The position numbers were made by a program, and so were the translations under genes. DNA of 64,000 bases from Candidatus Saccharimonadales bacterium. Lineage in GTDB: Bacteria > Patescibacteriota > Saccharimonadia > Saccharimonadales > UBA7683. The first letter of the stretch is position 1. Every line of letters begins with the position of its first letter. Location of the stretch: contig JAXMAA010000001.1 of NCBI GenBank assembly GCA_046350615.1, positions 8,480-72,479 of the forward strand, written 5' to 3'. A model generated the notes under the pieces. It was not told the DNA's origin and searched no databases. It was given only the letters and a program-made list of their open reading frames with translations. Positions 1-64,000 of the stretch are shown here, one piece after another.

Positions 1-6
1 CGAGTC

Positions 7-46
7 ATAAAAATAGAGACTAGCTTTTAGGAAAGTTAGTCTCTAT
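7..46 (-). terminator. Rho-independent terminator downstream of tRNA-Glu
   Basis: 10-bp stem ATAGAGACTA (13-22) / TAGTCTCTAT (37-46) with a 14-nt loop. On the minus strand the hairpin is followed by a T-run (plus-strand A-run 9-13). Confidence 0.6.
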
Positions 47-60
47 CTGTTATTCCAATT

Positions 61-135
61 TGGTGACCTCACGGGGAATCGAACCCCGATTGCCAGGATG
101 AGAACCTGGTGTCCTAGCCGTTAGACGATGAGGCC
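61..135 (-). tRNA. tRNA-Glu (anticodon CUC), CCA encoded
   Basis: Reverse complement reads GGCCTCATCGTCTAACGGCTAGGACACCAGGTTCTCATCCTGGCAATCGGGGTTCGATTCCCCGTGAGGTCACCA. It has a 7-bp acceptor stem, anticodon stem CCAGG/CCTGG with loop TTCTCAT, and T-arm GGGGTTCGATTCCCC. The D-arm and body resemble bacterial tRNA-Glu. Confidence 0.9.
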
Positions 136-247
136 TGATGTTGATTTGCAACTCAAAAACTATAGCACATCAGAGGTGGGGGAGCAATATTGAACCTATC
201 ATTAACAGGAGTTTTCATCTATACTTAACCATAAGCAGGAACTATAC

Positions 248-1954
248 ATGCAGCACGTCAAACCAAGCTGGCTCCGGATTTTCAATTATGCTCTCATCGG
301 TCTGACCGCAATTCTTGCGGCTATTTATATTCTGTTTGAACAAACAGGGGCAAGCGAAGCGACCAAAGCAACTTGGGGAATAACACCCTCAATTCTAATC
401 ATCGGGGCCATTCATGCGCTATATACACTTATTATCTATCCGTTCTTCTACAAAAAATATACCTGGGCCACATCACTACTGTCGTTTGTGATATACGCTG
501 CACTATTTGCAGCCGTTATCGATACCAGCGGTAACACAAACTTAACCTATAGGCTTGGATACGCAGCGTTTGTTTTCTGCATGGGGATGAACGGGCCGTT
601 TACGCCGCTCCTTGCCACGCTCTTAACGTGGATTGTTTTGATCTTTTCGTTGGTTGGCCTCACAACCCCTACTAAGGCTTCGATCGGCTTCAATATACTC
701 ATTGATATCATCGTAACTGCGGCAGCGTTCGGCGGCTGGTATGTATTCAAGCGCTGGTATGTTGGCAGCGGAGAATCTGCTGAACTACAAAGCCTACTAC
801 AACAAGAACAGCTGAAATCTAACACCATTATCGAATCAATCACCGATGGAGTGATGATTGTTGATACCGCCGGAACAGTGCAGACCCTTAACGAAAGTGC
901 AGCAATTATGCTGGGGTGGAGCCGGGAAGAGGCTACGAAACTCGACTATCGTTCATTAATTGTTCCCGAAGCAATAAATGAAAAAGCCCCTGAAATCGAC
1001 GCCATAACAGAGAGCCTTAAAAGCGGCACTGCCAATAAAAAAGTAAGCCTACTCACCACTCAGCACCAGCGCCATATCTATGTTGACATCGTTGCCTCGC
1101 CACTCTTTAAAACAGTCGAGGATCCAGAAACCCTGCAGCTCAGTCAAAAGCACGTTGGAACAATAGCCATTCTTCGTAATGTGGATGCCCAGAGGCGAGA
1201 AGAAGAACAGCGAAGCGATTTTATCTCCACCGCCAGTCATGAGATGCGCACTCCTGTTGCGGCAATACAAGGATTTTTAGAGCTGGCACTCAACCCGAAA
1301 GTAGCTACAGTTGACGACAAAGCTCGTGAGTATCTTCAAAAAGCATATGATTCAACAAAACATCTGGGAACATTATTTCAAGACCTGTTAACTGTCTCAA
1401 AAACTGAAGATGGCAGGCTGGCTAATACACCGGTTGTTATTGAAATAAATGAGCTCTTACAAGAACTTGTTGAACAAGAGAAAATGGCCGCCGCAAAAAA
1501 GCAGCTTGAGCTTCACTTTAGCCGTGCAGATGCAGGCGAAAAGAATGTGCAACCACTACTGTACGTGCACGCTGATCCTGAACGTCTTCGGGAGGTTATT
1601 TTAAATCTTATTGAAAACGCTCTTAAATACACGAAGGCCGGGCTTATTACCGTTGGCGCAAGCCTCAAAGACCAATCTGTAGTCATTCGTGTTTCAGATA
1701 CGGGGATTGGCATGGCCGAAGAGGACATCCCGCATTTATTCCAAAAGTTTTACCGTATTGATAATTCCGCCACTCGCGAAATCGGCGGCACCGGCCTTGG
1801 TCTTTACATCAGCAAGCAGGTGGTAGAGCAAATGGGCGGCAAAATCTGGGTTGAGAGCAAACTAGGTGAAGGAAGCACCTTTTTTGTGCAAATACCAAGA
1901 GTCAGCGCCGAGACTGTTCAAGCTGCTCAGCCCGCCCCGAGATTACCCGATTAG
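248..1954 (+). CDS. Membrane sensor histidine kinase (multi-TM N-terminus, PAS-like region, HisKA, HATPase_c)
   Basis: H-box SHEMRTPV, N-box NLIENALKYT, G-boxes DTGIGM and GGTGLGL. The N-terminal third is hydrophobic. Confidence 0.9.
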   Translation: MQHVKPSWLRIFNYALIGLTAILAAIYILFEQTGASEATKATWGITPSILIIGAIHALYTLIIYPFFYKKYTWATSLLSFVIYAALFAAVIDTSGNTNLTYRLGYAAFVFCMGMNGPFTPLLATLLTWIVLIFSLVGLTTPTKASIGFNILIDIIVTAAAFGGWYVFKRWYVGSGESAELQSLLQQEQLKSNTIIESITDGVMIVDTAGTVQTLNESAAIMLGWSREEATKLDYRSLIVPEAINEKAPEIDAITESLKSGTANKKVSLLTTQHQRHIYVDIVASPLFKTVEDPETLQLSQKHVGTIAILRNVDAQRREEEQRSDFISTASHEMRTPVAAIQGFLELALNPKVATVDDKAREYLQKAYDSTKHLGTLFQDLLTVSKTEDGRLANTPVVIEINELLQELVEQEKMAAAKKQLELHFSRADAGEKNVQPLLYVHADPERLREVILNLIENALKYTKAGLITVGASLKDQSVVIRVSDTGIGMAEEDIPHLFQKFYRIDNSATREIGGTGLGLYISKQVVEQMGGKIWVESKLGEGSTFFVQIPRVSAETVQAAQPAPRLPD

Positions 1955-2006
1955 GTTTCAGACCTTAGTTCTTGGTAATGAGAATGGTATGCAGACCGCC
2001 CGTGCC

Positions 2007-2115
2007 GTCATCTCGACCGTAGTGGAGAGATCTGATTTCGGTGTATATATATGCCAGTAGATCTCTCCTCCTTCGCTAAAGCCATGGCGGACAGGCCGAC
2101 TACACTCGAGATGAC
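2007..2115. repeat. Nested palindromic GTCAT-module unit (MITE-like)
   Basis: Termini GTCATCTCGAC (2007-2017) and CTCGAGATGAC (2105-2115) are inverted. Inner perfect 10-bp inverted repeat GGAGAGATCT/AGATCTCTCC. Contains the word TCGCTAAAGCCATGGCGGACAGG, which recurs at 35920. Confidence 0.7.
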
Positions 2116-2205
2116 GACAATGGCCAGCCCTCACCCTAGCCATTTCTTCTAGTCATAACCATCTTGTGCTACACTTATGGTGTATAAAAAGAGGGAAGTA
2201 ACTGC

Positions 2206-2778
2206 ATGCCTACAATTCTATTAGTTGAAGATGATGTTAACATTCGCGAGATCTATAGCGCTCGTCTCCTGGCAGAGGGCTATACCATTGCCGTATCTGG
2301 TGACGGAGAAGAAGCACTTGCTGCAGCTGTGCGCGAAAAGCCTGATCTAATAATCTCGGACATTATGATGCCTAAAATTAGCGGCTTCGATATGCTCGAT
2401 ATTTTGCGCTCCACCCCCGAAACCAAAGATGTGAAAGTAATTATGATGACTGCCCTGGGGCAAGAGGAAGACCGCCAGCGCGGCGAATCTCTCGGTGCGG
2501 ACCGCTACTTTGTAAAAAGCCAGGTTACACTAGACGAAGTTGTCCAAGCCGTTCAAGAGCTTTTGGGGCAAGCTCCTGCCGCCCCAGCACAGCCAGTGAC
2601 TAATGATGATAGCGCAGCTCCAAATCCTTCCGCCTCTGATGACCTTGCAGACGAAGTTGCTGATTTTGCAGCGTCAAGTCCGCTTATGAACGGCAGCGCT
2701 CCAACACCAAGCCAGCCACAACAAGTAGCGCCAAACGACCCTAATCGTACGCCAGATATCGACGAAATCGAGACATAG
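2206..2778 (+). CDS. Response regulator, receiver domain only, with Pro/Ala/Gln-rich tail
   Basis: ILLVEDD start, DLIISDIMMPKISG phospho-acceptor region, MMTALG, KS motif. No DNA-binding output domain is visible. Confidence 0.9.
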   Translation: MPTILLVEDDVNIREIYSARLLAEGYTIAVSGDGEEALAAAVREKPDLIISDIMMPKISGFDMLDILRSTPETKDVKVIMMTALGQEEDRQRGESLGADRYFVKSQVTLDEVVQAVQELLGQAPAAPAQPVTNDDSAAPNPSASDDLADEVADFAASSPLMNGSAPTPSQPQQVAPNDPNRTPDIDEIET

Positions 2779-2782
2779 CGTT

Positions 2783-3469
2783 ATGTCAGGGCCAGTTCGC
2801 CTCAATAAATACCTGGCACTGCAATCGGGAATAAGCCGTCGTGAAGCAGACCTTAAGATTGAGCAGGGGAGAGTGTCTATAAATGGTCAGCGTGCGCGGC
2901 TCGGCGCAGTCATCCAGCCAGAACGCGATACCATCACCCTTGACAACAGCGCTATTACCACGGCTGTCAAGCGTGCTACCTACATCTTATTGAATAAACC
3001 CCTTGGTTACGTTTGCTCAAGGAAGCAGCAAGGCAATTCTCCAACCATTTACGCGCTGCTGCCGCGCGAATATCAGCGCCTCAAAGTTGCCGGGAGGCTT
3101 GATAAAGACAGTTGCGGCATAGTGCTTCTTACCGATGACGGCGACACAATATTTAAGTTAACGCATCCTAAATTTGGCAAAGAAAAACGCTACGAGGTGG
3201 GTCTCAATAAACCACTTACACCCGCTGATCTTAAAAAACTTACTGGTGGCATAGAGCTTGAAGATGGCATTAGCGCAATCACCGTTTCAACACTTTCAAA
3301 AAAATCAACTCGGCCAAACATGTACTTAGTTGTTATGCACGAAGGTCGCAACCGCCAGATCCGGCGCACTTTTAAGGCGCTCGGCTACACCGTAACTCAT
3401 CTGGAACGCATCAAGTTTGGACCCTACACCCTCAAAGAGCTAGGCTCCAAACAATTTTTGCAGATTTAA
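2783..3469 (+). CDS. Pseudouridine synthase, RsuA/RluB family (S4 domain plus catalytic domain)
   Basis: N-terminal S4-like RLNKYLA..GISRREADLKIEQGRVSING. Catalytic motif GRLDKDSCGIVLLTDDG. C-terminal HEGRNRQIRR. Confidence 0.9.
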   Translation: MSGPVRLNKYLALQSGISRREADLKIEQGRVSINGQRARLGAVIQPERDTITLDNSAITTAVKRATYILLNKPLGYVCSRKQQGNSPTIYALLPREYQRLKVAGRLDKDSCGIVLLTDDGDTIFKLTHPKFGKEKRYEVGLNKPLTPADLKKLTGGIELEDGISAITVSTLSKKSTRPNMYLVVMHEGRNRQIRRTFKALGYTVTHLERIKFGPYTLKELGSKQFLQI

Positions 3470-3518
3470 GCATTTTTATGTTATAATAAAGGTATAGTTT
3501 AAGAAATCCATAGGTATT

Positions 3519-4877
3519 ATGAGTAAAAAACTTCCTGTTGTTGCAATTGTTGGCCGTGCAAACGTTGGTAAATCCAGCTTATTTAATCGTGTATTGCAGC
3601 GCCAAGAGGCAGTCGTAGCGCGCGAGGCCGGGACCACTCGCGACGCAGTGTATCGCACTGTTGAGCACGGCGCACACCATTTTTGGTTGGTTGATACCGC
3701 TGGCTTAAAAGATCCTGAGGATGAATTTGAAGCCACTATTCAAGAACAGATCGAGGAAGCCGCCGCAGCTGCTGATGTAATTATTGTCGTTGTTGAGGCG
3801 CACACTGCAATTACCGAAGAAGATCGCCGCGTGGCCAAAAAAGCTTTGAAGAGTAAAAAACCCGTGCTACTCATCACCAATAAAGTTGACCAGGTAGCCA
3901 AAACTGAGAGCGAAACCCCCTGGGAGCGGCTGGGCATTAAAGAAATCATCAGCACCAGTGCCACGCAAAACCAAGGGATCTCAAGCGTTTTAGACGCCAT
4001 TACAGATCTGATTCCGCCACGCGAGGCACTTCCCGAAGATAATGTTTTGAGAATTGCCTTGCTCGGACGCCCAAATGTCGGCAAAAGCTACCTTTTCAAT
4101 ACACTCGCCAAAAAGCAACAAGCTGTAGTGGCTAACGTTGCTGGCACCACGCGAGATGTCAATAAAGTTCGAGTCCGTTACGAGGGTCGTGATATTGAGC
4201 TCCTTGATACTGCTGGCATCAGAAAAAGTGGCAAGATAGAAAAAGGCATTGAAAAATTCAGTGTTTTAAGAAGTCTGCAAGCCATTGAACAAGCGGATGT
4301 CTGCCTGCTTTTAATGGATGTGAACGAACATTCCACTGCACTCGATCAAAAAATTGCGGGCTTAATTAAAGAGGCGGGGAAGGGATTGGTGCTTGTTGTC
4401 AGCAAGTGGGATAGCCTCGAGAAAACAGCCTATACGCGGGATTCAATTGCCCCAGTCATTACACACAACTTTCAGTTTGTGCCATGGGCGCCACTTATTT
4501 TTACCAGCGCGGAAACTGGCCAAAATGTTACTAAACTGTTTGATCTCGCCATGGATATCTATGCTCGCCGGCGCGCTAAGCTTAAGACCACCGAGCTCAA
4601 CCGCATACTAGCGACCAGCCTGCAGGCGCATCCGCCAGCTGGTCTCAAAAGCCGTCACCCAAAGCCACGCTACCTGGTGCAAGATGATGTCGCTCCGCCA
4701 ACCTTTCGCCTCTACGGTGCCCATCTTGAATACCTCCACTGGAGCTGGAAGCGCTACTTAGAAAAAAACCTCCGATCACAAATCGACTACAACGGCACCC
4801 CAATCCGTTTCTACATGATGAACAACGCCCGAAAATCCGGCAAAACCAAGAAGTTCCTGCCAAAAGTTGAGGAGTAA
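3519..4877 (+). CDS. der: Ribosome-associated GTPase Der/EngA
   Basis: Two tandem GTPase domains (GRANVGKSS..DTAG; GRPNVGKSY..DTAG..SKWD) followed by a KH-like C-terminus. Confidence 0.95.
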   Translation: MSKKLPVVAIVGRANVGKSSLFNRVLQRQEAVVAREAGTTRDAVYRTVEHGAHHFWLVDTAGLKDPEDEFEATIQEQIEEAAAAADVIIVVVEAHTAITEEDRRVAKKALKSKKPVLLITNKVDQVAKTESETPWERLGIKEIISTSATQNQGISSVLDAITDLIPPREALPEDNVLRIALLGRPNVGKSYLFNTLAKKQQAVVANVAGTTRDVNKVRVRYEGRDIELLDTAGIRKSGKIEKGIEKFSVLRSLQAIEQADVCLLLMDVNEHSTALDQKIAGLIKEAGKGLVLVVSKWDSLEKTAYTRDSIAPVITHNFQFVPWAPLIFTSAETGQNVTKLFDLAMDIYARRRAKLKTTELNRILATSLQAHPPAGLKSRHPKPRYLVQDDVAPPTFRLYGAHLEYLHWSWKRYLEKNLRSQIDYNGTPIRFYMMNNARKSGKTKKFLPKVEE

Positions 4878-5539
4878 TGCCGGCAACGACACTTCGACTT
4901 CCAGAACCACACATACTAAGACCAGCGGAAATTGGCCTTTCTATTAGTCAACAAGAAATCACAAGACTTGGAGCATGGATAGCAAGAAATTCCGTACACC
5001 AGCGAGCGCCGCATATACATAGCACAAGTAGAGATAGCCGGGACCATTCTTGGCTCAGAAAAACAAAGCCCTTATTGGTTCCCAGCGAGTTCACGCCACC
5101 CGAAGACGTAGCCGGCTTAGTGCGAGACCTGTACGACGCGCTTCATGAGCCAATGCAGCAATTTATTCGAGCACCACTTGAAAAAATAACCACCCGATAC
5201 GCCGCATCTGGCCACACACATCTACCTGGAGATGATGCAGCAGAAGGCCATCTAGATTACTATCCCAGCGCAAATTTCTACACCGGCAGAACTAACCGCG
5301 GAGGAAAGCTACTCGTCGCTCAAACAGCCAGCCCAAGAAGCGTCGAACAAATTCGAGAGGAAGCATACGATGTCACACCACAACCCGGAACGTTTCTTTT
5401 ATTCTTCGGAACCATCTTCCCTCACTGTGTTGATGCCATTCCAGCCGCCGCAACCGGCGCACGTACTTGTATAAATCTGACCTACTCTGACGGAAACCCA
5501 CAAGACCCTTCACACCCACGCTTCACTTCCGCCAGATAA
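4877..5539 (+). CDS. Hypothetical protein, possible 2OG-Fe(II) oxygenase fold
   Basis: The start overlaps the der stop (TAATG). The pattern HTHLPGDD ... GGKLLV ... PQPGTFLLFFGTIFPHCV ... RTCINLTY resembles HxD...H...R dioxygenase spacing; this is a weak call. Confidence 0.45.
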   Translation: MPATTLRLPEPHILRPAEIGLSISQQEITRLGAWIARNSVHQRAPHIHSTSRDSRDHSWLRKTKPLLVPSEFTPPEDVAGLVRDLYDALHEPMQQFIRAPLEKITTRYAASGHTHLPGDDAAEGHLDYYPSANFYTGRTNRGGKLLVAQTASPRSVEQIREEAYDVTPQPGTFLLFFGTIFPHCVDAIPAAATGARTCINLTYSDGNPQDPSHPRFTSAR

Positions 5540-5577
5540 AGACAACGCCTGAAAATAGAGGAATAGGCCCCCGTCCC

Positions 5578-5602
5578 GTCATTCCCAACTTGATTGGGAA
5601 TC
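5578..5602. repeat. GTCAT hairpin module (left end of GIY-YIG cassette)
   Basis: GTCATTCCCAACTTGATTGGGAATC. 8-bp stem ATTCCCAA/TTGGGAAT with loop CTTGA. Ends 7 nt beyond the GIY-YIG stop codon. Confidence 0.85.
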
Positions 5603-5609
5603 TCGTCCG

Positions 5610-5909
5610 TTAGCCAAGTAGGCTGTCATAGAGATCAGTCCAATCTGAATTCTGGCTCTCAATCAATTCAATCTTCCATTGCCGATTCCACCGTTTCAGC
5701 TGCTTTTCTCGAGTCATCGCATCTTCTGAGGTAGGGTGTTCTTCAAAATAGACAAGCTTATCTATTTGATACTGTTTTGTAAAACCATCTGTAAGTTTCT
5801 CTTTATGTTCATACACCCGGCGAATCAAATCATTCGTAATTCCAATATACAGGGCGCCCCTCTTGGGCCGGCTTGCCAGTATGTATACGTAGAAAGTTCG
5901 CAATTTCAT
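5610..5909 (-). CDS. GIY-YIG nuclease family protein (small stand-alone URI-domain type)
   Basis: FYVYILAS..GALYIGITNDLIRRVYEHK ... REKQLKRWNRQWKIELIE. I place the start at the internal Met (ATG 5907-5909). The ORF-track N-terminal extension only translates the flanking hairpin. Confidence 0.85.
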   Translation of the reverse strand: MKLRTFYVYILASRPKRGALYIGITNDLIRRVYEHKEKLTDGFTKQYQIDKLVYFEEHPTSEDAMTREKQLKRWNRQWKIELIESQNSDWTDLYDSLLG

Positions 5910-5924
5910 GTACTTATTGTACGA

Positions 5925-5949
5925 GATTCCCAACCAAGTTGGGAATGAC
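5925..5949. repeat. GTCAT hairpin module (right end of GIY-YIG cassette, inverted)
   Basis: GATTCCCAACCAAGTTGGGAATGAC. Same 8-bp stem as 5578-5602 with loop CCAAG, in the opposite orientation. Lies 15 nt upstream of the GIY-YIG ATG. Confidence 0.85.
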
Positions 5950-5975
5950 GCCCGGCGAAGGGTATACTTAGACAC

Positions 5976-6584
5976 ATGGCACTATTCCAACAGTTTAATC
6001 AGCGAAAAGATCGGATTTTTGAGTTAGCGCAAGATCAGTGTAGTGAAACGGGGCAAACGGAAAGTTTTATTACGTTGGTTTTTGGGCTTGGCAACATCGG
6101 GAAGCAATTTGATGGTACACGCCATAATAGCGGCTTCTTGACGCTCGATGCTTATCGAGAAGTGAACGATTTCCCGGAGTGGCAAGAAAAGCCAAAATTT
6201 AAGGCATTCACCTCCGAAAGCTTCATAAACGGCAAAAAAGTGATCCTCGCCAAACCAACTACGCTCTACAACTTGGCGGGAGAGAGCATTCGGGCTATTA
6301 AAGATTTCTACAAACTAGCAAACAGCGATATCACCGTAGTGCACGATGAGCTCGATTTACCGTTCAGCACCGTCAAAGAGAAGCAGGGAGGGGGATCCGC
6401 TGGCAGTAACGGTCTAAAAAGCATTATCAGCCACATCGGCGAAGACTTCCGCCGCATCCGCATTGGCATTAAAAACGACCAGCTGGAAAAAATGGATCCA
6501 GCCGATTTCGTGCTATCAAAATTTTCCAGCACAGAAAAAAAGCAGCTCGATCAAATAATTAAAGCTGCTTTAGAAAAAATCTAG
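5976..6584 (+). CDS. pth: Peptidyl-tRNA hydrolase
   Basis: VFGLGNIGKQFDGTRHNSGF signature plus VVHDELDLPF. The true start may be the TTG at 6075, because the first ~33 residues are not Pth-like. Confidence 0.9.
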   Translation: MALFQQFNQRKDRIFELAQDQCSETGQTESFITLVFGLGNIGKQFDGTRHNSGFLTLDAYREVNDFPEWQEKPKFKAFTSESFINGKKVILAKPTTLYNLAGESIRAIKDFYKLANSDITVVHDELDLPFSTVKEKQGGGSAGSNGLKSIISHIGEDFRRIRIGIKNDQLEKMDPADFVLSKFSSTEKKQLDQIIKAALEKI

Positions 6585-6605
6585 ATTGTCCTCAAAAATT
6601 CAGAC

Positions 6606-6923
6606 CTACACCGAGCCGTCTGCTTTGGCAGCTGCACGTCTGGCGTCAGCCTCACGATCAAACGTATCATACGCCTCAATCTCTTCTGGAGTTAAATCAC
6701 CATTATCTGGTTCAGTAGACGCCTCTGGAGTCTCCACCGTCGGAACACCATCCGGTCCGATACCAGTTACAACTAGCCTGCCAGTATAGTGAGCTACAAA
6801 TACTCTGCGCACCTGCACTCCCTGATCCTTTTCCCTAGGGTCCAATTCAATACGCCGACCTATTACTCTTCTTGGGTCCAGCTTAACGTCTGATCGTTCA
6901 TTCATGCCTTTATGATAGCACAC
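6606..6923 (-). CDS. Hypothetical small protein
   Basis: The ORF has a charged, non-repetitive composition. It is preferred over the overlapping plus-strand ORF 6586-6789, which is Ser/Ala low-complexity. The start may be the internal MNERS. Confidence 0.4.
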   Translation of the reverse strand: MCYHKGMNERSDVKLDPRRVIGRRIELDPREKDQGVQVRRVFVAHYTGRLVVTGIGPDGVPTVETPEASTEPDNGDLTPEEIEAYDTFDREADARRAAAKADGSV

Positions 6924-6995
6924 TTATCTTGAAATGTCAAATATTATTCGCCCTGAGAAAATCGAAGGGTATGGCAAAAACACCGTTTATTATCC

Positions 6996-7023
6996 AGATC
7001 TTTCGACAAGCTCAAGATGACGG
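6996..7023. repeat. Single arm of GTCAT-module family
   Basis: AGATCTTTCGACAAGCTCAAGATGACGG is near-identical to 46991-47018 and similar to 53173-53197. Confidence 0.7.
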
Positions 7024-7050
7024 TTAAACGGGCCGCACAAAAACTATGCT

Positions 7051-7263
7051 TTACTCAGTCCTCTCGTCAGCTACACCTCTGGGTAAGATAATCGTACTAG
7101 CCACATCAGTTGCGGAGCGACCATCATGAGAGCGAGTTGTGTCGTTAGGAGCACCAAGAATAACCAGCCCAAGCCCGCCAGGTATCAGCGCTCGAACCAA
7201 CTTATCCAGTTCTTCGCCTTCAACTAGTTCACCAATTGAAAATGGGTCATGTTCTAATGGCAT
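7051..7263 (-). CDS. Hypothetical small protein
   Basis: ORF only; no clear Shine-Dalgarno sequence precedes the ATG. Confidence 0.3.
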   Translation of the reverse strand: MPLEHDPFSIGELVEGEELDKLVRALIPGGLGLVILGAPNDTTRSHDGRSATDVASTIILPRGVADERTE

Positions 7264-7292
7264 ATGTTGCTAGAATAGCAGACCAAAACAAT

Positions 7293-7338
7293 TTGTAAAT
7301 AAACAGCGCCCAGCAGGGGTGGGCACTGCTGGGCGCTG
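7293..7338 (-). terminator. Strong rho-independent terminator (minus strand)
   Basis: Perfect 13-bp stem CAGCGCCCAGCAG (7304-7316) / CTGCTGGGCGCTG (7326-7338) with a 9-nt loop. On the minus strand it is followed by TTTATTTAC. Confidence 0.75.
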
Positions 7339-7530
7339 AAACCTCCCTTCAACCCACCCGGACGACGCGTGTGACGCATGTCTCTCTCGAATGCTCACAG
7401 CTAGGGCTAGGCCCAACCTATTAGGCTCACCGCTGAATTGGGGTTAAAGGGGTTAGAAGACCTTCAAAGCTTGACTTCAAGCGGACAAGTGTCCTCGTCG
7501 AAAACGAAAAGTGGAGGGTAAAAACTTTAT
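7339..7530 (-). ncRNA. Candidate unclassified small RNA or long leader ending at the 7293-7338 terminator
   Basis: About 190 nt of non-coding, GC-balanced sequence with several local hairpins (GCTTGA/TCAAGC, GGACA/TGTCC) directly upstream of a strong terminator. No known RNA family motif was recognised. Confidence 0.3.
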
Positions 7531-7678
7531 GTTTACTTTGAAAGCTTCCTAACATTACTTATCGAATGATAAGATGTTAAATGGGGTATAAAAGGTACGA
7601 AAGTGATTAATACCACTTACGAATAGCCATATTAGCATACACAGGGCATATTGTCAATACTTTTTGAGATAATATTGT

Positions 7679-8536
7679 ATGAAAATCAATAAAGTTACGA
7701 AACAACGTAAGCAGTATCCGGCCTATTTGCTGGAAATCTCATCTGTTCCAAAACAGTTATTTTATCTTGGCGAGCCGCCTGAAGCCTATCTGCCTGCAGT
7801 AACCATTGTTGGTAGTCGCAAGCTCTCGCCGTACGGCCGAGAGGTGACGTACCAGTTGGCATACGACCTAGCAAAACAAGGAGTCTCCGTTATTAGTGGC
7901 CTTGCCTTAGGAGCTGACGGAGTGGCGCACCAAGCCGCAATTGATGCTGGCGGCAGAACAATTGCCGTTCTTGCCAATGGGCTCGATGAGATCTACCCGG
8001 CATCGCACCGAAATTTAGCCATTGAGATCTTGAAAAAGGGCGGCACCATCATGAGTGAATACCCAACCGGCACGCCATCACTCAAGCATCACTTCATCGC
8101 TCGTAATCGTATTGTTTCCGGGCTTTCAGATATGGTAATTATCACTGAGGCAGCCGAGGCCAGCGGCTCGCTTGTAACGGCCAATTTTGCGCTTGAACAA
8201 AACAAACTCGTTGGCGCAGTACCGGGCAATATTACCAATCCGCTCAGTATCGGCACTAATACCTTGATAAAAAGTGGTGCTCAGCTTATTACTTCTGCCC
8301 AAGATGTGCTTAATGCACTCGGCATTCAGGCTGAAGAAAAAGTGCGCCAAGAGGTATTTGGAGATACCGCCGAAGAACAAGCAATCATCGACCTTATGAA
8401 GCAAGGTATAACAGAGATGGACCAGCTCCAACAGCAAAGCAATCTCGACCCAGCCATATTCAGCCAAACCCTCACTATGCTCGAAATCTCCGGCAAAATC
8501 CGCCCCTTGGGCGCAGCCCATTGGACACTTAATTAA
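7679..8536 (+). CDS. dprA: DNA processing protein DprA (Smf)
   Basis: GSRKLSPYG...SGLALGADGVAHQAA...IAVLANGLDEIYP...SGSLVTA core with a C-terminal winged-helix-like tail. Confidence 0.9.
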   Translation: MKINKVTKQRKQYPAYLLEISSVPKQLFYLGEPPEAYLPAVTIVGSRKLSPYGREVTYQLAYDLAKQGVSVISGLALGADGVAHQAAIDAGGRTIAVLANGLDEIYPASHRNLAIEILKKGGTIMSEYPTGTPSLKHHFIARNRIVSGLSDMVIITEAAEASGSLVTANFALEQNKLVGAVPGNITNPLSIGTNTLIKSGAQLITSAQDVLNALGIQAEEKVRQEVFGDTAEEQAIIDLMKQGITEMDQLQQQSNLDPAIFSQTLTMLEISGKIRPLGAAHWTLN

Positions 8537-8632
8537 AGCCAGCGCCCAACATGCCGAGTATACCCTGACAACATGTAGAGAAGATCGTCGAACTGTGTCC
8601 GGCAAAACCTTAAGAGTCATGAAGTAACTATT

Positions 8633-9004
8633 TCAACTTAGATATTTCTGTATACGCTGCTGATCTTCACGGTTTTTAACATTCTTAGCGTATAGCTCAA
8701 TAAATGTTACAGTGCCCTCGCTTATGACGGCTATAAATACCAATCGAAGCTTGCCACTCATGGAGCGCGTTTCGGTATCCAATCGCATTTTTATAACTTC
8801 ATGTGTCTGTGACTGGTGTAAGATTGTGGCTCGCTTGCCATCAAAGAACAGTGATCGATATTTTTTGAGCTCCTCATCACCTCCAGACACATATAACTGC
8901 TCTATAAGCGCATAGACGGGTTTTAGATCGGACTTTAGGGTTCGCACCTTCTTGCCAAGTGCTTTTATATCTTTTTTAAACTCCGGGCTCTCATTAAAGT
9001 TCAT
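8633..9004 (-). CDS. Candidate toxin, RelE/ParE-fold-like, partner of the Panacea antitoxin
   Basis: Overlaps the upstream antitoxin gene by 11 nt. The C-terminal pattern KMRLD..SGKLRLVFIAV..EGTVTFIELYAKNVK resembles the RelE/ParE beta-core. Confidence 0.5.
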   Translation of the reverse strand: MNFNESPEFKKDIKALGKKVRTLKSDLKPVYALIEQLYVSGGDEELKKYRSLFFDGKRATILHQSQTHEVIKMRLDTETRSMSGKLRLVFIAVISEGTVTFIELYAKNVKNREDQQRIQKYLS

Positions 9005-9785
9005 CTTCTGGCTCGGTGACAGCAGTTAGTTTGGTACGGTAAAACACATAACGGTAATCTAGAGGTTTGCCCTGACCCGCCACCACCCATGGCGTATCAT
9101 AGTGGGATAGTTCTGTTAACTCCTTGGCCGTCTTGTCACTTAGTCGTGCAAGAGTTTCGTCTATATGTCTGAGTTCGCGTGCAGATAGGCCATCAAATGG
9201 TACTGGTTTTGTTGGCAAGTACTTCTTCTGCTTGTTCTTGAAGAAATTGGTTTCAACAACCTCAAGCTCGCCTTTGGTCTTCATGCCCTCTACGACACTC
9301 TTGAATTCTGCTACAGGTGATGGACCGTAGTGGTTATGAATGTAAGTCAAACCGGTTATGGACTTACCATGTTTTTCGTAGTAATCAAAATCTATGAAGT
9401 ATAGCAGTTTGTATAGAACGGTTTCACCAACATTTGGCTTAGCACCGACTTTTTCCAAAACGTAGGCAAGCACTTCGCGCAATTTATTGTGGTCAACAAT
9501 TTGTATCGTTTCTCTGGGCTCTATACTTGGTTTGCTGAAACTGGTTGGTTCGACAGCTTGTTCTGTCGGTAGCTTACCGGTAATTAAATCTGATGGAGAA
9601 ATCTGATAAAACTCAGCAATGTCGTTAATCTGGCTTAAATCTGGCTGGCGTTTGCCGGCCTCTAAGTTGGCGTAGGTTGCCCGCGCCATGCGTAGTTTAT
9701 TTGCTACGTCTTGCTGGCTCAGGCCAGCATTGTCGCGCAGTGCTGCTATTGTCTTGCTGAAATCCATGAGGAACCTTTCTTTCAT
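8994..9785 (-). CDS. XRE-HTH plus Panacea (DUF4065/SocA-like) domain antitoxin
   Basis: N-terminal HTH LRDNAGLSQQDVANKLRMARATYANLEAGKRQP. C-terminal VLYKLLYFIDFDYYEKHGKSITGLTYIHNHYGPSP is typical of DUF4065. Confidence 0.75.
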   Translation of the reverse strand: MKERFLMDFSKTIAALRDNAGLSQQDVANKLRMARATYANLEAGKRQPDLSQINDIAEFYQISPSDLITGKLPTEQAVEPTSFSKPSIEPRETIQIVDHNKLREVLAYVLEKVGAKPNVGETVLYKLLYFIDFDYYEKHGKSITGLTYIHNHYGPSPVAEFKSVVEGMKTKGELEVVETNFFKNKQKKYLPTKPVPFDGLSARELRHIDETLARLSDKTAKELTELSHYDTPWVVAGQGKPLDYRYVFYRTKLTAVTEPEDEL

Positions 9786-10079
9786 GCCTAATAGTATAGC
9801 TTATGCTACTGTTTTGTGCAATTAATCAGTGCAGAATGTTGACGTCATCTGTTATTTTTGCTATGATTACAATCATACCGACTTATCTGAAATAAAGAGA
9901 ACTTTAACAAACAGATGTCGGGAGGTTTTAAGGAGGGTAACTCCTGACCAAACCAATCACTAGGAATGGCAACGGTGCTGACCCTCGCCAGCACCGCACA
10001 TACAAAGACTGATGACCCTTGTATGCTGCTAATTCTAGCACACATTAACAATTAATGTTTTGCTATAAGGAGTAAAATC

Positions 10080-10325
10080 ATGGCAGCAAACAGACGCGAC
10101 GTTCATGTCGTACCCAACAAATCCTCAGGCCAATTAGACTGGTCTGTAAAGCGTGAAGGCGCGCAACGTTCTAGTGGCACTTATGCCAACAAGGCAGATG
10201 CTTTGGCGGCAGCTCGACAAATTGCCGTTAATAACGGGCTTGAGATGTTCGAGCATGGTAAGAACGGCCAGATACAAAATCGTAACACGTACGGCAAGCA
10301 TGATCCGTACCCACCAAAGGGCTAA
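10080..10325 (+). CDS. DUF2188-like small protein
   Basis: Good SD (AAGGAG at 10067-10072). VHVVPNKSSGQLDWSVKREGAQRSSGTYANKADALAAARQIA fits the DUF2188 pattern. Confidence 0.6.
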   Translation: MAANRRDVHVVPNKSSGQLDWSVKREGAQRSSGTYANKADALAAARQIAVNNGLEMFEHGKNGQIQNRNTYGKHDPYPPKG

Positions 10326-10327
10326 TC

Positions 10328-10537
10328 ATGGAAAAGTTTTGCGTAAACGAGAACGAACAAGATAACGGTGATCACGAGGTACATCGAAGCTGCAGGCGGT
10401 TGCCTAAACCGGAGAACCAAGAATATCTTGGTGAGCTACCAGATAGCTTCAGTGCTATTAAGGAAGCACAACGGCGACATCCCAACTGGCGTATCAACGG
10501 ATGCGCATGGTGTTGCCCCGAAAGCCACACGAGCTAA
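10328..10537 (+). CDS. Small Cys/His-rich protein (DHEVH...C...GC.WCC..H type)
   Basis: Starts 2 nt after the DUF2188 gene. The conserved-looking motif GDHEVHRSC ... INGCAWCCPESH suggests metal binding. Confidence 0.5.
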   Translation: MEKFCVNENEQDNGDHEVHRSCRRLPKPENQEYLGELPDSFSAIKEAQRRHPNWRINGCAWCCPESHTS

Positions 10538-10551
10538 CGGCAGTACAAATT

Positions 10552-10587
10552 AAAAACAGGGTGCGTTTGCGAGGACGCCCTGTTTTT
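10552..10587. terminator. Bidirectional rho-independent terminator between convergent genes
   Basis: 12-bp stem AAAAACAGGGTG / CGCCCTGTTTTT (one G-U pair) with a 12-nt loop. A-run and T-run flanks allow function in both directions. Confidence 0.7.
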
Positions 10588-10598
10588 AGATCAGTGAC

Positions 10599-11240
10599 TC
10601 ACTTAACTTCAATACTCTCACCGTCAGTAAGAAACACAAATTCTCGGGCTGAATCAATACTGTTCACAACAAAGTTGTGTGTTACTTTATGCCCGTTGTC
10701 GCTATTCAGACCATTGTGTGTAGGAATAACAATGTCGGAATCAACTGCATTGGCGAACTCAATACACTCTGAGACTTTGAACCATGGCCCCGAGGTTGGC
10801 AAGGCAAGAACCTTCACCTTCGTATCAATAGTCTTGTACGAATCACTTGGGTAGTACAGTGCGTCGCCATCTACCATAATAGCCAGGGACTTACAAGGTG
10901 ATTTTTGGTATACCACTGCATGATCGGTTTCACTGAACGCGACCTCAAAAGCACCGAGCGATATAGTCTTATCGCCCGTTACGGCGTGTGTATGCAGGTC
11001 TGCGTCTTTCAGCTTCTCTTGTACGGCTGTGGTGGTATAGATTTGTACGTCTGGATTAGCGCGAGCAACCATTTCGAGATTGTCAGGGTTGAAGTGGTCG
11101 TAATGCTCTTCGGTCACAATCACGAAGTCTATCTTTGGCAGACCGGCCGGTAGTTCAGTAAACGAGCCTGGGTCAATGAGCATATACGCACTATCTTTTT
11201 CGAGTAGCAGGCAGGCGTGGCCGTATTTAGTGAGCTTCAT
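10599..11240 (-). CDS. MBL-fold metallo-hydrolase
   Basis: MKLTKYGHACLLLE... and VIVTEEHYDHF (HxHxDH-like) are typical of the small YtkL/UlaG-like MBL fold. Confidence 0.75.
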   Translation of the reverse strand: MKLTKYGHACLLLEKDSAYMLIDPGSFTELPAGLPKIDFVIVTEEHYDHFNPDNLEMVARANPDVQIYTTTAVQEKLKDADLHTHAVTGDKTISLGAFEVAFSETDHAVVYQKSPCKSLAIMVDGDALYYPSDSYKTIDTKVKVLALPTSGPWFKVSECIEFANAVDSDIVIPTHNGLNSDNGHKVTHNFVVNSIDSAREFVFLTDGESIEVK

Positions 11241-12192
11241 AGGCCTCCTTGAGTTCTTGCTTTGCCACTGGTTGAACCCCCCGTTTATGAAACTGCAACG
11301 TACCAGCTAGAATAGCTTGCTGAGCAGCCTCGCTGATTGCCGCTCCATCCTGCAGGAGCGCACAGAGAGCAGCCATCGTTTGATCACCGCACCCTGTTTC
11401 GTCTTTTTCGCCGGATGCTTTGATATCAGGGATTGCAATATGCGTCTGTATGTCGTTTGTAAATAAATAGGCTCCGTTCACACCCGCAGTTATAAGAATA
11501 TTCTCAACACCTTGTTCGCGTAATTTTTGGGCAGCTTTTTTAGCAGTTTCAAAGTCAGTAACCTCAATACCAGTTAGTATTTTTGCCTCATGTTCGTTTG
11601 GTTTCATTAGGTAGATGCCGGCTGCTATAAGCTCACTTAATTCTGTAGTAGCTTCAATGCCTCCTGGATCAAACATTACTTTCAGGCAATGCTTGTTTGC
11701 TAGTTGAACCGCATAAGTGGCTGTTTTTAGCGGACACTCCAAGGTCAAGACTAGAGTTCCGTTGTTCGTTGCGACGATTTCAAATAGTTCAGAGGCGGCG
11801 TCAATATCGTCTGTACTAAAGTCGTCACTCACGCCAGGCAGCACAAAAATCTGGTTATTACCATGCTGATCTACTGGTATGAGAGCAATTCCTGGCAGCT
11901 TATTCACTAGCTCATACTCAAGCACATTTACATAATCAGTATTAACACCAATTTTTGCTAATGCGTCCATCGGCTGCCGCCACAAACCGTAAGGATCTTC
12001 TACGGTTCGGCCAACCATGGCAACGCTATTTTCTGATGCAAGGTGAGCAATCATGTCAGCGATATTACGTGACTTACCGCCCGGGCCGATTAACAGTTCT
12101 TTGCCATATACGTGTTCGCCTGGTTTTGGAAATTGCGTAATACCCGTTGCCACGAGATCAGTGTTGAGCGAGCCGATGACTATGGTTTTCAT
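11227..12192 (-). CDS. PfkB-family carbohydrate/nucleoside kinase (ribokinase-like)
   Basis: GSLNTDLV, GPGGKSRN, and C-terminal DETGCGDQTMAA (the DTxGAGD-type motif). Confidence 0.85.
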   Translation of the reverse strand: MKTIVIGSLNTDLVATGITQFPKPGEHVYGKELLIGPGGKSRNIADMIAHLASENSVAMVGRTVEDPYGLWRQPMDALAKIGVNTDYVNVLEYELVNKLPGIALIPVDQHGNNQIFVLPGVSDDFSTDDIDAASELFEIVATNNGTLVLTLECPLKTATYAVQLANKHCLKVMFDPGGIEATTELSELIAAGIYLMKPNEHEAKILTGIEVTDFETAKKAAQKLREQGVENILITAGVNGAYLFTNDIQTHIAIPDIKASGEKDETGCGDQTMAALCALLQDGAAISEAAQQAILAGTLQFHKRGVQPVAKQELKEAYEAH

Positions 12193-12470
12193 TTCTCTAC
12201 TTCCTCAAGCAATGAAATAATCTGATAGCCATATTTGTCGATATCCTCTTTGTTCCAGAAGTCAAAGTCTTTTGTTTTGCCTACAAAACCTACTTTTCGC
12301 TTTAGGGTGCGACCAGTTGGTTGTTTTGTGTTCTCATCAATCTCAACCAGTACGAGAATATCCCCTTGACTGCACTCCCAGTCAGCTAGGCGTAGCTCGT
12401 AGGTCTTTTCTCCAGTCTCAATCTTGTCGAAATACTCAGGCAAGATTTTCTTTTCAATTAGTTTACTCAT
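12189..12470 (-). CDS. ASCH-superfamily protein (DUF3850-like)
   Basis: KKILPEYFDKIETGEKTYELRLADWECSQGDILVLVE matches the DUF3850/ASCH N-terminal pattern. Overlaps the kinase gene by 4 nt. Confidence 0.6.
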   Translation of the reverse strand: MSKLIEKKILPEYFDKIETGEKTYELRLADWECSQGDILVLVEIDENTKQPTGRTLKRKVGFVGKTKDFDFWNKEDIDKYGYQIISLLEEVEK

Positions 12471-12511
12471 CTCTATGATTATACCTTAACTCTCGAACAA
12501 AATATCCTGTT

Positions 12512-13300
12512 CTACTCCTCCACAAACCCCACCGGCAACTCGTGGTAAACGGGTTCCTCATCCCAATCCACTTCCATTGGTCGCAGCCAGATATCCTTTT
12601 CACCGCCGAGGAGGCGTTCTTCAGTGGTGGTGAATAGTTCAGAGTCCCAGAGCAAGTCAGTCGACATCTTAATAATTCGTTTTTCAGTACTATTGTTGCC
12701 GGCAACCAGCAGTAGGTAGGGATAGCGGTACTCCGCTTCCTCATCAGCATAGTCAATATGTTGGTTAATACGTTTACGAATAGTCCAGCTTTGTTCACCA
12801 GCGGGGATGTATTCCATAAAGAGTTCAGGAGTATCCTCAGCGTCTGGGGCGAATAACAGCCAGGGCATGGGGTTCAGATAGTCTTCGGGGTCAAGCTGGT
12901 ATTTGGTATACGTACGGTACATCTGCGGGTAGTTGCGGTGAATAGCTCGGCTAAACTTCGGGTAGCGGTAGTATTCATCTATCTGCGGTTCAGTGAAGTC
13001 TTTGTTCTTGTAGTGTAGTTGGGTACGGGCTACGCACTGGGCTTTTAAGTAGCGTATGCCAGCTGGGGCTAAGTAGTAGGTTGCTGGTCGTCTATCTATA
13101 CGGTACGTATTACTGTACTTCTTTGCTGCATATCCTTGGTCTACGAGTACTGCTAATCTCTCGTATATTGTTGATCTATCTTTATGTAGTAGGTCTGCTA
13201 GTAGATCGGTTGTTAAGAATCGGTATTTCAGTAACGTGTGTAATATCGAAGTTTGTGAACTGCTAATCTTATATCTTGCTCTTGTCTCCGCACGCCGCAT
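12512..13300 (-). CDS. Replication-relaxation family protein (plasmid/ICE-type wHTH)
   Basis: N-terminal ILHTLLKYRFLTTDLLADLLHKDRSTIYERLAVLVDQGY winged-helix pattern of the replication-relaxation family. Confidence 0.55.
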   Translation of the reverse strand: MRRAETRARYKISSSQTSILHTLLKYRFLTTDLLADLLHKDRSTIYERLAVLVDQGYAAKKYSNTYRIDRRPATYYLAPAGIRYLKAQCVARTQLHYKNKDFTEPQIDEYYRYPKFSRAIHRNYPQMYRTYTKYQLDPEDYLNPMPWLLFAPDAEDTPELFMEYIPAGEQSWTIRKRINQHIDYADEEAEYRYPYLLLVAGNNSTEKRIIKMSTDLLWDSELFTTTEERLLGGEKDIWLRPMEVDWDEEPVYHELPVGFVEE

Positions 13301-13394
13301 GTATTTTTTCTCCTATATGTATATATAAAAGAAGAGAAAGTAAAAGTAAAGAATTAACAGAGGTGATAGCAAGAATAAAATACCATGTGCTTAG

Positions 13395-14456
13395 TGGGGA
13401 TTTTAGACTACCCTGGAAGCTCGTATTGTAGGAGTGCGCTATACTGTTTGGTATGGCAAAACAACCCCGTGAATGACGATCAACGCAGATTTCTTGATAA
13501 CCTGCCGGATGATCAGGTAAATGAGAATGCTGAGCAAAAGCTCGACAAAGCTATTGCACGCGCCGCGCAGCAGTCGCAATCAAAACAGGAAAAACCGGAA
13601 CCTGCCGATGGTTATAGCGATATACAAACTCGTTCAGATACAGCTGGAGATACTTCCGACTAACGCAGTGATAAGTACCATCCATGGAGCGTTTCAGTTG
13701 TGACCAAAAGCCCTCAATAGTGTTGGTATGCACGGCTCCACGACCATACTCACCAATACTGTGATTCACGCTATCGTGGTAGTAGCCGATACGGTGCACC
13801 GTTCGGTAGACTCGAGCCTGGTCGCTATATACCACTGAGCCAGGTGCTATGCCAGACTGCAAGCGTGGCAGTAGTACCCGAGCGCCAGCACTGCGCACAT
13901 GTTCGGCTTTGACTTTACCACCACGTTCGACCATACCAAAGACAATGGCTTTATTCTGCACGGTGACATTCTTGCCCCGTTCACGGCCGCCTATGTAGGT
14001 TTCATCAGTTTCAACAATGCCAGACAAAGAAGTGTTGCTATCGAGCATCAAGGTGCGTACCTGCTTGGCAATCCGCCAAGCAGTTTTGTAGGTCACGCCC
14101 AGATGGCGTTCCACTTCTTTGGCCGAGACGCCGTTCTTAGCGACTGAGAACAAGAAGATGACGTAGAACCAGTCTTTCAGCGGTGTCGACGACTTATGGA
14201 AGATGGTATTAGCTAACGGATGAATCTGATTACCACAGTCTTTACACTCGTAGCACTTACGATTCCGAACTCGGTAATAGCTGGGATCAGCGACCCCGCA
14301 CTTGGGGCAAGCGGGCATCTGTCCATAGGCCAGGTCAAACATATATTCCAAACAAGCAGTATCATCTGGGAAGCGTTCGTTGAATTGCTTAACCGTAAAC
14401 CTCATACTTACAGTGTATCACAGAGGTTACATGTTGTAAAGGGATAATCGTCCCCA
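13395..14456 (-). mobile_element. IS1595-family insertion sequence (ends uncertain)
   Basis: Contains the transposase gene. Only a weak candidate terminal inverted repeat was found (TGGGGA at 13395, TCCCCA at 14451), and no target-site duplication was found. Confidence 0.45.
13551..14405 (-). CDS. IS1595-family (ISXO2-like) DDE transposase with N-terminal zinc ribbon
   Basis: CPKCG...CKDCG zinc ribbon, HTH GVSAKEVERHLGVTYKTAWR, VETDETYIGG and the later D/E positions typical of IS1595. Confidence 0.85.
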   Translation of the reverse strand: MRFTVKQFNERFPDDTACLEYMFDLAYGQMPACPKCGVADPSYYRVRNRKCYECKDCGNQIHPLANTIFHKSSTPLKDWFYVIFLFSVAKNGVSAKEVERHLGVTYKTAWRIAKQVRTLMLDSNTSLSGIVETDETYIGGRERGKNVTVQNKAIVFGMVERGGKVKAEHVRSAGARVLLPRLQSGIAPGSVVYSDQARVYRTVHRIGYYHDSVNHSIGEYGRGAVHTNTIEGFWSQLKRSMDGTYHCVSRKYLQLYLNEFVYRYNHRQVPVFPVLIATAARRVQ

Positions 14457-14499
14457 ACATTAATTGATTATTTTTAATATACATGTTTAAATATAATTT

Positions 14500-15627
14500 A
14501 TGTACCGGCCAAGTGCTACATATGAATTTGCTCAAATAGACGAACCTCTCGAAATTGAACCAACGGTATTTCGAAGCTCTGTATTTGGCCAAGATGAACC
14601 ATACTCAGATGCTCTTATTAACTCGCTCTCTTTTAGCAAGGGGGCTTTTAAGCCAGAAACAATTCTATATGTTGAGGGTCGAAACTACTTTGTAGATCTT
14701 CAGGATAGAGCTAGGGGAGTATATGATACATTACAAGTTTCCGGTGCGGGGTATATTCAACCCTCTCAAGCCAGAAACGCACACAATGGCTTAATTATTA
14801 CAACCGCAGCGACTGGTGTGCAAGTTATACAACCACCCCAACCATATCATGATGGATCTGCGTTGTATGCACACATCACTGATTACTACGATCCCTCTGA
14901 AGAATCTCTGCTCCGTAAAGTCGTTGATCACTCACCGATGGGCGGCTATGCACATGACCTAGCAATTCGCAAGTGGGTGCATATGCGTAAAGCGGAAAGG
15001 TTATTTGCTGATAGTAATGTACTGGTTCCACTTTGTCAGGGCTACGTTGACTTTCCGCAGGTCGTTGACCAACTGGGTGAATCACAGCGTGGCATAATTT
15101 CACTCGTTCCAAATAAAGGGAACCGCCTGAACCGCGACCTCACTCCATTGTTGGGTTACGTTGATAGCCCCAGCAAAGCTGGTAGATACTACAGTGATAT
15201 TGTTGCAAAGAAGATGTATGCCACAGGGCTTGCAGCAGCTACGGTGCATGCGTCAGGTCTGGTGCACAACCAACTCACAGCCGGCAACGTTGACCCCTCC
15301 TTTACTAGACAAGATGGTTCAGATGTAGTTTTTGTGGCTGACTGGGAAACTCCGACTGAAATTATCCCAGAAGACGACCTACAAATGCGCGCACTTGATG
15401 TTATGAAGACTATCAGATCACTCACTTCAATAGCGATTAGAGCGGCAGAAATGGGCAATGCAGGGTTTTGGTCCGGCTTGGCAGCACAACAGGCTATTGA
15501 TATTTTATGCGGATACAACAATATAGAGAGCTTTGACTTTAAAGAAGATACCATTGAGAGAATCTCGCAGGTCATAGATGGTGGATCACGAGCAGGAGTT
15601 ATGGCTACTGCTTCATTTTTGGCATAA
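14500..15627 (+). CDS. Hypothetical protein with protein-kinase-like/APH-like C-terminal motifs
   Basis: HASGLVHNQLTAGNV (in the position of HGDLhxxN) followed by VFVADWE (like IDWE/DFG). The catalytic Asp position is Gln. Confidence 0.4.
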   Translation: MYRPSATYEFAQIDEPLEIEPTVFRSSVFGQDEPYSDALINSLSFSKGAFKPETILYVEGRNYFVDLQDRARGVYDTLQVSGAGYIQPSQARNAHNGLIITTAATGVQVIQPPQPYHDGSALYAHITDYYDPSEESLLRKVVDHSPMGGYAHDLAIRKWVHMRKAERLFADSNVLVPLCQGYVDFPQVVDQLGESQRGIISLVPNKGNRLNRDLTPLLGYVDSPSKAGRYYSDIVAKKMYATGLAAATVHASGLVHNQLTAGNVDPSFTRQDGSDVVFVADWETPTEIIPEDDLQMRALDVMKTIRSLTSIAIRAAEMGNAGFWSGLAAQQAIDILCGYNNIESFDFKEDTIERISQVIDGGSRAGVMATASFLA

Positions 15628-15703
15628 TTTGCAAATTTATGACAGCTCGTGTATCTTTTATTGCTGTTGCATTTGAAACTTAAATGCATACACTGGAATA
15701 AGC

Positions 15704-18088
15704 ATGAGCAAAAATAATCTTGTTATTGTAGAGAGCCCGGCTAAGGCGAAAACTATCGAGAAGTATCTTGGTAGTGACTTTAAAGTGATGTCTTCGGTTG
15801 GGCACATCCGTTCAATTGCCAAAAAAACTAAAGATGGCAAAGAGGCAATTGATGTAAAAAACGGTTTTGAAACTGTATACGAGATTGATCCGGATAAAAA
15901 GAAGGTCATCACCGAGCTAAAAAAAGCCGTCAAAGAAACGCAGGCTGTTTGGCTAGCAACTGATGAAGACCGTGAGGGTGAGGCAATTGCCTGGCATTTG
16001 TGTGAGGTCCTGAAACTTGATCCGAAGACCACCAAGCGGATTGTGTTTCATGAAATCACCAAAGGAGCGATTGAAGAGGCGATTAAAAATCCGCGGTACG
16101 TAGATATGAACCTCGTACATGCCCAGCAAGCACGGCAGATTTTAGATAGGATCGTTGGCTTTGAGCTCTCACCAGTCGTCTGGCAGAAGGTGCCAGGTGG
16201 TAAATCTGCTGGCCGAGTGCAATCACCGGCTGTTCGATTGCTTGTGGAGCGTGAGCGTGAAATTGAAAGTTTTGAAGGTAGCTTTCAGTTTAAAGTTACT
16301 GCTGAGTTTATGCATAATGGCGACCTTGTTAAGGCCGAGCTACCACAGCGTTTTGATACCGAAAAAGAGGCTCAAGAGTTCTTAGAAAGCCTCAAAAACG
16401 CTTCATTTACAGTAGGTAGCGTTGAAACTACTCCTGGCACTCGTAACCCTTCAGCGCCGTTCACTACCAGCACCCTGCAGCAAGATGCCAACAGTAGGCT
16501 CGGTTTTAGCGCCAAAGCCACCATGGCAGCCGCCCAGAAGCTTTACCAAGAGGGTAAAATCACCTACATGCGTACTGATTCGGTCAATCTAAGCAGCCAA
16601 GCTTTGGCCCAAATGACTGAGTTTATCAAAAAAGAGTACGGCGAGAAGTATCATCAATTCAGAACCTTCAAAACCAAGAATTCGAGCGCACAGGAGGCTC
16701 ACGAAGCCATACGCCCAACAGATGTGAAAACCACCTCTGCCAGTAGTGATAGCTACAACCAGAAGCTCTACGAACTAATCCGAAATCGCACCCTAGCAAG
16801 CCAGATGGCGCCTGCTAAACTGGAAAAGACTACAGTGAGCATTATAATTTCAACCAGCAAATACATCTTTGAAGCTAAAGGTGAGGTGATTTTATTTGAT
16901 GGCTTCCTGAGAGTATATGGCGGCAGCAAAAAAGACCCTGAGATTTTACCAGCACTCGTTGCGGACGATCGGCTGGAGCTAGAAATTGCATCTGCTCGCC
17001 AAATATTTGCCCGTCCACCAGCACGCTACACCGAAGGCTCGCTGGTTAAAAAACTTGAAGATCTTGGCATCGGCCGCCCATCCACCTACGCTACGATCAT
17101 CAATACAGTACAAGTACGAGGCTATGCAGAAAAAGGTGAAAGTGAAGGCGAACCACGCGATGCAATCGTTTTATCATACGTGCCATCCGGTCATTCTGAA
17201 CTTGTTTCAGGATCTACAAACGCCCAAGAGCAGATTCCGAAACAAGTTCGGAATGGCATCGTGCGTGAAGTTGTGCAAGAAAAAACCGGCTCAGATAGGG
17301 GCAAACTAGTACCGACTGCTGCTGGAAAAGTTCTCAACAACTTTCTAGTAGATCACTTTGACCAAGTGGTAGACTATGGTTTTACGGCTGCTGTAGAGGA
17401 AGAATTTGATCAAATTGCTGCTAATAAGTTGGCTCGTAATAAGATGTTAAACGAGTTTTATGATCCGTTTCACAAATTGATTGAAAACTCCGGCAGCATT
17501 GACCGCTCAACTGTCGCCCAAGCACGCGAGATAGGGGTACACCCTAAAACCGGAAAACCGATTTTAGCTCGATTTGGACGCTTTGGCCCCATGCTGCAGC
17601 ACGGTGCGACTGAAGATAAAGAGGCAAAACCGCAATTTGCGCCCCTTCCAAAAGGCGCAAAGCTTGAAACCGTCACGCTCGAGGAGGCCCTAAAAGCCTT
17701 CGAGCTGCCGCGAACCGTTGGCCAAACTGAAGATGGCAAAGAAATCAAAGCGAATATTGGCCGTTTTGGGCCTTATATTCAAGTGGAGAAGCTGTTTGTA
17801 AGTATTAAACCACTCGACCCGCACACAATCACACTCGAGGAGGCAAAAGAGCTCTACGCCGCTAAATTAAAGGCTGAGGCAGAGAAAAATATTGCCGATT
17901 TTGGCGATGGTATCAAAGTGTTAAACGGACGGTTCGGCCCCTACATAACCGACGGTACCAAAAATGCCAAAATTCCAAAAGACACCGACCCCAAGAAGGT
18001 TACCCACGAAGAAGCCAAAAAGCTCCTCGCCGAAGCCCCAGCAAAAGGCAAGCGCACCTTCAAGCGCCGTACTTCTAAAAAGAAATGA
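15704..18088 (+). CDS. topA: DNA topoisomerase I
   Basis: TOPRIM LVIVESPAKAKTIEKYLG, DEDREGE, active-site YMRTDS. The C-terminus has three GRFGPY-type repeats and a basic tail instead of Cys4 zinc fingers. Ends with TGA. Confidence 0.95.
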   Translation: MSKNNLVIVESPAKAKTIEKYLGSDFKVMSSVGHIRSIAKKTKDGKEAIDVKNGFETVYEIDPDKKKVITELKKAVKETQAVWLATDEDREGEAIAWHLCEVLKLDPKTTKRIVFHEITKGAIEEAIKNPRYVDMNLVHAQQARQILDRIVGFELSPVVWQKVPGGKSAGRVQSPAVRLLVEREREIESFEGSFQFKVTAEFMHNGDLVKAELPQRFDTEKEAQEFLESLKNASFTVGSVETTPGTRNPSAPFTTSTLQQDANSRLGFSAKATMAAAQKLYQEGKITYMRTDSVNLSSQALAQMTEFIKKEYGEKYHQFRTFKTKNSSAQEAHEAIRPTDVKTTSASSDSYNQKLYELIRNRTLASQMAPAKLEKTTVSIIISTSKYIFEAKGEVILFDGFLRVYGGSKKDPEILPALVADDRLELEIASARQIFARPPARYTEGSLVKKLEDLGIGRPSTYATIINTVQVRGYAEKGESEGEPRDAIVLSYVPSGHSELVSGSTNAQEQIPKQVRNGIVREVVQEKTGSDRGKLVPTAAGKVLNNFLVDHFDQVVDYGFTAAVEEEFDQIAANKLARNKMLNEFYDPFHKLIENSGSIDRSTVAQAREIGVHPKTGKPILARFGRFGPMLQHGATEDKEAKPQFAPLPKGAKLETVTLEEALKAFELPRTVGQTEDGKEIKANIGRFGPYIQVEKLFVSIKPLDPHTITLEEAKELYAAKLKAEAEKNIADFGDGIKVLNGRFGPYITDGTKNAKIPKDTDPKKVTHEEAKKLLAEAPAKGKRTFKRRTSKKK

Positions 18089-18163
18089 TCTGCCAAAGGC
18101 AGATACAACCGCCCCGCCTACTCAAGAACCGAGAGAGCCAAGCCTTGTTGTACCCTGCGAGCC

Positions 18164-18560
18164 GAGGATGTCTGAGGCCTGATGTAATCAGGCCGAGTTC
18201 CGCAGGCTCCAGAGTATGACAAGGTTTGGCGACCATCGTGCTTTTTGAATCTAGGCGGTGCTTTTGTTTTACTTTTGGCAGCAAAAGTAATGAAAGAAGA
18301 GTATAAGATAGTATCTCTAGGTATTTCTCCTTACCACTTTTGGCAGCAAAAGTGGAGCAAAACTGCCAACCAGAACTCACCAAGACGATGTTACGAGCAG
18401 TCAGTACCTCTCGGGCTGCTGCGGAACTCGCTCTCCTTGTTCGCTCAGACATCCTCACAGCGCCGGGAGCTACTAACTGCTCTCCACTCGGTTGGATCGA
18501 TGGTTGGGTGGGCTGCAGCGGCACAGGAGAGTCTTGCTGTTTTGGGTATTCTCATTTCAG
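18164..18560. ncRNA. Unknown conserved structured intergenic element, copy 1
   Basis: Shares perfect blocks with 48905-49185: a 23-mer at 18366-18388, an 11-mer at 18419-18429, an 8-mer at 18449-18456 and a 27-mer at 18482-18508. The hairpin ACTTTTG-GCAG-CAAAAGT occurs twice (18271, 18336). The strand is unresolved. Confidence 0.4.
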
Positions 18561-18818
18561 ATTTGCTTGCCCACCGTAGCTTTAGCGAAGGCGGATTTAG
18601 TATTTATTTGTATTTTGGTGCTTGGAATTTGAGATTACATCCGTAAATATGCTTATTATTTACTGCTTTTGACAAGCATAAAAGGTTACATCTAGTGTGT
18701 TCATGTATTTGGAATACCTGCTATTTAGTGCTATAATTTGTGCATATACGAGAAAACGTATTGACTTTCAAAAATATATGTATTAAAATATGGTAAATCC
18801 ACAATAAATTAAGTTAAT

Positions 18819-19868
18819 TTGCAAGAGGAAGTTATGGAACAGACAACCAATCTCGACATCAAGAAGGCAGCCAAGGAAATCTTGGAGACAATTGAGCGTG
18901 ATCGCGAACGCGAAATCATTGCCCGTCGATTTGGTCTGTATGACCGAAAAGAAACCCTCGAACAGATTGGCGAACTTCTCGGTATTACCCGTGAACGGGT
19001 TAGACAGCTTGAAAAGGCTATTCTTATTCGCCTGAAGATTGCTGCCGAGAAGGGTGAACTTCCGCACATGCAGGAAGTTGAGAAAGAATTTATCAAGCAG
19101 CTTTCTGAAATGGGCCGAGTTGCTCGTGTCAGTGATCTTGCTGAAAAAGTAGGGGATACCGGCGACGAACGAGATCGTGCACATGTGGCTTTTCTCGCAA
19201 CGCTCGCGCCCAAGCTTTCAGTACTGGATGAAAACGATGATTATCATCAAGCAGTCGCTATCAAAGAGCACTACGATGAAAAAACCTTAAGAGATCGTGT
19301 CTCTGACATTGTGAAGACCATCAAAACTCACGGCCAGCCACTGACTATTACTCAACTCCACGAGAAGGTCAGCGGCTACGAACACCCAGACCACGTTCGC
19401 GCGATCGCAAGTGCCAGCAAGAATCTTGCAAACCTGAAAGACCAGTGGGGTCACATAAAATGGCCACTAGTTAATCCGAAGAATATTCGTGATAAGATCT
19501 ACGTAATTTTGCAGGAAAACGAAAAGCCCATGCACTTTTCTGAAATCTCCGAAAAAATCAAAGATTCTGATTTTAAGCGCAAAGACGTTACTACTCAGGC
19601 TATTCATAACGAGCTCATTAAAGATGCTCGTTTTGTATTAATTGGCCGCGGTATCTATGCCCTCAAAGAATGGGGCTACAGCAAGGGAACCGTATCTGAT
19701 ATCATCACCAAAATCTTGAAGAAATCGAAAGAGCCAATGCACCGCGACGACATCGTCCGTGAGGTCCTCAAGAGCCGCCAGGTAAAAGAAACGACCATTC
19801 TACTTAACCTCCAGGGCAAGCCACAGTTCAAACGAGTGGCAAAAGCCACCTACGAACTCGCTGAGTAG
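18819..19868 (+). CDS. Sigma-70 region-4-like HTH plus HARE-HTH domain protein
   Basis: IIARRFGL..TLEQIGELLGITRERVRQLEKAIL (sigma r4), then MHFSEISEKI...IGRGIYALKEWGY (HARE-HTH, RpoE-delta-like). The start may be the ATG at 18834. Confidence 0.7.
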   Translation: MQEEVMEQTTNLDIKKAAKEILETIERDREREIIARRFGLYDRKETLEQIGELLGITRERVRQLEKAILIRLKIAAEKGELPHMQEVEKEFIKQLSEMGRVARVSDLAEKVGDTGDERDRAHVAFLATLAPKLSVLDENDDYHQAVAIKEHYDEKTLRDRVSDIVKTIKTHGQPLTITQLHEKVSGYEHPDHVRAIASASKNLANLKDQWGHIKWPLVNPKNIRDKIYVILQENEKPMHFSEISEKIKDSDFKRKDVTTQAIHNELIKDARFVLIGRGIYALKEWGYSKGTVSDIITKILKKSKEPMHRDDIVREVLKSRQVKETTILLNLQGKPQFKRVAKATYELAE

Positions 19869-19906
19869 AGCTGTAAAATCATCAATTAAAATACGGCGAC
19901 CTTAAT

Positions 19907-20521
19907 ATGAGCACGCGATTTTCATCAACAGCTCCCGGCGAACTAGGTATAGAAACGCTCGAGGCCGTGGAACGCATGCTCACTACACCTAATCGGGAGC
20001 TTATTTATCATGGAGCTCCTGATGATTTAAGGCCGCTTGCAACCAGTAACCGAGATCAGATTGAGTTCTCACTAGCCGCACAACTGCCCAAATTCTTGGC
20101 TTTTGATCCCGAGGTTGTGTTGTTTACGGCATGCTCTGCCACACCTATGGTCGATGTTTTTCGTGGCATTTATGATGCCTTATTTGATCAAGAGGTGCCC
20201 GACCTAGAGTTGGTTCACGTTACACAACGCAAGTCACTCCATGTTGCCGAAGATCGAGAGGTACTACGGTTAAAAGAAGTTGTCGCCGATAGAAGAGTAG
20301 CGATCGTTGATCAATTTGTTTGCTATGGCGGAAGTATTCTGAGGGGGAATACTATTGCAGAAAGATGCGGCGCAGACAACAGCTTACTGATACCTGGTAG
20401 ATGGTATGGCAATTTTGCAAGGGCAAGAGTAAATCAATCTGTGGTAACAACTCGCTCGCGACGACTGGCCAATGAACTTATGAGAATTGGCTCAAAGATC
20501 GCAAAAACTACAGCCAGCTGA
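19907..20521 (+). CDS. Hypothetical protein, possible phosphoribosyltransferase-like fold
   Basis: RRVAIVDQFVCYGGSIL resembles the PRTase PRPP-binding motif. Otherwise unassigned. Confidence 0.4.
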   Translation: MSTRFSSTAPGELGIETLEAVERMLTTPNRELIYHGAPDDLRPLATSNRDQIEFSLAAQLPKFLAFDPEVVLFTACSATPMVDVFRGIYDALFDQEVPDLELVHVTQRKSLHVAEDREVLRLKEVVADRRVAIVDQFVCYGGSILRGNTIAERCGADNSLLIPGRWYGNFARARVNQSVVTTRSRRLANELMRIGSKIAKTTAS

Positions 20522-20538
20522 TAGTATAAGAGAAGAAC

Positions 20539-20769
20539 ATGCTTAAGTTTTTGCTGACAAGTTGGTGGCTTTATATTCCGATTATCGGCGTTTTACTCTA
20601 TTTAACCCGGCGGAATAATCAGAAGATTAAGGCTATAAAAGCGCAACGCACAGAACGGGGTGGTCACAGTTTCCACAAGCAAGCTTCGGTTAAGTCTACA
20701 CGGATTAAAAAGGCGGCTGGTAAACTCGGCCTAAGTGGCGCAGCAAGCCATCTTCACCGCTCAAAGTAG
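20539..20769 (+). CDS. Small basic membrane protein
   Basis: One N-terminal TM segment followed by a Lys/Arg-rich tail; ORF evidence only. Confidence 0.35.
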   Translation: MLKFLLTSWWLYIPIIGVLLYLTRRNNQKIKAIKAQRTERGGHSFHKQASVKSTRIKKAAGKLGLSGAASHLHRSK

Positions 20770-21181
20770 ACAAATGCAGCATATGCCGTCATTCTTGACT
20801 TGATTAGGGGCGTAGTTAGCACGATATACCGTAAACTCGAAATACTAAAAATACGATCAAAACACAGTAGTGTAGACAAAATACGAACATTATCGTTGTC
20901 TGTGATTGTAAGCTCTAAGCACGGAAGCATGTTCGTTAGCACAATAATTCAAACACTCGCACTAAATCCGCTGTGGCATGTCGGTCAATTGTAAATGTAC
21001 AAAATACGAACATTCAATAACGGTATCGTGGGGCGTGGAACCAAAATACGGCATACATTAAATCTCAAATATACAAGGTACGGTAGGTGATGAGAACGCA
21101 AATCAAGAACATGTAAGCAAAACGAGATTATTAAGCATAAGAAAGATGAGTGCGCATATGCGACTTTGAGATGGTATCGTA

Positions 21182-21209
21182 ATGTCGCACAATGTATATT
21201 TTGCGACAT
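21182..21209. other. Candidate dif-like Xer recombination site (11-6-11)
   Basis: ATGTCGCACAA-TGTATA-TTTTGCGACAT. The arms are inverted repeats matching at 10 of 11 positions. The central hexamer equals the E. coli dif spacer TGTATA. The site lies in a gene-free convergent zone. Confidence 0.4.
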
Positions 21210-21645
21210 ATAATAAATCTCCCCCTGGTGGGCGCAAGTTACTCCCCAGCAGGGGACTTTCTGCAGGTATGCCACTAAAAAACGCCTCCATCCACCCGTA
21301 AACTTACTTTAAATCTGCCGGTATCCGTGCAGCCGCTACACCACGTGATGCACTCTACAACCGCACACTAATTTGACTTTTCCACAATACCTTGTGAAAA
21401 GTTGCATTTTTGACATTTTCATGCCGCAATGTTTTTATACTGCTCTCTCCCCTCCATCATGTGGTTTTTGCATAATTTGCTTTTTTCTATTTTTATATGT
21501 TTTATAGACTTTTTTCAGAAATAAAACACTCGAACAAAATACGAACATGAAGAGAAGAGAGGAAAGCGTGGTTCGTGGTTCGTTCTAATTATGGCCGCTC
21601 CGTCATGTTTTCATGAACGGCTTACAACCCACCAAGCTAAACTCC

Positions 21646-22581
21646 CTATTTATAGAATGCTTTGTGCGGCGTCCGTAAATCAATATACTCAGCAGGCGTG
21701 ATATTCTTGGCCTTAAGATAGCCCAGCAACGAGCCCAACTCCCCTACTTGCTCCGGAAGTGGCCGTGTAGAACTAAGCTTAACAATATAGGCCTGCGAGC
21801 TTAACTGTACCTGCACTTCTCTTGTTGAACGTGGCACAATAACTCGGCTAACCTTTACATCACCACCTCCGTATACGGATGGTATCTGATTATGTAGTTG
21901 GCCGATAAACTGAATGAGTTGTGTGCTCAAAACTGATGCTCCTGCATCAAGCGCCACACCACTTTGATCTTCAATCTGGGTCAGTCTATTAATTTGTACA
22001 CTGGGGTCGAGGTTTCTAGAAAATAATACACCGTTTGCATCGACAAATTGCTGTGTGTTACTTACATCCTTCCACACAAAAACTGGCTTTCTGAAACGAA
22101 CGTCAACCTTCAGCGCGGCACTAATGGGGGCCGTTTGAGAAACTTCAAGCCACTGTATCTCCGGATACTGCTTTGTTATAGCACTCTTCAGGCCCGCCTC
22201 ATCTAGCAGCCAAGACTGTCCTAAAACTGTATGTTCGTGGTATGCGCGCAGTATACTCGCTTGATACTGATCCGCGAGTTCAGTTGTCAGTTTGGTCGAA
22301 GCATTACTGCGTAACTGCACTCTTGTAATCTGCATTCGATAGCCCAACGCTACAATAAGGCATAGACCCACTAGGGCGAGTGTTCTATTACGAACAATCC
22401 GGCGAGCGAGTAGTTTTTTACGATCCTGTTGCCTCTGGGTTACAGACTGTTGCCGTGCTGCCATTTCACGCTGCGAACGGGAAATAACCACATTGTTACG
22501 CCTAAACACCTCACCAATACCAGCCTTTGGCTGACGTGTACGTACTGATGCAAATGATTGTTCTTTTTTTTTGCGAAACAT
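21646..22581 (-). CDS. ftsQ: Cell division protein FtsQ/DivIB-like (TM plus POTRA)
   Basis: Basic N-terminus, one TM segment (LALVGLCLIVALGY), a POTRA-like segment, and a position directly after murG. Confidence 0.7.
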   Translation of the reverse strand: MFRKKKEQSFASVRTRQPKAGIGEVFRRNNVVISRSQREMAARQQSVTQRQQDRKKLLARRIVRNRTLALVGLCLIVALGYRMQITRVQLRSNASTKLTTELADQYQASILRAYHEHTVLGQSWLLDEAGLKSAITKQYPEIQWLEVSQTAPISAALKVDVRFRKPVFVWKDVSNTQQFVDANGVLFSRNLDPSVQINRLTQIEDQSGVALDAGASVLSTQLIQFIGQLHNQIPSVYGGGDVKVSRVIVPRSTREVQVQLSSQAYIVKLSSTRPLPEQVGELGSLLGYLKAKNITPAEYIDLRTPHKAFYK

Positions 22582-22649
22582 CTGTTTATTTGCTACTTTC
22601 TATTACGTCTAGTATACCGCAAGAACCAACCAAAGACCACGCATGACGT

Positions 22650-23816
22650 TTATTGCGGAGTTGATGCAAGAATAATATGTGCCAGTTCTACAGCAGCGTG
22701 CGGTTTGGCAAATTCATCATGGAGGGTCTGGGCCAGTTGCTGCGAGTGCTCTGGATTTTTTTGTAACTGTTCGATGGCTGAAAGTAGCTCCGAGCCATCA
22801 TCAGAGAACGTTGTTTCATCAAGCGCGATAATGGCTTCCTTCGATGCAAAAAAGGCGGCATTTTGCTTTTGATCATCGAGATTGTGACTTGGAACACCAA
22901 TCACGGCCTTCTGAGCATTTGCACACTCCTGAACAGTACTTGCACTTGTACGACAAATAACCAAATCAGACGCCAAAAGACGTGGAAGCATTTCGGCAAA
23001 TTCCTCAATCTGCCAGTGTTGTTGTTGAGATTGTGGTAGAGCCTCTCGCACTGCCCGAAGCTCAACGTCCTTGCCTCTGCCGGCAAGATTGATGATACTC
23101 CAACCATCACCAATAAGCTTGCGCGCGATAGCCGTTATTTGAGCGTTCAGTGTTGCGGCGCCCTTCCCGCCCCCGGTCACAAGCAACAATGGTCGATCGG
23201 CAGCCAGCCCGAGATCGTTTTTATATACTTTCTGCTTTTTACTGTTGACCGGTTGATATGACCTCTGTACTGGGATACCTACGTACTTCATTTTCTGCTG
23301 AGGATATGGGTAAAAAGATGTTGGCATACCCGTAGCAATCGTTTGCGCCCAACGCGCAAGGATACGGTTAGTCAAGCCTGGACGAGTATCAGAATCATGA
23401 ATGATGAGTGGAACTCTAAATAAACGAGCGGTAAAACCAATTGGCACACAGACAAAACCGCCTTTGCAAAAAACAACATCAGGTTTATGCATCAAAAAAT
23501 ACACTATAGATTGCACTAACCCAGCTCCGAGCAGTACAATATCTCGAGCATTTTTTAGAAGTGTTGGCACATGCGTTATATGCCATAACAGAGATTTGCT
23601 CTTATATCTACGGTACTTCCCCGAAAAAATTTTTTTAAGTTGAACTTTCTCAATATCCTTAAAAATAGCCTGCGTTTCCTTGTAGAAACCTCGGTCTGTC
23701 ACGACAGTTATTGAAAGGTTATCTACATTCGCCTCTTCATTTAATTCGCTAATGATTGCCTTTAGCGGTGTGACATGTCCGCCTGACCCGCCACCGGCTA
23801 GTAGTACCCTAGCCAC
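22650..23816 (-). CDS. murG: Lipid II synthase MurG (UDP-GlcNAc transferase)
   Basis: N-terminal GGGSGGHVTP loop, C-terminal LVICRTSASTVQE region, and dcw context. Confidence 0.9.
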   Translation of the reverse strand: MARVLLAGGGSGGHVTPLKAIISELNEEANVDNLSITVVTDRGFYKETQAIFKDIEKVQLKKIFSGKYRRYKSKSLLWHITHVPTLLKNARDIVLLGAGLVQSIVYFLMHKPDVVFCKGGFVCVPIGFTARLFRVPLIIHDSDTRPGLTNRILARWAQTIATGMPTSFYPYPQQKMKYVGIPVQRSYQPVNSKKQKVYKNDLGLAADRPLLLVTGGGKGAATLNAQITAIARKLIGDGWSIINLAGRGKDVELRAVREALPQSQQQHWQIEEFAEMLPRLLASDLVICRTSASTVQECANAQKAVIGVPSHNLDDQKQNAAFFASKEAIIALDETTFSDDGSELLSAIEQLQKNPEHSQQLAQTLHDEFAKPHAAVELAHIILASTPQ

Positions 23817-25060
23817 TACACCGCTCCCCTTCTTGCAGTCCGCAGGCTATGGCTACGGCTCGGCTGATCGCTTGGAGAGTTATGGCCCAATTGTGTATAG
23901 CGTGAAATATGAAAAACCACACCAAGAGCAGCTAGTGTAAATATCAGGCTCGTTCCTCCGAAGCTTAAGAGTGGTAAAGTCACCCCTGTGAGAGGCATAA
24001 TGCTTAGCATCGCTCCGACATTAACAAATGCCTGCACCGTCATCCATGCAAACACTCCCCCACTGACAAGTTTAAGATAGTTATTGGGCGCTCGGCTCAC
24101 AATACCGATCAGCCGAAAAAGCAACGCACCATACACACTAAATACTACAATCATCCCTAAAAAACCAAACTTTTCTGCCATAATCGCGAAGATTGAATCA
24201 TTCGCCGCCTCAGGCAGATATCCATAAGCTTGCACACTGCGTCCGAGACCCTTTCCAAACATGCCACCGCTGCCAACCGCAATGAGGGCTTGGTTAATAT
24301 GATAGCCGCTACCGCTCGCATCGGCTTCAGGGTTAAGAAATGTCAGCACCCGAGCACGCCGATGCCCGGCGCTTGCAATTGCTAGAACGCCACCAATAGC
24401 AATAATGCCCACCACAAACCAAAATCGCTTTAATGAAATACCGCTCAGATACAGCATAGCGAGCATAATTGCCACAATAGGAATCATCGTTCCGAGATCC
24501 TTCTGCAAAACAACAATTTCCAGGCCGATCAAAGCCATTATCACCAAAAAAGCCCTTACAGTTACCGATGCATTAAGTGATCCGTTTTTAATCCGTGAGG
24601 TAAAGAAGAGTGCGAGATTAAAGATCAGCCCAAATTTGAGTAACTCCGCTGGCTGGTAATTAATTGGCCCAATATGCACCCAGCGAGTAGCACCTCCATA
24701 GGCAAGGCTCAGCGCTGGAATAAGCAGAAAAAAGAACGAGAGGATCGCAAACCAAAGTATATACTTTTGAATAAATGACCAGAATGCGAGTGGTATGATG
24801 CTGGCTACTGTAAACACGCTAAAACCAAGCCCTAGAAAGAAGAGTTGTCGATACATAAAATGGTTAGGATCAACATCACCAACCAATTGCGCACTGATAG
24901 CTGGACTCACCGAATATATCACCACGAGGCCGATGGACAACAATATGACAATACAAAGCATCAAGATATAATCGGGACGATGTCTTCTGCCAAGATCTTC
25001 CCTGCCGCTTTTTGCTGATTGGCGAGGGCAGCGAGCTGATTGAGTTGATCTCGGCATCAT
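23816..25060 (-). CDS. ftsW: SEDS-family peptidoglycan polymerase FtsW/RodA
   Basis: Multi-TM protein with PAELLKF, GYHINQALIAVGSGGMFGKGLG and LPEAANDSIFA motifs. Confidence 0.9.
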   Translation of the reverse strand: MMPRSTQSARCPRQSAKSGREDLGRRHRPDYILMLCIVILLSIGLVVIYSVSPAISAQLVGDVDPNHFMYRQLFFLGLGFSVFTVASIIPLAFWSFIQKYILWFAILSFFFLLIPALSLAYGGATRWVHIGPINYQPAELLKFGLIFNLALFFTSRIKNGSLNASVTVRAFLVIMALIGLEIVVLQKDLGTMIPIVAIMLAMLYLSGISLKRFWFVVGIIAIGGVLAIASAGHRRARVLTFLNPEADASGSGYHINQALIAVGSGGMFGKGLGRSVQAYGYLPEAANDSIFAIMAEKFGFLGMIVVFSVYGALLFRLIGIVSRAPNNYLKLVSGGVFAWMTVQAFVNVGAMLSIMPLTGVTLPLLSFGGTSLIFTLAALGVVFHISRYTQLGHNSPSDQPSRSHSLRTARRGAV

Positions 25061-26109
25061 AGCGTGAGATGCCCTCCCAGTACCGCAATAAGCAATCCCA
25101 GTACTGCGGCTATTTGCCCGAGTACCCAGAAGCGCATAGTCACTTTTGTCTCTGGCCAGCCGATAGCCTCAAAATGATGATGAATTGGTGCCGAAAGAAA
25201 CACCTTTCGTTTGAAAACCTTTTTTGAAAATAGCTGCACGCCGGCCGAACCCACTTCAACCACAAATACGACCCCAATAACAGGTATGAGTAGCACGGCA
25301 TTTAGCATAATTGCCACAACCGCAAGCGTCGTTCCAAACGCAAAACTACCAACATCACCCATAAAAAAACGTGCTGGAAAGATGTTGAACCATAAATAAC
25401 TCAGTAATACACCAACCAGAGTGAGACAAAAACCAGCAATACCAAAGTTACCTTGCAAAAATGCAATGAGCGCAAACGCAGAAAAAGCAGTTACCAAAAG
25501 TCCGCCAGCTAAACCGTCGAGACCGTCGGTAATGTTCACTGCATTAGCGGTAGCAATGATGACAAACACGAAGCCAAGCAACAGGAGCGGTGCAGCTAGC
25601 ATAATATCACCTACAAATGGCACATGAATCGACTGATAGCCAAGCTTGTATACAAACCAGTAACTTAATGTTCCGGCAATAAGTGCCGTAAGTAGTAGCT
25701 TTATCTTAAAATTTAACCCTGCCGTTCCCCTACCGCTGCTACGCAAATTAAAGACATCATCAAGTAAACCGATAAGTCCCGCCCCGACAGCTGCAGCGAG
25801 TGGTAGATACGTTTGGCCGCGATCGAGGTTGAATGCAAGCGTTACCACACTGAGTGCTAGTAGACTCACTGCGCCAGCCATGGTTGGAATATTTCGTTTA
25901 TGCTTCTCAGCATGCATTTTGTGAAGCACCTCGGCTTTCTCGCCGCTGACGGCATCAGTTCGCAACTTCTTCCACCACTGATGTTTAAAAGCAAATCTTG
26001 TGTACAGTGGTGTTAGTAGCATAGAAACCGCAAAGCCCGCAAAGCCAAGTGCTAAAAATGGTTTGAGATTCTCTAGTATAAGTTGAACGCTTATTGGTGT
26101 TTGCTGCAT
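25057..26109 (-). CDS. mraY: Phospho-N-acetylmuramoyl-pentapeptide transferase MraY
   Basis: KRNIPTMAG, NAVNITDGLDGLA, FMGDVGSFAFG, APIHHHFE motifs. Confidence 0.95.
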   Translation of the reverse strand: MQQTPISVQLILENLKPFLALGFAGFAVSMLLTPLYTRFAFKHQWWKKLRTDAVSGEKAEVLHKMHAEKHKRNIPTMAGAVSLLALSVVTLAFNLDRGQTYLPLAAAVGAGLIGLLDDVFNLRSSGRGTAGLNFKIKLLLTALIAGTLSYWFVYKLGYQSIHVPFVGDIMLAAPLLLLGFVFVIIATANAVNITDGLDGLAGGLLVTAFSAFALIAFLQGNFGIAGFCLTLVGVLLSYLWFNIFPARFFMGDVGSFAFGTTLAVVAIMLNAVLLIPVIGVVFVVEVGSAGVQLFSKKVFKRKVFLSAPIHHHFEAIGWPETKVTMRFWVLGQIAAVLGLLIAVLGGHLTL

Positions 26110-26122
26110 AGTATTCTTCCTA

Positions 26123-27937
26123 TCACATGGGCTTAATATTATAGTAATCTATTAACCAGTTGCTCAGTTCGCCAAATATCGGACCAGCTGCAGCACTTCC
26201 GGTAAAACTACCCGCTCCAATATTCGAGTCATCAACTCGTACCATTATGACATATCGCGGCTTCTCATCGCCACCAAAGCCAAGATAACTACCGACGGTC
26301 TTATCATCGGTATATCGACCCGTTGCTGGATCAATAGTCTGCGAGGTACCAGTTTTGCCGCCAACGTTATATCCCTTTCTCACAAGATTCGCAACCGCTG
26401 GGGCTTCATTCAATGCCGTTCGAGTCATATCACGAATAGCCTGCGAGGTAGTCTCGCTCACGACACCTTTTCTATCAGGCTGCGGTGCGTTGTTTGAGAC
26501 ACTACCATCGGCATTCACGCTTCCTTCGACAATATGCGGCTTGTAGTAATTGCCACCGTTTACCACACTTCCAAATGCAGCTGCGGCCTGAATCATCGTC
26601 ACACCCATTCCCTGGCCAAATGCCATATTGGAATACCTCACATTATTACCCTGCTCGGTTTTTGGACCATAAATACTACCTGTTGATTCCCCTGCCTGCT
26701 CAATACCAGTTAGAGATCCGAAACCGTAATGCTCAGTAAAGTAATTATACAATCGTTCGCGAGCCTGCAAATTAATCCCACCGCCGCCGAGTTGTGAAAG
26801 TATGTATACTACGCCAGTATTGAGTGAGTACTTCAAAATATCAGTCATCGTACGGGTACCATTCACATCTTGTTCGACATTCTTAATGCGCGCATCATCC
26901 ACCTGAACATATCCGGCATTATTAAAGCGAGAGTCTTTATTGATCACACCTTCGTTTAATCCTGTGGCCATTGTTAAAACTTTAATAACAGAGCCTGCCT
27001 CATACTGATCACTCACCACCCTGTTCTGAAAGCGCTGATAAGCATCGTCACCAACTTCAAAGTATTTGGCTGGATCATAACTTGGCACGTTGGCCATGGC
27101 CTTTACCGCACCTGTGTTCGGGTCAAGCACAACTACACTGCCTTTAGTAGCCTTTGCCTTCACCAAACCACTGGCCAGGATCTCTTCTGCCTTTGCTTGA
27201 ATATTGCGATCTATTGTTAGTACAGTATCCTGGCCATTCTTTGGCGCTTGTGCAACATTTGTTGCATCATCAACGCTTAGTGGCACGCCATTAACATCAG
27301 TAATTGCCTTCAGGACACCAGCCGTACCACTGAGCTTAGCATTGAGCGCACTTTCTACGCCATACTGGCCAGCACCTTCATCATTCACAAAGCCCAGTAC
27401 CTGCGCACCCAGCCCGCCCTCTGGGTACACACGCTGTGGTACTGCGGTAACATTAATACCCACCAATTGTTTTTTGTCTTTAAAAAGATGGTCCACCTGA
27501 GCTTTACTCAGTCGTTTTGCAAGTACAACATAGGCGGTATTCTTTTTAGCAAGCAACTTCTTGAGTTCATTTTTATCAAGTGCAAGCTTCTGAGCTAATG
27601 TGTTGGCCACCCCTTCAACGTTATGGACCTCACTGGGGTCGGCATATAAAGTGTAGACCGTTGTGTTCAGTACCGCAGGCACAATGCCATCGCCATCACG
27701 ATAGTAAAGTGTCCCACGGGTTGCCGGAATGGTGAATTTCTTTTGATGTTCGGCAACAGCCAGCTTTGTATAATAGCCATGCTTCACAATCTGCAGATAA
27801 AAGAGCCTCGCCGTCAATACAACACCAATTAAGACAACAACGAGGCGCATGTTTAATGCGCGATTACCAGAACGAACAACCACAGCTTCTCCTGCTGTGT
27901 TTGCCGAACGATAAGATGTTGATCGTCTCGTATTCAT
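26123..27937 (-). CDS. ftsI: Class B penicillin-binding protein (FtsI/PBP2-type transpeptidase)
   Basis: N-terminal TM, dimerisation domain, SVIK (SxxK), YSNMAFG (SxN), KTGT (KTG). Confidence 0.9.
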   Translation of the reverse strand: MNTRRSTSYRSANTAGEAVVVRSGNRALNMRLVVVLIGVVLTARLFYLQIVKHGYYTKLAVAEHQKKFTIPATRGTLYYRDGDGIVPAVLNTTVYTLYADPSEVHNVEGVANTLAQKLALDKNELKKLLAKKNTAYVVLAKRLSKAQVDHLFKDKKQLVGINVTAVPQRVYPEGGLGAQVLGFVNDEGAGQYGVESALNAKLSGTAGVLKAITDVNGVPLSVDDATNVAQAPKNGQDTVLTIDRNIQAKAEEILASGLVKAKATKGSVVVLDPNTGAVKAMANVPSYDPAKYFEVGDDAYQRFQNRVVSDQYEAGSVIKVLTMATGLNEGVINKDSRFNNAGYVQVDDARIKNVEQDVNGTRTMTDILKYSLNTGVVYILSQLGGGGINLQARERLYNYFTEHYGFGSLTGIEQAGESTGSIYGPKTEQGNNVRYSNMAFGQGMGVTMIQAAAAFGSVVNGGNYYKPHIVEGSVNADGSVSNNAPQPDRKGVVSETTSQAIRDMTRTALNEAPAVANLVRKGYNVGGKTGTSQTIDPATGRYTDDKTVGSYLGFGGDEKPRYVIMVRVDDSNIGAGSFTGSAAAGPIFGELSNWLIDYYNIKPM

Positions 27938-28017
27938 ATTGATAACTTTGTGTTACTAATCTTACGTAGGTTGCTTATATCAGTATACATTGCCGCGTGC
28001 AACCGTGAGTAATGCTA

Positions 28018-28368
28018 CTAACGTATTGTCTCGATTGAACTAGGACTGCTCATATTTTTAGCGACAGTACTATTCTTTAGAGTATCAAGAGAGCCGAGCC
28101 GAGCCGCCTCAACCTTAAGCTGCTGTTGCTCGCTTAATAATGCCTCGCGCTTGGTCTCAAGTTCATTAATTGGGTATGTATACGCATTCGTTTTATTAAT
28201 TTGTGCGAGGTACATTAAACCCATAACACTCAGAAGCAGCACGACCACTACCGTGTGTGCAACAGGGCCAAATTGTTTGTTACTTAGGGTGTGACGAACG
28301 GTGTTTTGATTGCGACGCCATGAAGTAGCTGGCGTAGCTCGTGAAAGCATGAATGTGGTGGATGCCAT
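28018..28368 (-). CDS. FtsL-like small bitopic division protein
   Basis: One TM segment followed by a short coiled-coil-like region; lies between rsmH and the PBP as ftsL does in dcw clusters. Confidence 0.6.
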   Translation of the reverse strand: MASTTFMLSRATPATSWRRNQNTVRHTLSNKQFGPVAHTVVVVLLLSVMGLMYLAQINKTNAYTYPINELETKREALLSEQQQLKVEAARLGSLDTLKNSTVAKNMSSPSSIETIR

Positions 28369-28544
28369 ATGTATTACGTACCTTTTTGTTTGTATTTATG
28401 TTTTGGTGCCACCCACATAACAATGTATGCAGGTGGCAGTTTTAAAGTATTAAAGCCACGCGGACTTTTCACTTTGTATGCCCCAGGAGCTAGTTCGTAC
28501 CTGAGATTGTGAGCTACTCCTTTTCTTTATGTGTTTATTTGTTA

Positions 28545-29455
28545 GCGCGAAGCTGGGCGCTCCGTGCTCATCCGGTTTAAAACATCGTTGGTTGCACCGC
28601 TTATTGGTTTTTTTGTCAGAACTTGCAGCCGAAGCCTCGTAACCTTTTTGGGCTTCTGTTTTAAAAAAGTTTTTTGACCAGCCGATCTTCCAATTCTGAA
28701 AGCTAATCACTACTACCTACCGCTGGCTGTAGCAACTGCAGCAGCAAAGGTAGTGTGGTTTCAAGCTGTGCAAGTTCTTGGTTAACCGCGATGCGTAGTG
28801 CTTGAAAGGTGCGAGTCGCAGGGTGTGTTTTTGCACTCTGCGTCTATAAATCTCCTCAACAAGTGCAGCGAGCTGGAGTGTAGAACGAGCCGGACGCTGG
28901 GCAATTGTTGCCTGAGCAATCTGCTTAGCCCGTGGTTCTTCGCCGTAGTCCTTTAAAACTCTCGTGAGTTCTGCCTCCGGAATACTCATTAACCACTATG
29001 TGAGCAGTAGGTTCTTGGCGGTTTGTCCATTCACATGTCAAGCTCGGCATCAGTTTGAAAACTAAATCCGCGCTCGGCGTTGTCAAGTGCAGTGGCAATG
29101 CACCCAAATCGAGTAGTATCATATCAAACTGCTTACTCGCATCCTGCAAGCTCGAAATTGGCAACTTTCCAAACGAAAATCCTGATGGATAAGCCGAGCG
29201 CCCTGCTCTTTCAATGTTTGCAAACAGCCAATTGCGCTGACTATCTCGATCAACCAGTGTCATAAACGCGTTACCCGTTATTTCACGAATAGCCGAAGCG
29301 TGCCCGCCATACCCTGCCGTCAAATCAAGATAAGTTTCACCTGATTGTGGCGCAAGTACGTCAAGAACCGCCTCCAGCAAAACTGGAACATGGGAGTTGT
29401 TGTGGTGGTGTGCTTCTTTTACCATCCGCCTTAGCATAACGTAGGCAAATCCCAA
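28545..29455 (-). pseudogene. rsmH: 16S rRNA m4C1402 methyltransferase RsmH, degraded (multiple frameshifts plus nonsense)
   Basis: RsmH motifs are spread over three frames: HVPVLL..DLTAGYGGH and LLDLG; then ALDNAERGFSF..LDM*MD (TGA at 29031-29033); TAHIVVNEYS; ELTRVLKDYGEEPRAKQIA; [18 protein letters not shown]; VISF; LEDRLVKK; ARSAQLRANK*. Confidence 0.85.
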
Positions 29456-29887
29456 ATTACAAATTCCAAACTACAAATAATTCCAAAATTCGAACATTCT
29501 ATTACAAAACGTTTGTCGTTTATATCACTCGGTGATTGAAATTTATTTGTGATTTGTTATTTGATCATTGTGATCTGCTTTGCTAAAGCAAAGGCAGTTG
29601 GTTCGAGGTCACCTATCCTGGCAATCAGCTTGTTTGTTTTTGGTATCTTTTTAAGATATGTGTTTTTGTTTTTGATTTGTGCCAATGGAATGTTATGAGT
29701 GGTAATTTCAAAAATTACTATATATCCATTGGCGAGAGAGACTTATGTGTGAGGTGGAGTTTTTTGGGAGGTTTTTAAACCTAAGAAAGTGCAAAGATCT
29801 ATTTTTAGTGTAATCTTCATTCCCACCGCCAATTGCCAAGGTAGCTGACCTCGAAAGTACGAGTGTTTTAAACTGTTAAAGTGCGTA

Positions 29888-30256
29888 TCAAAGCGCAGGA
29901 TGGTCAGCTGGCATAATGCGCCAATACTGCCCCGCCCGTACTGCTACCACATCCTTGGTGATACCAGCGTAATCCAGAAGGTGGTTTTCAATGGTGAACC
30001 TGCCCTGCTTAAGATCGAGTTGTGATTCGATCTTGCCCATCCGAAGACGCACGTTCTTATCGGCTGTAACCTCATCAAGAATATCGCCTCGAAGAGCTGG
30101 TTCAACCATTTGATCCCAGACGTCTTTTGCATATAAATGCAGATACTGTCCGAACCCTCTGGTTACTACTACCCCGCTCGCAAATTCTGTTCGAATATCC
30201 GACGGTATGGTTAGCCGCCGTTTATCATCGAGTTTGCGCTCAAAGTAGTCGCTCAT
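29888..30256 (-). CDS. mraZ: Transcriptional regulator MraZ
   Basis: LDDKRRLTIPSDIR and a second SpoVT/AbrB-like half (LDLKQGRFTI). The start is taken at MSDYFERK (ATG 30254-30256) rather than the longer ORF. Confidence 0.9.
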   Translation of the reverse strand: MSDYFERKLDDKRRLTIPSDIRTEFASGVVVTRGFGQYLHLYAKDVWDQMVEPALRGDILDEVTADKNVRLRMGKIESQLDLKQGRFTIENHLLDYAGITKDVVAVRAGQYWRIMPADHPAL

Positions 30257-30362
30257 GATATATAGAAATCCTCTACTTGTTAATCTCAGCTTGACTGAAA
30301 CATCAGCAAGTTGAATCATTCTTTTTTGTTAATGTTTGTTTGTGGCTGGGTGGCTGCTTTGC

Positions 30363-30451
30363 TACCCACATTTACCCACTGACATTGATAATATACCTAC
30401 AACTACCCACATACAAGCCTTTTTACATAGATTTTTCGCCATTTTACCCAC
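30363..30451 (-). promoter_or_regulatory. Candidate MraZ operator: four direct GTGGGTA boxes
   Basis: Plus-strand TACCCAC at 30363, 30373, 30404 and 30445 (spacings of 10, 31 and 41 bp), lying 107-195 bp upstream of the mraZ ATG. Confidence 0.55.
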
Positions 30452-30603
30452 AAAAAACAAAATCCCCAGCACTTTTCCACAGTTCTGGGGATAAACACTC
30501 GTCTATTCCATCACCAATACCAAGCTCAACACCCCCGCCCCGACAAGGATAATCCTTGTCACGAAGACTAGCCTCTGACATGTGAGCTTTAGAAGTGTTA
30601 TGA

Positions 30604-31188
30604 TCAATCAGTTTTCTTCAAAAAATCTACTGGGTCAATCTTTACACCGTTCCAAAATATGCCTTCTTGCCCAGAAAATCTACCACTGGCTAGCGTATGC
30701 CCCCCGCCATCATACGGAATTTTTACCACTGTAGCGCCACCACCCATGTATTGAGCAGCATTGTCCAGTTGGTCAAGATAATGCCACTGGTCAGCGTCAC
30801 CTTCTCGCTTGCCATGGTGTGGACTTGCTTCTCCTGATCGAGGATAGGTAACAACAAATATCGGATCTTGCGCATTCCCCTGAGCAGTAGTTCGATGTTT
30901 AAAGTCGTACAAATCTGTAACAGCAGGACTACCCATGCCTGTAAAGAAGTGTGTCTGGCTCACTAGATCATAATGCGATACAAAAGCTTTAATGCTACCA
31001 TCAGGCTTCTTAGCAAAACCAGCGATGCCAGTACATCCAGTGAGACTGCCTGTAGCAACAATACCATCTGAGCCTGGCGCGACCTTTATACTCCCCGATG
31101 AGTTCATATCGACATAGGCAATCGATCGCTCATCTAAAGCTCTCTCTATGGAATTCAGAGATGTGACCGATAGCCACAAAACCCGCAC
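30604..31188 (-). CDS. Hypothetical protein
   Basis: ORF only. It may be the downstream part of a gene split from 31130-31366 by a frameshift. Confidence 0.4.
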   Translation of the reverse strand: MRVLWLSVTSLNSIERALDERSIAYVDMNSSGSIKVAPGSDGIVATGSLTGCTGIAGFAKKPDGSIKAFVSHYDLVSQTHFFTGMGSPAVTDLYDFKHRTTAQGNAQDPIFVVTYPRSGEASPHHGKREGDADQWHYLDQLDNAAQYMGGGATVVKIPYDGGGHTLASGRFSGQEGIFWNGVKIDPVDFLKKTD

Positions 31189-31366
31189 CCTGCGCTAGCG
31201 CACTCTCTTTGATAAGTCTGTCGCTTACCACAGACTCACCTTTCGGAAGTTGGCGAACTGTAATAATTGTTGGTTTTTGTGCCATATGTGATAGTGTATC
31301 AAATATTAGTACTTTTGTCAACATTTTGTAATAATCTGCATCTTGAGGACTGCCCAATAAAGGCAA
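31130..31366 (-). CDS. Hypothetical protein (possible N-terminal fragment of 30604-31188)
   Basis: Overlaps the next minus-strand ORF by 59 nt in a different frame. Confidence 0.3.
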   Translation of the reverse strand: MPLLGSPQDADYYKMLTKVLIFDTLSHMAQKPTIITVRQLPKGESVVSDRLIKESALAQGAGFVAIGHISEFHRESFR

Positions 31367-31531
31367 CGGCTATTGAGCATCACAACCGACCTTTAAGCGG
31401 CGGCAATTGCCCAGCAGGCTGCAAGCTCGTGTGGTTTGCGCGAACGATAAAACTCTTGAGCACCCCCTACTAAAAGTGCTCCTTGCTCTACTCTTAATGG
31501 GAGTTCGTCTGTAACGTTTGCTAACATGGGG

Positions 31532-32797
31532 CTATGCTGACAATGTTTTGACTAATCGAGAGTACCAGATGGCGCTTTGGCGGGGGCGGCGTTTCATGGT
31601 TTTGTAGTTGACTTCCAAAAGGCCGAAACGTGGCCAGAAGCCTTCGGCCCATTCAAAGTTATCAAGCAAGCTCCAGTGAATGTAGCCTTTTAGCTCCACT
31701 CCATCTTTCATGGCTCCATCCATCGCCTTCACACTTTGGGCAATCCACCACTTTCTGTACTTGTCGTTTCGATCCGCTACGCCGCTTTCGGTGATGATAA
31801 AGGGCAACTTGTATTTTTGATGCAGCTTCATGAGTAGTGGCCGGATTTTATCGGGCTGCATATCCCAGCCAAGATCATTCTTTTTGTTATCTTCAGGATT
31901 ATGCACCCGTGTGCCGAGTACTTGATTTGCAAAATAGTAGTTGAGGCCAAAAAAATCTTGTGTGCGCCTCACCCTGTTCACAAACCACTCATTTGCAAAA
32001 TAATGACTCCACCGCGCAATAAAGTGAGAGATCCATGAATCGTCGCCGCCATAATAATAGGCACAGTTATGAGCCAGCCCAATTTGTGCCTTGGGGTGTA
32101 ACTTTTTGAGCAATCTATAGCTTTTACGGTGTGCTCGGGCCAGATTTCGCATGACAGCGATCATAGCAAGCTTTGAGCCGCCTTCCGGTGGCCAACGCCG
32201 CTCATGGTAGCTCATAGCGGCGTACACCGTTGGTTCATTAAGAGTAATAACGTAACGAAAATCGACATCAAGATGTTCTGCCAAATAGCGCACGTACCGT
32301 ACAAAATACCTCACGTTACGTCGATGTAAAAAACCGCCCTTCTCGGCAAACCACTCCGGAAATGTCCAATGCCACAAGGTAATGATTGGTGTAATACCAC
32401 GTGCTTTGAGCCCTTCAAAATAATTTTGATAGTGTTTCAATGCAGCTTTATTAAATTCACCCTCTTTTGGCTCAATTCGCGACCATTCTATACCGGAGCG
32501 GAGTGTGTTCAAATGAAGTTTTTTTGCCAAATCAAAATCGGCCTCATAGCGCTTAAAATGATCTGCAGCTCTGCCTGAAACATAATTAGAGGGTCTCAAC
32601 GCCTGGTCTTTAATTTCATCCCAGATCGGCAAATGCTGATACGTATATGGTGCCTGAGCCACTTTTACCTGCGCCGTCTCCAGCTCCCACGCCGTCCACT
32701 GATTGTGATTGCCGCCTTCAGCCTGGTGAGTTGAAATACTCGCCCCCCACAAAAACTTTTTAGGAAACTTCAAATTTATTTTTGTACCCTGCGCCAT
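31532..32797 (-). CDS. Glycoside hydrolase family 1 beta-glucosidase
   Basis: FLWGASISTHQAEGG, acid/base TLNEP, nucleophile ITESG, C-terminal WSLLDNFEWAEG. Confidence 0.9.
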   Translation of the reverse strand: MAQGTKINLKFPKKFLWGASISTHQAEGGNHNQWTAWELETAQVKVAQAPYTYQHLPIWDEIKDQALRPSNYVSGRAADHFKRYEADFDLAKKLHLNTLRSGIEWSRIEPKEGEFNKAALKHYQNYFEGLKARGITPIITLWHWTFPEWFAEKGGFLHRRNVRYFVRYVRYLAEHLDVDFRYVITLNEPTVYAAMSYHERRWPPEGGSKLAMIAVMRNLARAHRKSYRLLKKLHPKAQIGLAHNCAYYYGGDDSWISHFIARWSHYFANEWFVNRVRRTQDFFGLNYYFANQVLGTRVHNPEDNKKNDLGWDMQPDKIRPLLMKLHQKYKLPFIITESGVADRNDKYRKWWIAQSVKAMDGAMKDGVELKGYIHWSLLDNFEWAEGFWPRFGLLEVNYKTMKRRPRQSAIWYSRLVKTLSA

Positions 32798-32889
32798 TAC
32801 TGATTAGTATACCGTATGCAAGCATAAAAGCATTACCGCAACAAGCAATTACCGCCCGAATCACAAAATTAAATACACACTACAAGCCC

Positions 32890-32958
32890 GTCATCCTGAA
32901 CTTGTCTCAGAATCCATGGCCTTTATTAGACTAGATCCTGAAACAAGTTCAGGATGAC
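32890..32958. repeat. GTCAT-module unit with perfect 16-bp terminal inverted repeat
   Basis: GTCATCCTGAACTTGT ... ACAAGTTCAGGATGAC, 69 bp in total. The right half also forms its own hairpin ATCCTGAA/TTCAGGAT. Confidence 0.8.
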
Positions 32959-32989
32959 GGTGAGGGGTTTGTGATTGGGGTATTAATTA

Positions 32990-34621
32990 CTACTTTAAAA
33001 TATCTCGTAGCTGCGCAAGATCTTCCTCGCTCAGCGCAATCCCTCGGGCACTTAAGAACGCCTCCAGCTCATCACGGGACTGTATAGGAGCTGCTTCGCC
33101 AGTATATTCTCGAATTAAAGCCAGCAGCTCCTCTCCGTAGCGTTCGATCATTTTTGGGCCAATACCAGAAATAAGCTTTAACTGCTTTTGCGACAATGGT
33201 TTATTCGTAGCTAGGGCCTCAAGTGTTTTATTACTGGCAATCATATAAAGCGGCACGCTGCGTTTTGAGCCTTCCTGCGAGCGCCAGGTCTTTAACAACT
33301 GTAAAAGTGCTTCATCAAGACCTTTGCCACTCGTTGCGATGCTCTCCTCATCTACCGGTATCTCTTCCGGTGTTTCGCGGGCGATTGCCTCCGAAAGCTG
33401 CCTTATCTCCTCATCAAAGCTAAAGATCTCCGGGTGCATTGCCATTGCCGTATTGTTGATACCTTTCAGATACAGGCCATCAAGACTTCGGACCCGAGAA
33501 AGCGCCACATATCCCATGCCAGGCGTAAAGGCTCGTGAAAGATCAATCTCCGCTGCGTCCAAGCTCATCCCCTGACTTTTATGGATTGTAATGGCCCAAG
33601 CTAAACGAAGTGGCAATTGCGTCACACGGGCGCGCTCTTTACCATCTTCCTCAAGCGCCCAACTATGTTGCTCTACGGTTAACAATTTGCCGCCACGTTG
33701 CAACTTGACCACAGGTTTGCCATCATGAAAATCCACCACTCTACCACGAGAACCGTTCACAAAGCCTTCTGAAAAGTTATTTGCCACGAACATAACTTCA
33801 GCGCCAATTTTCAGCTCTAAAACTTCAGGCGCAAGAACACTCTTCATCAACTGCTCAACCTTTGCCTGCACGCCGTAGGTTTCCATAACGAATGTTCGCG
33901 CATCGTCACTCAGTGCTTTAAGGTGCGAATCATTAATCTGCTCAACATCTTGGTTGTGCGAATACAGTTTTGTCACTGAAATATCTCGTGGTGCCTCAGC
34001 CCCAAGGCGCTCGCTTAAAGCATCAAAATGAACATCCAGCACTTCGCCCGCTCGCATTGCCTCAAGCAAATCAAGTAGCTGATCATTCTGCTGACGGTGC
34101 TGCTCGCTCAAATAACAAATTTTAGGATTTAATTCTTGCCATGCTGCGCTAAGATGAGCAAAATCAATGGTGGCATCACCTCTATTTATTGGCGGCAACT
34201 GAAACAAATCTCCCGTTAGAATTACCTGCATGCCACCAAACGGCTCGTCCGAATCGCGTAACCATTTTGCAACTTGGTTCACCATATCAAGCCGTTTACC
34301 GTGAATCATCGAAACCTCGTCAATAATCAGAATGTCGGTATTGTTGTAACGCTTCAGCAACCGATCGTTATCCTTCAACCACTTTTCATCCCGATCGCTA
34401 ATTTCATCACGAATTCCAAGACCTGACCAGCTATGAATTGTCGTGCCACCAATATGCGTAGCTGCAATACCCGTACTTGCCGTAATTGCCACGCGCTTTT
34501 TTTGTTTTTTAGCCCAGTCAATAAATTGGTTTAGTACATATGTCTTACCACTTCCAGGAGCACCAGTCAGAAAAACTGATTCACCGCTCATCATCACCCT
34601 CAAAGCCTGTATTTGTTTCAT
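32990..34621 (-). CDS. PIF1/RecD-like SF1 helicase with C-terminal HRDC domain
   Basis: Walker A GAPGSGKT, IIDEVSM, ITIHKSQG, and an HRDC-like tail (LLQLLKTWRSQEGSKRSVPLYMIASNKTLEALA). Confidence 0.85.
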   Translation of the reverse strand: MKQIQALRVMMSGESVFLTGAPGSGKTYVLNQFIDWAKKQKKRVAITASTGIAATHIGGTTIHSWSGLGIRDEISDRDEKWLKDNDRLLKRYNNTDILIIDEVSMIHGKRLDMVNQVAKWLRDSDEPFGGMQVILTGDLFQLPPINRGDATIDFAHLSAAWQELNPKICYLSEQHRQQNDQLLDLLEAMRAGEVLDVHFDALSERLGAEAPRDISVTKLYSHNQDVEQINDSHLKALSDDARTFVMETYGVQAKVEQLMKSVLAPEVLELKIGAEVMFVANNFSEGFVNGSRGRVVDFHDGKPVVKLQRGGKLLTVEQHSWALEEDGKERARVTQLPLRLAWAITIHKSQGMSLDAAEIDLSRAFTPGMGYVALSRVRSLDGLYLKGINNTAMAMHPEIFSFDEEIRQLSEAIARETPEEIPVDEESIATSGKGLDEALLQLLKTWRSQEGSKRSVPLYMIASNKTLEALATNKPLSQKQLKLISGIGPKMIERYGEELLALIREYTGEAAPIQSRDELEAFLSARGIALSEEDLAQLRDILK

Positions 34622-34676
34622 CGCCCCACTTTCAAGTTACTCGTTTAAGTATAGCAGCTCACGACGTGATTGCTCA

Positions 34677-35540
34677 TTACTTTGCGTGAACAAAATAACC
34701 AAGTAGATCTTGGACCTTACCACTTTGTGCACGCTCAACTACACCTTCGTTTGCTTCAAGTAAGCCAAGTAACCTTCCTTTAAATCTAAAAGCGCCTCTT
34801 GCAATTATGCCAATTTCTGAATGATCTATACCATCACGCAGATTATAAATACTGACTGCAAAATCCAACCAAGCCCTATAATCTCCTTGAGTAATCGCTT
34901 TTTCAAATTCAGGCTCATCGAGCACTCTCTTGAGCATTGCATCAAGTTTATCTACATCCTTTGCCCTCACGCCAGAAATTGATCTCAAACCATACGCAAG
35001 CACATGTCCAGCAGGGTTCAGCACAGAAACACTTGAGCCAGATTCAGTTACAAGCTCCCATGGGGCATACGAGCCTTCGGCAACCTCTTGAGAAAGCGGG
35101 CCAAGCTCATAACGCCTCACGCCAGCATCATCGATCGTGCGTTGCGATATCCAATCAGTAAACAGCGACTTCGTGCCACCGAACCTTTCTTGAGGCTGGT
35201 AGCGTTCAAAGCCAAATACCGAAACAACCAGCTCGCCCCGAACAGCCTCCTCAACTTCTGCAACCACCACAGCAGCCTCGCTATCGCTCATGACTCTATC
35301 AACGAGAATATCTATATCTCTAACGGTACCATTCGGCCTAATCGTCCCTTCGCTAGCAGCCGCCGATGCGCTTATTGTTTGTGTTGCATGGTTGAATACT
35401 ATGCCTGAATGCTTCAGCGCACTACTTGCAATTCCACCCAGCACAAAGTAATTTGGTTCATTACCGATAGCACTGCGCATTGCTGCATCAACATCTACAA
35501 TCGCTTCGTAACACGACATTCCTTCGGATCTTCTGCTCAT
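34677..35540 (-). CDS. Hypothetical protein with weak nucleotidyltransferase-fold signature
   Basis: FVLGGIASSAL ... TVRDIDILV resembles the G[GS]...DxD pattern of pol-beta-type NTases, but with a long insert. Confidence 0.35.
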   Translation of the reverse strand: MSRRSEGMSCYEAIVDVDAAMRSAIGNEPNYFVLGGIASSALKHSGIVFNHATQTISASAAASEGTIRPNGTVRDIDILVDRVMSDSEAAVVVAEVEEAVRGELVVSVFGFERYQPQERFGGTKSLFTDWISQRTIDDAGVRRYELGPLSQEVAEGSYAPWELVTESGSSVSVLNPAGHVLAYGLRSISGVRAKDVDKLDAMLKRVLDEPEFEKAITQGDYRAWLDFAVSIYNLRDGIDHSEIGIIARGAFRFKGRLLGLLEANEGVVERAQSGKVQDLLGYFVHAK

Positions 35541-35602
35541 GCCTACAATGTACGTACAACATTATAAAAACACAAGCACAAGCGTACTTAATAACTGAGT
35601 AC

Positions 35603-35705
35603 CAAAACTCACCGGTGTCATCCCGGACTTGATCCGGGATCTAGTATTTGAACTGGATTCCCGTCTTCACGGGAATGACGGACGTGAGGTTTTTAGATTC
35701 AGGTT
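35603..35705. repeat. 103-bp double-hairpin GTCAT module, copy A
   Basis: Identical at all 103 positions to 41302-41404. Contains the hairpins ATCCCGGA-CTTG-ATCCGGGAT and ATTCCCGT-CTTC-ACGGGAAT. Confidence 0.95.
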
Positions 35706-35855
35706 ACTTCATGATCTGCATTTCACGGCTATGGAATATTCTGAATCTTAAAACCAAACAAACCTACGGATCACCCTCTTTCTGTGCTTATTTCATAACG
35801 AAGACGACTTTTCGAGGCTCGGATACATTAACCTATACCTTGAAACCCCGCCCTT

Positions 35856-35884
35856 GTCATCCTGAGCAACGTCGAAGGATCTAG
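35856..35884. repeat. GTCAT hairpin module variant
   Basis: GTCATCCTGAGCAACGTCGAAGGATCTAG, followed at 35920-35942 by TCGCTAAAGCTATGGCGGACAGG (22 of 23 identical to 2073-2095). Confidence 0.7.
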
Positions 35885-36042
35885 TGGGTATACACCAGAT
35901 CGGCTAGACCCTTTCTTACTCGCTAAAGCTATGGCGGACAGGTCAACAGGCCCAACATGACACACTAACAGATTGGGAGTTCCGAGATTCAGTTATAGAT
36001 TAATTTTGATTATTCAATACAATATGCTATAATTAGTATATT

Positions 36043-36825
36043 ATGAGCACTGAACAAACAACATCCCCGCTATCTGGCGACGATCAAGTAATAGCAGAAA
36101 CCTGGACAAAGGTTTATGGTCATAGACAAAACCAAGGTCAAGCTACGGCTGATCAAATGTCAGTACCGGAAGCGTTCCAACCACGCAGACGAGCTCGAAT
36201 TGGCAGAGTGGCTGGCTTTATAAAAAACCTGAGATTGCCCCGCGCCAAAGCCAAACACGAGGCCAAACATATGCGAACAGCCCGCAATGCCGAGTTTCAA
36301 AGCCTGCTTAGATCTGATGCTATGTTCCTTGAAGAGCATACAGAATCTCAATCTTCTATTGAAACGACAACCCCAAAACCCAATCAATACTCTGGGCTTT
36401 TTCGCAAAACCACGCGAGTTGGCTTGGCCATGGGTGCCCTTACACTTCTCTCATTTGGTCTCAATAACCACGTGCAATACCGGCCCGATAGCACCACGCA
36501 AACATCGAGAGCGCACACTTCTCAATCCTTTGGAACCAATGACACAACAGCGGCAGCAAACCATGCTATCTCAGTCGAAACCGCCACACCTGCTATAGCC
36601 ATCGCCGAGCAAGGCAATGATCGGACCATCCTAAGTTTCACCATAAATCAAGACACCCCGACTATCTGGCAGGGTGTTGAACAACAGCTTGAGGCATCGA
36701 GCGGTACGCCAGCCTCACCTCAACAGATTGCCGAAAATGTTGATCGAATCGGACAATTTTACGATGCGGACCCGTCCGTAGTGTATGCCGGGGATAGGGT
36801 CATTTTTGAACCAACGGCAGCCTAA
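36043..36825 (+). CDS. Hypothetical membrane-anchored protein
   Basis: ORF with one central TM segment (VGLAMGALTLLSFGL). The C-terminus is weakly LysM-like. Confidence 0.4.
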   Translation: MSTEQTTSPLSGDDQVIAETWTKVYGHRQNQGQATADQMSVPEAFQPRRRARIGRVAGFIKNLRLPRAKAKHEAKHMRTARNAEFQSLLRSDAMFLEEHTESQSSIETTTPKPNQYSGLFRKTTRVGLAMGALTLLSFGLNNHVQYRPDSTTQTSRAHTSQSFGTNDTTAAANHAISVETATPAIAIAEQGNDRTILSFTINQDTPTIWQGVEQQLEASSGTPASPQQIAENVDRIGQFYDADPSVVYAGDRVIFEPTAA

Positions 36826-37250
36826 AGCGTAATCTTTTCCGCACGAGCCTTATTTGCCCACTGGTCAGCCATTTCGTTACCCGGGTCGCCAACGTGACCT
36901 CGAACCCAAGTAAGCTTGGCTTTCGAGCTTCGATATAACGGACAAACCTCTTGTACAATATCTAGGTTTTTAATGCCACCTTTTTTCTGCCAGCCGTTAG
37001 CCTCCCAGGTTAGCGACCATTTGGTAATCACGTTGATCCAGAATTCGCTATCTGTAAAAATCTCACACTCTTCGCCGTTCGCATGTTCCAAGGCAGCAAT
37101 CAACGCCCTTCCTTCCATGCGAATATTGGTAGAATCCCCATCAAATCCAAGCCGCACCGGCTCCATCTTCTCACCATCCACTAAAATAACCGAAAATCCC
37201 CCCGGCCCCGGGTTCGGACTACAACTCCCATCAGTATAATAAACTTTCAA
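36822..37250 (-). CDS. rnhA: Ribonuclease HI
   Basis: YTDGSCSPNPGPGG, EGRALIAALE, IFTDSEF, HVGDPGNEMADQWA (DEDD residues in the expected order). Confidence 0.9.
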   Translation of the reverse strand: MKVYYTDGSCSPNPGPGGFSVILVDGEKMEPVRLGFDGDSTNIRMEGRALIAALEHANGEECEIFTDSEFWINVITKWSLTWEANGWQKKGGIKNLDIVQEVCPLYRSSKAKLTWVRGHVGDPGNEMADQWANKARAEKITL

Positions 37251-37251
37251 A

Positions 37252-37638
37252 CTACCCTACTTTCTTGCTATGTTCTTCAAGCCAACTAGCAATTACTGGC
37301 ACATCCAGCTTATCAGTTGCAACTTTCACCGCAAAATTTTCGACTTCCCCTTCTTGAAAATCAATATGGTATCCGTTTTTCTCTACAAATGTCAACGCTG
37401 CCAATGTTCCGGTACGCTTATTGCCATCAACGAACGCATGATCAGCAATAATTGCTCGCATAAGTGCAGCCGCTTTTGCAAAGATCGTGCTGTATAGTTC
37501 TTCTCCAAAAACAACTTGCGTTTGCGTTGCTAGTGCAGATTCAAGCCTTCCAAGATCACGAATCCCATCAGAACCACCGGTTTCTTGAATAACAAGAACG
37601 TGTATTTCCAGCAGCCCCTCTAAATCTATGCAATTCAT
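37252..37638 (-). CDS. doc: Doc (death-on-curing) Fic-fold toxin
   Basis: The Fic/Doc motif HAFVDGNKRTG matches HxFx(D/N)GNKR. Confidence 0.9.
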   Translation of the reverse strand: MNCIDLEGLLEIHVLVIQETGGSDGIRDLGRLESALATQTQVVFGEELYSTIFAKAAALMRAIIADHAFVDGNKRTGTLAALTFVEKNGYHIDFQEGEVENFAVKVATDKLDVPVIASWLEEHSKKVG

Positions 37639-37862
37639 CGTTCGGAAAGGTTTTTAAAGTCCGTTTTATATCGCTCCAGAATTCCACGAGCAACATCCAT
37701 CGTATTGGAAGTATTTGAACCTCTTCCTTTTGTCTGCTTTGAGAGAACAACTACTTCAACCTCATCACCAATCGAGAGGTTCTGTTGCTTCAAGTCCTTC
37801 GCAGGAATGGTTACCCCAGCGCTCGAGCCAATTTTTATAATTTTTTGAATGCTTTGAATCAT
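37635..37862 (-). CDS. AbrB/MazE/SpoVT-type antitoxin for Doc
   Basis: IIKIGSSAGVTIPAKDLKQQNLSIGDEVEV swapped-hairpin motif. Overlaps doc by 4 nt. Confidence 0.8.
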   Translation of the reverse strand: MIQSIQKIIKIGSSAGVTIPAKDLKQQNLSIGDEVEVVVLSKQTKGRGSNTSNTMDVARGILERYKTDFKNLSER

Positions 37863-37904
37863 AGATTCATTATAACAATATTATAATAAAGATCAACACT
37901 TGAG

Positions 37905-38588
37905 TTATAAGTTTTCAAATCTCCCATCTTTATAAGGAGGTTCACAAATCTCTGCAAATACGAGACCGCTCTCACCCGCCTGCCACTGCATAACTTGACC
38001 TATCTCAACCTCAACTGATCGTGCATTATCAGGGGTAATATCATCAAAAACATATTCTTGCGCTACACCATCTTCGGAAACTACCGTAAGCACCCCTGCT
38101 CCTCTAATAAATTGCTCGACCGTTTTCGTACCGCCCAGCACCCGTTGATTAGGCGTTTTCGCATTTGCCGCTACTTCTACCACGGCCACGTCCTCAGATA
38201 TCGTATCGGCAAATGCATATTCATCACATTCAATATTTTCATAGGGATCATGTGATCTTATCAAACGCACTGATCTTCCTCCAAACAGTATGCTTTCCGA
38301 CTGAGGAATTCTAGTGCCACCATCAACCTCTTCCAGGTAGCGTTTTATCACGTCTTGGTCGCCAGCAGCTCTCTTGTGCGTAATAAGCTCTTGTCTCATC
38401 TGTAGCCTTATTTCTCTTGCTCGTTTTATTGCAGCATCATAAAACGGCATGATTGGATATAGCCGACCATAACCGGTTATCTTATCTGGATGATCATCTG
38501 GCATACTACGTTGTCTGCGACGTTCCAAAGCAGCGATCGATGCTACTTCAAGATGATCTTCAATTCTTTGTCTAAATTTCTCACTCAT
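37905..38588 (-). CDS. Hypothetical protein (C-terminus possibly cupin-like)
   Basis: ORF only. The C-terminal beta-rich segment VEIGQVMQWQAGESGLVFAEICEPPY gives a weak call. Confidence 0.35.
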   Translation of the reverse strand: MSEKFRQRIEDHLEVASIAALERRRQRSMPDDHPDKITGYGRLYPIMPFYDAAIKRAREIRLQMRQELITHKRAAGDQDVIKRYLEEVDGGTRIPQSESILFGGRSVRLIRSHDPYENIECDEYAFADTISEDVAVVEVAANAKTPNQRVLGGTKTVEQFIRGAGVLTVVSEDGVAQEYVFDDITPDNARSVEVEIGQVMQWQAGESGLVFAEICEPPYKDGRFENL

Positions 38589-38687
38589 AGCAACTCCTTA
38601 TCTGTTACTAAGTTACTATAATACTTTTTTCACAATATGTTAAAAAGTTGTCTGGACTTTCAGACATTTGTGTGCTAGGATAAACAC

Positions 38688-39467
38688 ATGCATGTTGATA
38701 ACTCACTGCAAAATAAAGTTGTCCGATATTTGAAACAACTGGGCTTAGAGCGTGAACAAGCGCTTGTGTATCTGTTTTTACTTCAAAACGGCCAAAATAC
38801 CGTTCTTGCAATTAGTAAAGGGCTTAAAACCGGCCGTACCAAGCTCTACCCTCTTCTGGAGGAGCTTGCAGAAAAGCAATTGGTTGTCATCCACGAACGT
38901 CATTATGGCACTAGCTATGAGGCGCAGAAGCCAGAAGTTATAGAATTTTTAGTGAGCGAACACGAACGCAAGGCAGAAGCGCTCCGAAGCTCGTTACCCG
39001 CTGCAGTCAACATTTTAGAGAATTTGCAGCAACAATCCCCTACCCACACCAAAATCGTAGAATATCGCGGCATAGATGGTCTCAAACAGATGAACTTCAA
39101 TCTGAGCAAAGCCACCAAAGAGTACCGTGTTTTTGAGCTAGCCGGGCTCGATAAGCACCTTGGTACACATTTTGCCCAGAAGATGCGCGAGCGCTATCAA
39201 GAGCGCAACCTAAAAAGCTTCGATATCACAAACAATCCAGACCGAGCCAAAGAACCAGGCGCCGAACTACCCGGCTCGCAAACGGCATATATATCACCTA
39301 GTGTATTCAAGATCGAATTTGAAACCTACATTTACGACAACGTGGTTGGCCTACTTAACTACGAGAGCAACGATATCTTTGGCGTAGAAATCTACAGCGA
39401 AAAACTCGCCCGCCAACAAACCCAGCTTTTCAACCTGCTGTGGAACCAAGCAAAGATATTAAACTAG
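38688..39467 (+). CDS. TrmB-family transcriptional regulator
   Basis: N-terminal LKQLGLEREQALVYLFLLQNGQNTVLAISKGLKTGRTKLYPLLEELAEKQLV winged helix. Confidence 0.75.
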   Translation: MHVDNSLQNKVVRYLKQLGLEREQALVYLFLLQNGQNTVLAISKGLKTGRTKLYPLLEELAEKQLVVIHERHYGTSYEAQKPEVIEFLVSEHERKAEALRSSLPAAVNILENLQQQSPTHTKIVEYRGIDGLKQMNFNLSKATKEYRVFELAGLDKHLGTHFAQKMRERYQERNLKSFDITNNPDRAKEPGAELPGSQTAYISPSVFKIEFETYIYDNVVGLLNYESNDIFGVEIYSEKLARQQTQLFNLLWNQAKILN

Positions 39468-39472
39468 TATTA

Positions 39473-39928
39473 TTACTCAGTAACGGTGAGCATGCCGACA
39501 TGGCGGTCGTCGATGTGGTCGTGGAAGCCATGGGTGCCAACGGTTTCGGCGGTGAAAGTGGCAGATTCGCCGGGCGCCAACACACGCATATTCATTTCCG
39601 TATTTAAACGATGTGTTGGATGGTCATCTGATGAAAATTGCACTTGTGTTGAAGAGTCATTTTTCACCGTTATTATCGCGCCCTTCTTAACAGTGAGATT
39701 ATTGGGCGAAAAGCCATTGTTGGTAAAAGTAATTGTGGCATTCTGGGCATCCGCCTCTTCTTCACTTGGCCCAGCTGAAGCTTCTTCAGGTTCAGTACCT
39801 TCACTCGTCTGAGTATCCGTCACCTCGCTAGCTGGCGCGTTCGCGTCCTGATTGAGTGCAAATACCGCTACCAAAATAGCTGCCAAGATTGCCGCTATGC
39901 CAATTCCGATTATGACTTTTTTGCTCAT
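39473..39928 (-). CDS. Membrane-anchored cupredoxin-fold protein (no type-1 Cu Cys visible)
   Basis: N-terminal TM, acidic linker, then ITFTNNGFSPNNLTVKKGAIITVKNDS...HGFHDH. Confidence 0.6.
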   Translation of the reverse strand: MSKKVIIGIGIAAILAAILVAVFALNQDANAPASEVTDTQTSEGTEPEEASAGPSEEEADAQNATITFTNNGFSPNNLTVKKGAIITVKNDSSTQVQFSSDDHPTHRLNTEMNMRVLAPGESATFTAETVGTHGFHDHIDDRHVGMLTVTE

Positions 39929-40578
39929 ACTTGTTCCTTCATGCCTCGCTTATCGTACCAGTAATTATACACGATCGCCGCAATCAAGCTCACACCGTAC
40001 ACATACCAAACAGCTTTATACCAGCTTACAGAAAGCTCGCGCCCCAAACTCAGACCATGATAAAAAATCATCGCCATCGCAACAACCTGCGCCCAATCGA
40101 CATACTTCCACCACGATTTCTTCTGAAATCTCCGCTTCAACTCAAACAACAAAAAGATGATCAGACCGATACTACCAAGCCCAATCGCAAACTTCATTGC
40201 ACCATAAACCTCCAGATAGCTCTGTGGCGGCAAGCCAAAACCATCTTTGTAGAGTTGAAAAATAAACAAGCCAGGGTGTAAAAGAATAAATGCCAAAACA
40301 AGATAGCTGCTTACCATAGAATACAGTTTATTCTCTTTCGCAGACACTCCAAGCACTCGCCTCAACGAGCCGAGCACATAATGTGTCCACATCAAACTAA
40401 ATGCCGCTAAACCAAGGAGCGGAAAGATATCGTAAGTAGCCAAAGAGCCGCCATTAAGTCGCTCCCCGGCCCATACAACAGTAGCTAGCACGAGAACAAA
40501 TAACCCCAGTCCCCACGAACAAACTCGAAGAATAGTTTTATTGTTCATATGTTTATTGTAACAGATCAGACGACTCAA
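39925..40578 (-). CDS. Polytopic membrane protein, ferric-reductase/cytochrome-b-like
   Basis: Six predicted TM segments with conserved-looking His residues (WTHYVLG, LHPGLF, FYHGLSLG). 4-nt overlaps with both neighbouring genes. Confidence 0.45.
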   Translation of the reverse strand: MSRLICYNKHMNNKTILRVCSWGLGLFVLVLATVVWAGERLNGGSLATYDIFPLLGLAAFSLMWTHYVLGSLRRVLGVSAKENKLYSMVSSYLVLAFILLHPGLFIFQLYKDGFGLPPQSYLEVYGAMKFAIGLGSIGLIIFLLFELKRRFQKKSWWKYVDWAQVVAMAMIFYHGLSLGRELSVSWYKAVWYVYGVSLIAAIVYNYWYDKRGMKEQV

Positions 40579-40976
40579 ACTAACCGCGCATGTTTGCTTT
40601 GACGTGAGAGTTTTTTATCAAAAGTCAGAAGCTGCACACCCTGTAGTTCTGCGTACGTTGCCAAGCAAGCATCGGCAAAAGAGATTGCCGGATGCTCAAC
40701 GTAAAACGGCAAGGCTTTTGCTAAGAGCTCTCGATTACAATTTACCTTGGGATGCTTCAAGATAATCTCCGCAATCTCTGAAACCTCTTTGCGCGAATAG
40801 CCGAGACGTGAGGAATGTAAAATCCACACCACCTCCGCCCACGCAAGATCTGCAATATGTACTTCTTTCACGCTCGGATCCTTAAGAACAGCAATCACCT
40901 GCTCTGCTTGATCTGGAATATCTTGCAGTATCCAACGCAACAATAAGTTTGTGTCAAATGCAACCGAACTGCTCAT
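40575..40976 (-). CDS. vapC: PIN-domain toxin VapC
   Basis: An N-terminal acidic residue (AFDTNLLLR), later D/E positions, and a TFD C-terminal motif; paired with an AbrB-type antitoxin. Confidence 0.8.
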   Translation of the reverse strand: MSSSVAFDTNLLLRWILQDIPDQAEQVIAVLKDPSVKEVHIADLAWAEVVWILHSSRLGYSRKEVSEIAEIILKHPKVNCNRELLAKALPFYVEHPAISFADACLATYAELQGVQLLTFDKKLSRQSKHARLV

Positions 40977-40979
40977 ATG

Positions 40980-41282
40980 CTACGCTCGATCTTTCCATGC
41001 TTGATCACGAAGCTGTTCAATCTCTTCAACCAAAAGTGGCGCAATACCTCGCTCTTTGCGATGTTTCTGCACCTTTTTTTGCAGTCGCTCAAACTCTACC
41101 CAATAGTCATCTTTCTCCAAAATTATCTGGCCCTTAACTTCTTTCACGCGCAGCCTATCAGATGTAGAAATACCAAGTTTTCTGCGAATAGTCACCGGCA
41201 CAGTTACCTGACCCTTGCTCGTAATTGTTGTGCTAAATGTTTTCATAGGTATTACTTTATCAAAAGTAATACCTAATGTCAA
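40980..41282 (-). CDS. vapB: AbrB/SpoVT-type antitoxin VapB
   Basis: TITSKGQVTVPVTIRRKLGI motif; 3 nt upstream of vapC. Confidence 0.8.
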   Translation of the reverse strand: MTLGITFDKVIPMKTFSTTITSKGQVTVPVTIRRKLGISTSDRLRVKEVKGQIILEKDDYWVEFERLQKKVQKHRKERGIAPLLVEEIEQLRDQAWKDRA

Positions 41283-41301
41283 GGTAATACCACTTGACTC
41301 T

Positions 41302-41404
41302 CAAAACTCACCGGTGTCATCCCGGACTTGATCCGGGATCTAGTATTTGAACTGGATTCCCGTCTTCACGGGAATGACGGACGTGAGGTTTTTAGATTCA
41401 GGTT
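41302..41404. repeat. 103-bp double-hairpin GTCAT module, copy B
   Basis: Identical at all 103 positions to 35603-35705, in the same orientation. Confidence 0.95.
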
Positions 41405-41437
41405 TTTTGTGGCCCAAGCCTCAAGATCTCTCCCAAC

Positions 41438-41555
41438 GTCATCCCCAACTCGATTGGGGATCCAGTTATGTACTAGACTCTCAGTATAGCTTCGTTACAC
41501 TCAGTACATAATTCGACCCTTCTTTTAGCTACCAAATTAGCAAGCTGAGAATGAC
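41438..41555. repeat. GTCAT-module unit (hairpin plus distal inverted terminus)
   Basis: GTCATCCCCAACTCGATTGGGGATCC at the left end and GCTGAGAATGAC at the right end. Confidence 0.5.
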
Positions 41556-41650
41556 AGATCTGAGGTTTCGAGGTTTGGGCCAAACGTCCATTCCCGAAAA
41601 CTTGCACTAAAGTATGGCTAGTCGGCCAACCTCCAGTGTAATATCGAGGG

Positions 41651-41887
41651 ATGGCATTTAATCACTACGCAAAAATCAAACGAATTTTAGAAGCCGAACC
41701 ACCTGGCTGGTATGTTAAAAGAATCAACAAGCCGACTACTGCAAAAAACTTTAAGGGCGAGCTTCGCCACTTTGACCATTATTACCGCATCTACCGAGCT
41801 GATGGCTCCCCCATCAAATACTGCAAGTTCCAACAGCTCGATAAATTTGCCCAGATATTACACTCAGAAACCCTTGAAGTACGCTAA
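41651..41887 (+). CDS. Hypothetical small protein
   Basis: ORF only, with a plausible globular composition. Confidence 0.4.
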   Translation: MAFNHYAKIKRILEAEPPGWYVKRINKPTTAKNFKGELRHFDHYYRIYRADGSPIKYCKFQQLDKFAQILHSETLEVR

Positions 41888-41919
41888 CAAATCATCGCTC
41901 ATTATCTACGGTAGGCATT

Positions 41920-42522
41920 TCAGAAGTCGATATCAGAAAGAATTTTAATAAGCGCTTCGGTATATACAGGATCTTTGATGCTATGCGGCGCAGATACAAC
42001 CTCAATAGGCTCAACATTAAAATCTTTAGCTGACTTTTTCACTCTCTCGACTAAGTATGGAACTTTACTCTTTTCAAGTTCTCCATAAGTAAAGATTATT
42101 TTGACTCCCGCACTTTTTGCCTGCCGAACAAGAACTTGAGCACTATATTGCCTTAGGTCGGCAAGACGTTTTTTGCCAAACCTCATACCACGGATATAGG
42201 CTGCTTCTGTTGCAATATCTTCTTGAAAATAAGGAGATAGTGATGCCAGCAAAACAAGATCTGGTCGTAACTCATTGGCAGTAATCAAGGCCACCATTGC
42301 GCCAAATGAATTGCCGACCACAATATTAGTATCACTCTTTTGTTCTTTATATAACTGTCTGAACTGTTGACAAAATTGAGAAACAGTTGTAAATCTCCAG
42401 CTAATATCTACTGGCACCACTCTATAGCCAAGCACCTCTAAACCATCGCGCAATGGCTTGAAGGCTACATCTGTCGCAGTCCGCTTGGTATTGTAACCAT
42501 TAATAAGAAAGAGTGTCGCCAT
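41920..42522 (-). CDS. Alpha/beta hydrolase
   Basis: Nucleophile elbow GNSFG with LFLINGYN at the N-terminus. The start is taken at MATLF (42522), which removes the overlap with glyQS. Confidence 0.7.
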   Translation of the reverse strand: MATLFLINGYNTKRTATDVAFKPLRDGLEVLGYRVVPVDISWRFTTVSQFCQQFRQLYKEQKSDTNIVVGNSFGAMVALITANELRPDLVLLASLSPYFQEDIATEAAYIRGMRFGKKRLADLRQYSAQVLVRQAKSAGVKIIFTYGELEKSKVPYLVERVKKSAKDFNVEPIEVVSAPHSIKDPVYTEALIKILSDIDF

Positions 42523-42541
42523 GCAGTTAAACCTCAGTTCA

Positions 42542-43885
42542 CTACAGCTCTTCAATCTTCACCCGTTTTTGTTCGGTCGTATCCCGATCACGAACGGTAA
42601 CAGTTCCGTCTTCAAGCGTATCAAAGTCGATTACTACACAGTATGGTGTACCGATTTCATCTTGACGGCGATAGCGTTTACCAATATTCCCGTTATCGTC
42701 CCAGGTAACGTTACCGTATTTTTTCTTCAGTGCAGCAAAGACCTCTCTCGCCTTCTCCACAAGCTCCGGCTTGTTCTTTAGCAGCGGCGAAACACAAAAT
42801 TGATACGGCGCAAGATGGGTTGGCAGCTTCAAGTACGCACGCGCCTCACTATTCACCTCATCCTCTTGGTACGCAGCACATAGCACCGCCATCAACGCTC
42901 GCTCAACACCGAATGAGGGCTCGATCACGTGAGGAACAAATTTTGTGTTCGAACCTTTTATAGTGTATTCCATGCTCTTGCCAGAATTATTCTGAATATT
43001 CATCAGGTCGAAATCTGTACGGTACGCCATACCCAAAAGCTCATCCCGACCATGCGGAAAGTCGAACTCAAAATCGATCGTACGCTTGCTATAATGCGCC
43101 CTATCCTCCTCTGGAACTTCAAGTTCATGCACACTCTCTTTTGGTAGACCCAACGCCGCAAACCACTCATGAATTTTTACACGCCACTGCTCAAAAAGCT
43201 CCTCCCACTGCTCTGGATCAACAAAGTATTCAATCTCCATTTGCTCAAATTCGCGCGAACGAAACACAAAATCACGCGGGCTAATTTCATTCCGAAACGC
43301 CTTACCTTGCTGGGCAATACCAAACGGCAAATCTGGATAAAAACTATCCACCACGTTCTTAAAGTTCGTGAAGATACCCTGCGCAGTTTCTGGCCGCAAA
43401 TAGCTCACCGAACTTTCATCACTCACCGGCCCAACATGGGTTGTGAACATCATATTGAAAGTTCTCGATTCCGAAAGCGGATTCTTATCAGGGCTCACAA
43501 TGTTGTTTTCTTTAATTGCCGTATCCATCTGCGCCATCGTCATGCCGGTCGGGTCAATACCATTATCTTTCAGAATATGATCAGTACGATACCGCTTCTT
43601 AGTTACAGTATCCTCACAAAGTGGATCAACGAATGTATCAACATGCCCGCTTGCCTGCCAAACCTTCTGGTTCATTAAAATTGCCGCATCGACACCGTAC
43701 ATATCCTCGCGGTCTTCCACAAAAATCTTCCACCAGAGATTCATAATGTTACGCTTGAGTATCACACCAAGCGGACCGTAATCCCACGTTCCAGAAAGCC
43801 CACCATACACCTCACTACCCTGATAAATAAACCCACGCCGCTTACAGAGGCTCGTGATTGTCTCTAAATTTAATTCGCTACTCAT
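42542..43885 (-). CDS. glyQS: Glycine--tRNA ligase (dimeric class II, GlyQS)
   Basis: RGFIYQGSEVYGGLSGTWDYGPLG, FRNEISPR (motif 2), GVERALMAV (motif 3), and a C-terminal anticodon-binding domain. Confidence 0.95.
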   Translation of the reverse strand: MSSELNLETITSLCKRRGFIYQGSEVYGGLSGTWDYGPLGVILKRNIMNLWWKIFVEDREDMYGVDAAILMNQKVWQASGHVDTFVDPLCEDTVTKKRYRTDHILKDNGIDPTGMTMAQMDTAIKENNIVSPDKNPLSESRTFNMMFTTHVGPVSDESSVSYLRPETAQGIFTNFKNVVDSFYPDLPFGIAQQGKAFRNEISPRDFVFRSREFEQMEIEYFVDPEQWEELFEQWRVKIHEWFAALGLPKESVHELEVPEEDRAHYSKRTIDFEFDFPHGRDELLGMAYRTDFDLMNIQNNSGKSMEYTIKGSNTKFVPHVIEPSFGVERALMAVLCAAYQEDEVNSEARAYLKLPTHLAPYQFCVSPLLKNKPELVEKAREVFAALKKKYGNVTWDDNGNIGKRYRRQDEIGTPYCVVIDFDTLEDGTVTVRDRDTTEQKRVKIEEL

Positions 43886-43937
43886 AATTAGTTACCCTTA
43901 TTTGTTAGGTTGTTTTAGAAAAATCAAAAATAGTGTT

Positions 43938-43966
43938 AAAGAAAAAGCGCTGCTAAGCAGCGCCGC
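43938..43966 (-). terminator. Rho-independent terminator after 44064-44627
   Basis: Stem GCGCTGC / GCAGCGC with loop TAA (43947-43963). On the minus strand it is followed by TTTTTCTTT. Confidence 0.65.
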
Positions 43967-44063
43967 CGAAACCACGACCAGCAAAGAAGGCAATACGCGC
44001 CTCAACAAAAAACAATGCTGATTTGGTAACAGTTATCATACTCAGCAAGATTATACCTTAGAT

Positions 44064-44627
44064 CTAAAGCACTGTCATCTCTTGCTTATTTACTTTTTCT
44101 ACCACTAAACCACAAACGGCAACTATCTTCCCAATCGCCTTTGAACCATCCGGTTCATCACTATCGGGTGGGAATTCCACGATACCATCGTTCATATGCC
44201 CAAGTAATGTAAAGGATCCATCTGCTACGGCAAGAACCTCAAAAGCACTATAACGACGCGTTGTATCACCATCAAGAGGCTGCAACGGACCGTAATCATA
44301 CGCATCGTAAGGTGCACTCATTTGAACACCACTATCAGCAGGTGCGAATATAAACCGAAGTGCATTATCGGAACGATTGACGATCAGTTTTGCCGGTACG
44401 TTACATACTTCAGCCGAGTCTCTATCAACATTAAGTCGAAGTGCACCAGTTTCGGTATCAAGTGGCAGCGTTATTGTAAATCCAGCCTCTTGTTCACCAT
44501 CAGCTAGCGCTGTATCAACGTACTTTCTAGCAATCAAATATTGCAACCTCCTTAGAAGAGCAGGATCAACATTACTTGTCTGCTCTGACGCACTCTGATT
44601 GCTATGCCGCTCATTTTCCTTAGCCAC
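44064..44627 (-). CDS. Hypothetical protein
   Basis: ORF only. Confidence 0.4.
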   Translation of the reverse strand: MAKENERHSNQSASEQTSNVDPALLRRLQYLIARKYVDTALADGEQEAGFTITLPLDTETGALRLNVDRDSAEVCNVPAKLIVNRSDNALRFIFAPADSGVQMSAPYDAYDYGPLQPLDGDTTRRYSAFEVLAVADGSFTLLGHMNDGIVEFPPDSDEPDGSKAIGKIVAVCGLVVEKVNKQEMTVL

Positions 44628-44659
44628 GTGATCAACTCACTCTCTTCGATCTAAACAGA

Positions 44660-44920
44660 TTATGGGAGCTCACTGCAACGAACATCATGCTCCTTTTGTT
44701 GCCCTACACTATCAGCAGGTTGGATCTCGGGCACTTTACCAGTATGATGAATCTTGCGTGATAATTCAGGGTCTAATACCAAAGGTAATCCCGAGTTTGC
44801 TGTGGTATCAGCAAACTCCACCAGTGCACCCGCAACCGCCGTGGCAGCCAAAGCCTGTGCTTCTCGCAAATCATGTAATTCTTTATCGGCACCGTCATTT
44901 GCTTTTTCTACTGTTGGCAT
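44660..44920 (-). CDS. Hypothetical small protein
   Basis: ORF only; lies upstream of, and in the same orientation as, 44064-44627. Confidence 0.35.
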   Translation of the reverse strand: MPTVEKANDGADKELHDLREAQALAATAVAGALVEFADTTANSGLPLVLDPELSRKIHHTGKVPEIQPADSVGQQKEHDVRCSELP

Positions 44921-45006
44921 TTTTGTTCCTTGTTTATTTCATCTTACGACGATATTTTTATTATAGCAAACATAAGCGTAAATGTCAATACTTTATGCCC
45001 TTTTCG

Positions 45007-45681
45007 CTATAATTTGGCAATTTGTTCGATGAGGGTTTCGAGTGGTTTTGCGGTTGCGGATAAATCCTTTACTTGGCGAAGTACTTGAGATTTGTGCGAG
45101 GCGAGTAGGCGCAGTAATTTGATGTGCTCTGTACGGAATGTGCCGTTGGGGCTTGAGTAAAAACACATCTCTTCTGCCGAAAACCCGTACAGCTCATCAT
45201 CTATCAGCTTCGCGCCTCTTTGATCAGTATGTAAGTTCGGCTCTCTTCCCTGCAGCTTCAAAAGGCGGAGGTAAAACCACGTTTTTATACCTGAGAGCGA
45301 GACTTCGGCCTCTCCTAAAATGGCGAGGGTATCTCGCAGTAGTTCGTAGTAATCTCGCTCGGCCTCATCTTCAATAATGGTATCCATCAGCTTCATGGCT
45401 TCGTAGCCAAACATCATCCGCTGCAAATCTCCCACAATACCATCCCAATGAGTTTCAAGGCGCGTGCTGATGATCCGCTGTAGATCACCCTGGGTCTGCA
45501 AAAACGTAATGGTACTTTCTGAAAAAAGCTCAATGCCTCCGGCAAGTTTACTTTTAGAGCGTCGTACACCCTTAACTATAGCTTTTACTTTACCGATTGG
45601 AGTAAGAAACGTTACAATCCGATCCGCCTCGCCGTAGTTGGTGCGTCTTAGAACAATCGCCGGTGAAGTCTGCTGCCTCAT
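45007..45681 (-). CDS. recO: DNA repair protein RecO
   Basis: N-terminal OB-fold pattern AIVLRRTNYGEADRIVTFLTPIGKV with a helical C-terminal part; the length fits RecO. Confidence 0.8.
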   Translation of the reverse strand: MRQQTSPAIVLRRTNYGEADRIVTFLTPIGKVKAIVKGVRRSKSKLAGGIELFSESTITFLQTQGDLQRIISTRLETHWDGIVGDLQRMMFGYEAMKLMDTIIEDEAERDYYELLRDTLAILGEAEVSLSGIKTWFYLRLLKLQGREPNLHTDQRGAKLIDDELYGFSAEEMCFYSSPNGTFRTEHIKLLRLLASHKSQVLRQVKDLSATAKPLETLIEQIAKL

Positions 45682-46079
45682 ACCTGCACCTCAACATATG
45701 CAAGCTGCTTTTTAACAGCAGCTACCAGATCTTGCGGCTTGGTTTTTGATTTATCAAGATACTCCTGAACGCCATACTGCCGCCATCGTTCTTGGCTCAT
45801 CCTAAAATCGTGAGGAGAAACATTACTTAAAATAACGACTGGTATTTGACCGCTGTCTTCATACGAGGCAAGTTCATGCAGCAGCTCAATACCATTATGT
45901 TGGGGTAAAAACATGTCAAGAATAATAAGATCGATCTTCTTGTTGGTATCGAGTTGTGTCAATGCAGCATCAGCACTTGCAGCAGTCAGCACACTACAGC
46001 TGGGTATTTTTTGCACAATATCATGGTACAGCTCGGCAAGCCATGGATCGTCTTCAACCAGTAGAATTGTGTATGTCAT
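45678..46079 (-). CDS. Response regulator, receiver domain only
   Basis: ILLVEDDPWL, DLIILDMFLPQHNG, ILSN, K. Overlaps both the histidine kinase gene and recO by 4 nt. Confidence 0.9.
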   Translation of the reverse strand: MTYTILLVEDDPWLAELYHDIVQKIPSCSVLTAASADAALTQLDTNKKIDLIILDMFLPQHNGIELLHELASYEDSGQIPVVILSNVSPHDFRMSQERWRQYGVQEYLDKSKTKPQDLVAAVKKQLAYVEVQV

Positions 46080-46813
46080 AACTCAAACAAACTCAGTTGG
46101 TGAGATAACTGAAGGTTAACCAGAAAGCTCGAGCCATCTTTGCGTCGTGTTAATTCGAGGCTTCCGTTCATCGCCTCAGTCAGTTGCTTAGCAATATACA
46201 GCCCCAGACCGGTGCTGGTTGCCCACTGCGGCACTGGGCGTTGCATCCGGCCAAATTGAGAGAAGAGTCGCTTCAAATCTGAACGCTTGATTCCTTGCCC
46301 ATAATCCTTCACAGCCACCTGTGCCCCCCCACGCCGGAGCCGGCTTTCAAGCTCAATCGTACATTCCGCCTTAGAATATTTAATGGCGTTATCTAGCAAG
46401 TTGAACACCACGGCATGCAAGCAGCTTTTATCAGCAAGAACCATCTGTTTTTGGCGTCCACTTTTTACTTGAATAAGCTGCGCTTGTTTGCGCGCGTGCG
46501 GCTCAAGCTCGTGCGCAACTTCTTCTAGAATAAGCTGCGGGCAGAGTGGTTCAAGATGAAGTTCAAGCATGTGCTGATCAAGCTCATATCCTCGCAAAAT
46601 ACCATCAATTAATCCAAGCAGCCGATCTGATGAAAATTGAATACGCTCTACGTACTGTTGATACTGTCGTGGATCAATGGCAGAATCTTGCAGCTGTGCA
46701 CTGAGGCCGCTAATAAGTGTTAGGGGTGATTTTAATTCGTGCGCCACACTGGCAATAAGCTGTTGATTCACAGCCTCTAGGCCCCCGTCTGCCTCGTCTC
46801 GCAATTGGCTCAC
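46076..46813 (-). CDS. Cytoplasmic histidine kinase (HisKA plus HATPase_c, no sensor domain)
   Basis: H-box AHELKSPL, NLLDNAIKYS, DYGQGI, TGLGLYIAK. Confidence 0.9.
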   Translation of the reverse strand: MSQLRDEADGGLEAVNQQLIASVAHELKSPLTLISGLSAQLQDSAIDPRQYQQYVERIQFSSDRLLGLIDGILRGYELDQHMLELHLEPLCPQLILEEVAHELEPHARKQAQLIQVKSGRQKQMVLADKSCLHAVVFNLLDNAIKYSKAECTIELESRLRRGGAQVAVKDYGQGIKRSDLKRLFSQFGRMQRPVPQWATSTGLGLYIAKQLTEAMNGSLELTRRKDGSSFLVNLQLSHQLSLFEL

Positions 46814-46883
46814 TTCCCTCCTTACTTTTGTAGCCTTATTATAGCTGGAGCTAGTGCCAAAAATCGAGTGCTTGTGTTTATTA

Positions 46884-47064
46884 GGGTTAGATATTAGAGC
46901 TTAGTTCTTAGTTCTTAGATCTTAGAAATAGACATAAAGCTGTCATCTCGACTTTATGGAGAGATCCGCTCTCTGATTAGCTTGGATGGTAGATCTTTCG
47001 ACAGGCTCAAGATGACGGCATATACAATCTTGTGGTCTCACTCTGAGAACTAAGATCTAACCCC
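46884..47064. repeat. Nested palindromic unit: outer TTAG-rich inverted repeat enclosing a GTCAT module
   Basis: Outer arms GGGTTAGAT..CTTAGTTCTTAG (46884-) and CTGAGAACTAAGATCTAACCCC (47043-47064). The inner part runs GTCATCTCGAC (46942) ... CTCAAGATGAC (47016). Confidence 0.7.
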
Positions 47065-47094
47065 TGCTATCTATTTGCTATTATCTGTTATCTA

Positions 47095-47736
47095 CTATGG
47101 GACAAAGCTCAAACCAGGGAGAACAATCTTATCAAAATCGCCTCGGAACTCGACATTTTCAGTCCACACCTTCAAGGTTTTATCTCTCAGTGGGAAAATC
47201 ACCAAGCTTCCTTCTTGATCTTTCTTCAGAAAACCATCCAACCGCGAACCTTTCACGCCAGAAACTTGCACGGAACTCGCCTTCAAATCACCTTTTTTCA
47301 ACTGAGATTCATAAGTTCTCATCTCATCCGCAAACGCCTTCGTGACAACGCTCATACGCAGTGCGTAATTCACATTTTTAGATGGTACGTAGTTTGGATG
47401 TCCGTAGTAATCAATGCCAGAGTTACCATTGATATCAACGTAACTACTCCATGTTTTTGGGAAGGTTAATTGAACACTACCCAGCTCGGTTGGCGATGTA
47501 TAACTTCTGGTAGGGAGCTTCTCGCGATCGGCAAAATCCTCTTCAAGATCTTTCCGCTGTGCATCTTCAGCCTCTTTAACAGCAGCTTCAATACGAGGTT
47601 GATTACCGTCTCGCTGATCAACAAATTTACCATAATATACCACTGCCATAGCAGAGGCGACAACAAGCACAATACCCGCAATGATCAAGGGGATCAGCAA
47701 CGGATTTAATATTCCAGTTTGATTAAGTTTACGCAT
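47095..47736 (-). CDS. Hypothetical membrane-anchored protein
   Basis: N-terminal TM segment (LLIPLIIAGIVLVVASAMAVVYY) followed by a soluble domain. Confidence 0.45.
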   Translation of the reverse strand: MRKLNQTGILNPLLIPLIIAGIVLVVASAMAVVYYGKFVDQRDGNQPRIEAAVKEAEDAQRKDLEEDFADREKLPTRSYTSPTELGSVQLTFPKTWSSYVDINGNSGIDYYGHPNYVPSKNVNYALRMSVVTKAFADEMRTYESQLKKGDLKASSVQVSGVKGSRLDGFLKKDQEGSLVIFPLRDKTLKVWTENVEFRGDFDKIVLPGLSFVP

Positions 47737-47768
47737 ATGCTTAATGGTACCGAAAATTGCTTAGAGTA

Positions 47769-48188
47769 TCAAGCTACAGATGCAACTTCTGGCATAGAAG
47801 AGACCTCAACCAATACACTTATAGGATCAGCAGTGAAGCCACCTGGCCCATAATGTCTATACACAGAGATAATACGCCCATCATCAAGCTTAAAGCTCGC
47901 AGTTCTTACACGAGTATTCTCATCCGCCACATCACTAAACTCGGTAGATCGGCCATAAAATGCCCTAGCAATCTTAAGCTCGATAATGCGTGCCGTTTCT
48001 TCTACACCTTCAATTTTAATATCGTTCTCCCTGCTAGAAAGCAATGCGCCATCTTTCGTACTATCATATACAATAGTGATCGTACCATGCTCAATTTCCG
48101 AATCTAGCTGCTCGATGATACTTTCTGGGCTTACTTCTGGACGATCCCTATGATCGATTATTTCGTAGTTTGGGTTTTTACCATCCAT
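47769..48188 (-). CDS. Hypothetical protein
   Basis: ORF only. Confidence 0.4.
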   Translation of the reverse strand: MDGKNPNYEIIDHRDRPEVSPESIIEQLDSEIEHGTITIVYDSTKDGALLSSRENDIKIEGVEETARIIELKIARAFYGRSTEFSDVADENTRVRTASFKLDDGRIISVYRHYGPGGFTADPISVLVEVSSMPEVASVA

Positions 48189-48221
48189 ACATCATATTAT
48201 AGCATAAGTGGTATATAAAAG

Positions 48222-48704
48222 TCAATACTTATAGAGGTACAGGGCGCCCTGAACGGCTTTTGGCTTCTTGTTAGGAATTTGAAACGTATAACTGACCAGT
48301 TGACTGCCCTTTTTTAGTTCTTTTGAAAGTTTGGCGTCGAGCTTTGGCATGTATTTATCCAGCAAAAAGACGAATACGCCTTTGGTCTCTGGCGACAGAG
48401 TAATCTTCCAGAAGTTTTTACAGCGCACTGTAACTAAATCTCGAACCTTCCGAGTGCGCCACACGGCAACTGCCCATACAAACGGATTTAGTTCGTAACC
48501 GTAGCAGCGAAGACCGCGCCGCGCCGCAGCCACCAAAAGTGCGCCGTCACCGCAGCCAAGATCAACAAACACCTCACCCTCTTTAAGGCCCAGCATATCG
48601 AGCGCTTGCTCCGCCTGCTCGCGCCGCGTTGGCAAATACGGCGCGCCGTAAAGCAGCACGAAAGCAAATGGCAGAACAATCAAGCATAGCGCCAGCCAAA
48701 TCAT
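48222..48704 (-). CDS. Class I SAM-dependent methyltransferase with N-terminal TM
   Basis: Motif I VFVDLGCGDGALLV. The start is taken at MIWLAL (48704). Confidence 0.7.
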   Translation of the reverse strand: MIWLALCLIVLPFAFVLLYGAPYLPTRREQAEQALDMLGLKEGEVFVDLGCGDGALLVAAARRGLRCYGYELNPFVWAVAVWRTRKVRDLVTVRCKNFWKITLSPETKGVFVFLLDKYMPKLDAKLSKELKKGSQLVSYTFQIPNKKPKAVQGALYLYKY

Positions 48705-48904
48705 ACAACCACCTTTTTTAAATCCAGATAACCCTCGCAAAGCGAGTCAGCCAGCCTCCACCCCCTCACAAAAACCCGAATACCGGAAGCTTTGTTTTTC
48801 CGAGTCAAGGAGCAACTTGCCCGAACCCATAACTTTACACTTTGTGAGGGATGCTTGTCATTGTTGCGACGCGGAAAAAACAAAGCTGGAGGTATATCGA
48901 GCTT

Positions 48905-49185
48905 TTGGTGTCGGGGGTGCAGTTTTGTTTTGCTTTTGCTGCCAAAAGCGAAGAGAGAAACACGGTTTTTTATACCCCTACTTTTTGATAGCAAAAAGAT
49001 AGCAAAAACTACCAACCAGAACTCACCAAGACGAAGCTTCGTACCACACTTTGTTCTTGGGTCACTGCGGAACTCAGCCTGATTAACATCAGGCTTCAAA
49101 CATCCTCGCGACGCCAGGAACAAAGCATGGTGCTCCACTCGGTTGGATCGATGGTTGGGGAGCTGCATCGGCAGATGGTAGTCGA
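48905..49185. ncRNA. Unknown conserved structured intergenic element, copy 2
   Basis: Perfect blocks shared with copy 1 at 49012-49034, 49065-49075, 49100-49107 and 49133-49159. The hairpins GCTTTTG-CTGC-CAAAAGC (48932) and CTTTTTG-ATAG-CAAAAAG (48981) covary with those of copy 1. Confidence 0.4.
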
Positions 49186-49227
49186 TTCTAAATTCTATAG
49201 AGCTTGTATCGAGCACCGTCTGTTTGA

Positions 49228-49431
49228 TCATGGGGTGAATTTTTGTTTGATGATTTCTACTTGGTTTTTGGCATCTTTCAGCTGAGCTTCTAGCTCCTGC
49301 GAAAGCTTCAAGGCCTGCTCGTATTTTTCAAGCGATTCTTCCACCGTAATTTCTTCAGACTCAAACCAAGCCAGCAAGGCCTCAAGCCGTTCCATCTTCT
49401 GGGCAATTGTGGTTTTTTTACTTTCTGACAT
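49228..49431 (-). CDS. xseB: Exodeoxyribonuclease VII small subunit
   Basis: Small helical protein (LEALLAWFESEEITVEESLEKYEQALKL); overlaps xseA. Confidence 0.85.
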   Translation of the reverse strand: MSESKKTTIAQKMERLEALLAWFESEEITVEESLEKYEQALKLSQELEAQLKDAKNQVEIIKQKFTP

Positions 49432-50545
49432 CTGTTACCCTTGCTCCTATCACACCATCTTTCAATTGAATATTCAGCTCATCATCTAGTATAACAGCCG
49501 AGGCTGAGCTAATAATCTGCTCATCTTTTTTCACCAGCCCATATCCACGCCGCAGCACAACCTCAGGATTTAATTGCAAAAGTGTTTGGTTCATGAGTAA
49601 AAGGCGGCCCTCAAGCTGTGAAAAAAAGGTTTGAAGTGATTTTTCAATACCATCTTGCACAACCTCTCGATCTTCAACGAACACTCGAATTGCAGCCGTC
49701 ACACCGTTGTGGGCCATCGATGTGAGTCGTTCCACTTTTTCAAAAACCTGATGCTTGCTCGGCACCAGAAGCTCGGCAGCATTACTCGGTGTTGCAGCGC
49801 GCAGATCTGCTGCAAGATCAGCCAAAGTTACATCGACCTCATGTCCCACGCCCGTAATAGTTGGTGCTCTACTCGCCGCTACAGCACGCACCACATCTTC
49901 ATGATTAAAAGCCGCCAAATCGTCAGCACTGCCGCCACCGCGAATTACTGCGATCACATCGAGCGGCTCCGCCAGCTCATTTAAGTGTTTCAATGCACCG
50001 ATAAGCTGAGCTGGAGCTTCAACACCCTGCACGGCGCAATCCGCTAAAACGATCTGGAGATCCCCCCACCGATTATCTAAAATCTTGATGAAATCAGCGT
50101 AACCGGCAGCCTGAGAAGAGCTGACCACGCCAATACGTCTTGGAATTTTTGGCAAGAGCCGCTTGCGTCCCTCATCAAAAAGCCCTTCAGCCACCAGCTT
50201 TGCCTTCAAAAGCTCAAATGATTTTTTTAAACTCCCCTCGCCCACTGGCATAACCTCTCGAACCGTCAGGCTAAACTTACCCCACTGAGTAAGTTTTGGC
50301 TGCGCCGAAATCCGCACCTTCATGCCATCTTGCAGCGGAAACTTCAGTGCAAACGCCATCATAAAACAGCCGAGACTCGCCGCCTCATCCTTCACATCGA
50401 AAAAAACAAACTTACCCTGATTCACCTTAAAGCTTGCCACCTCGCCTTCAACAAGAATAAACGGATACGCCTCATCAAGCGTCTGATTAATTAAATCGAT
50501 GGCATCACTTACGCCAAGTGTCACATCATCCATGCTTGAGCTCAT
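49418..50545 (-). CDS. xseA: Exodeoxyribonuclease VII large subunit
   Basis: N-terminal OB fold (ILVEGEVASFKVNQGKFVFFDVKD) and catalytic core (RIGVVSS...IRGGGS..DL..FN). Confidence 0.9.
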   Translation of the reverse strand: MSSSMDDVTLGVSDAIDLINQTLDEAYPFILVEGEVASFKVNQGKFVFFDVKDEAASLGCFMMAFALKFPLQDGMKVRISAQPKLTQWGKFSLTVREVMPVGEGSLKKSFELLKAKLVAEGLFDEGRKRLLPKIPRRIGVVSSSQAAGYADFIKILDNRWGDLQIVLADCAVQGVEAPAQLIGALKHLNELAEPLDVIAVIRGGGSADDLAAFNHEDVVRAVAASRAPTITGVGHEVDVTLADLAADLRAATPSNAAELLVPSKHQVFEKVERLTSMAHNGVTAAIRVFVEDREVVQDGIEKSLQTFFSQLEGRLLLMNQTLLQLNPEVVLRRGYGLVKKDEQIISSASAVILDDELNIQLKDGVIGARVTDVRK

Positions 50546-51581
50546 CCGGCGTTTTGCCCAAACTTGGCAATGCTTTGTGATAAAAATAGTATCCTACTGG
50601 CAAGCTCAGCAGCAGGTTCAGTACTCGGTACATCACCGTTACTGAAATCGCCAGACCAGCCGGCACCCCGGCTGAAACCAATACAGCCGCCATCAAACCC
50701 TCGTACACTCCAATACCACCCGGTAGCACCGCCACAAGACCAGCAAAATTAGCCAGCGCATAGGCGATAATAATTGCTCCGGGGTTCACAAACTGACCAT
50801 ATGCAATATACACAATGTAAATTGTTGCGAGCTCTGTTATATTCGCCAGTATAGAGTAGAAAAAAGGTGTTTTTAGCTGCGGTAGCTTAGTGCGAAGTAG
50901 CACGTAATTTTCATGCATTTCGTTACCCAACTTTTCAACTCGGGCCAAACCAATTGTTTCCGGATGACTCGGCCGAACAAGGTGCAGTAAGCGATTTACT
51001 AATTTCGTCAGTGTTTTGGTAAATGTTTTAATGCGAGCTTTTTTGCTGACAATGTAGCCGCCCACCACAATAGTAAATACCGTCAAGAAGCTCAGGCTAC
51101 AAGTAATCAGAATCGTCATATTGCTCGCACTGCCACCAAGAGCCAACAAGAACAGCCCAATAAACAGCAGAATCACGTAGCTCGCAAAAGTTAACATAAA
51201 TCTCATAGTCTGAGTCAGTGTTGCCTGCGCCGTACTCACACCGACCGATTTCAAACGAGCCGCAAAATAACTAAAGCCCGAAACCCCGCCACTCGGAAAA
51301 ACGTGATTGACAAAATTTAATTCCAGAGAGACTTTGTACATAAATTTAGTCGGCAGTTTCTTACCCAAAATCTTCAAAAATTCCTGATACAAATGTGCAT
51401 ATGCAGCATAATTCTGCGCTTGCAGCGGAATCATCAACAGAAGTGCAACTGTGTTAATTTTACCCAAATCACGCAGGGCATGCGCAATATCGTGACGCAC
51501 TAAAAAAACGGCCAGGCCGAGTAGCCCAAAAGTTATAATGTTTAAAAACAGCTTCCAGCGTTGCTTAAATAATTGTTTCAT
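50526..51581 (-). CDS. Flippase-like/lysyl-PG-synthase TM-region family membrane protein (UPF0104)
   Basis: Eight or more TM segments with the VLPGGIGVYEG motif near the C-terminus. Confidence 0.65.
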   Translation of the reverse strand: MKQLFKQRWKLFLNIITFGLLGLAVFLVRHDIAHALRDLGKINTVALLLMIPLQAQNYAAYAHLYQEFLKILGKKLPTKFMYKVSLELNFVNHVFPSGGVSGFSYFAARLKSVGVSTAQATLTQTMRFMLTFASYVILLFIGLFLLALGGSASNMTILITCSLSFLTVFTIVVGGYIVSKKARIKTFTKTLTKLVNRLLHLVRPSHPETIGLARVEKLGNEMHENYVLLRTKLPQLKTPFFYSILANITELATIYIVYIAYGQFVNPGAIIIAYALANFAGLVAVLPGGIGVYEGLMAAVLVSAGVPAGLAISVTVMYRVLNLLLSLPVGYYFYHKALPSLGKTPDELKHG

Positions 51582-52078
51582 CTCGCCCGCCTCTTAGCCA
51601 TCACATTTAGTATCAGTAGGATGCATAAAAAACCAACAAATGCACCGACATTGTTTGCCACTAGATCAATGTTGGTATCAAGCTTGGTAGAAATATACAC
51701 ATGCCGAGTAGTCAGCTCGCCAATTAGTTCAGCAATTTCATTCACATTTCCAAGAATATTAACAACCGAAAACAACAAAAAAAACCGCGGCCACAATATC
51801 AACCGCGGCCACAAACGGCTAATAACATACGCCGTCATGATCGCCACCACCACTCCGCCACCAATAGCATGATGCAAAAAGTTTGCCGGCAAACGATCAA
51901 GAAAATAATATGGAATTGTCGAGGCTGCAAACTGCACACCCGCCGCCAAAAGCGGCACCAACAGATCATTTCGCCGCCAACTATAGCCACTTTTAAGAAT
52001 ACATGTTTGATACCAGTAGATCACCACAAGAGGCAAGCCGGCAGTAGCAATCAACAAAATAATCCCAAGCATCAGCAC
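51578..52078 (-). CDS. VanZ-like membrane protein
   Basis: Four TM segments; the C-terminal DLVANNVGAFVGF resembles the VanZ family motif. Confidence 0.5.
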   Translation of the reverse strand: MLMLGIILLIATAGLPLVVIYWYQTCILKSGYSWRRNDLLVPLLAAGVQFAASTIPYYFLDRLPANFLHHAIGGGVVVAIMTAYVISRLWPRLILWPRFFLLFSVVNILGNVNEIAELIGELTTRHVYISTKLDTNIDLVANNVGAFVGFLCILLILNVMAKRRAR

Positions 52079-52373
52079 CTAGTATACCAGCCGCCCAAAA
52101 AATCGCATCGTACAAAAATACCATTTTCCGTCCAATCGGACGTTTTTTAGTACAAATACGTTGCCTTGAAATTACACGATCTTATTCGATACAAATCATA
52201 AACATAACATTAATCGTATTATAACTACCCATGTATGCACTGCCCAACCGTTTCTATCACCTGGCCGTTTGAATAAAAATTATACTAAATTTTGTCCAAT
52301 TGGACGATTTTTAGTATATTTTCTATTCTAGGATGGCTTGATACTTGCTGTTTACTGGGTAATACTTATCGGT

Positions 52374-53612
52374 ATGCAGATTGTGATTTTAGGGAGGCAA
52401 CCGAAACTTTCTTTGGCGGAGCTGGAGAGTTTGTTTGGTGCTGAAAAAATTATTGAGATATCGGACTATGCGGCACTTGTGACGAGCGAGGATCCTCTGC
52501 CTCAAGCACGACTTGGTGGCACCATGAAGTGCGCTCGCCTGCTTTCTCGGCTAGAAAATACGGATCTTTCCGGCGCTTTTTCATATCTACAAACAAACAC
52601 CCCTGAACACCTTCAGTATCTCCCAGATGGAAAACTCCAGTTTGGCGTAAGTATCTACGGCTTTAAGGCGCAGAAAAATTGGCTACTCAAACAGATGTTA
52701 GAGCTAAAAAAAATCATTAAAAAGCAGGGCCGCAGCGTTCGGATTATTGAAAATAAATCTGAAGCGTTAGAGAGCGCGCAAGTTCTCTACAATAAACTTA
52801 CAGGCCCGCTTGGTTGGGAGTTACTACTTATAAAAGATCGCGACGATGTCATCTTAGCACAAACCTACGCCGTGCAAGATATCGATGCCTACGCCGCCCG
52901 AGATTTTGAGCGACCAAAACGCGATGCATTTGTGGGTATGCTGCCACCGAAACTTGCGCAGATTATGATCAACCTTGCCGCATCAAGGATAGTAGATACA
53001 AACAAACAGATAACAGATGGGGCTGCATCCGAAGCCTGCATCCTCGACCCATTTTGTGGCACCGGTGTAGTGCTACAAGAAGCCATATTGATGGGCTTTG
53101 CCACCTATGGCTCTGACATCTCGGAGAAAATGGTTGAATATAGTACTGAAAACATAAAATGGCTCCAAGATCAGATCCTTCGACAAGCTCAGGATGGCCC
53201 ACTGCAATGGCGTATTGAAACAGGCGATGCTATAAACCACCACTGGGATTTCTCTAAAATCCATTCTTTAAACCCTCAGATCTCTGTGGTGTGCGAAACA
53301 TACCTTGGTACACCGCTTGCTTCACTTCCTGAAACGCATCGGCTAGACACAATCATGGATGAAGCCAATACAATTGCTGAAGGTTTTTTGCAAAATATCT
53401 CCAGTCAGCTCAAAAAAGGGACTCGGTTCTGCGTAGCATTCCCCGCCTGGTATCTGGGAAATAGCGAGTTTAAACACCTCAAAGTGCTTGACCATCTGGC
53501 AGATCTGGGGTACAATCGATTAGATTTAGTCCACGCCGATAAAAAAGATTTAATCTATCACAGAGAAAATCAGGTTGTGGCAAGAGAATTAACCATTTTG
53601 GAGAAGAAATAG
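52374..53612 (+). CDS. N6/N2-type RNA/DNA methyltransferase (UPF0020-like) carrying an embedded repeat arm
   Basis: Motif I LDPFCGTGVVLQEA. The start is taken at MQIVILGR. Residues ILRQAQDG are encoded by a GTCAT-family repeat arm (53173-53197). Confidence 0.7.
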   Translation: MQIVILGRQPKLSLAELESLFGAEKIIEISDYAALVTSEDPLPQARLGGTMKCARLLSRLENTDLSGAFSYLQTNTPEHLQYLPDGKLQFGVSIYGFKAQKNWLLKQMLELKKIIKKQGRSVRIIENKSEALESAQVLYNKLTGPLGWELLLIKDRDDVILAQTYAVQDIDAYAARDFERPKRDAFVGMLPPKLAQIMINLAASRIVDTNKQITDGAASEACILDPFCGTGVVLQEAILMGFATYGSDISEKMVEYSTENIKWLQDQILRQAQDGPLQWRIETGDAINHHWDFSKIHSLNPQISVVCETYLGTPLASLPETHRLDTIMDEANTIAEGFLQNISSQLKKGTRFCVAFPAWYLGNSEFKHLKVLDHLADLGYNRLDLVHADKKDLIYHRENQVVARELTILEKK

Positions 53613-53613
53613 T

Positions 53614-53886
53614 ATGTCACATGTCAAAGCTGGCGGCTCAGCCAAAAACCTTAAAGACTCACCCGGCCAGCGGCTTGGCGTAAAACGCTATGGCGGCCAA
53701 AAAGTAAAAACCGGCGAAGTTATTGTTCGCCAAGTTGGCATGACCAAACGATCTGGTGAAGGCACATTCATCAGTAAAAACTTCACTATTCACGCCGCCA
53801 AAGATGGCGTCGTAGAATTCACCAAAAAGAAGGTTAAAACCTTCACCGGGCGCTCGGTCCCTCGCGTCGAAGTTTCTGTTAAGTAA
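53614..53886 (+). CDS. rpmA: 50S ribosomal protein L27
   Basis: HVKAGGSAKNLKDSPGQRLGVKRYGGQKV..GEVIVRQ.G matches the L27 N-terminal signature. Confidence 0.95.
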   Translation: MSHVKAGGSAKNLKDSPGQRLGVKRYGGQKVKTGEVIVRQVGMTKRSGEGTFISKNFTIHAAKDGVVEFTKKKVKTFTGRSVPRVEVSVK

Positions 53887-53899
53887 CCGACACGCTCAA

Positions 53900-64000: not shown

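Follow-up and report, generated by a model that had tools for sequence, protein, structure and literature searches.

Ssn nucleases, as described in Neisseria and Wolbachia, bind their hairpin only in single-stranded DNA and nick a few nucleotides 5' of its tag (PMC11893778). In Neisseria meningitidis, Ssn trims incoming transforming single-stranded DNA and the recombination of NTS-flanked segments is lowered; in the same work of Chenal et al., Ssn activity could be lost when the palindrome was altered with its structure preserved (PMC11893778). The Neisseria repeat dRS3 corresponds to CGTC-1 of the CGTC REPs (PMC3733652), and two reports describe natural competence in Saccharibacteria (PMC10633639, PMC10187176). 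Here, we analysed a 64-kb window from a saccharibacterial contig of at least 351 kb, with all counts of doublets and units given for that window, and describe Ssn/SRM elements that apparently have not been reported in Saccharibacteria until now.

Two identical paired-hairpin units

The first-pass annotation of this window had pointed to a pair of perfect 103-bp direct repeats, each holding two hairpins framed by GTCAT...ATGAC, and both statements hold. The units lie in direct orientation and agree at 103 of 103 positions, with 5,699 bp from start to start, and no comparable match arises in shuffled sequence. They comprise the following features.

35603..35705, no strand assigned: left unit, a doublet of two inverted SRM/CGTC-REP hairpins with partly complementary outer arms CAAAACTCAC.../...GTGAGGTTTTT
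35616..35644, plus strand: SRM hairpin A, left, TGTCATCCCGGACTTGATCCGGGATCTAG (TGTC tag, 8-bp stem, 5-nt loop)
35653..35680, minus strand: SRM hairpin B, left, CGTCATTCCCGTGAAGACGGGAATCCAG (CGTC tag, 8-bp stem, 4-nt loop, CCA tail)
41302..41404, no strand assigned: right unit, same sequence as the left one
41315..41343, plus strand: SRM hairpin A, right
41352..41379, minus strand: SRM hairpin B, right

In a repeat search the pair grows to 110 nt (97%), the seven added nucleotides on the left matching at 4/7 only, and identity ends sharply on the right. Within the unit, the first hairpin has arms ATCCCGGA/TCCGGGAT and a 5-nt loop and the second arms ATTCCCGT/ACGGGAAT and a 4-nt loop, with tags facing outward and tails inward. 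Folding of the left unit as single-stranded DNA gives both hairpins and an outer stem closing them (z = -3.4). The left unit lies upstream of p287 and the right one about 20 bp upstream of the -35 box of a predicted vapB promoter (promoter-like site 41282-41254, minus strand).

Judged by sequence, these repeats are recent copies of a paired-hairpin element of the CGTC-REP / dRS3 / SRM family. They combine a CGTC/TGTC tag, an 8-bp stem starting with AT, a loop of 4-5 nt, a CCA-type tail and an arrangement as inverted dimers. The published SRM pattern matches exactly four hairpins in the window, namely the four of the two units, for 0.19 expected. Hairpin B agrees exactly with dRS3, ATTCCC(N8)GGGAAT. 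It also comes close to the NTS consensus of Neisseria, CGTCATTCCCGCGMAVGCGGGAATCYRG, from which it differs solely in the inner stem (consensus sequences from PMC11893778 and PMC3898611). Furthermore, the exact 25-nt core of hairpin A is found in more than 120 metagenome contigs.

The hairpin family in the window

The window holds about eight doublets, or roughly one per 8 kb, and eight GTCAT-tagged perfect hairpins for 0.065 expected. Pairing is maintained in 97.5% of the stem cells of the family and compensatory changes occur in 5 of 8 stem pairs, a level equalled by none of 500 shuffles. Besides the two units, the members considered here are listed below; the other members in the window are diverged, unlike the 103-bp pair.

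2003..2117, no strand assigned: second-subtype doublet, intergenic, from the repeat family search
17180..17251, plus strand: older, partly decayed doublet, an in-frame insertion in topA encoding VPSGHSELVSGSTNAQEQIPKQVR
32862..32990, no strand assigned: diverged doublet between PIF1 and a GH1 gene, hairpins at 32889-32917 (plus) and 32931-32959 (minus)
35855..35962, no strand assigned: second-subtype doublet, GTCATCCTGAGCAACGTCGAAGGATCTAG...ATGAC, inside the bracketed segment and kin to the doublet at 2003-2117
41411..41580 (about), no strand assigned: resident element adjoining the right unit, with hairpin C intact at 41437-41465 (plus), CGTCATCCCCAACTCGATTGGGGATCCAG, and, at about 41557, the end ...GAGAATGAC of a decayed partner

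As single-stranded DNA, the doublet at 32862-32990 folds into a single long hairpin (z = -7.0), and its site is empty in a relative, L082, with 14 bp there against 155 bp here. The doublet at 35855-35962 is also present in L219, an independent assembly that is 99.8% identical.

A candidate partner nuclease

About 30 kb from the repeats, a small nuclease gene lies between two hairpins of the family.

5577..5605, plus strand: SRM hairpin beside ssn, CGTCATTCCCAACTTGATTGGGAATCTCG
5610..5909, minus strand: ssn-like gene encoding a 99-aa, single-domain GIY-YIG nuclease (Pfam GIY-YIG, E = 6e-16)
5922..5950, minus strand: SRM hairpin on the opposite side of ssn, inverted, with its tag outward

Homologues of the product, which is annotated in the source MAG as 'GIY-YIG nuclease family protein', number in the thousands and are about 95-100 aa long. 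In relatives, the cassette is kept beside pth with an Ssn amino-acid identity of 76-100%, and the core of the flanking hairpin is kept as well, GTCATTCCCAACTTGATTGGGAAT with a CTC tail flanking ssn in L091 and L092. This SRM-ssn-SRM cassette is a candidate cognate partner of the hairpins. The published SRM pattern, scanned over the window, does not match the ssn-flanking hairpins, and the inner stems of the unit hairpins differ from theirs; given the effect of palindrome changes seen by Chenal et al., the nuclease may not act on the hairpins of the 103-bp units, and a second ssn may exist elsewhere in the genome. Neither the hairpin family (CGTC-REP / SRM) nor this partner gene had been recognised in the first-pass annotation, which also made no mention of the doublet at 35855-35962 or of the element at about 41411-41580.

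Our preferred reading, to which we give a probability of roughly 80%, is that the units are doublets of SRM hairpins accompanied by a cognate ssn cassette, that they stem from a recent copy event and that the genes between them are ancestral. A doublet would present the forward motif on either strand, so cutting could occur at both ends of the 5.7-kb block, and a strand with the region cut at both ends would correspond to the published 'NTS-gene-NTS' layout. A single-stranded substrate would be expected, since Saccharibacteria are naturally competent and dprA is present in the window. The perfect identity would reflect a very recent copy event, by insertion or conversion, with the sister copy upstream of p287.

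Gene content and history of the locus

The segment between the units contains the following genes.

35706..41301, no strand assigned: bracketed block (p260, rnhA, doc, antitoxin, p227, trmB, cupredoxin, membrane protein, vapC, vapB)
36043-36825: p260, a 260-aa ORF absent from the first-pass annotation
36822-37250: rnhA, RNase_H (Pfam)
37252-37638: doc, Fic/Doc (Pfam)
37635-37862: MazE-type antitoxin (Pfam)
37905-38588: ORF with no Pfam or NCBIfam match
38688-39467: TrmB (Pfam)
39473-39928: Cupredoxin_1 (Pfam)
39925-40578: membrane protein, weak Ferric_reduct match (Pfam)
40575-40976: vapC, PIN (Pfam)
40980-41282: vapB, MazE-type (Pfam)

Pfam bears out rnhA, doc, the antitoxin, TrmB and the vapB-vapC-membrane-cupredoxin group as first annotated, but gives no backing to the 'cupin-like' label of 37905-38588. 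In relatives with about 90% nucleotide identity (L081-L087), the order is glyRS...vapB-vapC-membrane-cupredoxin-TrmB-p227-antitoxin-X-rnhA-p287-PIF1, with repeats at neither end, and junction alignments show both repeat loci to be empty. The left locus is not a clean insertion, with 1,258 bp including a gene here against 20 bp in the relatives. All genes of the block are ancestral at this position apart from p260 and doc, the latter being replaced by a GDSL lipase in relatives.

The right locus is informative at closer range. A strain with 96% identity, L216, is without a 105-bp segment matching the right unit and retains the adjacent resident element, whose orthologue there has a different, compensated stem; this element is absent from L082. 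The comparison supports the view that the right unit was added upstream of vapB, beside an older resident element, after the split from the 96% strain. By parsimony alone, a gain here and a loss in L216 cannot be told apart. The suggestion of a recent duplication or gene conversion made in the first-pass annotation is supported by this absence, by the empty sites of the 90% relatives and by the identity of the pair as against the differences among other members.

Possible but unlikely is an ectopic gene conversion in which two older, diverged doublets were homogenised over a 103-bp tract and nothing was inserted. The cluster of mismatches at the left edge of the tract lies in an apparent continuation of the terminal inverted repeat, the loci are merely 5.7 kb apart, and the stem of hairpin C shows paired changes between the 96% strains, suggestive of copy-replacement. 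Against this, L216 has no right-hand doublet to convert, the 90% relatives are empty at both sites, and a gain of 105 bp is the simpler reading. Conversion across short CAAAAC / SRM homology would look alike, and insertion and conversion are not cleanly separable.

Other readings of the repeats

We consider it improbable that the units are primarily a functional RNA or regulatory element, whether an sRNA, a terminator/attenuator or a protein-binding site, regulating vapB and p287. Both copies do lie a short distance upstream of promoter-like sequences that belong to minus-strand genes, and a consensus scan rates hairpin A terminator-like. The unit also gives a full-length alignment to the 115-nt model of Rfam RF02748, FtrB (Francisella sRNA B), whose consensus holds an NTS-like hairpin, uCauuCcCGCGuAGGCGgGaauC, with another hairpin after it; scoring 26.7 bits where the gathering score is 66, the unit is not a member and the likeness is one of shared hairpin architecture only. 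No Rfam family reaches threshold, relatives express the same operons without the element, and the characterised Ssn does not bind RNA (PMC11893778). A secondary regulatory side effect is possible and compatible with the reading of SRM doublets and a recent copy event.

Still less credible is a classical MITE moved in trans by a DDE transposase, such as the transposase-like ORF at 13551-14405 of the window, with the hairpins being incidental. The ends of the unit, CAAAACTCACC.../...GGTTTTTAG, do form imperfect terminal inverted repeats (CAAAAC-TCAC / GTGAGGTTTT), and the L216 element has a perfect 14-nt one, CGACTCTCAAAACC. However, a target-site duplication is visible at neither copy, the inverted repeats that flank the ORF bear no relation to the unit ends, and what is conserved across genomes is the tagged hairpins of the family and not the outer arms. 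For CGTC REPs, Di Nocera et al. found no associated transposase (PMC3733652).

The first-pass annotation had likened the block to a composite island, excisable by homologous recombination. Taken as a horizontally acquired toxin-antitoxin cassette entering or leaving as a 5.7-kb unit by recombination between the repeats, this view now appears very unlikely. Physically, the two 103-bp direct repeats could recombine, their length being sufficient for RecA-dependent deletion, the glyRS-PIF1 interval varies from 1 to 8 kb among Saccharibacteria, and doc is exchanged as described above. Yet the block occupies the same place, in the same order, where the repeat sites are empty, it includes rnhA, a syntenic core gene found between glyRS and PIF1 in many Saccharibacteria, and it is older than the right repeat. 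Neither the deletion product nor a block-less strain occurs among the 7 related contigs covering the block, and the block, with 44.8% GC against 45.6%, is unremarkable in GC, GC3 and tetranucleotide usage. The island is largely refuted by this synteny with empty sites, rnhA, ordinary composition and the younger right repeat. With family doublets at about one per 8 kb, the bracketing of 5.7 kb by two of them is ordinary spacing. The block genes, as gene order and composition indicate, are old chromosomal residents of a region of high accessory-gene turnover and not cargo of the repeats.

Finally, a second copy created by mis-assembly is barely credible: the source is a MAG and L219, an independent assembly of this strain at low coverage, has a break 49 bp away from the left unit, but the two copies differ in their unique flanks on both sides and these flanks are colinear with relatives, both long reads and the k-mers usual in final assembly exceed 103 bp, and related elements occupy the same right-hand locus in another strain.

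Comparison with known systems

The reading as SRM doublets with an ssn cassette finds a parallel in REPIN/RAYT and BIMEs, which are GTAG-tagged and go with an IS200/IS605-like tyrosine transposase. The likeness lies in a non-autonomous, inverted doublet of tagged hairpins with a larger single-stranded fold, in a single-copy, vertically inherited gene with the same hairpins on its flanks, in the absence of target-site duplication, and in near-identical copies pointing to recent copying within the genome. The tag here is CGTC instead of GTAG, and the protein is a GIY-YIG nuclease and not an HUH tyrosine transposase. Ssn is not known to have strand-transfer activity, which leaves transposition of the doublets as an analogy only.

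The CGTC REPs, which include Neisseria dRS3/NIME and Rickettsia RPE-4/RPE-6 (Di Nocera, De Gregorio, Rocco 2013, PMC3733652), share the tag, the 8-bp stem, the 4-5-nt loop, the CCA-like tail and a predominance of inverted dimers. Both also include heterodimers whose spacers are conserved and an occasional copy lying in frame within a gene (topA here), and both gather in mosaic intergenic arrays. Hairpin B is an exact dRS3 fit, whereas hairpin A and others are N9 or ATCCC variants, and an Ssn cassette is adjacent here.

The Ssn/SRM (NTS) system (Chenal et al., Nat Commun 2025, PMC11893778) differs in its host, Saccharibacteria being unmentioned in the main text of that paper, in the inner stems, which here are unlike those of NTS, and in the ssn-flanking hairpins, which here are not covered by the degenerate pattern as published; a whole doublet gained or lost at strain level, as seen here, was outside the scope of that study. 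The two are alike in the CGTC/TGTC tag, the AT-initiated 8-bp stem, the C after the palindrome and the YRG-type tail, with 4 of 4 unit hairpins fitting the SRM pattern, in a GIY-YIG gene of about 99 aa between inverted hairpins, and in dispersed copies that bracket genes ('NTS-gene-NTS').

The paired repeats are members of a CGTC-tagged hairpin family

The two 103-bp units (35603-35705 and 41302-41404) are direct repeats with a start-to-start distance of 5,699 bp and are identical at 103/103 positions, and each contains two hairpins, as the first-pass annotation described. On their left side the similarity runs on for 7 more nt (4/7 matching) while on their right side it ends abruptly, and shuffling the sequence never reproduced parts of the unit. 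Folded as single-stranded DNA, the unit is predicted to form two hairpins with an outer closing stem (z = -3.4). A single long hairpin is predicted for the diverged doublet, 32862-32990 (z = -7.0), and both modelled folds are reminiscent of REPINs.

A scan of the 64 kb for GTCAT followed by a perfect stem retrieved 8 sites versus 0.065 expected, and relaxed criteria delineated about eight inverted doublets in the window.

Inverted hairpin doublets and terminal tags in the window
2003-2117, doublet
around 5577-5950, pair of inverted hairpins
17180-17251, doublet
32862-32990, doublet
35603-35705, doublet (left 103-bp unit)
35855-35962, doublet
41302-41404, doublet (right 103-bp unit)
41411-41580, doublet (resident element, older and partly decayed)
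CGTC tags: 5577, 5950 (-), 32889, 32959 (-), 35680 (-), 41379 (-), 41437
TGTC tags: 35616, 41315

These hairpins fit the definition of CGTC-tagged REPs, namely a tag, a stem starting with A-T and T-A, a 4-5-nt loop, a CCA tail and inverted dimers (Di Nocera et al. 2013, PMC3733652). They display the unpaired terminal tag (CGTC or TGTC, CCTC being a further variant in the definition), the stem, 8 bp long against 8-9 bp in the definition, opening with A-T then T-A and closed by a loop of 4-5 nt, a CCA-type 3' tail (CCA in hairpin B of the units and in hairpin C of the resident element, CTA in hairpin A of the units, CTC beside the ssn candidate gene) and the inverted-dimer organization, seen in eight doublets. 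In an alignment of 10 hairpins the stems are 8 bp long and the initial A-T and T-A pairs are invariant in 10/10, with loops of 4 or 5 nt (6 nt in L216, a contig of a 96%-identical strain); 97.5% of stem cells are paired and 5/8 pairs show compensatory changes, a result reached by 0/500 shuffles.

Neisseria dRS3 corresponds to CGTC-1 and Rickettsia RPE-4 and RPE-6 are CGTC REPs as well, a class for which no dedicated transposase was reported (PMC3733652). Hairpin B (ATTCCCGTCTTCACGGGAAT, also given as CGTCATTCCCGTGAAGACGGGAATCCAG) is an exact fit to the dRS3 pattern ATTCCC(N8)GGGAAT (PMC3898611) and nearly fits the consensus of the Neisseria counterpart NTS, CGTCATTCCCGCGMAVGCGGGAATCYRG (PMC11893778), while neither hairpin A, with its ATCCC... 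start, nor the N9-type hairpins flanking ssn fit the dRS3 pattern. As the host is not a Neisseria, the dRS3 fit reflects a shared motif class (CGTC-1) and not a shared repeat population. The published pattern of the Ssn-related motif (SRM), HGTCWYN(0-2)YYVSBRHN(0-5)WNVSBRGN(0-2)RNCYNB (Chenal et al. 2025), picks out four hairpins in the window, namely the two in each 103-bp unit and no others, with 0.19 matches expected in shuffles. The remaining hairpins of the window lie outside it, including the ssn-flanking ones, which share the tag, outer stem and tail.

At Rfam gathering thresholds the window gave no match. Below threshold, Francisella sRNA B (FtrB) aligns end-to-end with 35591-35712 on the minus strand (26.7 bits versus a gathering score of 66); since the FtrB consensus holds an NTS-like hairpin (uCauuCcCGCGuAGGCGgGaauC), an SRM doublet may be the origin of this sRNA family.

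An SRM-ssn-SRM cassette in Saccharibacteria

SsnA is a single-domain GIY-YIG nuclease of ~94 aa paired with NTS-like hairpins (SRM), and its gene typically carries the motif on both sides; the enzyme binds the hairpin only as ssDNA, its cleavage site being upstream of the tag by a few nucleotides, and in N. meningitidis it lowers transformation by NTS-flanked DNA (Chenal et al. 2025, PMC11893778). A candidate counterpart occurs in the window.

Features of the ssn cassette
5610-5909, minus strand, ssn-like gene, 99-aa GIY-YIG protein, Pfam E = 6e-16
5577-5605 and 5922-5950, inverted hairpins flanking ssn, CGTCATTCCCAACTTG(A/G)TTGGGAATCTCG

PF01541 covers residues 28-102 of the 121-aa ORF, that is, nearly all of the 99-aa protein, and the source MAG, a member of the Saccharimonadales, annotates 5610-5909 as a GIY-YIG nuclease. 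By sequence inspection, this product has the hallmarks of single-domain GIY-YIG proteins (~94-100 aa, GIY/YIG tyrosines and catalytic Glu), with YVY at 7-9, YIG at 21-23 and REK with E69. Its homologues number in the thousands and are mostly ~95-100 aa long (range 93-108 aa), and a search of NCBIfam with the 99-aa protein gave no match. The only solved relative is the UPF0213 structure 1ZG2, whose weak match (E = 5e-5) is consistent with the protein belonging to a GIY-YIG subfamily other than UPF0213.

The ssn gene has the motif on both sides in the window, and the same layout is found in the retrieved loci L091, L092 and L214; the cassette adjoins pth in relatives as well. The hairpin GTCATTCCCAACTTGATTGGGAAT and the CTC tail are retained beside ssn in L091 and L092, including where the amino acid identity of Ssn falls to 76%. 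We recognize in the window exactly the SRM-ssn-SRM arrangement of Chenal et al. (2025), with a predicted nuclease function. Its repeats are unexceptional representatives of an already described repeat and nuclease system (CGTC-REP/SRM with Ssn). This places the Ssn/SRM system in Saccharibacteria, a phylum for which Chenal et al. (2025) give no such case in their main text. As these bacteria are competent ultra-small epibionts dependent on DNA uptake, an ssDNA-specific restriction of transforming DNA would matter to their physiology.

In L091 (1530-1831; JGI sample 3300045378), the start codon of ssn reads ACG for ATG and one additional base lies near the beginning of the ORF, and the called ORF is only 89 aa and lacks the first GIY motif; this reflects either pseudogenization or an error of low-coverage sequencing. 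L214, which comes from the same sample as L081, a contig with empty repeat sites, encodes an intact Ssn 100% identical at the amino acid level to that of the window, and a loss of ssn function as the cause of the empty sites of relatives was therefore rejected.

Most of the bracketed genes are ancestral to the locus

The first-pass annotation had proposed that the units delimit an excisable, composite island rich in toxin-antitoxin genes. Pfam supports most of the gene content then listed (RNase H, Fic/Doc, two MazE-type antitoxins, TrmB, cupredoxin, PIN and a membrane protein), with the exception of the "cupin-like" label, which finds support in neither Pfam nor NCBIfam; p227, a gene of the block, had no match in NCBIfam. 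A 260-aa ORF (36043-36825), the second doublet at 35855-35962 and the decayed element abutting the right copy had been overlooked.

In seven loci from relatives of ~90% nucleotide identity (L081-L087; e.g. GCA_964643895.1), the gene order is glyRS, peptidase S51, vapB, vapC, membrane protein, cupredoxin, TrmB, p227, MazE, GDSL lipase, rnhA, p287 (the gene beside the left unit) and PIF1. The three repeat-bearing intergenic stretches shrink there to short empty sites.

Repeat-bearing stretches in the window and in L082, one of the ~90% relatives
41291-41585, 294 bp in the window versus 19 bp
35586-36844, 1,258 bp in the window (p260 included) versus 20 bp
32837-32992, 155 bp in the window versus 14 bp

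A wider set of 80 glyRS loci from other Saccharibacteria and Patescibacteria (1.37 Mb), used for synteny only, displays a recurring backbone of glyRS, 1-8 kb of variable sequence, rnhA and PIF1, so that rnhA, one of the bracketed genes, belongs to the syntenic core. No family hairpins were found in these 1.37 Mb, and the SRM pattern gave 2 matches, which is chance level. The composition of the block is likewise ordinary, with a GC content of 44.8% versus 45.6% elsewhere (SD 0.8% in 5.6-kb windows), a GC3 of 42.8% versus 44.0% and a below-average tetranucleotide distance. The segment is thus neither missing from close relatives, nor located elsewhere in them, nor foreign, as a composite transposon or genomic island would be: relatives without the repeats have it too, in colinear order and in the same place. 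As doublets occur about once every 8 kb, a distance of 5.7 kb between two of them is the expected spacing. The island reading is wrong, and a false lead on the window is removed.

Gene content does vary in this interval. At 37263-37751, a Doc/Fic toxin gene takes the place of the GDSL-family lipase gene of the 90% relatives (L082 8745-9515), a gene replacement downstream of the conserved MazE-type antitoxin in an otherwise colinear block. Beside glyRS, an alpha/beta-hydrolase-like ORF (41920-42555) is found versus a Peptidase_S51 gene in relatives (L081/L082 4000-4699), and L081 has an additional HSDR_N_2-like gene in the glyRS-PIF1 region. Accessory genes thus turn over in the whole interval from glyRS to PIF1, which is a general hot spot in this respect. 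The 260-aa ORF p260 (36043-36825, plus strand) lies inside the 1.26-kb segment missing from the 90% relatives, without a match in Pfam or NCBIfam or a homologue among the retrieved loci; the independent assembly L219 confirms it. This gene is specific to the lineage and came in along with two hairpin doublets. The vapB promoter region (41249-41291) is conserved in all relatives, the right 103-bp unit starting ~20 bp upstream, and contains repeated inverted motifs GGTATTAC / GTAATACC around a TTGACA-17-TAAAGT promoter-like site, which are probably the VapB operator.

The right unit was gained or lost recently

The 96%-identical contig L216 (ENA ERZ17987007) spans vapB and the sequence upstream of it. 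The resident element next to the unit is present there, with hairpin stem bases that differ but are compensated. Missing between CTCAAAAC and CCCAAGC are 105 bp that correspond to the right 103-bp unit. The right copy was therefore gained here, or lost in L216, within <4% divergence. Together with the full identity of the two units, this supports the initial proposal of a recent duplication or gene conversion. The identity tract starts within a CAAAAC common to the terminal repeat of the resident element, and no convincing target-site duplication was found at any of the three insertion sites; the data fit an insertion or a conversion, which are not fully separable. Positions 35754-37083 are confirmed by L219, which comes from an independent assembly and is 99.8% identical, and the short contigs of the same strain, L218 and L219, end 49 bp short of the left unit. 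The strain is also present, at 99-99.9% identity, in ERR15976514 and ERZ724538.

Hairpin A is widespread while the composite unit is not

A 30-mer across the spacer of the unit had no exact match in public genome and metagenome contig collections, neither of which contains the source genome, and the composite 103-bp unit is thus specific to the lineage. Look-ups of four exact proteins of the window, namely the hydrolase, GlyRS, p287 (P0001) and the product of 61523-62734, found no record. On the other hand, the exact 25-nt hairpin A (GTCATCCCGGACTTGATCCGGGATC) occurs in at least 120 metagenome contigs (L094-L213) from soils, sediments, marine and fermentation samples, with a GC content of 0.30-0.73 among the matches listed. 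Around it, only the tag and tail are conserved in these listed matches: position -1 is C in 81/136 and T in 47/136 of the listed occurrences, +1 is C in 110/136 and +2 is A in 105/136. Tags-outward homodimers were seen in 11 of the 120 metagenome loci listed, and a nearby ssn homologue in 1/120 of the stretches. The presence of an exact hairpin in contigs of 30-73% GC implies either a horizontal spread of the element or an extreme constraint imposed by a conserved nuclease.

Other insertions in the window

A 72-bp doublet lies in frame in topA (17180-17251; topA 15704-18088, plus strand) and encodes VPSGHSELVSGSTNAQEQIPKQVR. It is common to the 96%-identical orthologue P0164, whose DNA (L093) has both hairpins, and is missing from most ~84%-identical orthologues. 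The proteins P0167, P0175 and P0194 bear other insertions at the same TopA position, which follows ...PRDVIVL, with similar hairpin-derived peptides (e.g. ...SRSRGNDG), which suggests a recurrent insertion hot spot like that of the Rickettsia RPEs.

Between dprA and topA, the window has ~7 kb (about 8600-15650), with an XRE-like regulator, a kinase-like ORF and a 284-aa ORF (13551-14405), versus ~0.9 kb and one 199-aa ORF in a 90% relative (L093 1220-2120); for an island, this stretch makes a stronger candidate than the block first flagged. The N-terminus of the 13551-14405 ORF presumably resembles a zinc-ribbon transposase; a link between this ORF and the units was rejected, the inverted repeats flanking it being unrelated to the unit. 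Finally, segments of 37 and 64 nt are repeated with 78-89% identity and the same spacing at 18359-18508 and 49005-49159 (repeat families D2 and D4). Since each lies within a minus-strand ORF (18075-18524 and 48701-49231), these ORFs are probably paralogous small genes.

Possible mobility of the doublets and relation to known systems

Whole doublets at defined sites differ between strains of 90%, 96% and ~100% identity. This strain series offers natural before/after sites, empty at 90%, with one unit missing at 96% and both present here, and suits the question of how CGTC-REP/SRM repeats multiply, left open by Di Nocera et al. (2013) and Chenal et al. (2025). One tentative reading, to which we give a probability of about one in four, is that SRM doublets are active non-autonomous mobile elements in this Saccharibacteria lineage, copied by the enzyme from the single-copy, vertically inherited SRM-ssn-SRM cassette. 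If true, Ssn would be the long-missing "transposase" of CGTC-tagged REPs. The mobility reading is testable here owing to the whole-doublet strain differences, the identical copies and the small genome.

By analogy with other systems, Ssn would bind the forward-strand hairpin in ssDNA and nick 5' of the tag. Because the tags point outward, each doublet has one forward motif per strand; the predicted cut sites would be located in the outer arms of the unit, and a single strand across the region would receive a cut on either side of the block, as in the published NTS-gene-NTS layout. Saccharibacteria are naturally competent (PMC10633639), and dprA is present at 7679-8536, with an L093 orthologue carrying DprA Pfam domains.

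The lasting value of the locus resides in its gain-and-loss series and in-frame topA copy, with a conserved ssn cassette alongside. The REPIN/RAYT analogy was raised by Chenal et al. themselves (PMC11893778), and a REPIN/RAYT-like copying of doublets, which would make Ssn a GIY-YIG counterpart of RAYT, is attractive yet unproven. The doublets are nevertheless distinct from REPIN/RAYT, which combines a GTAG tag with an HUH tyrosine transposase, whereas here the tag is CGTC/TGTC and the flanked gene encodes a GIY-YIG and not a Y1/HUH protein.
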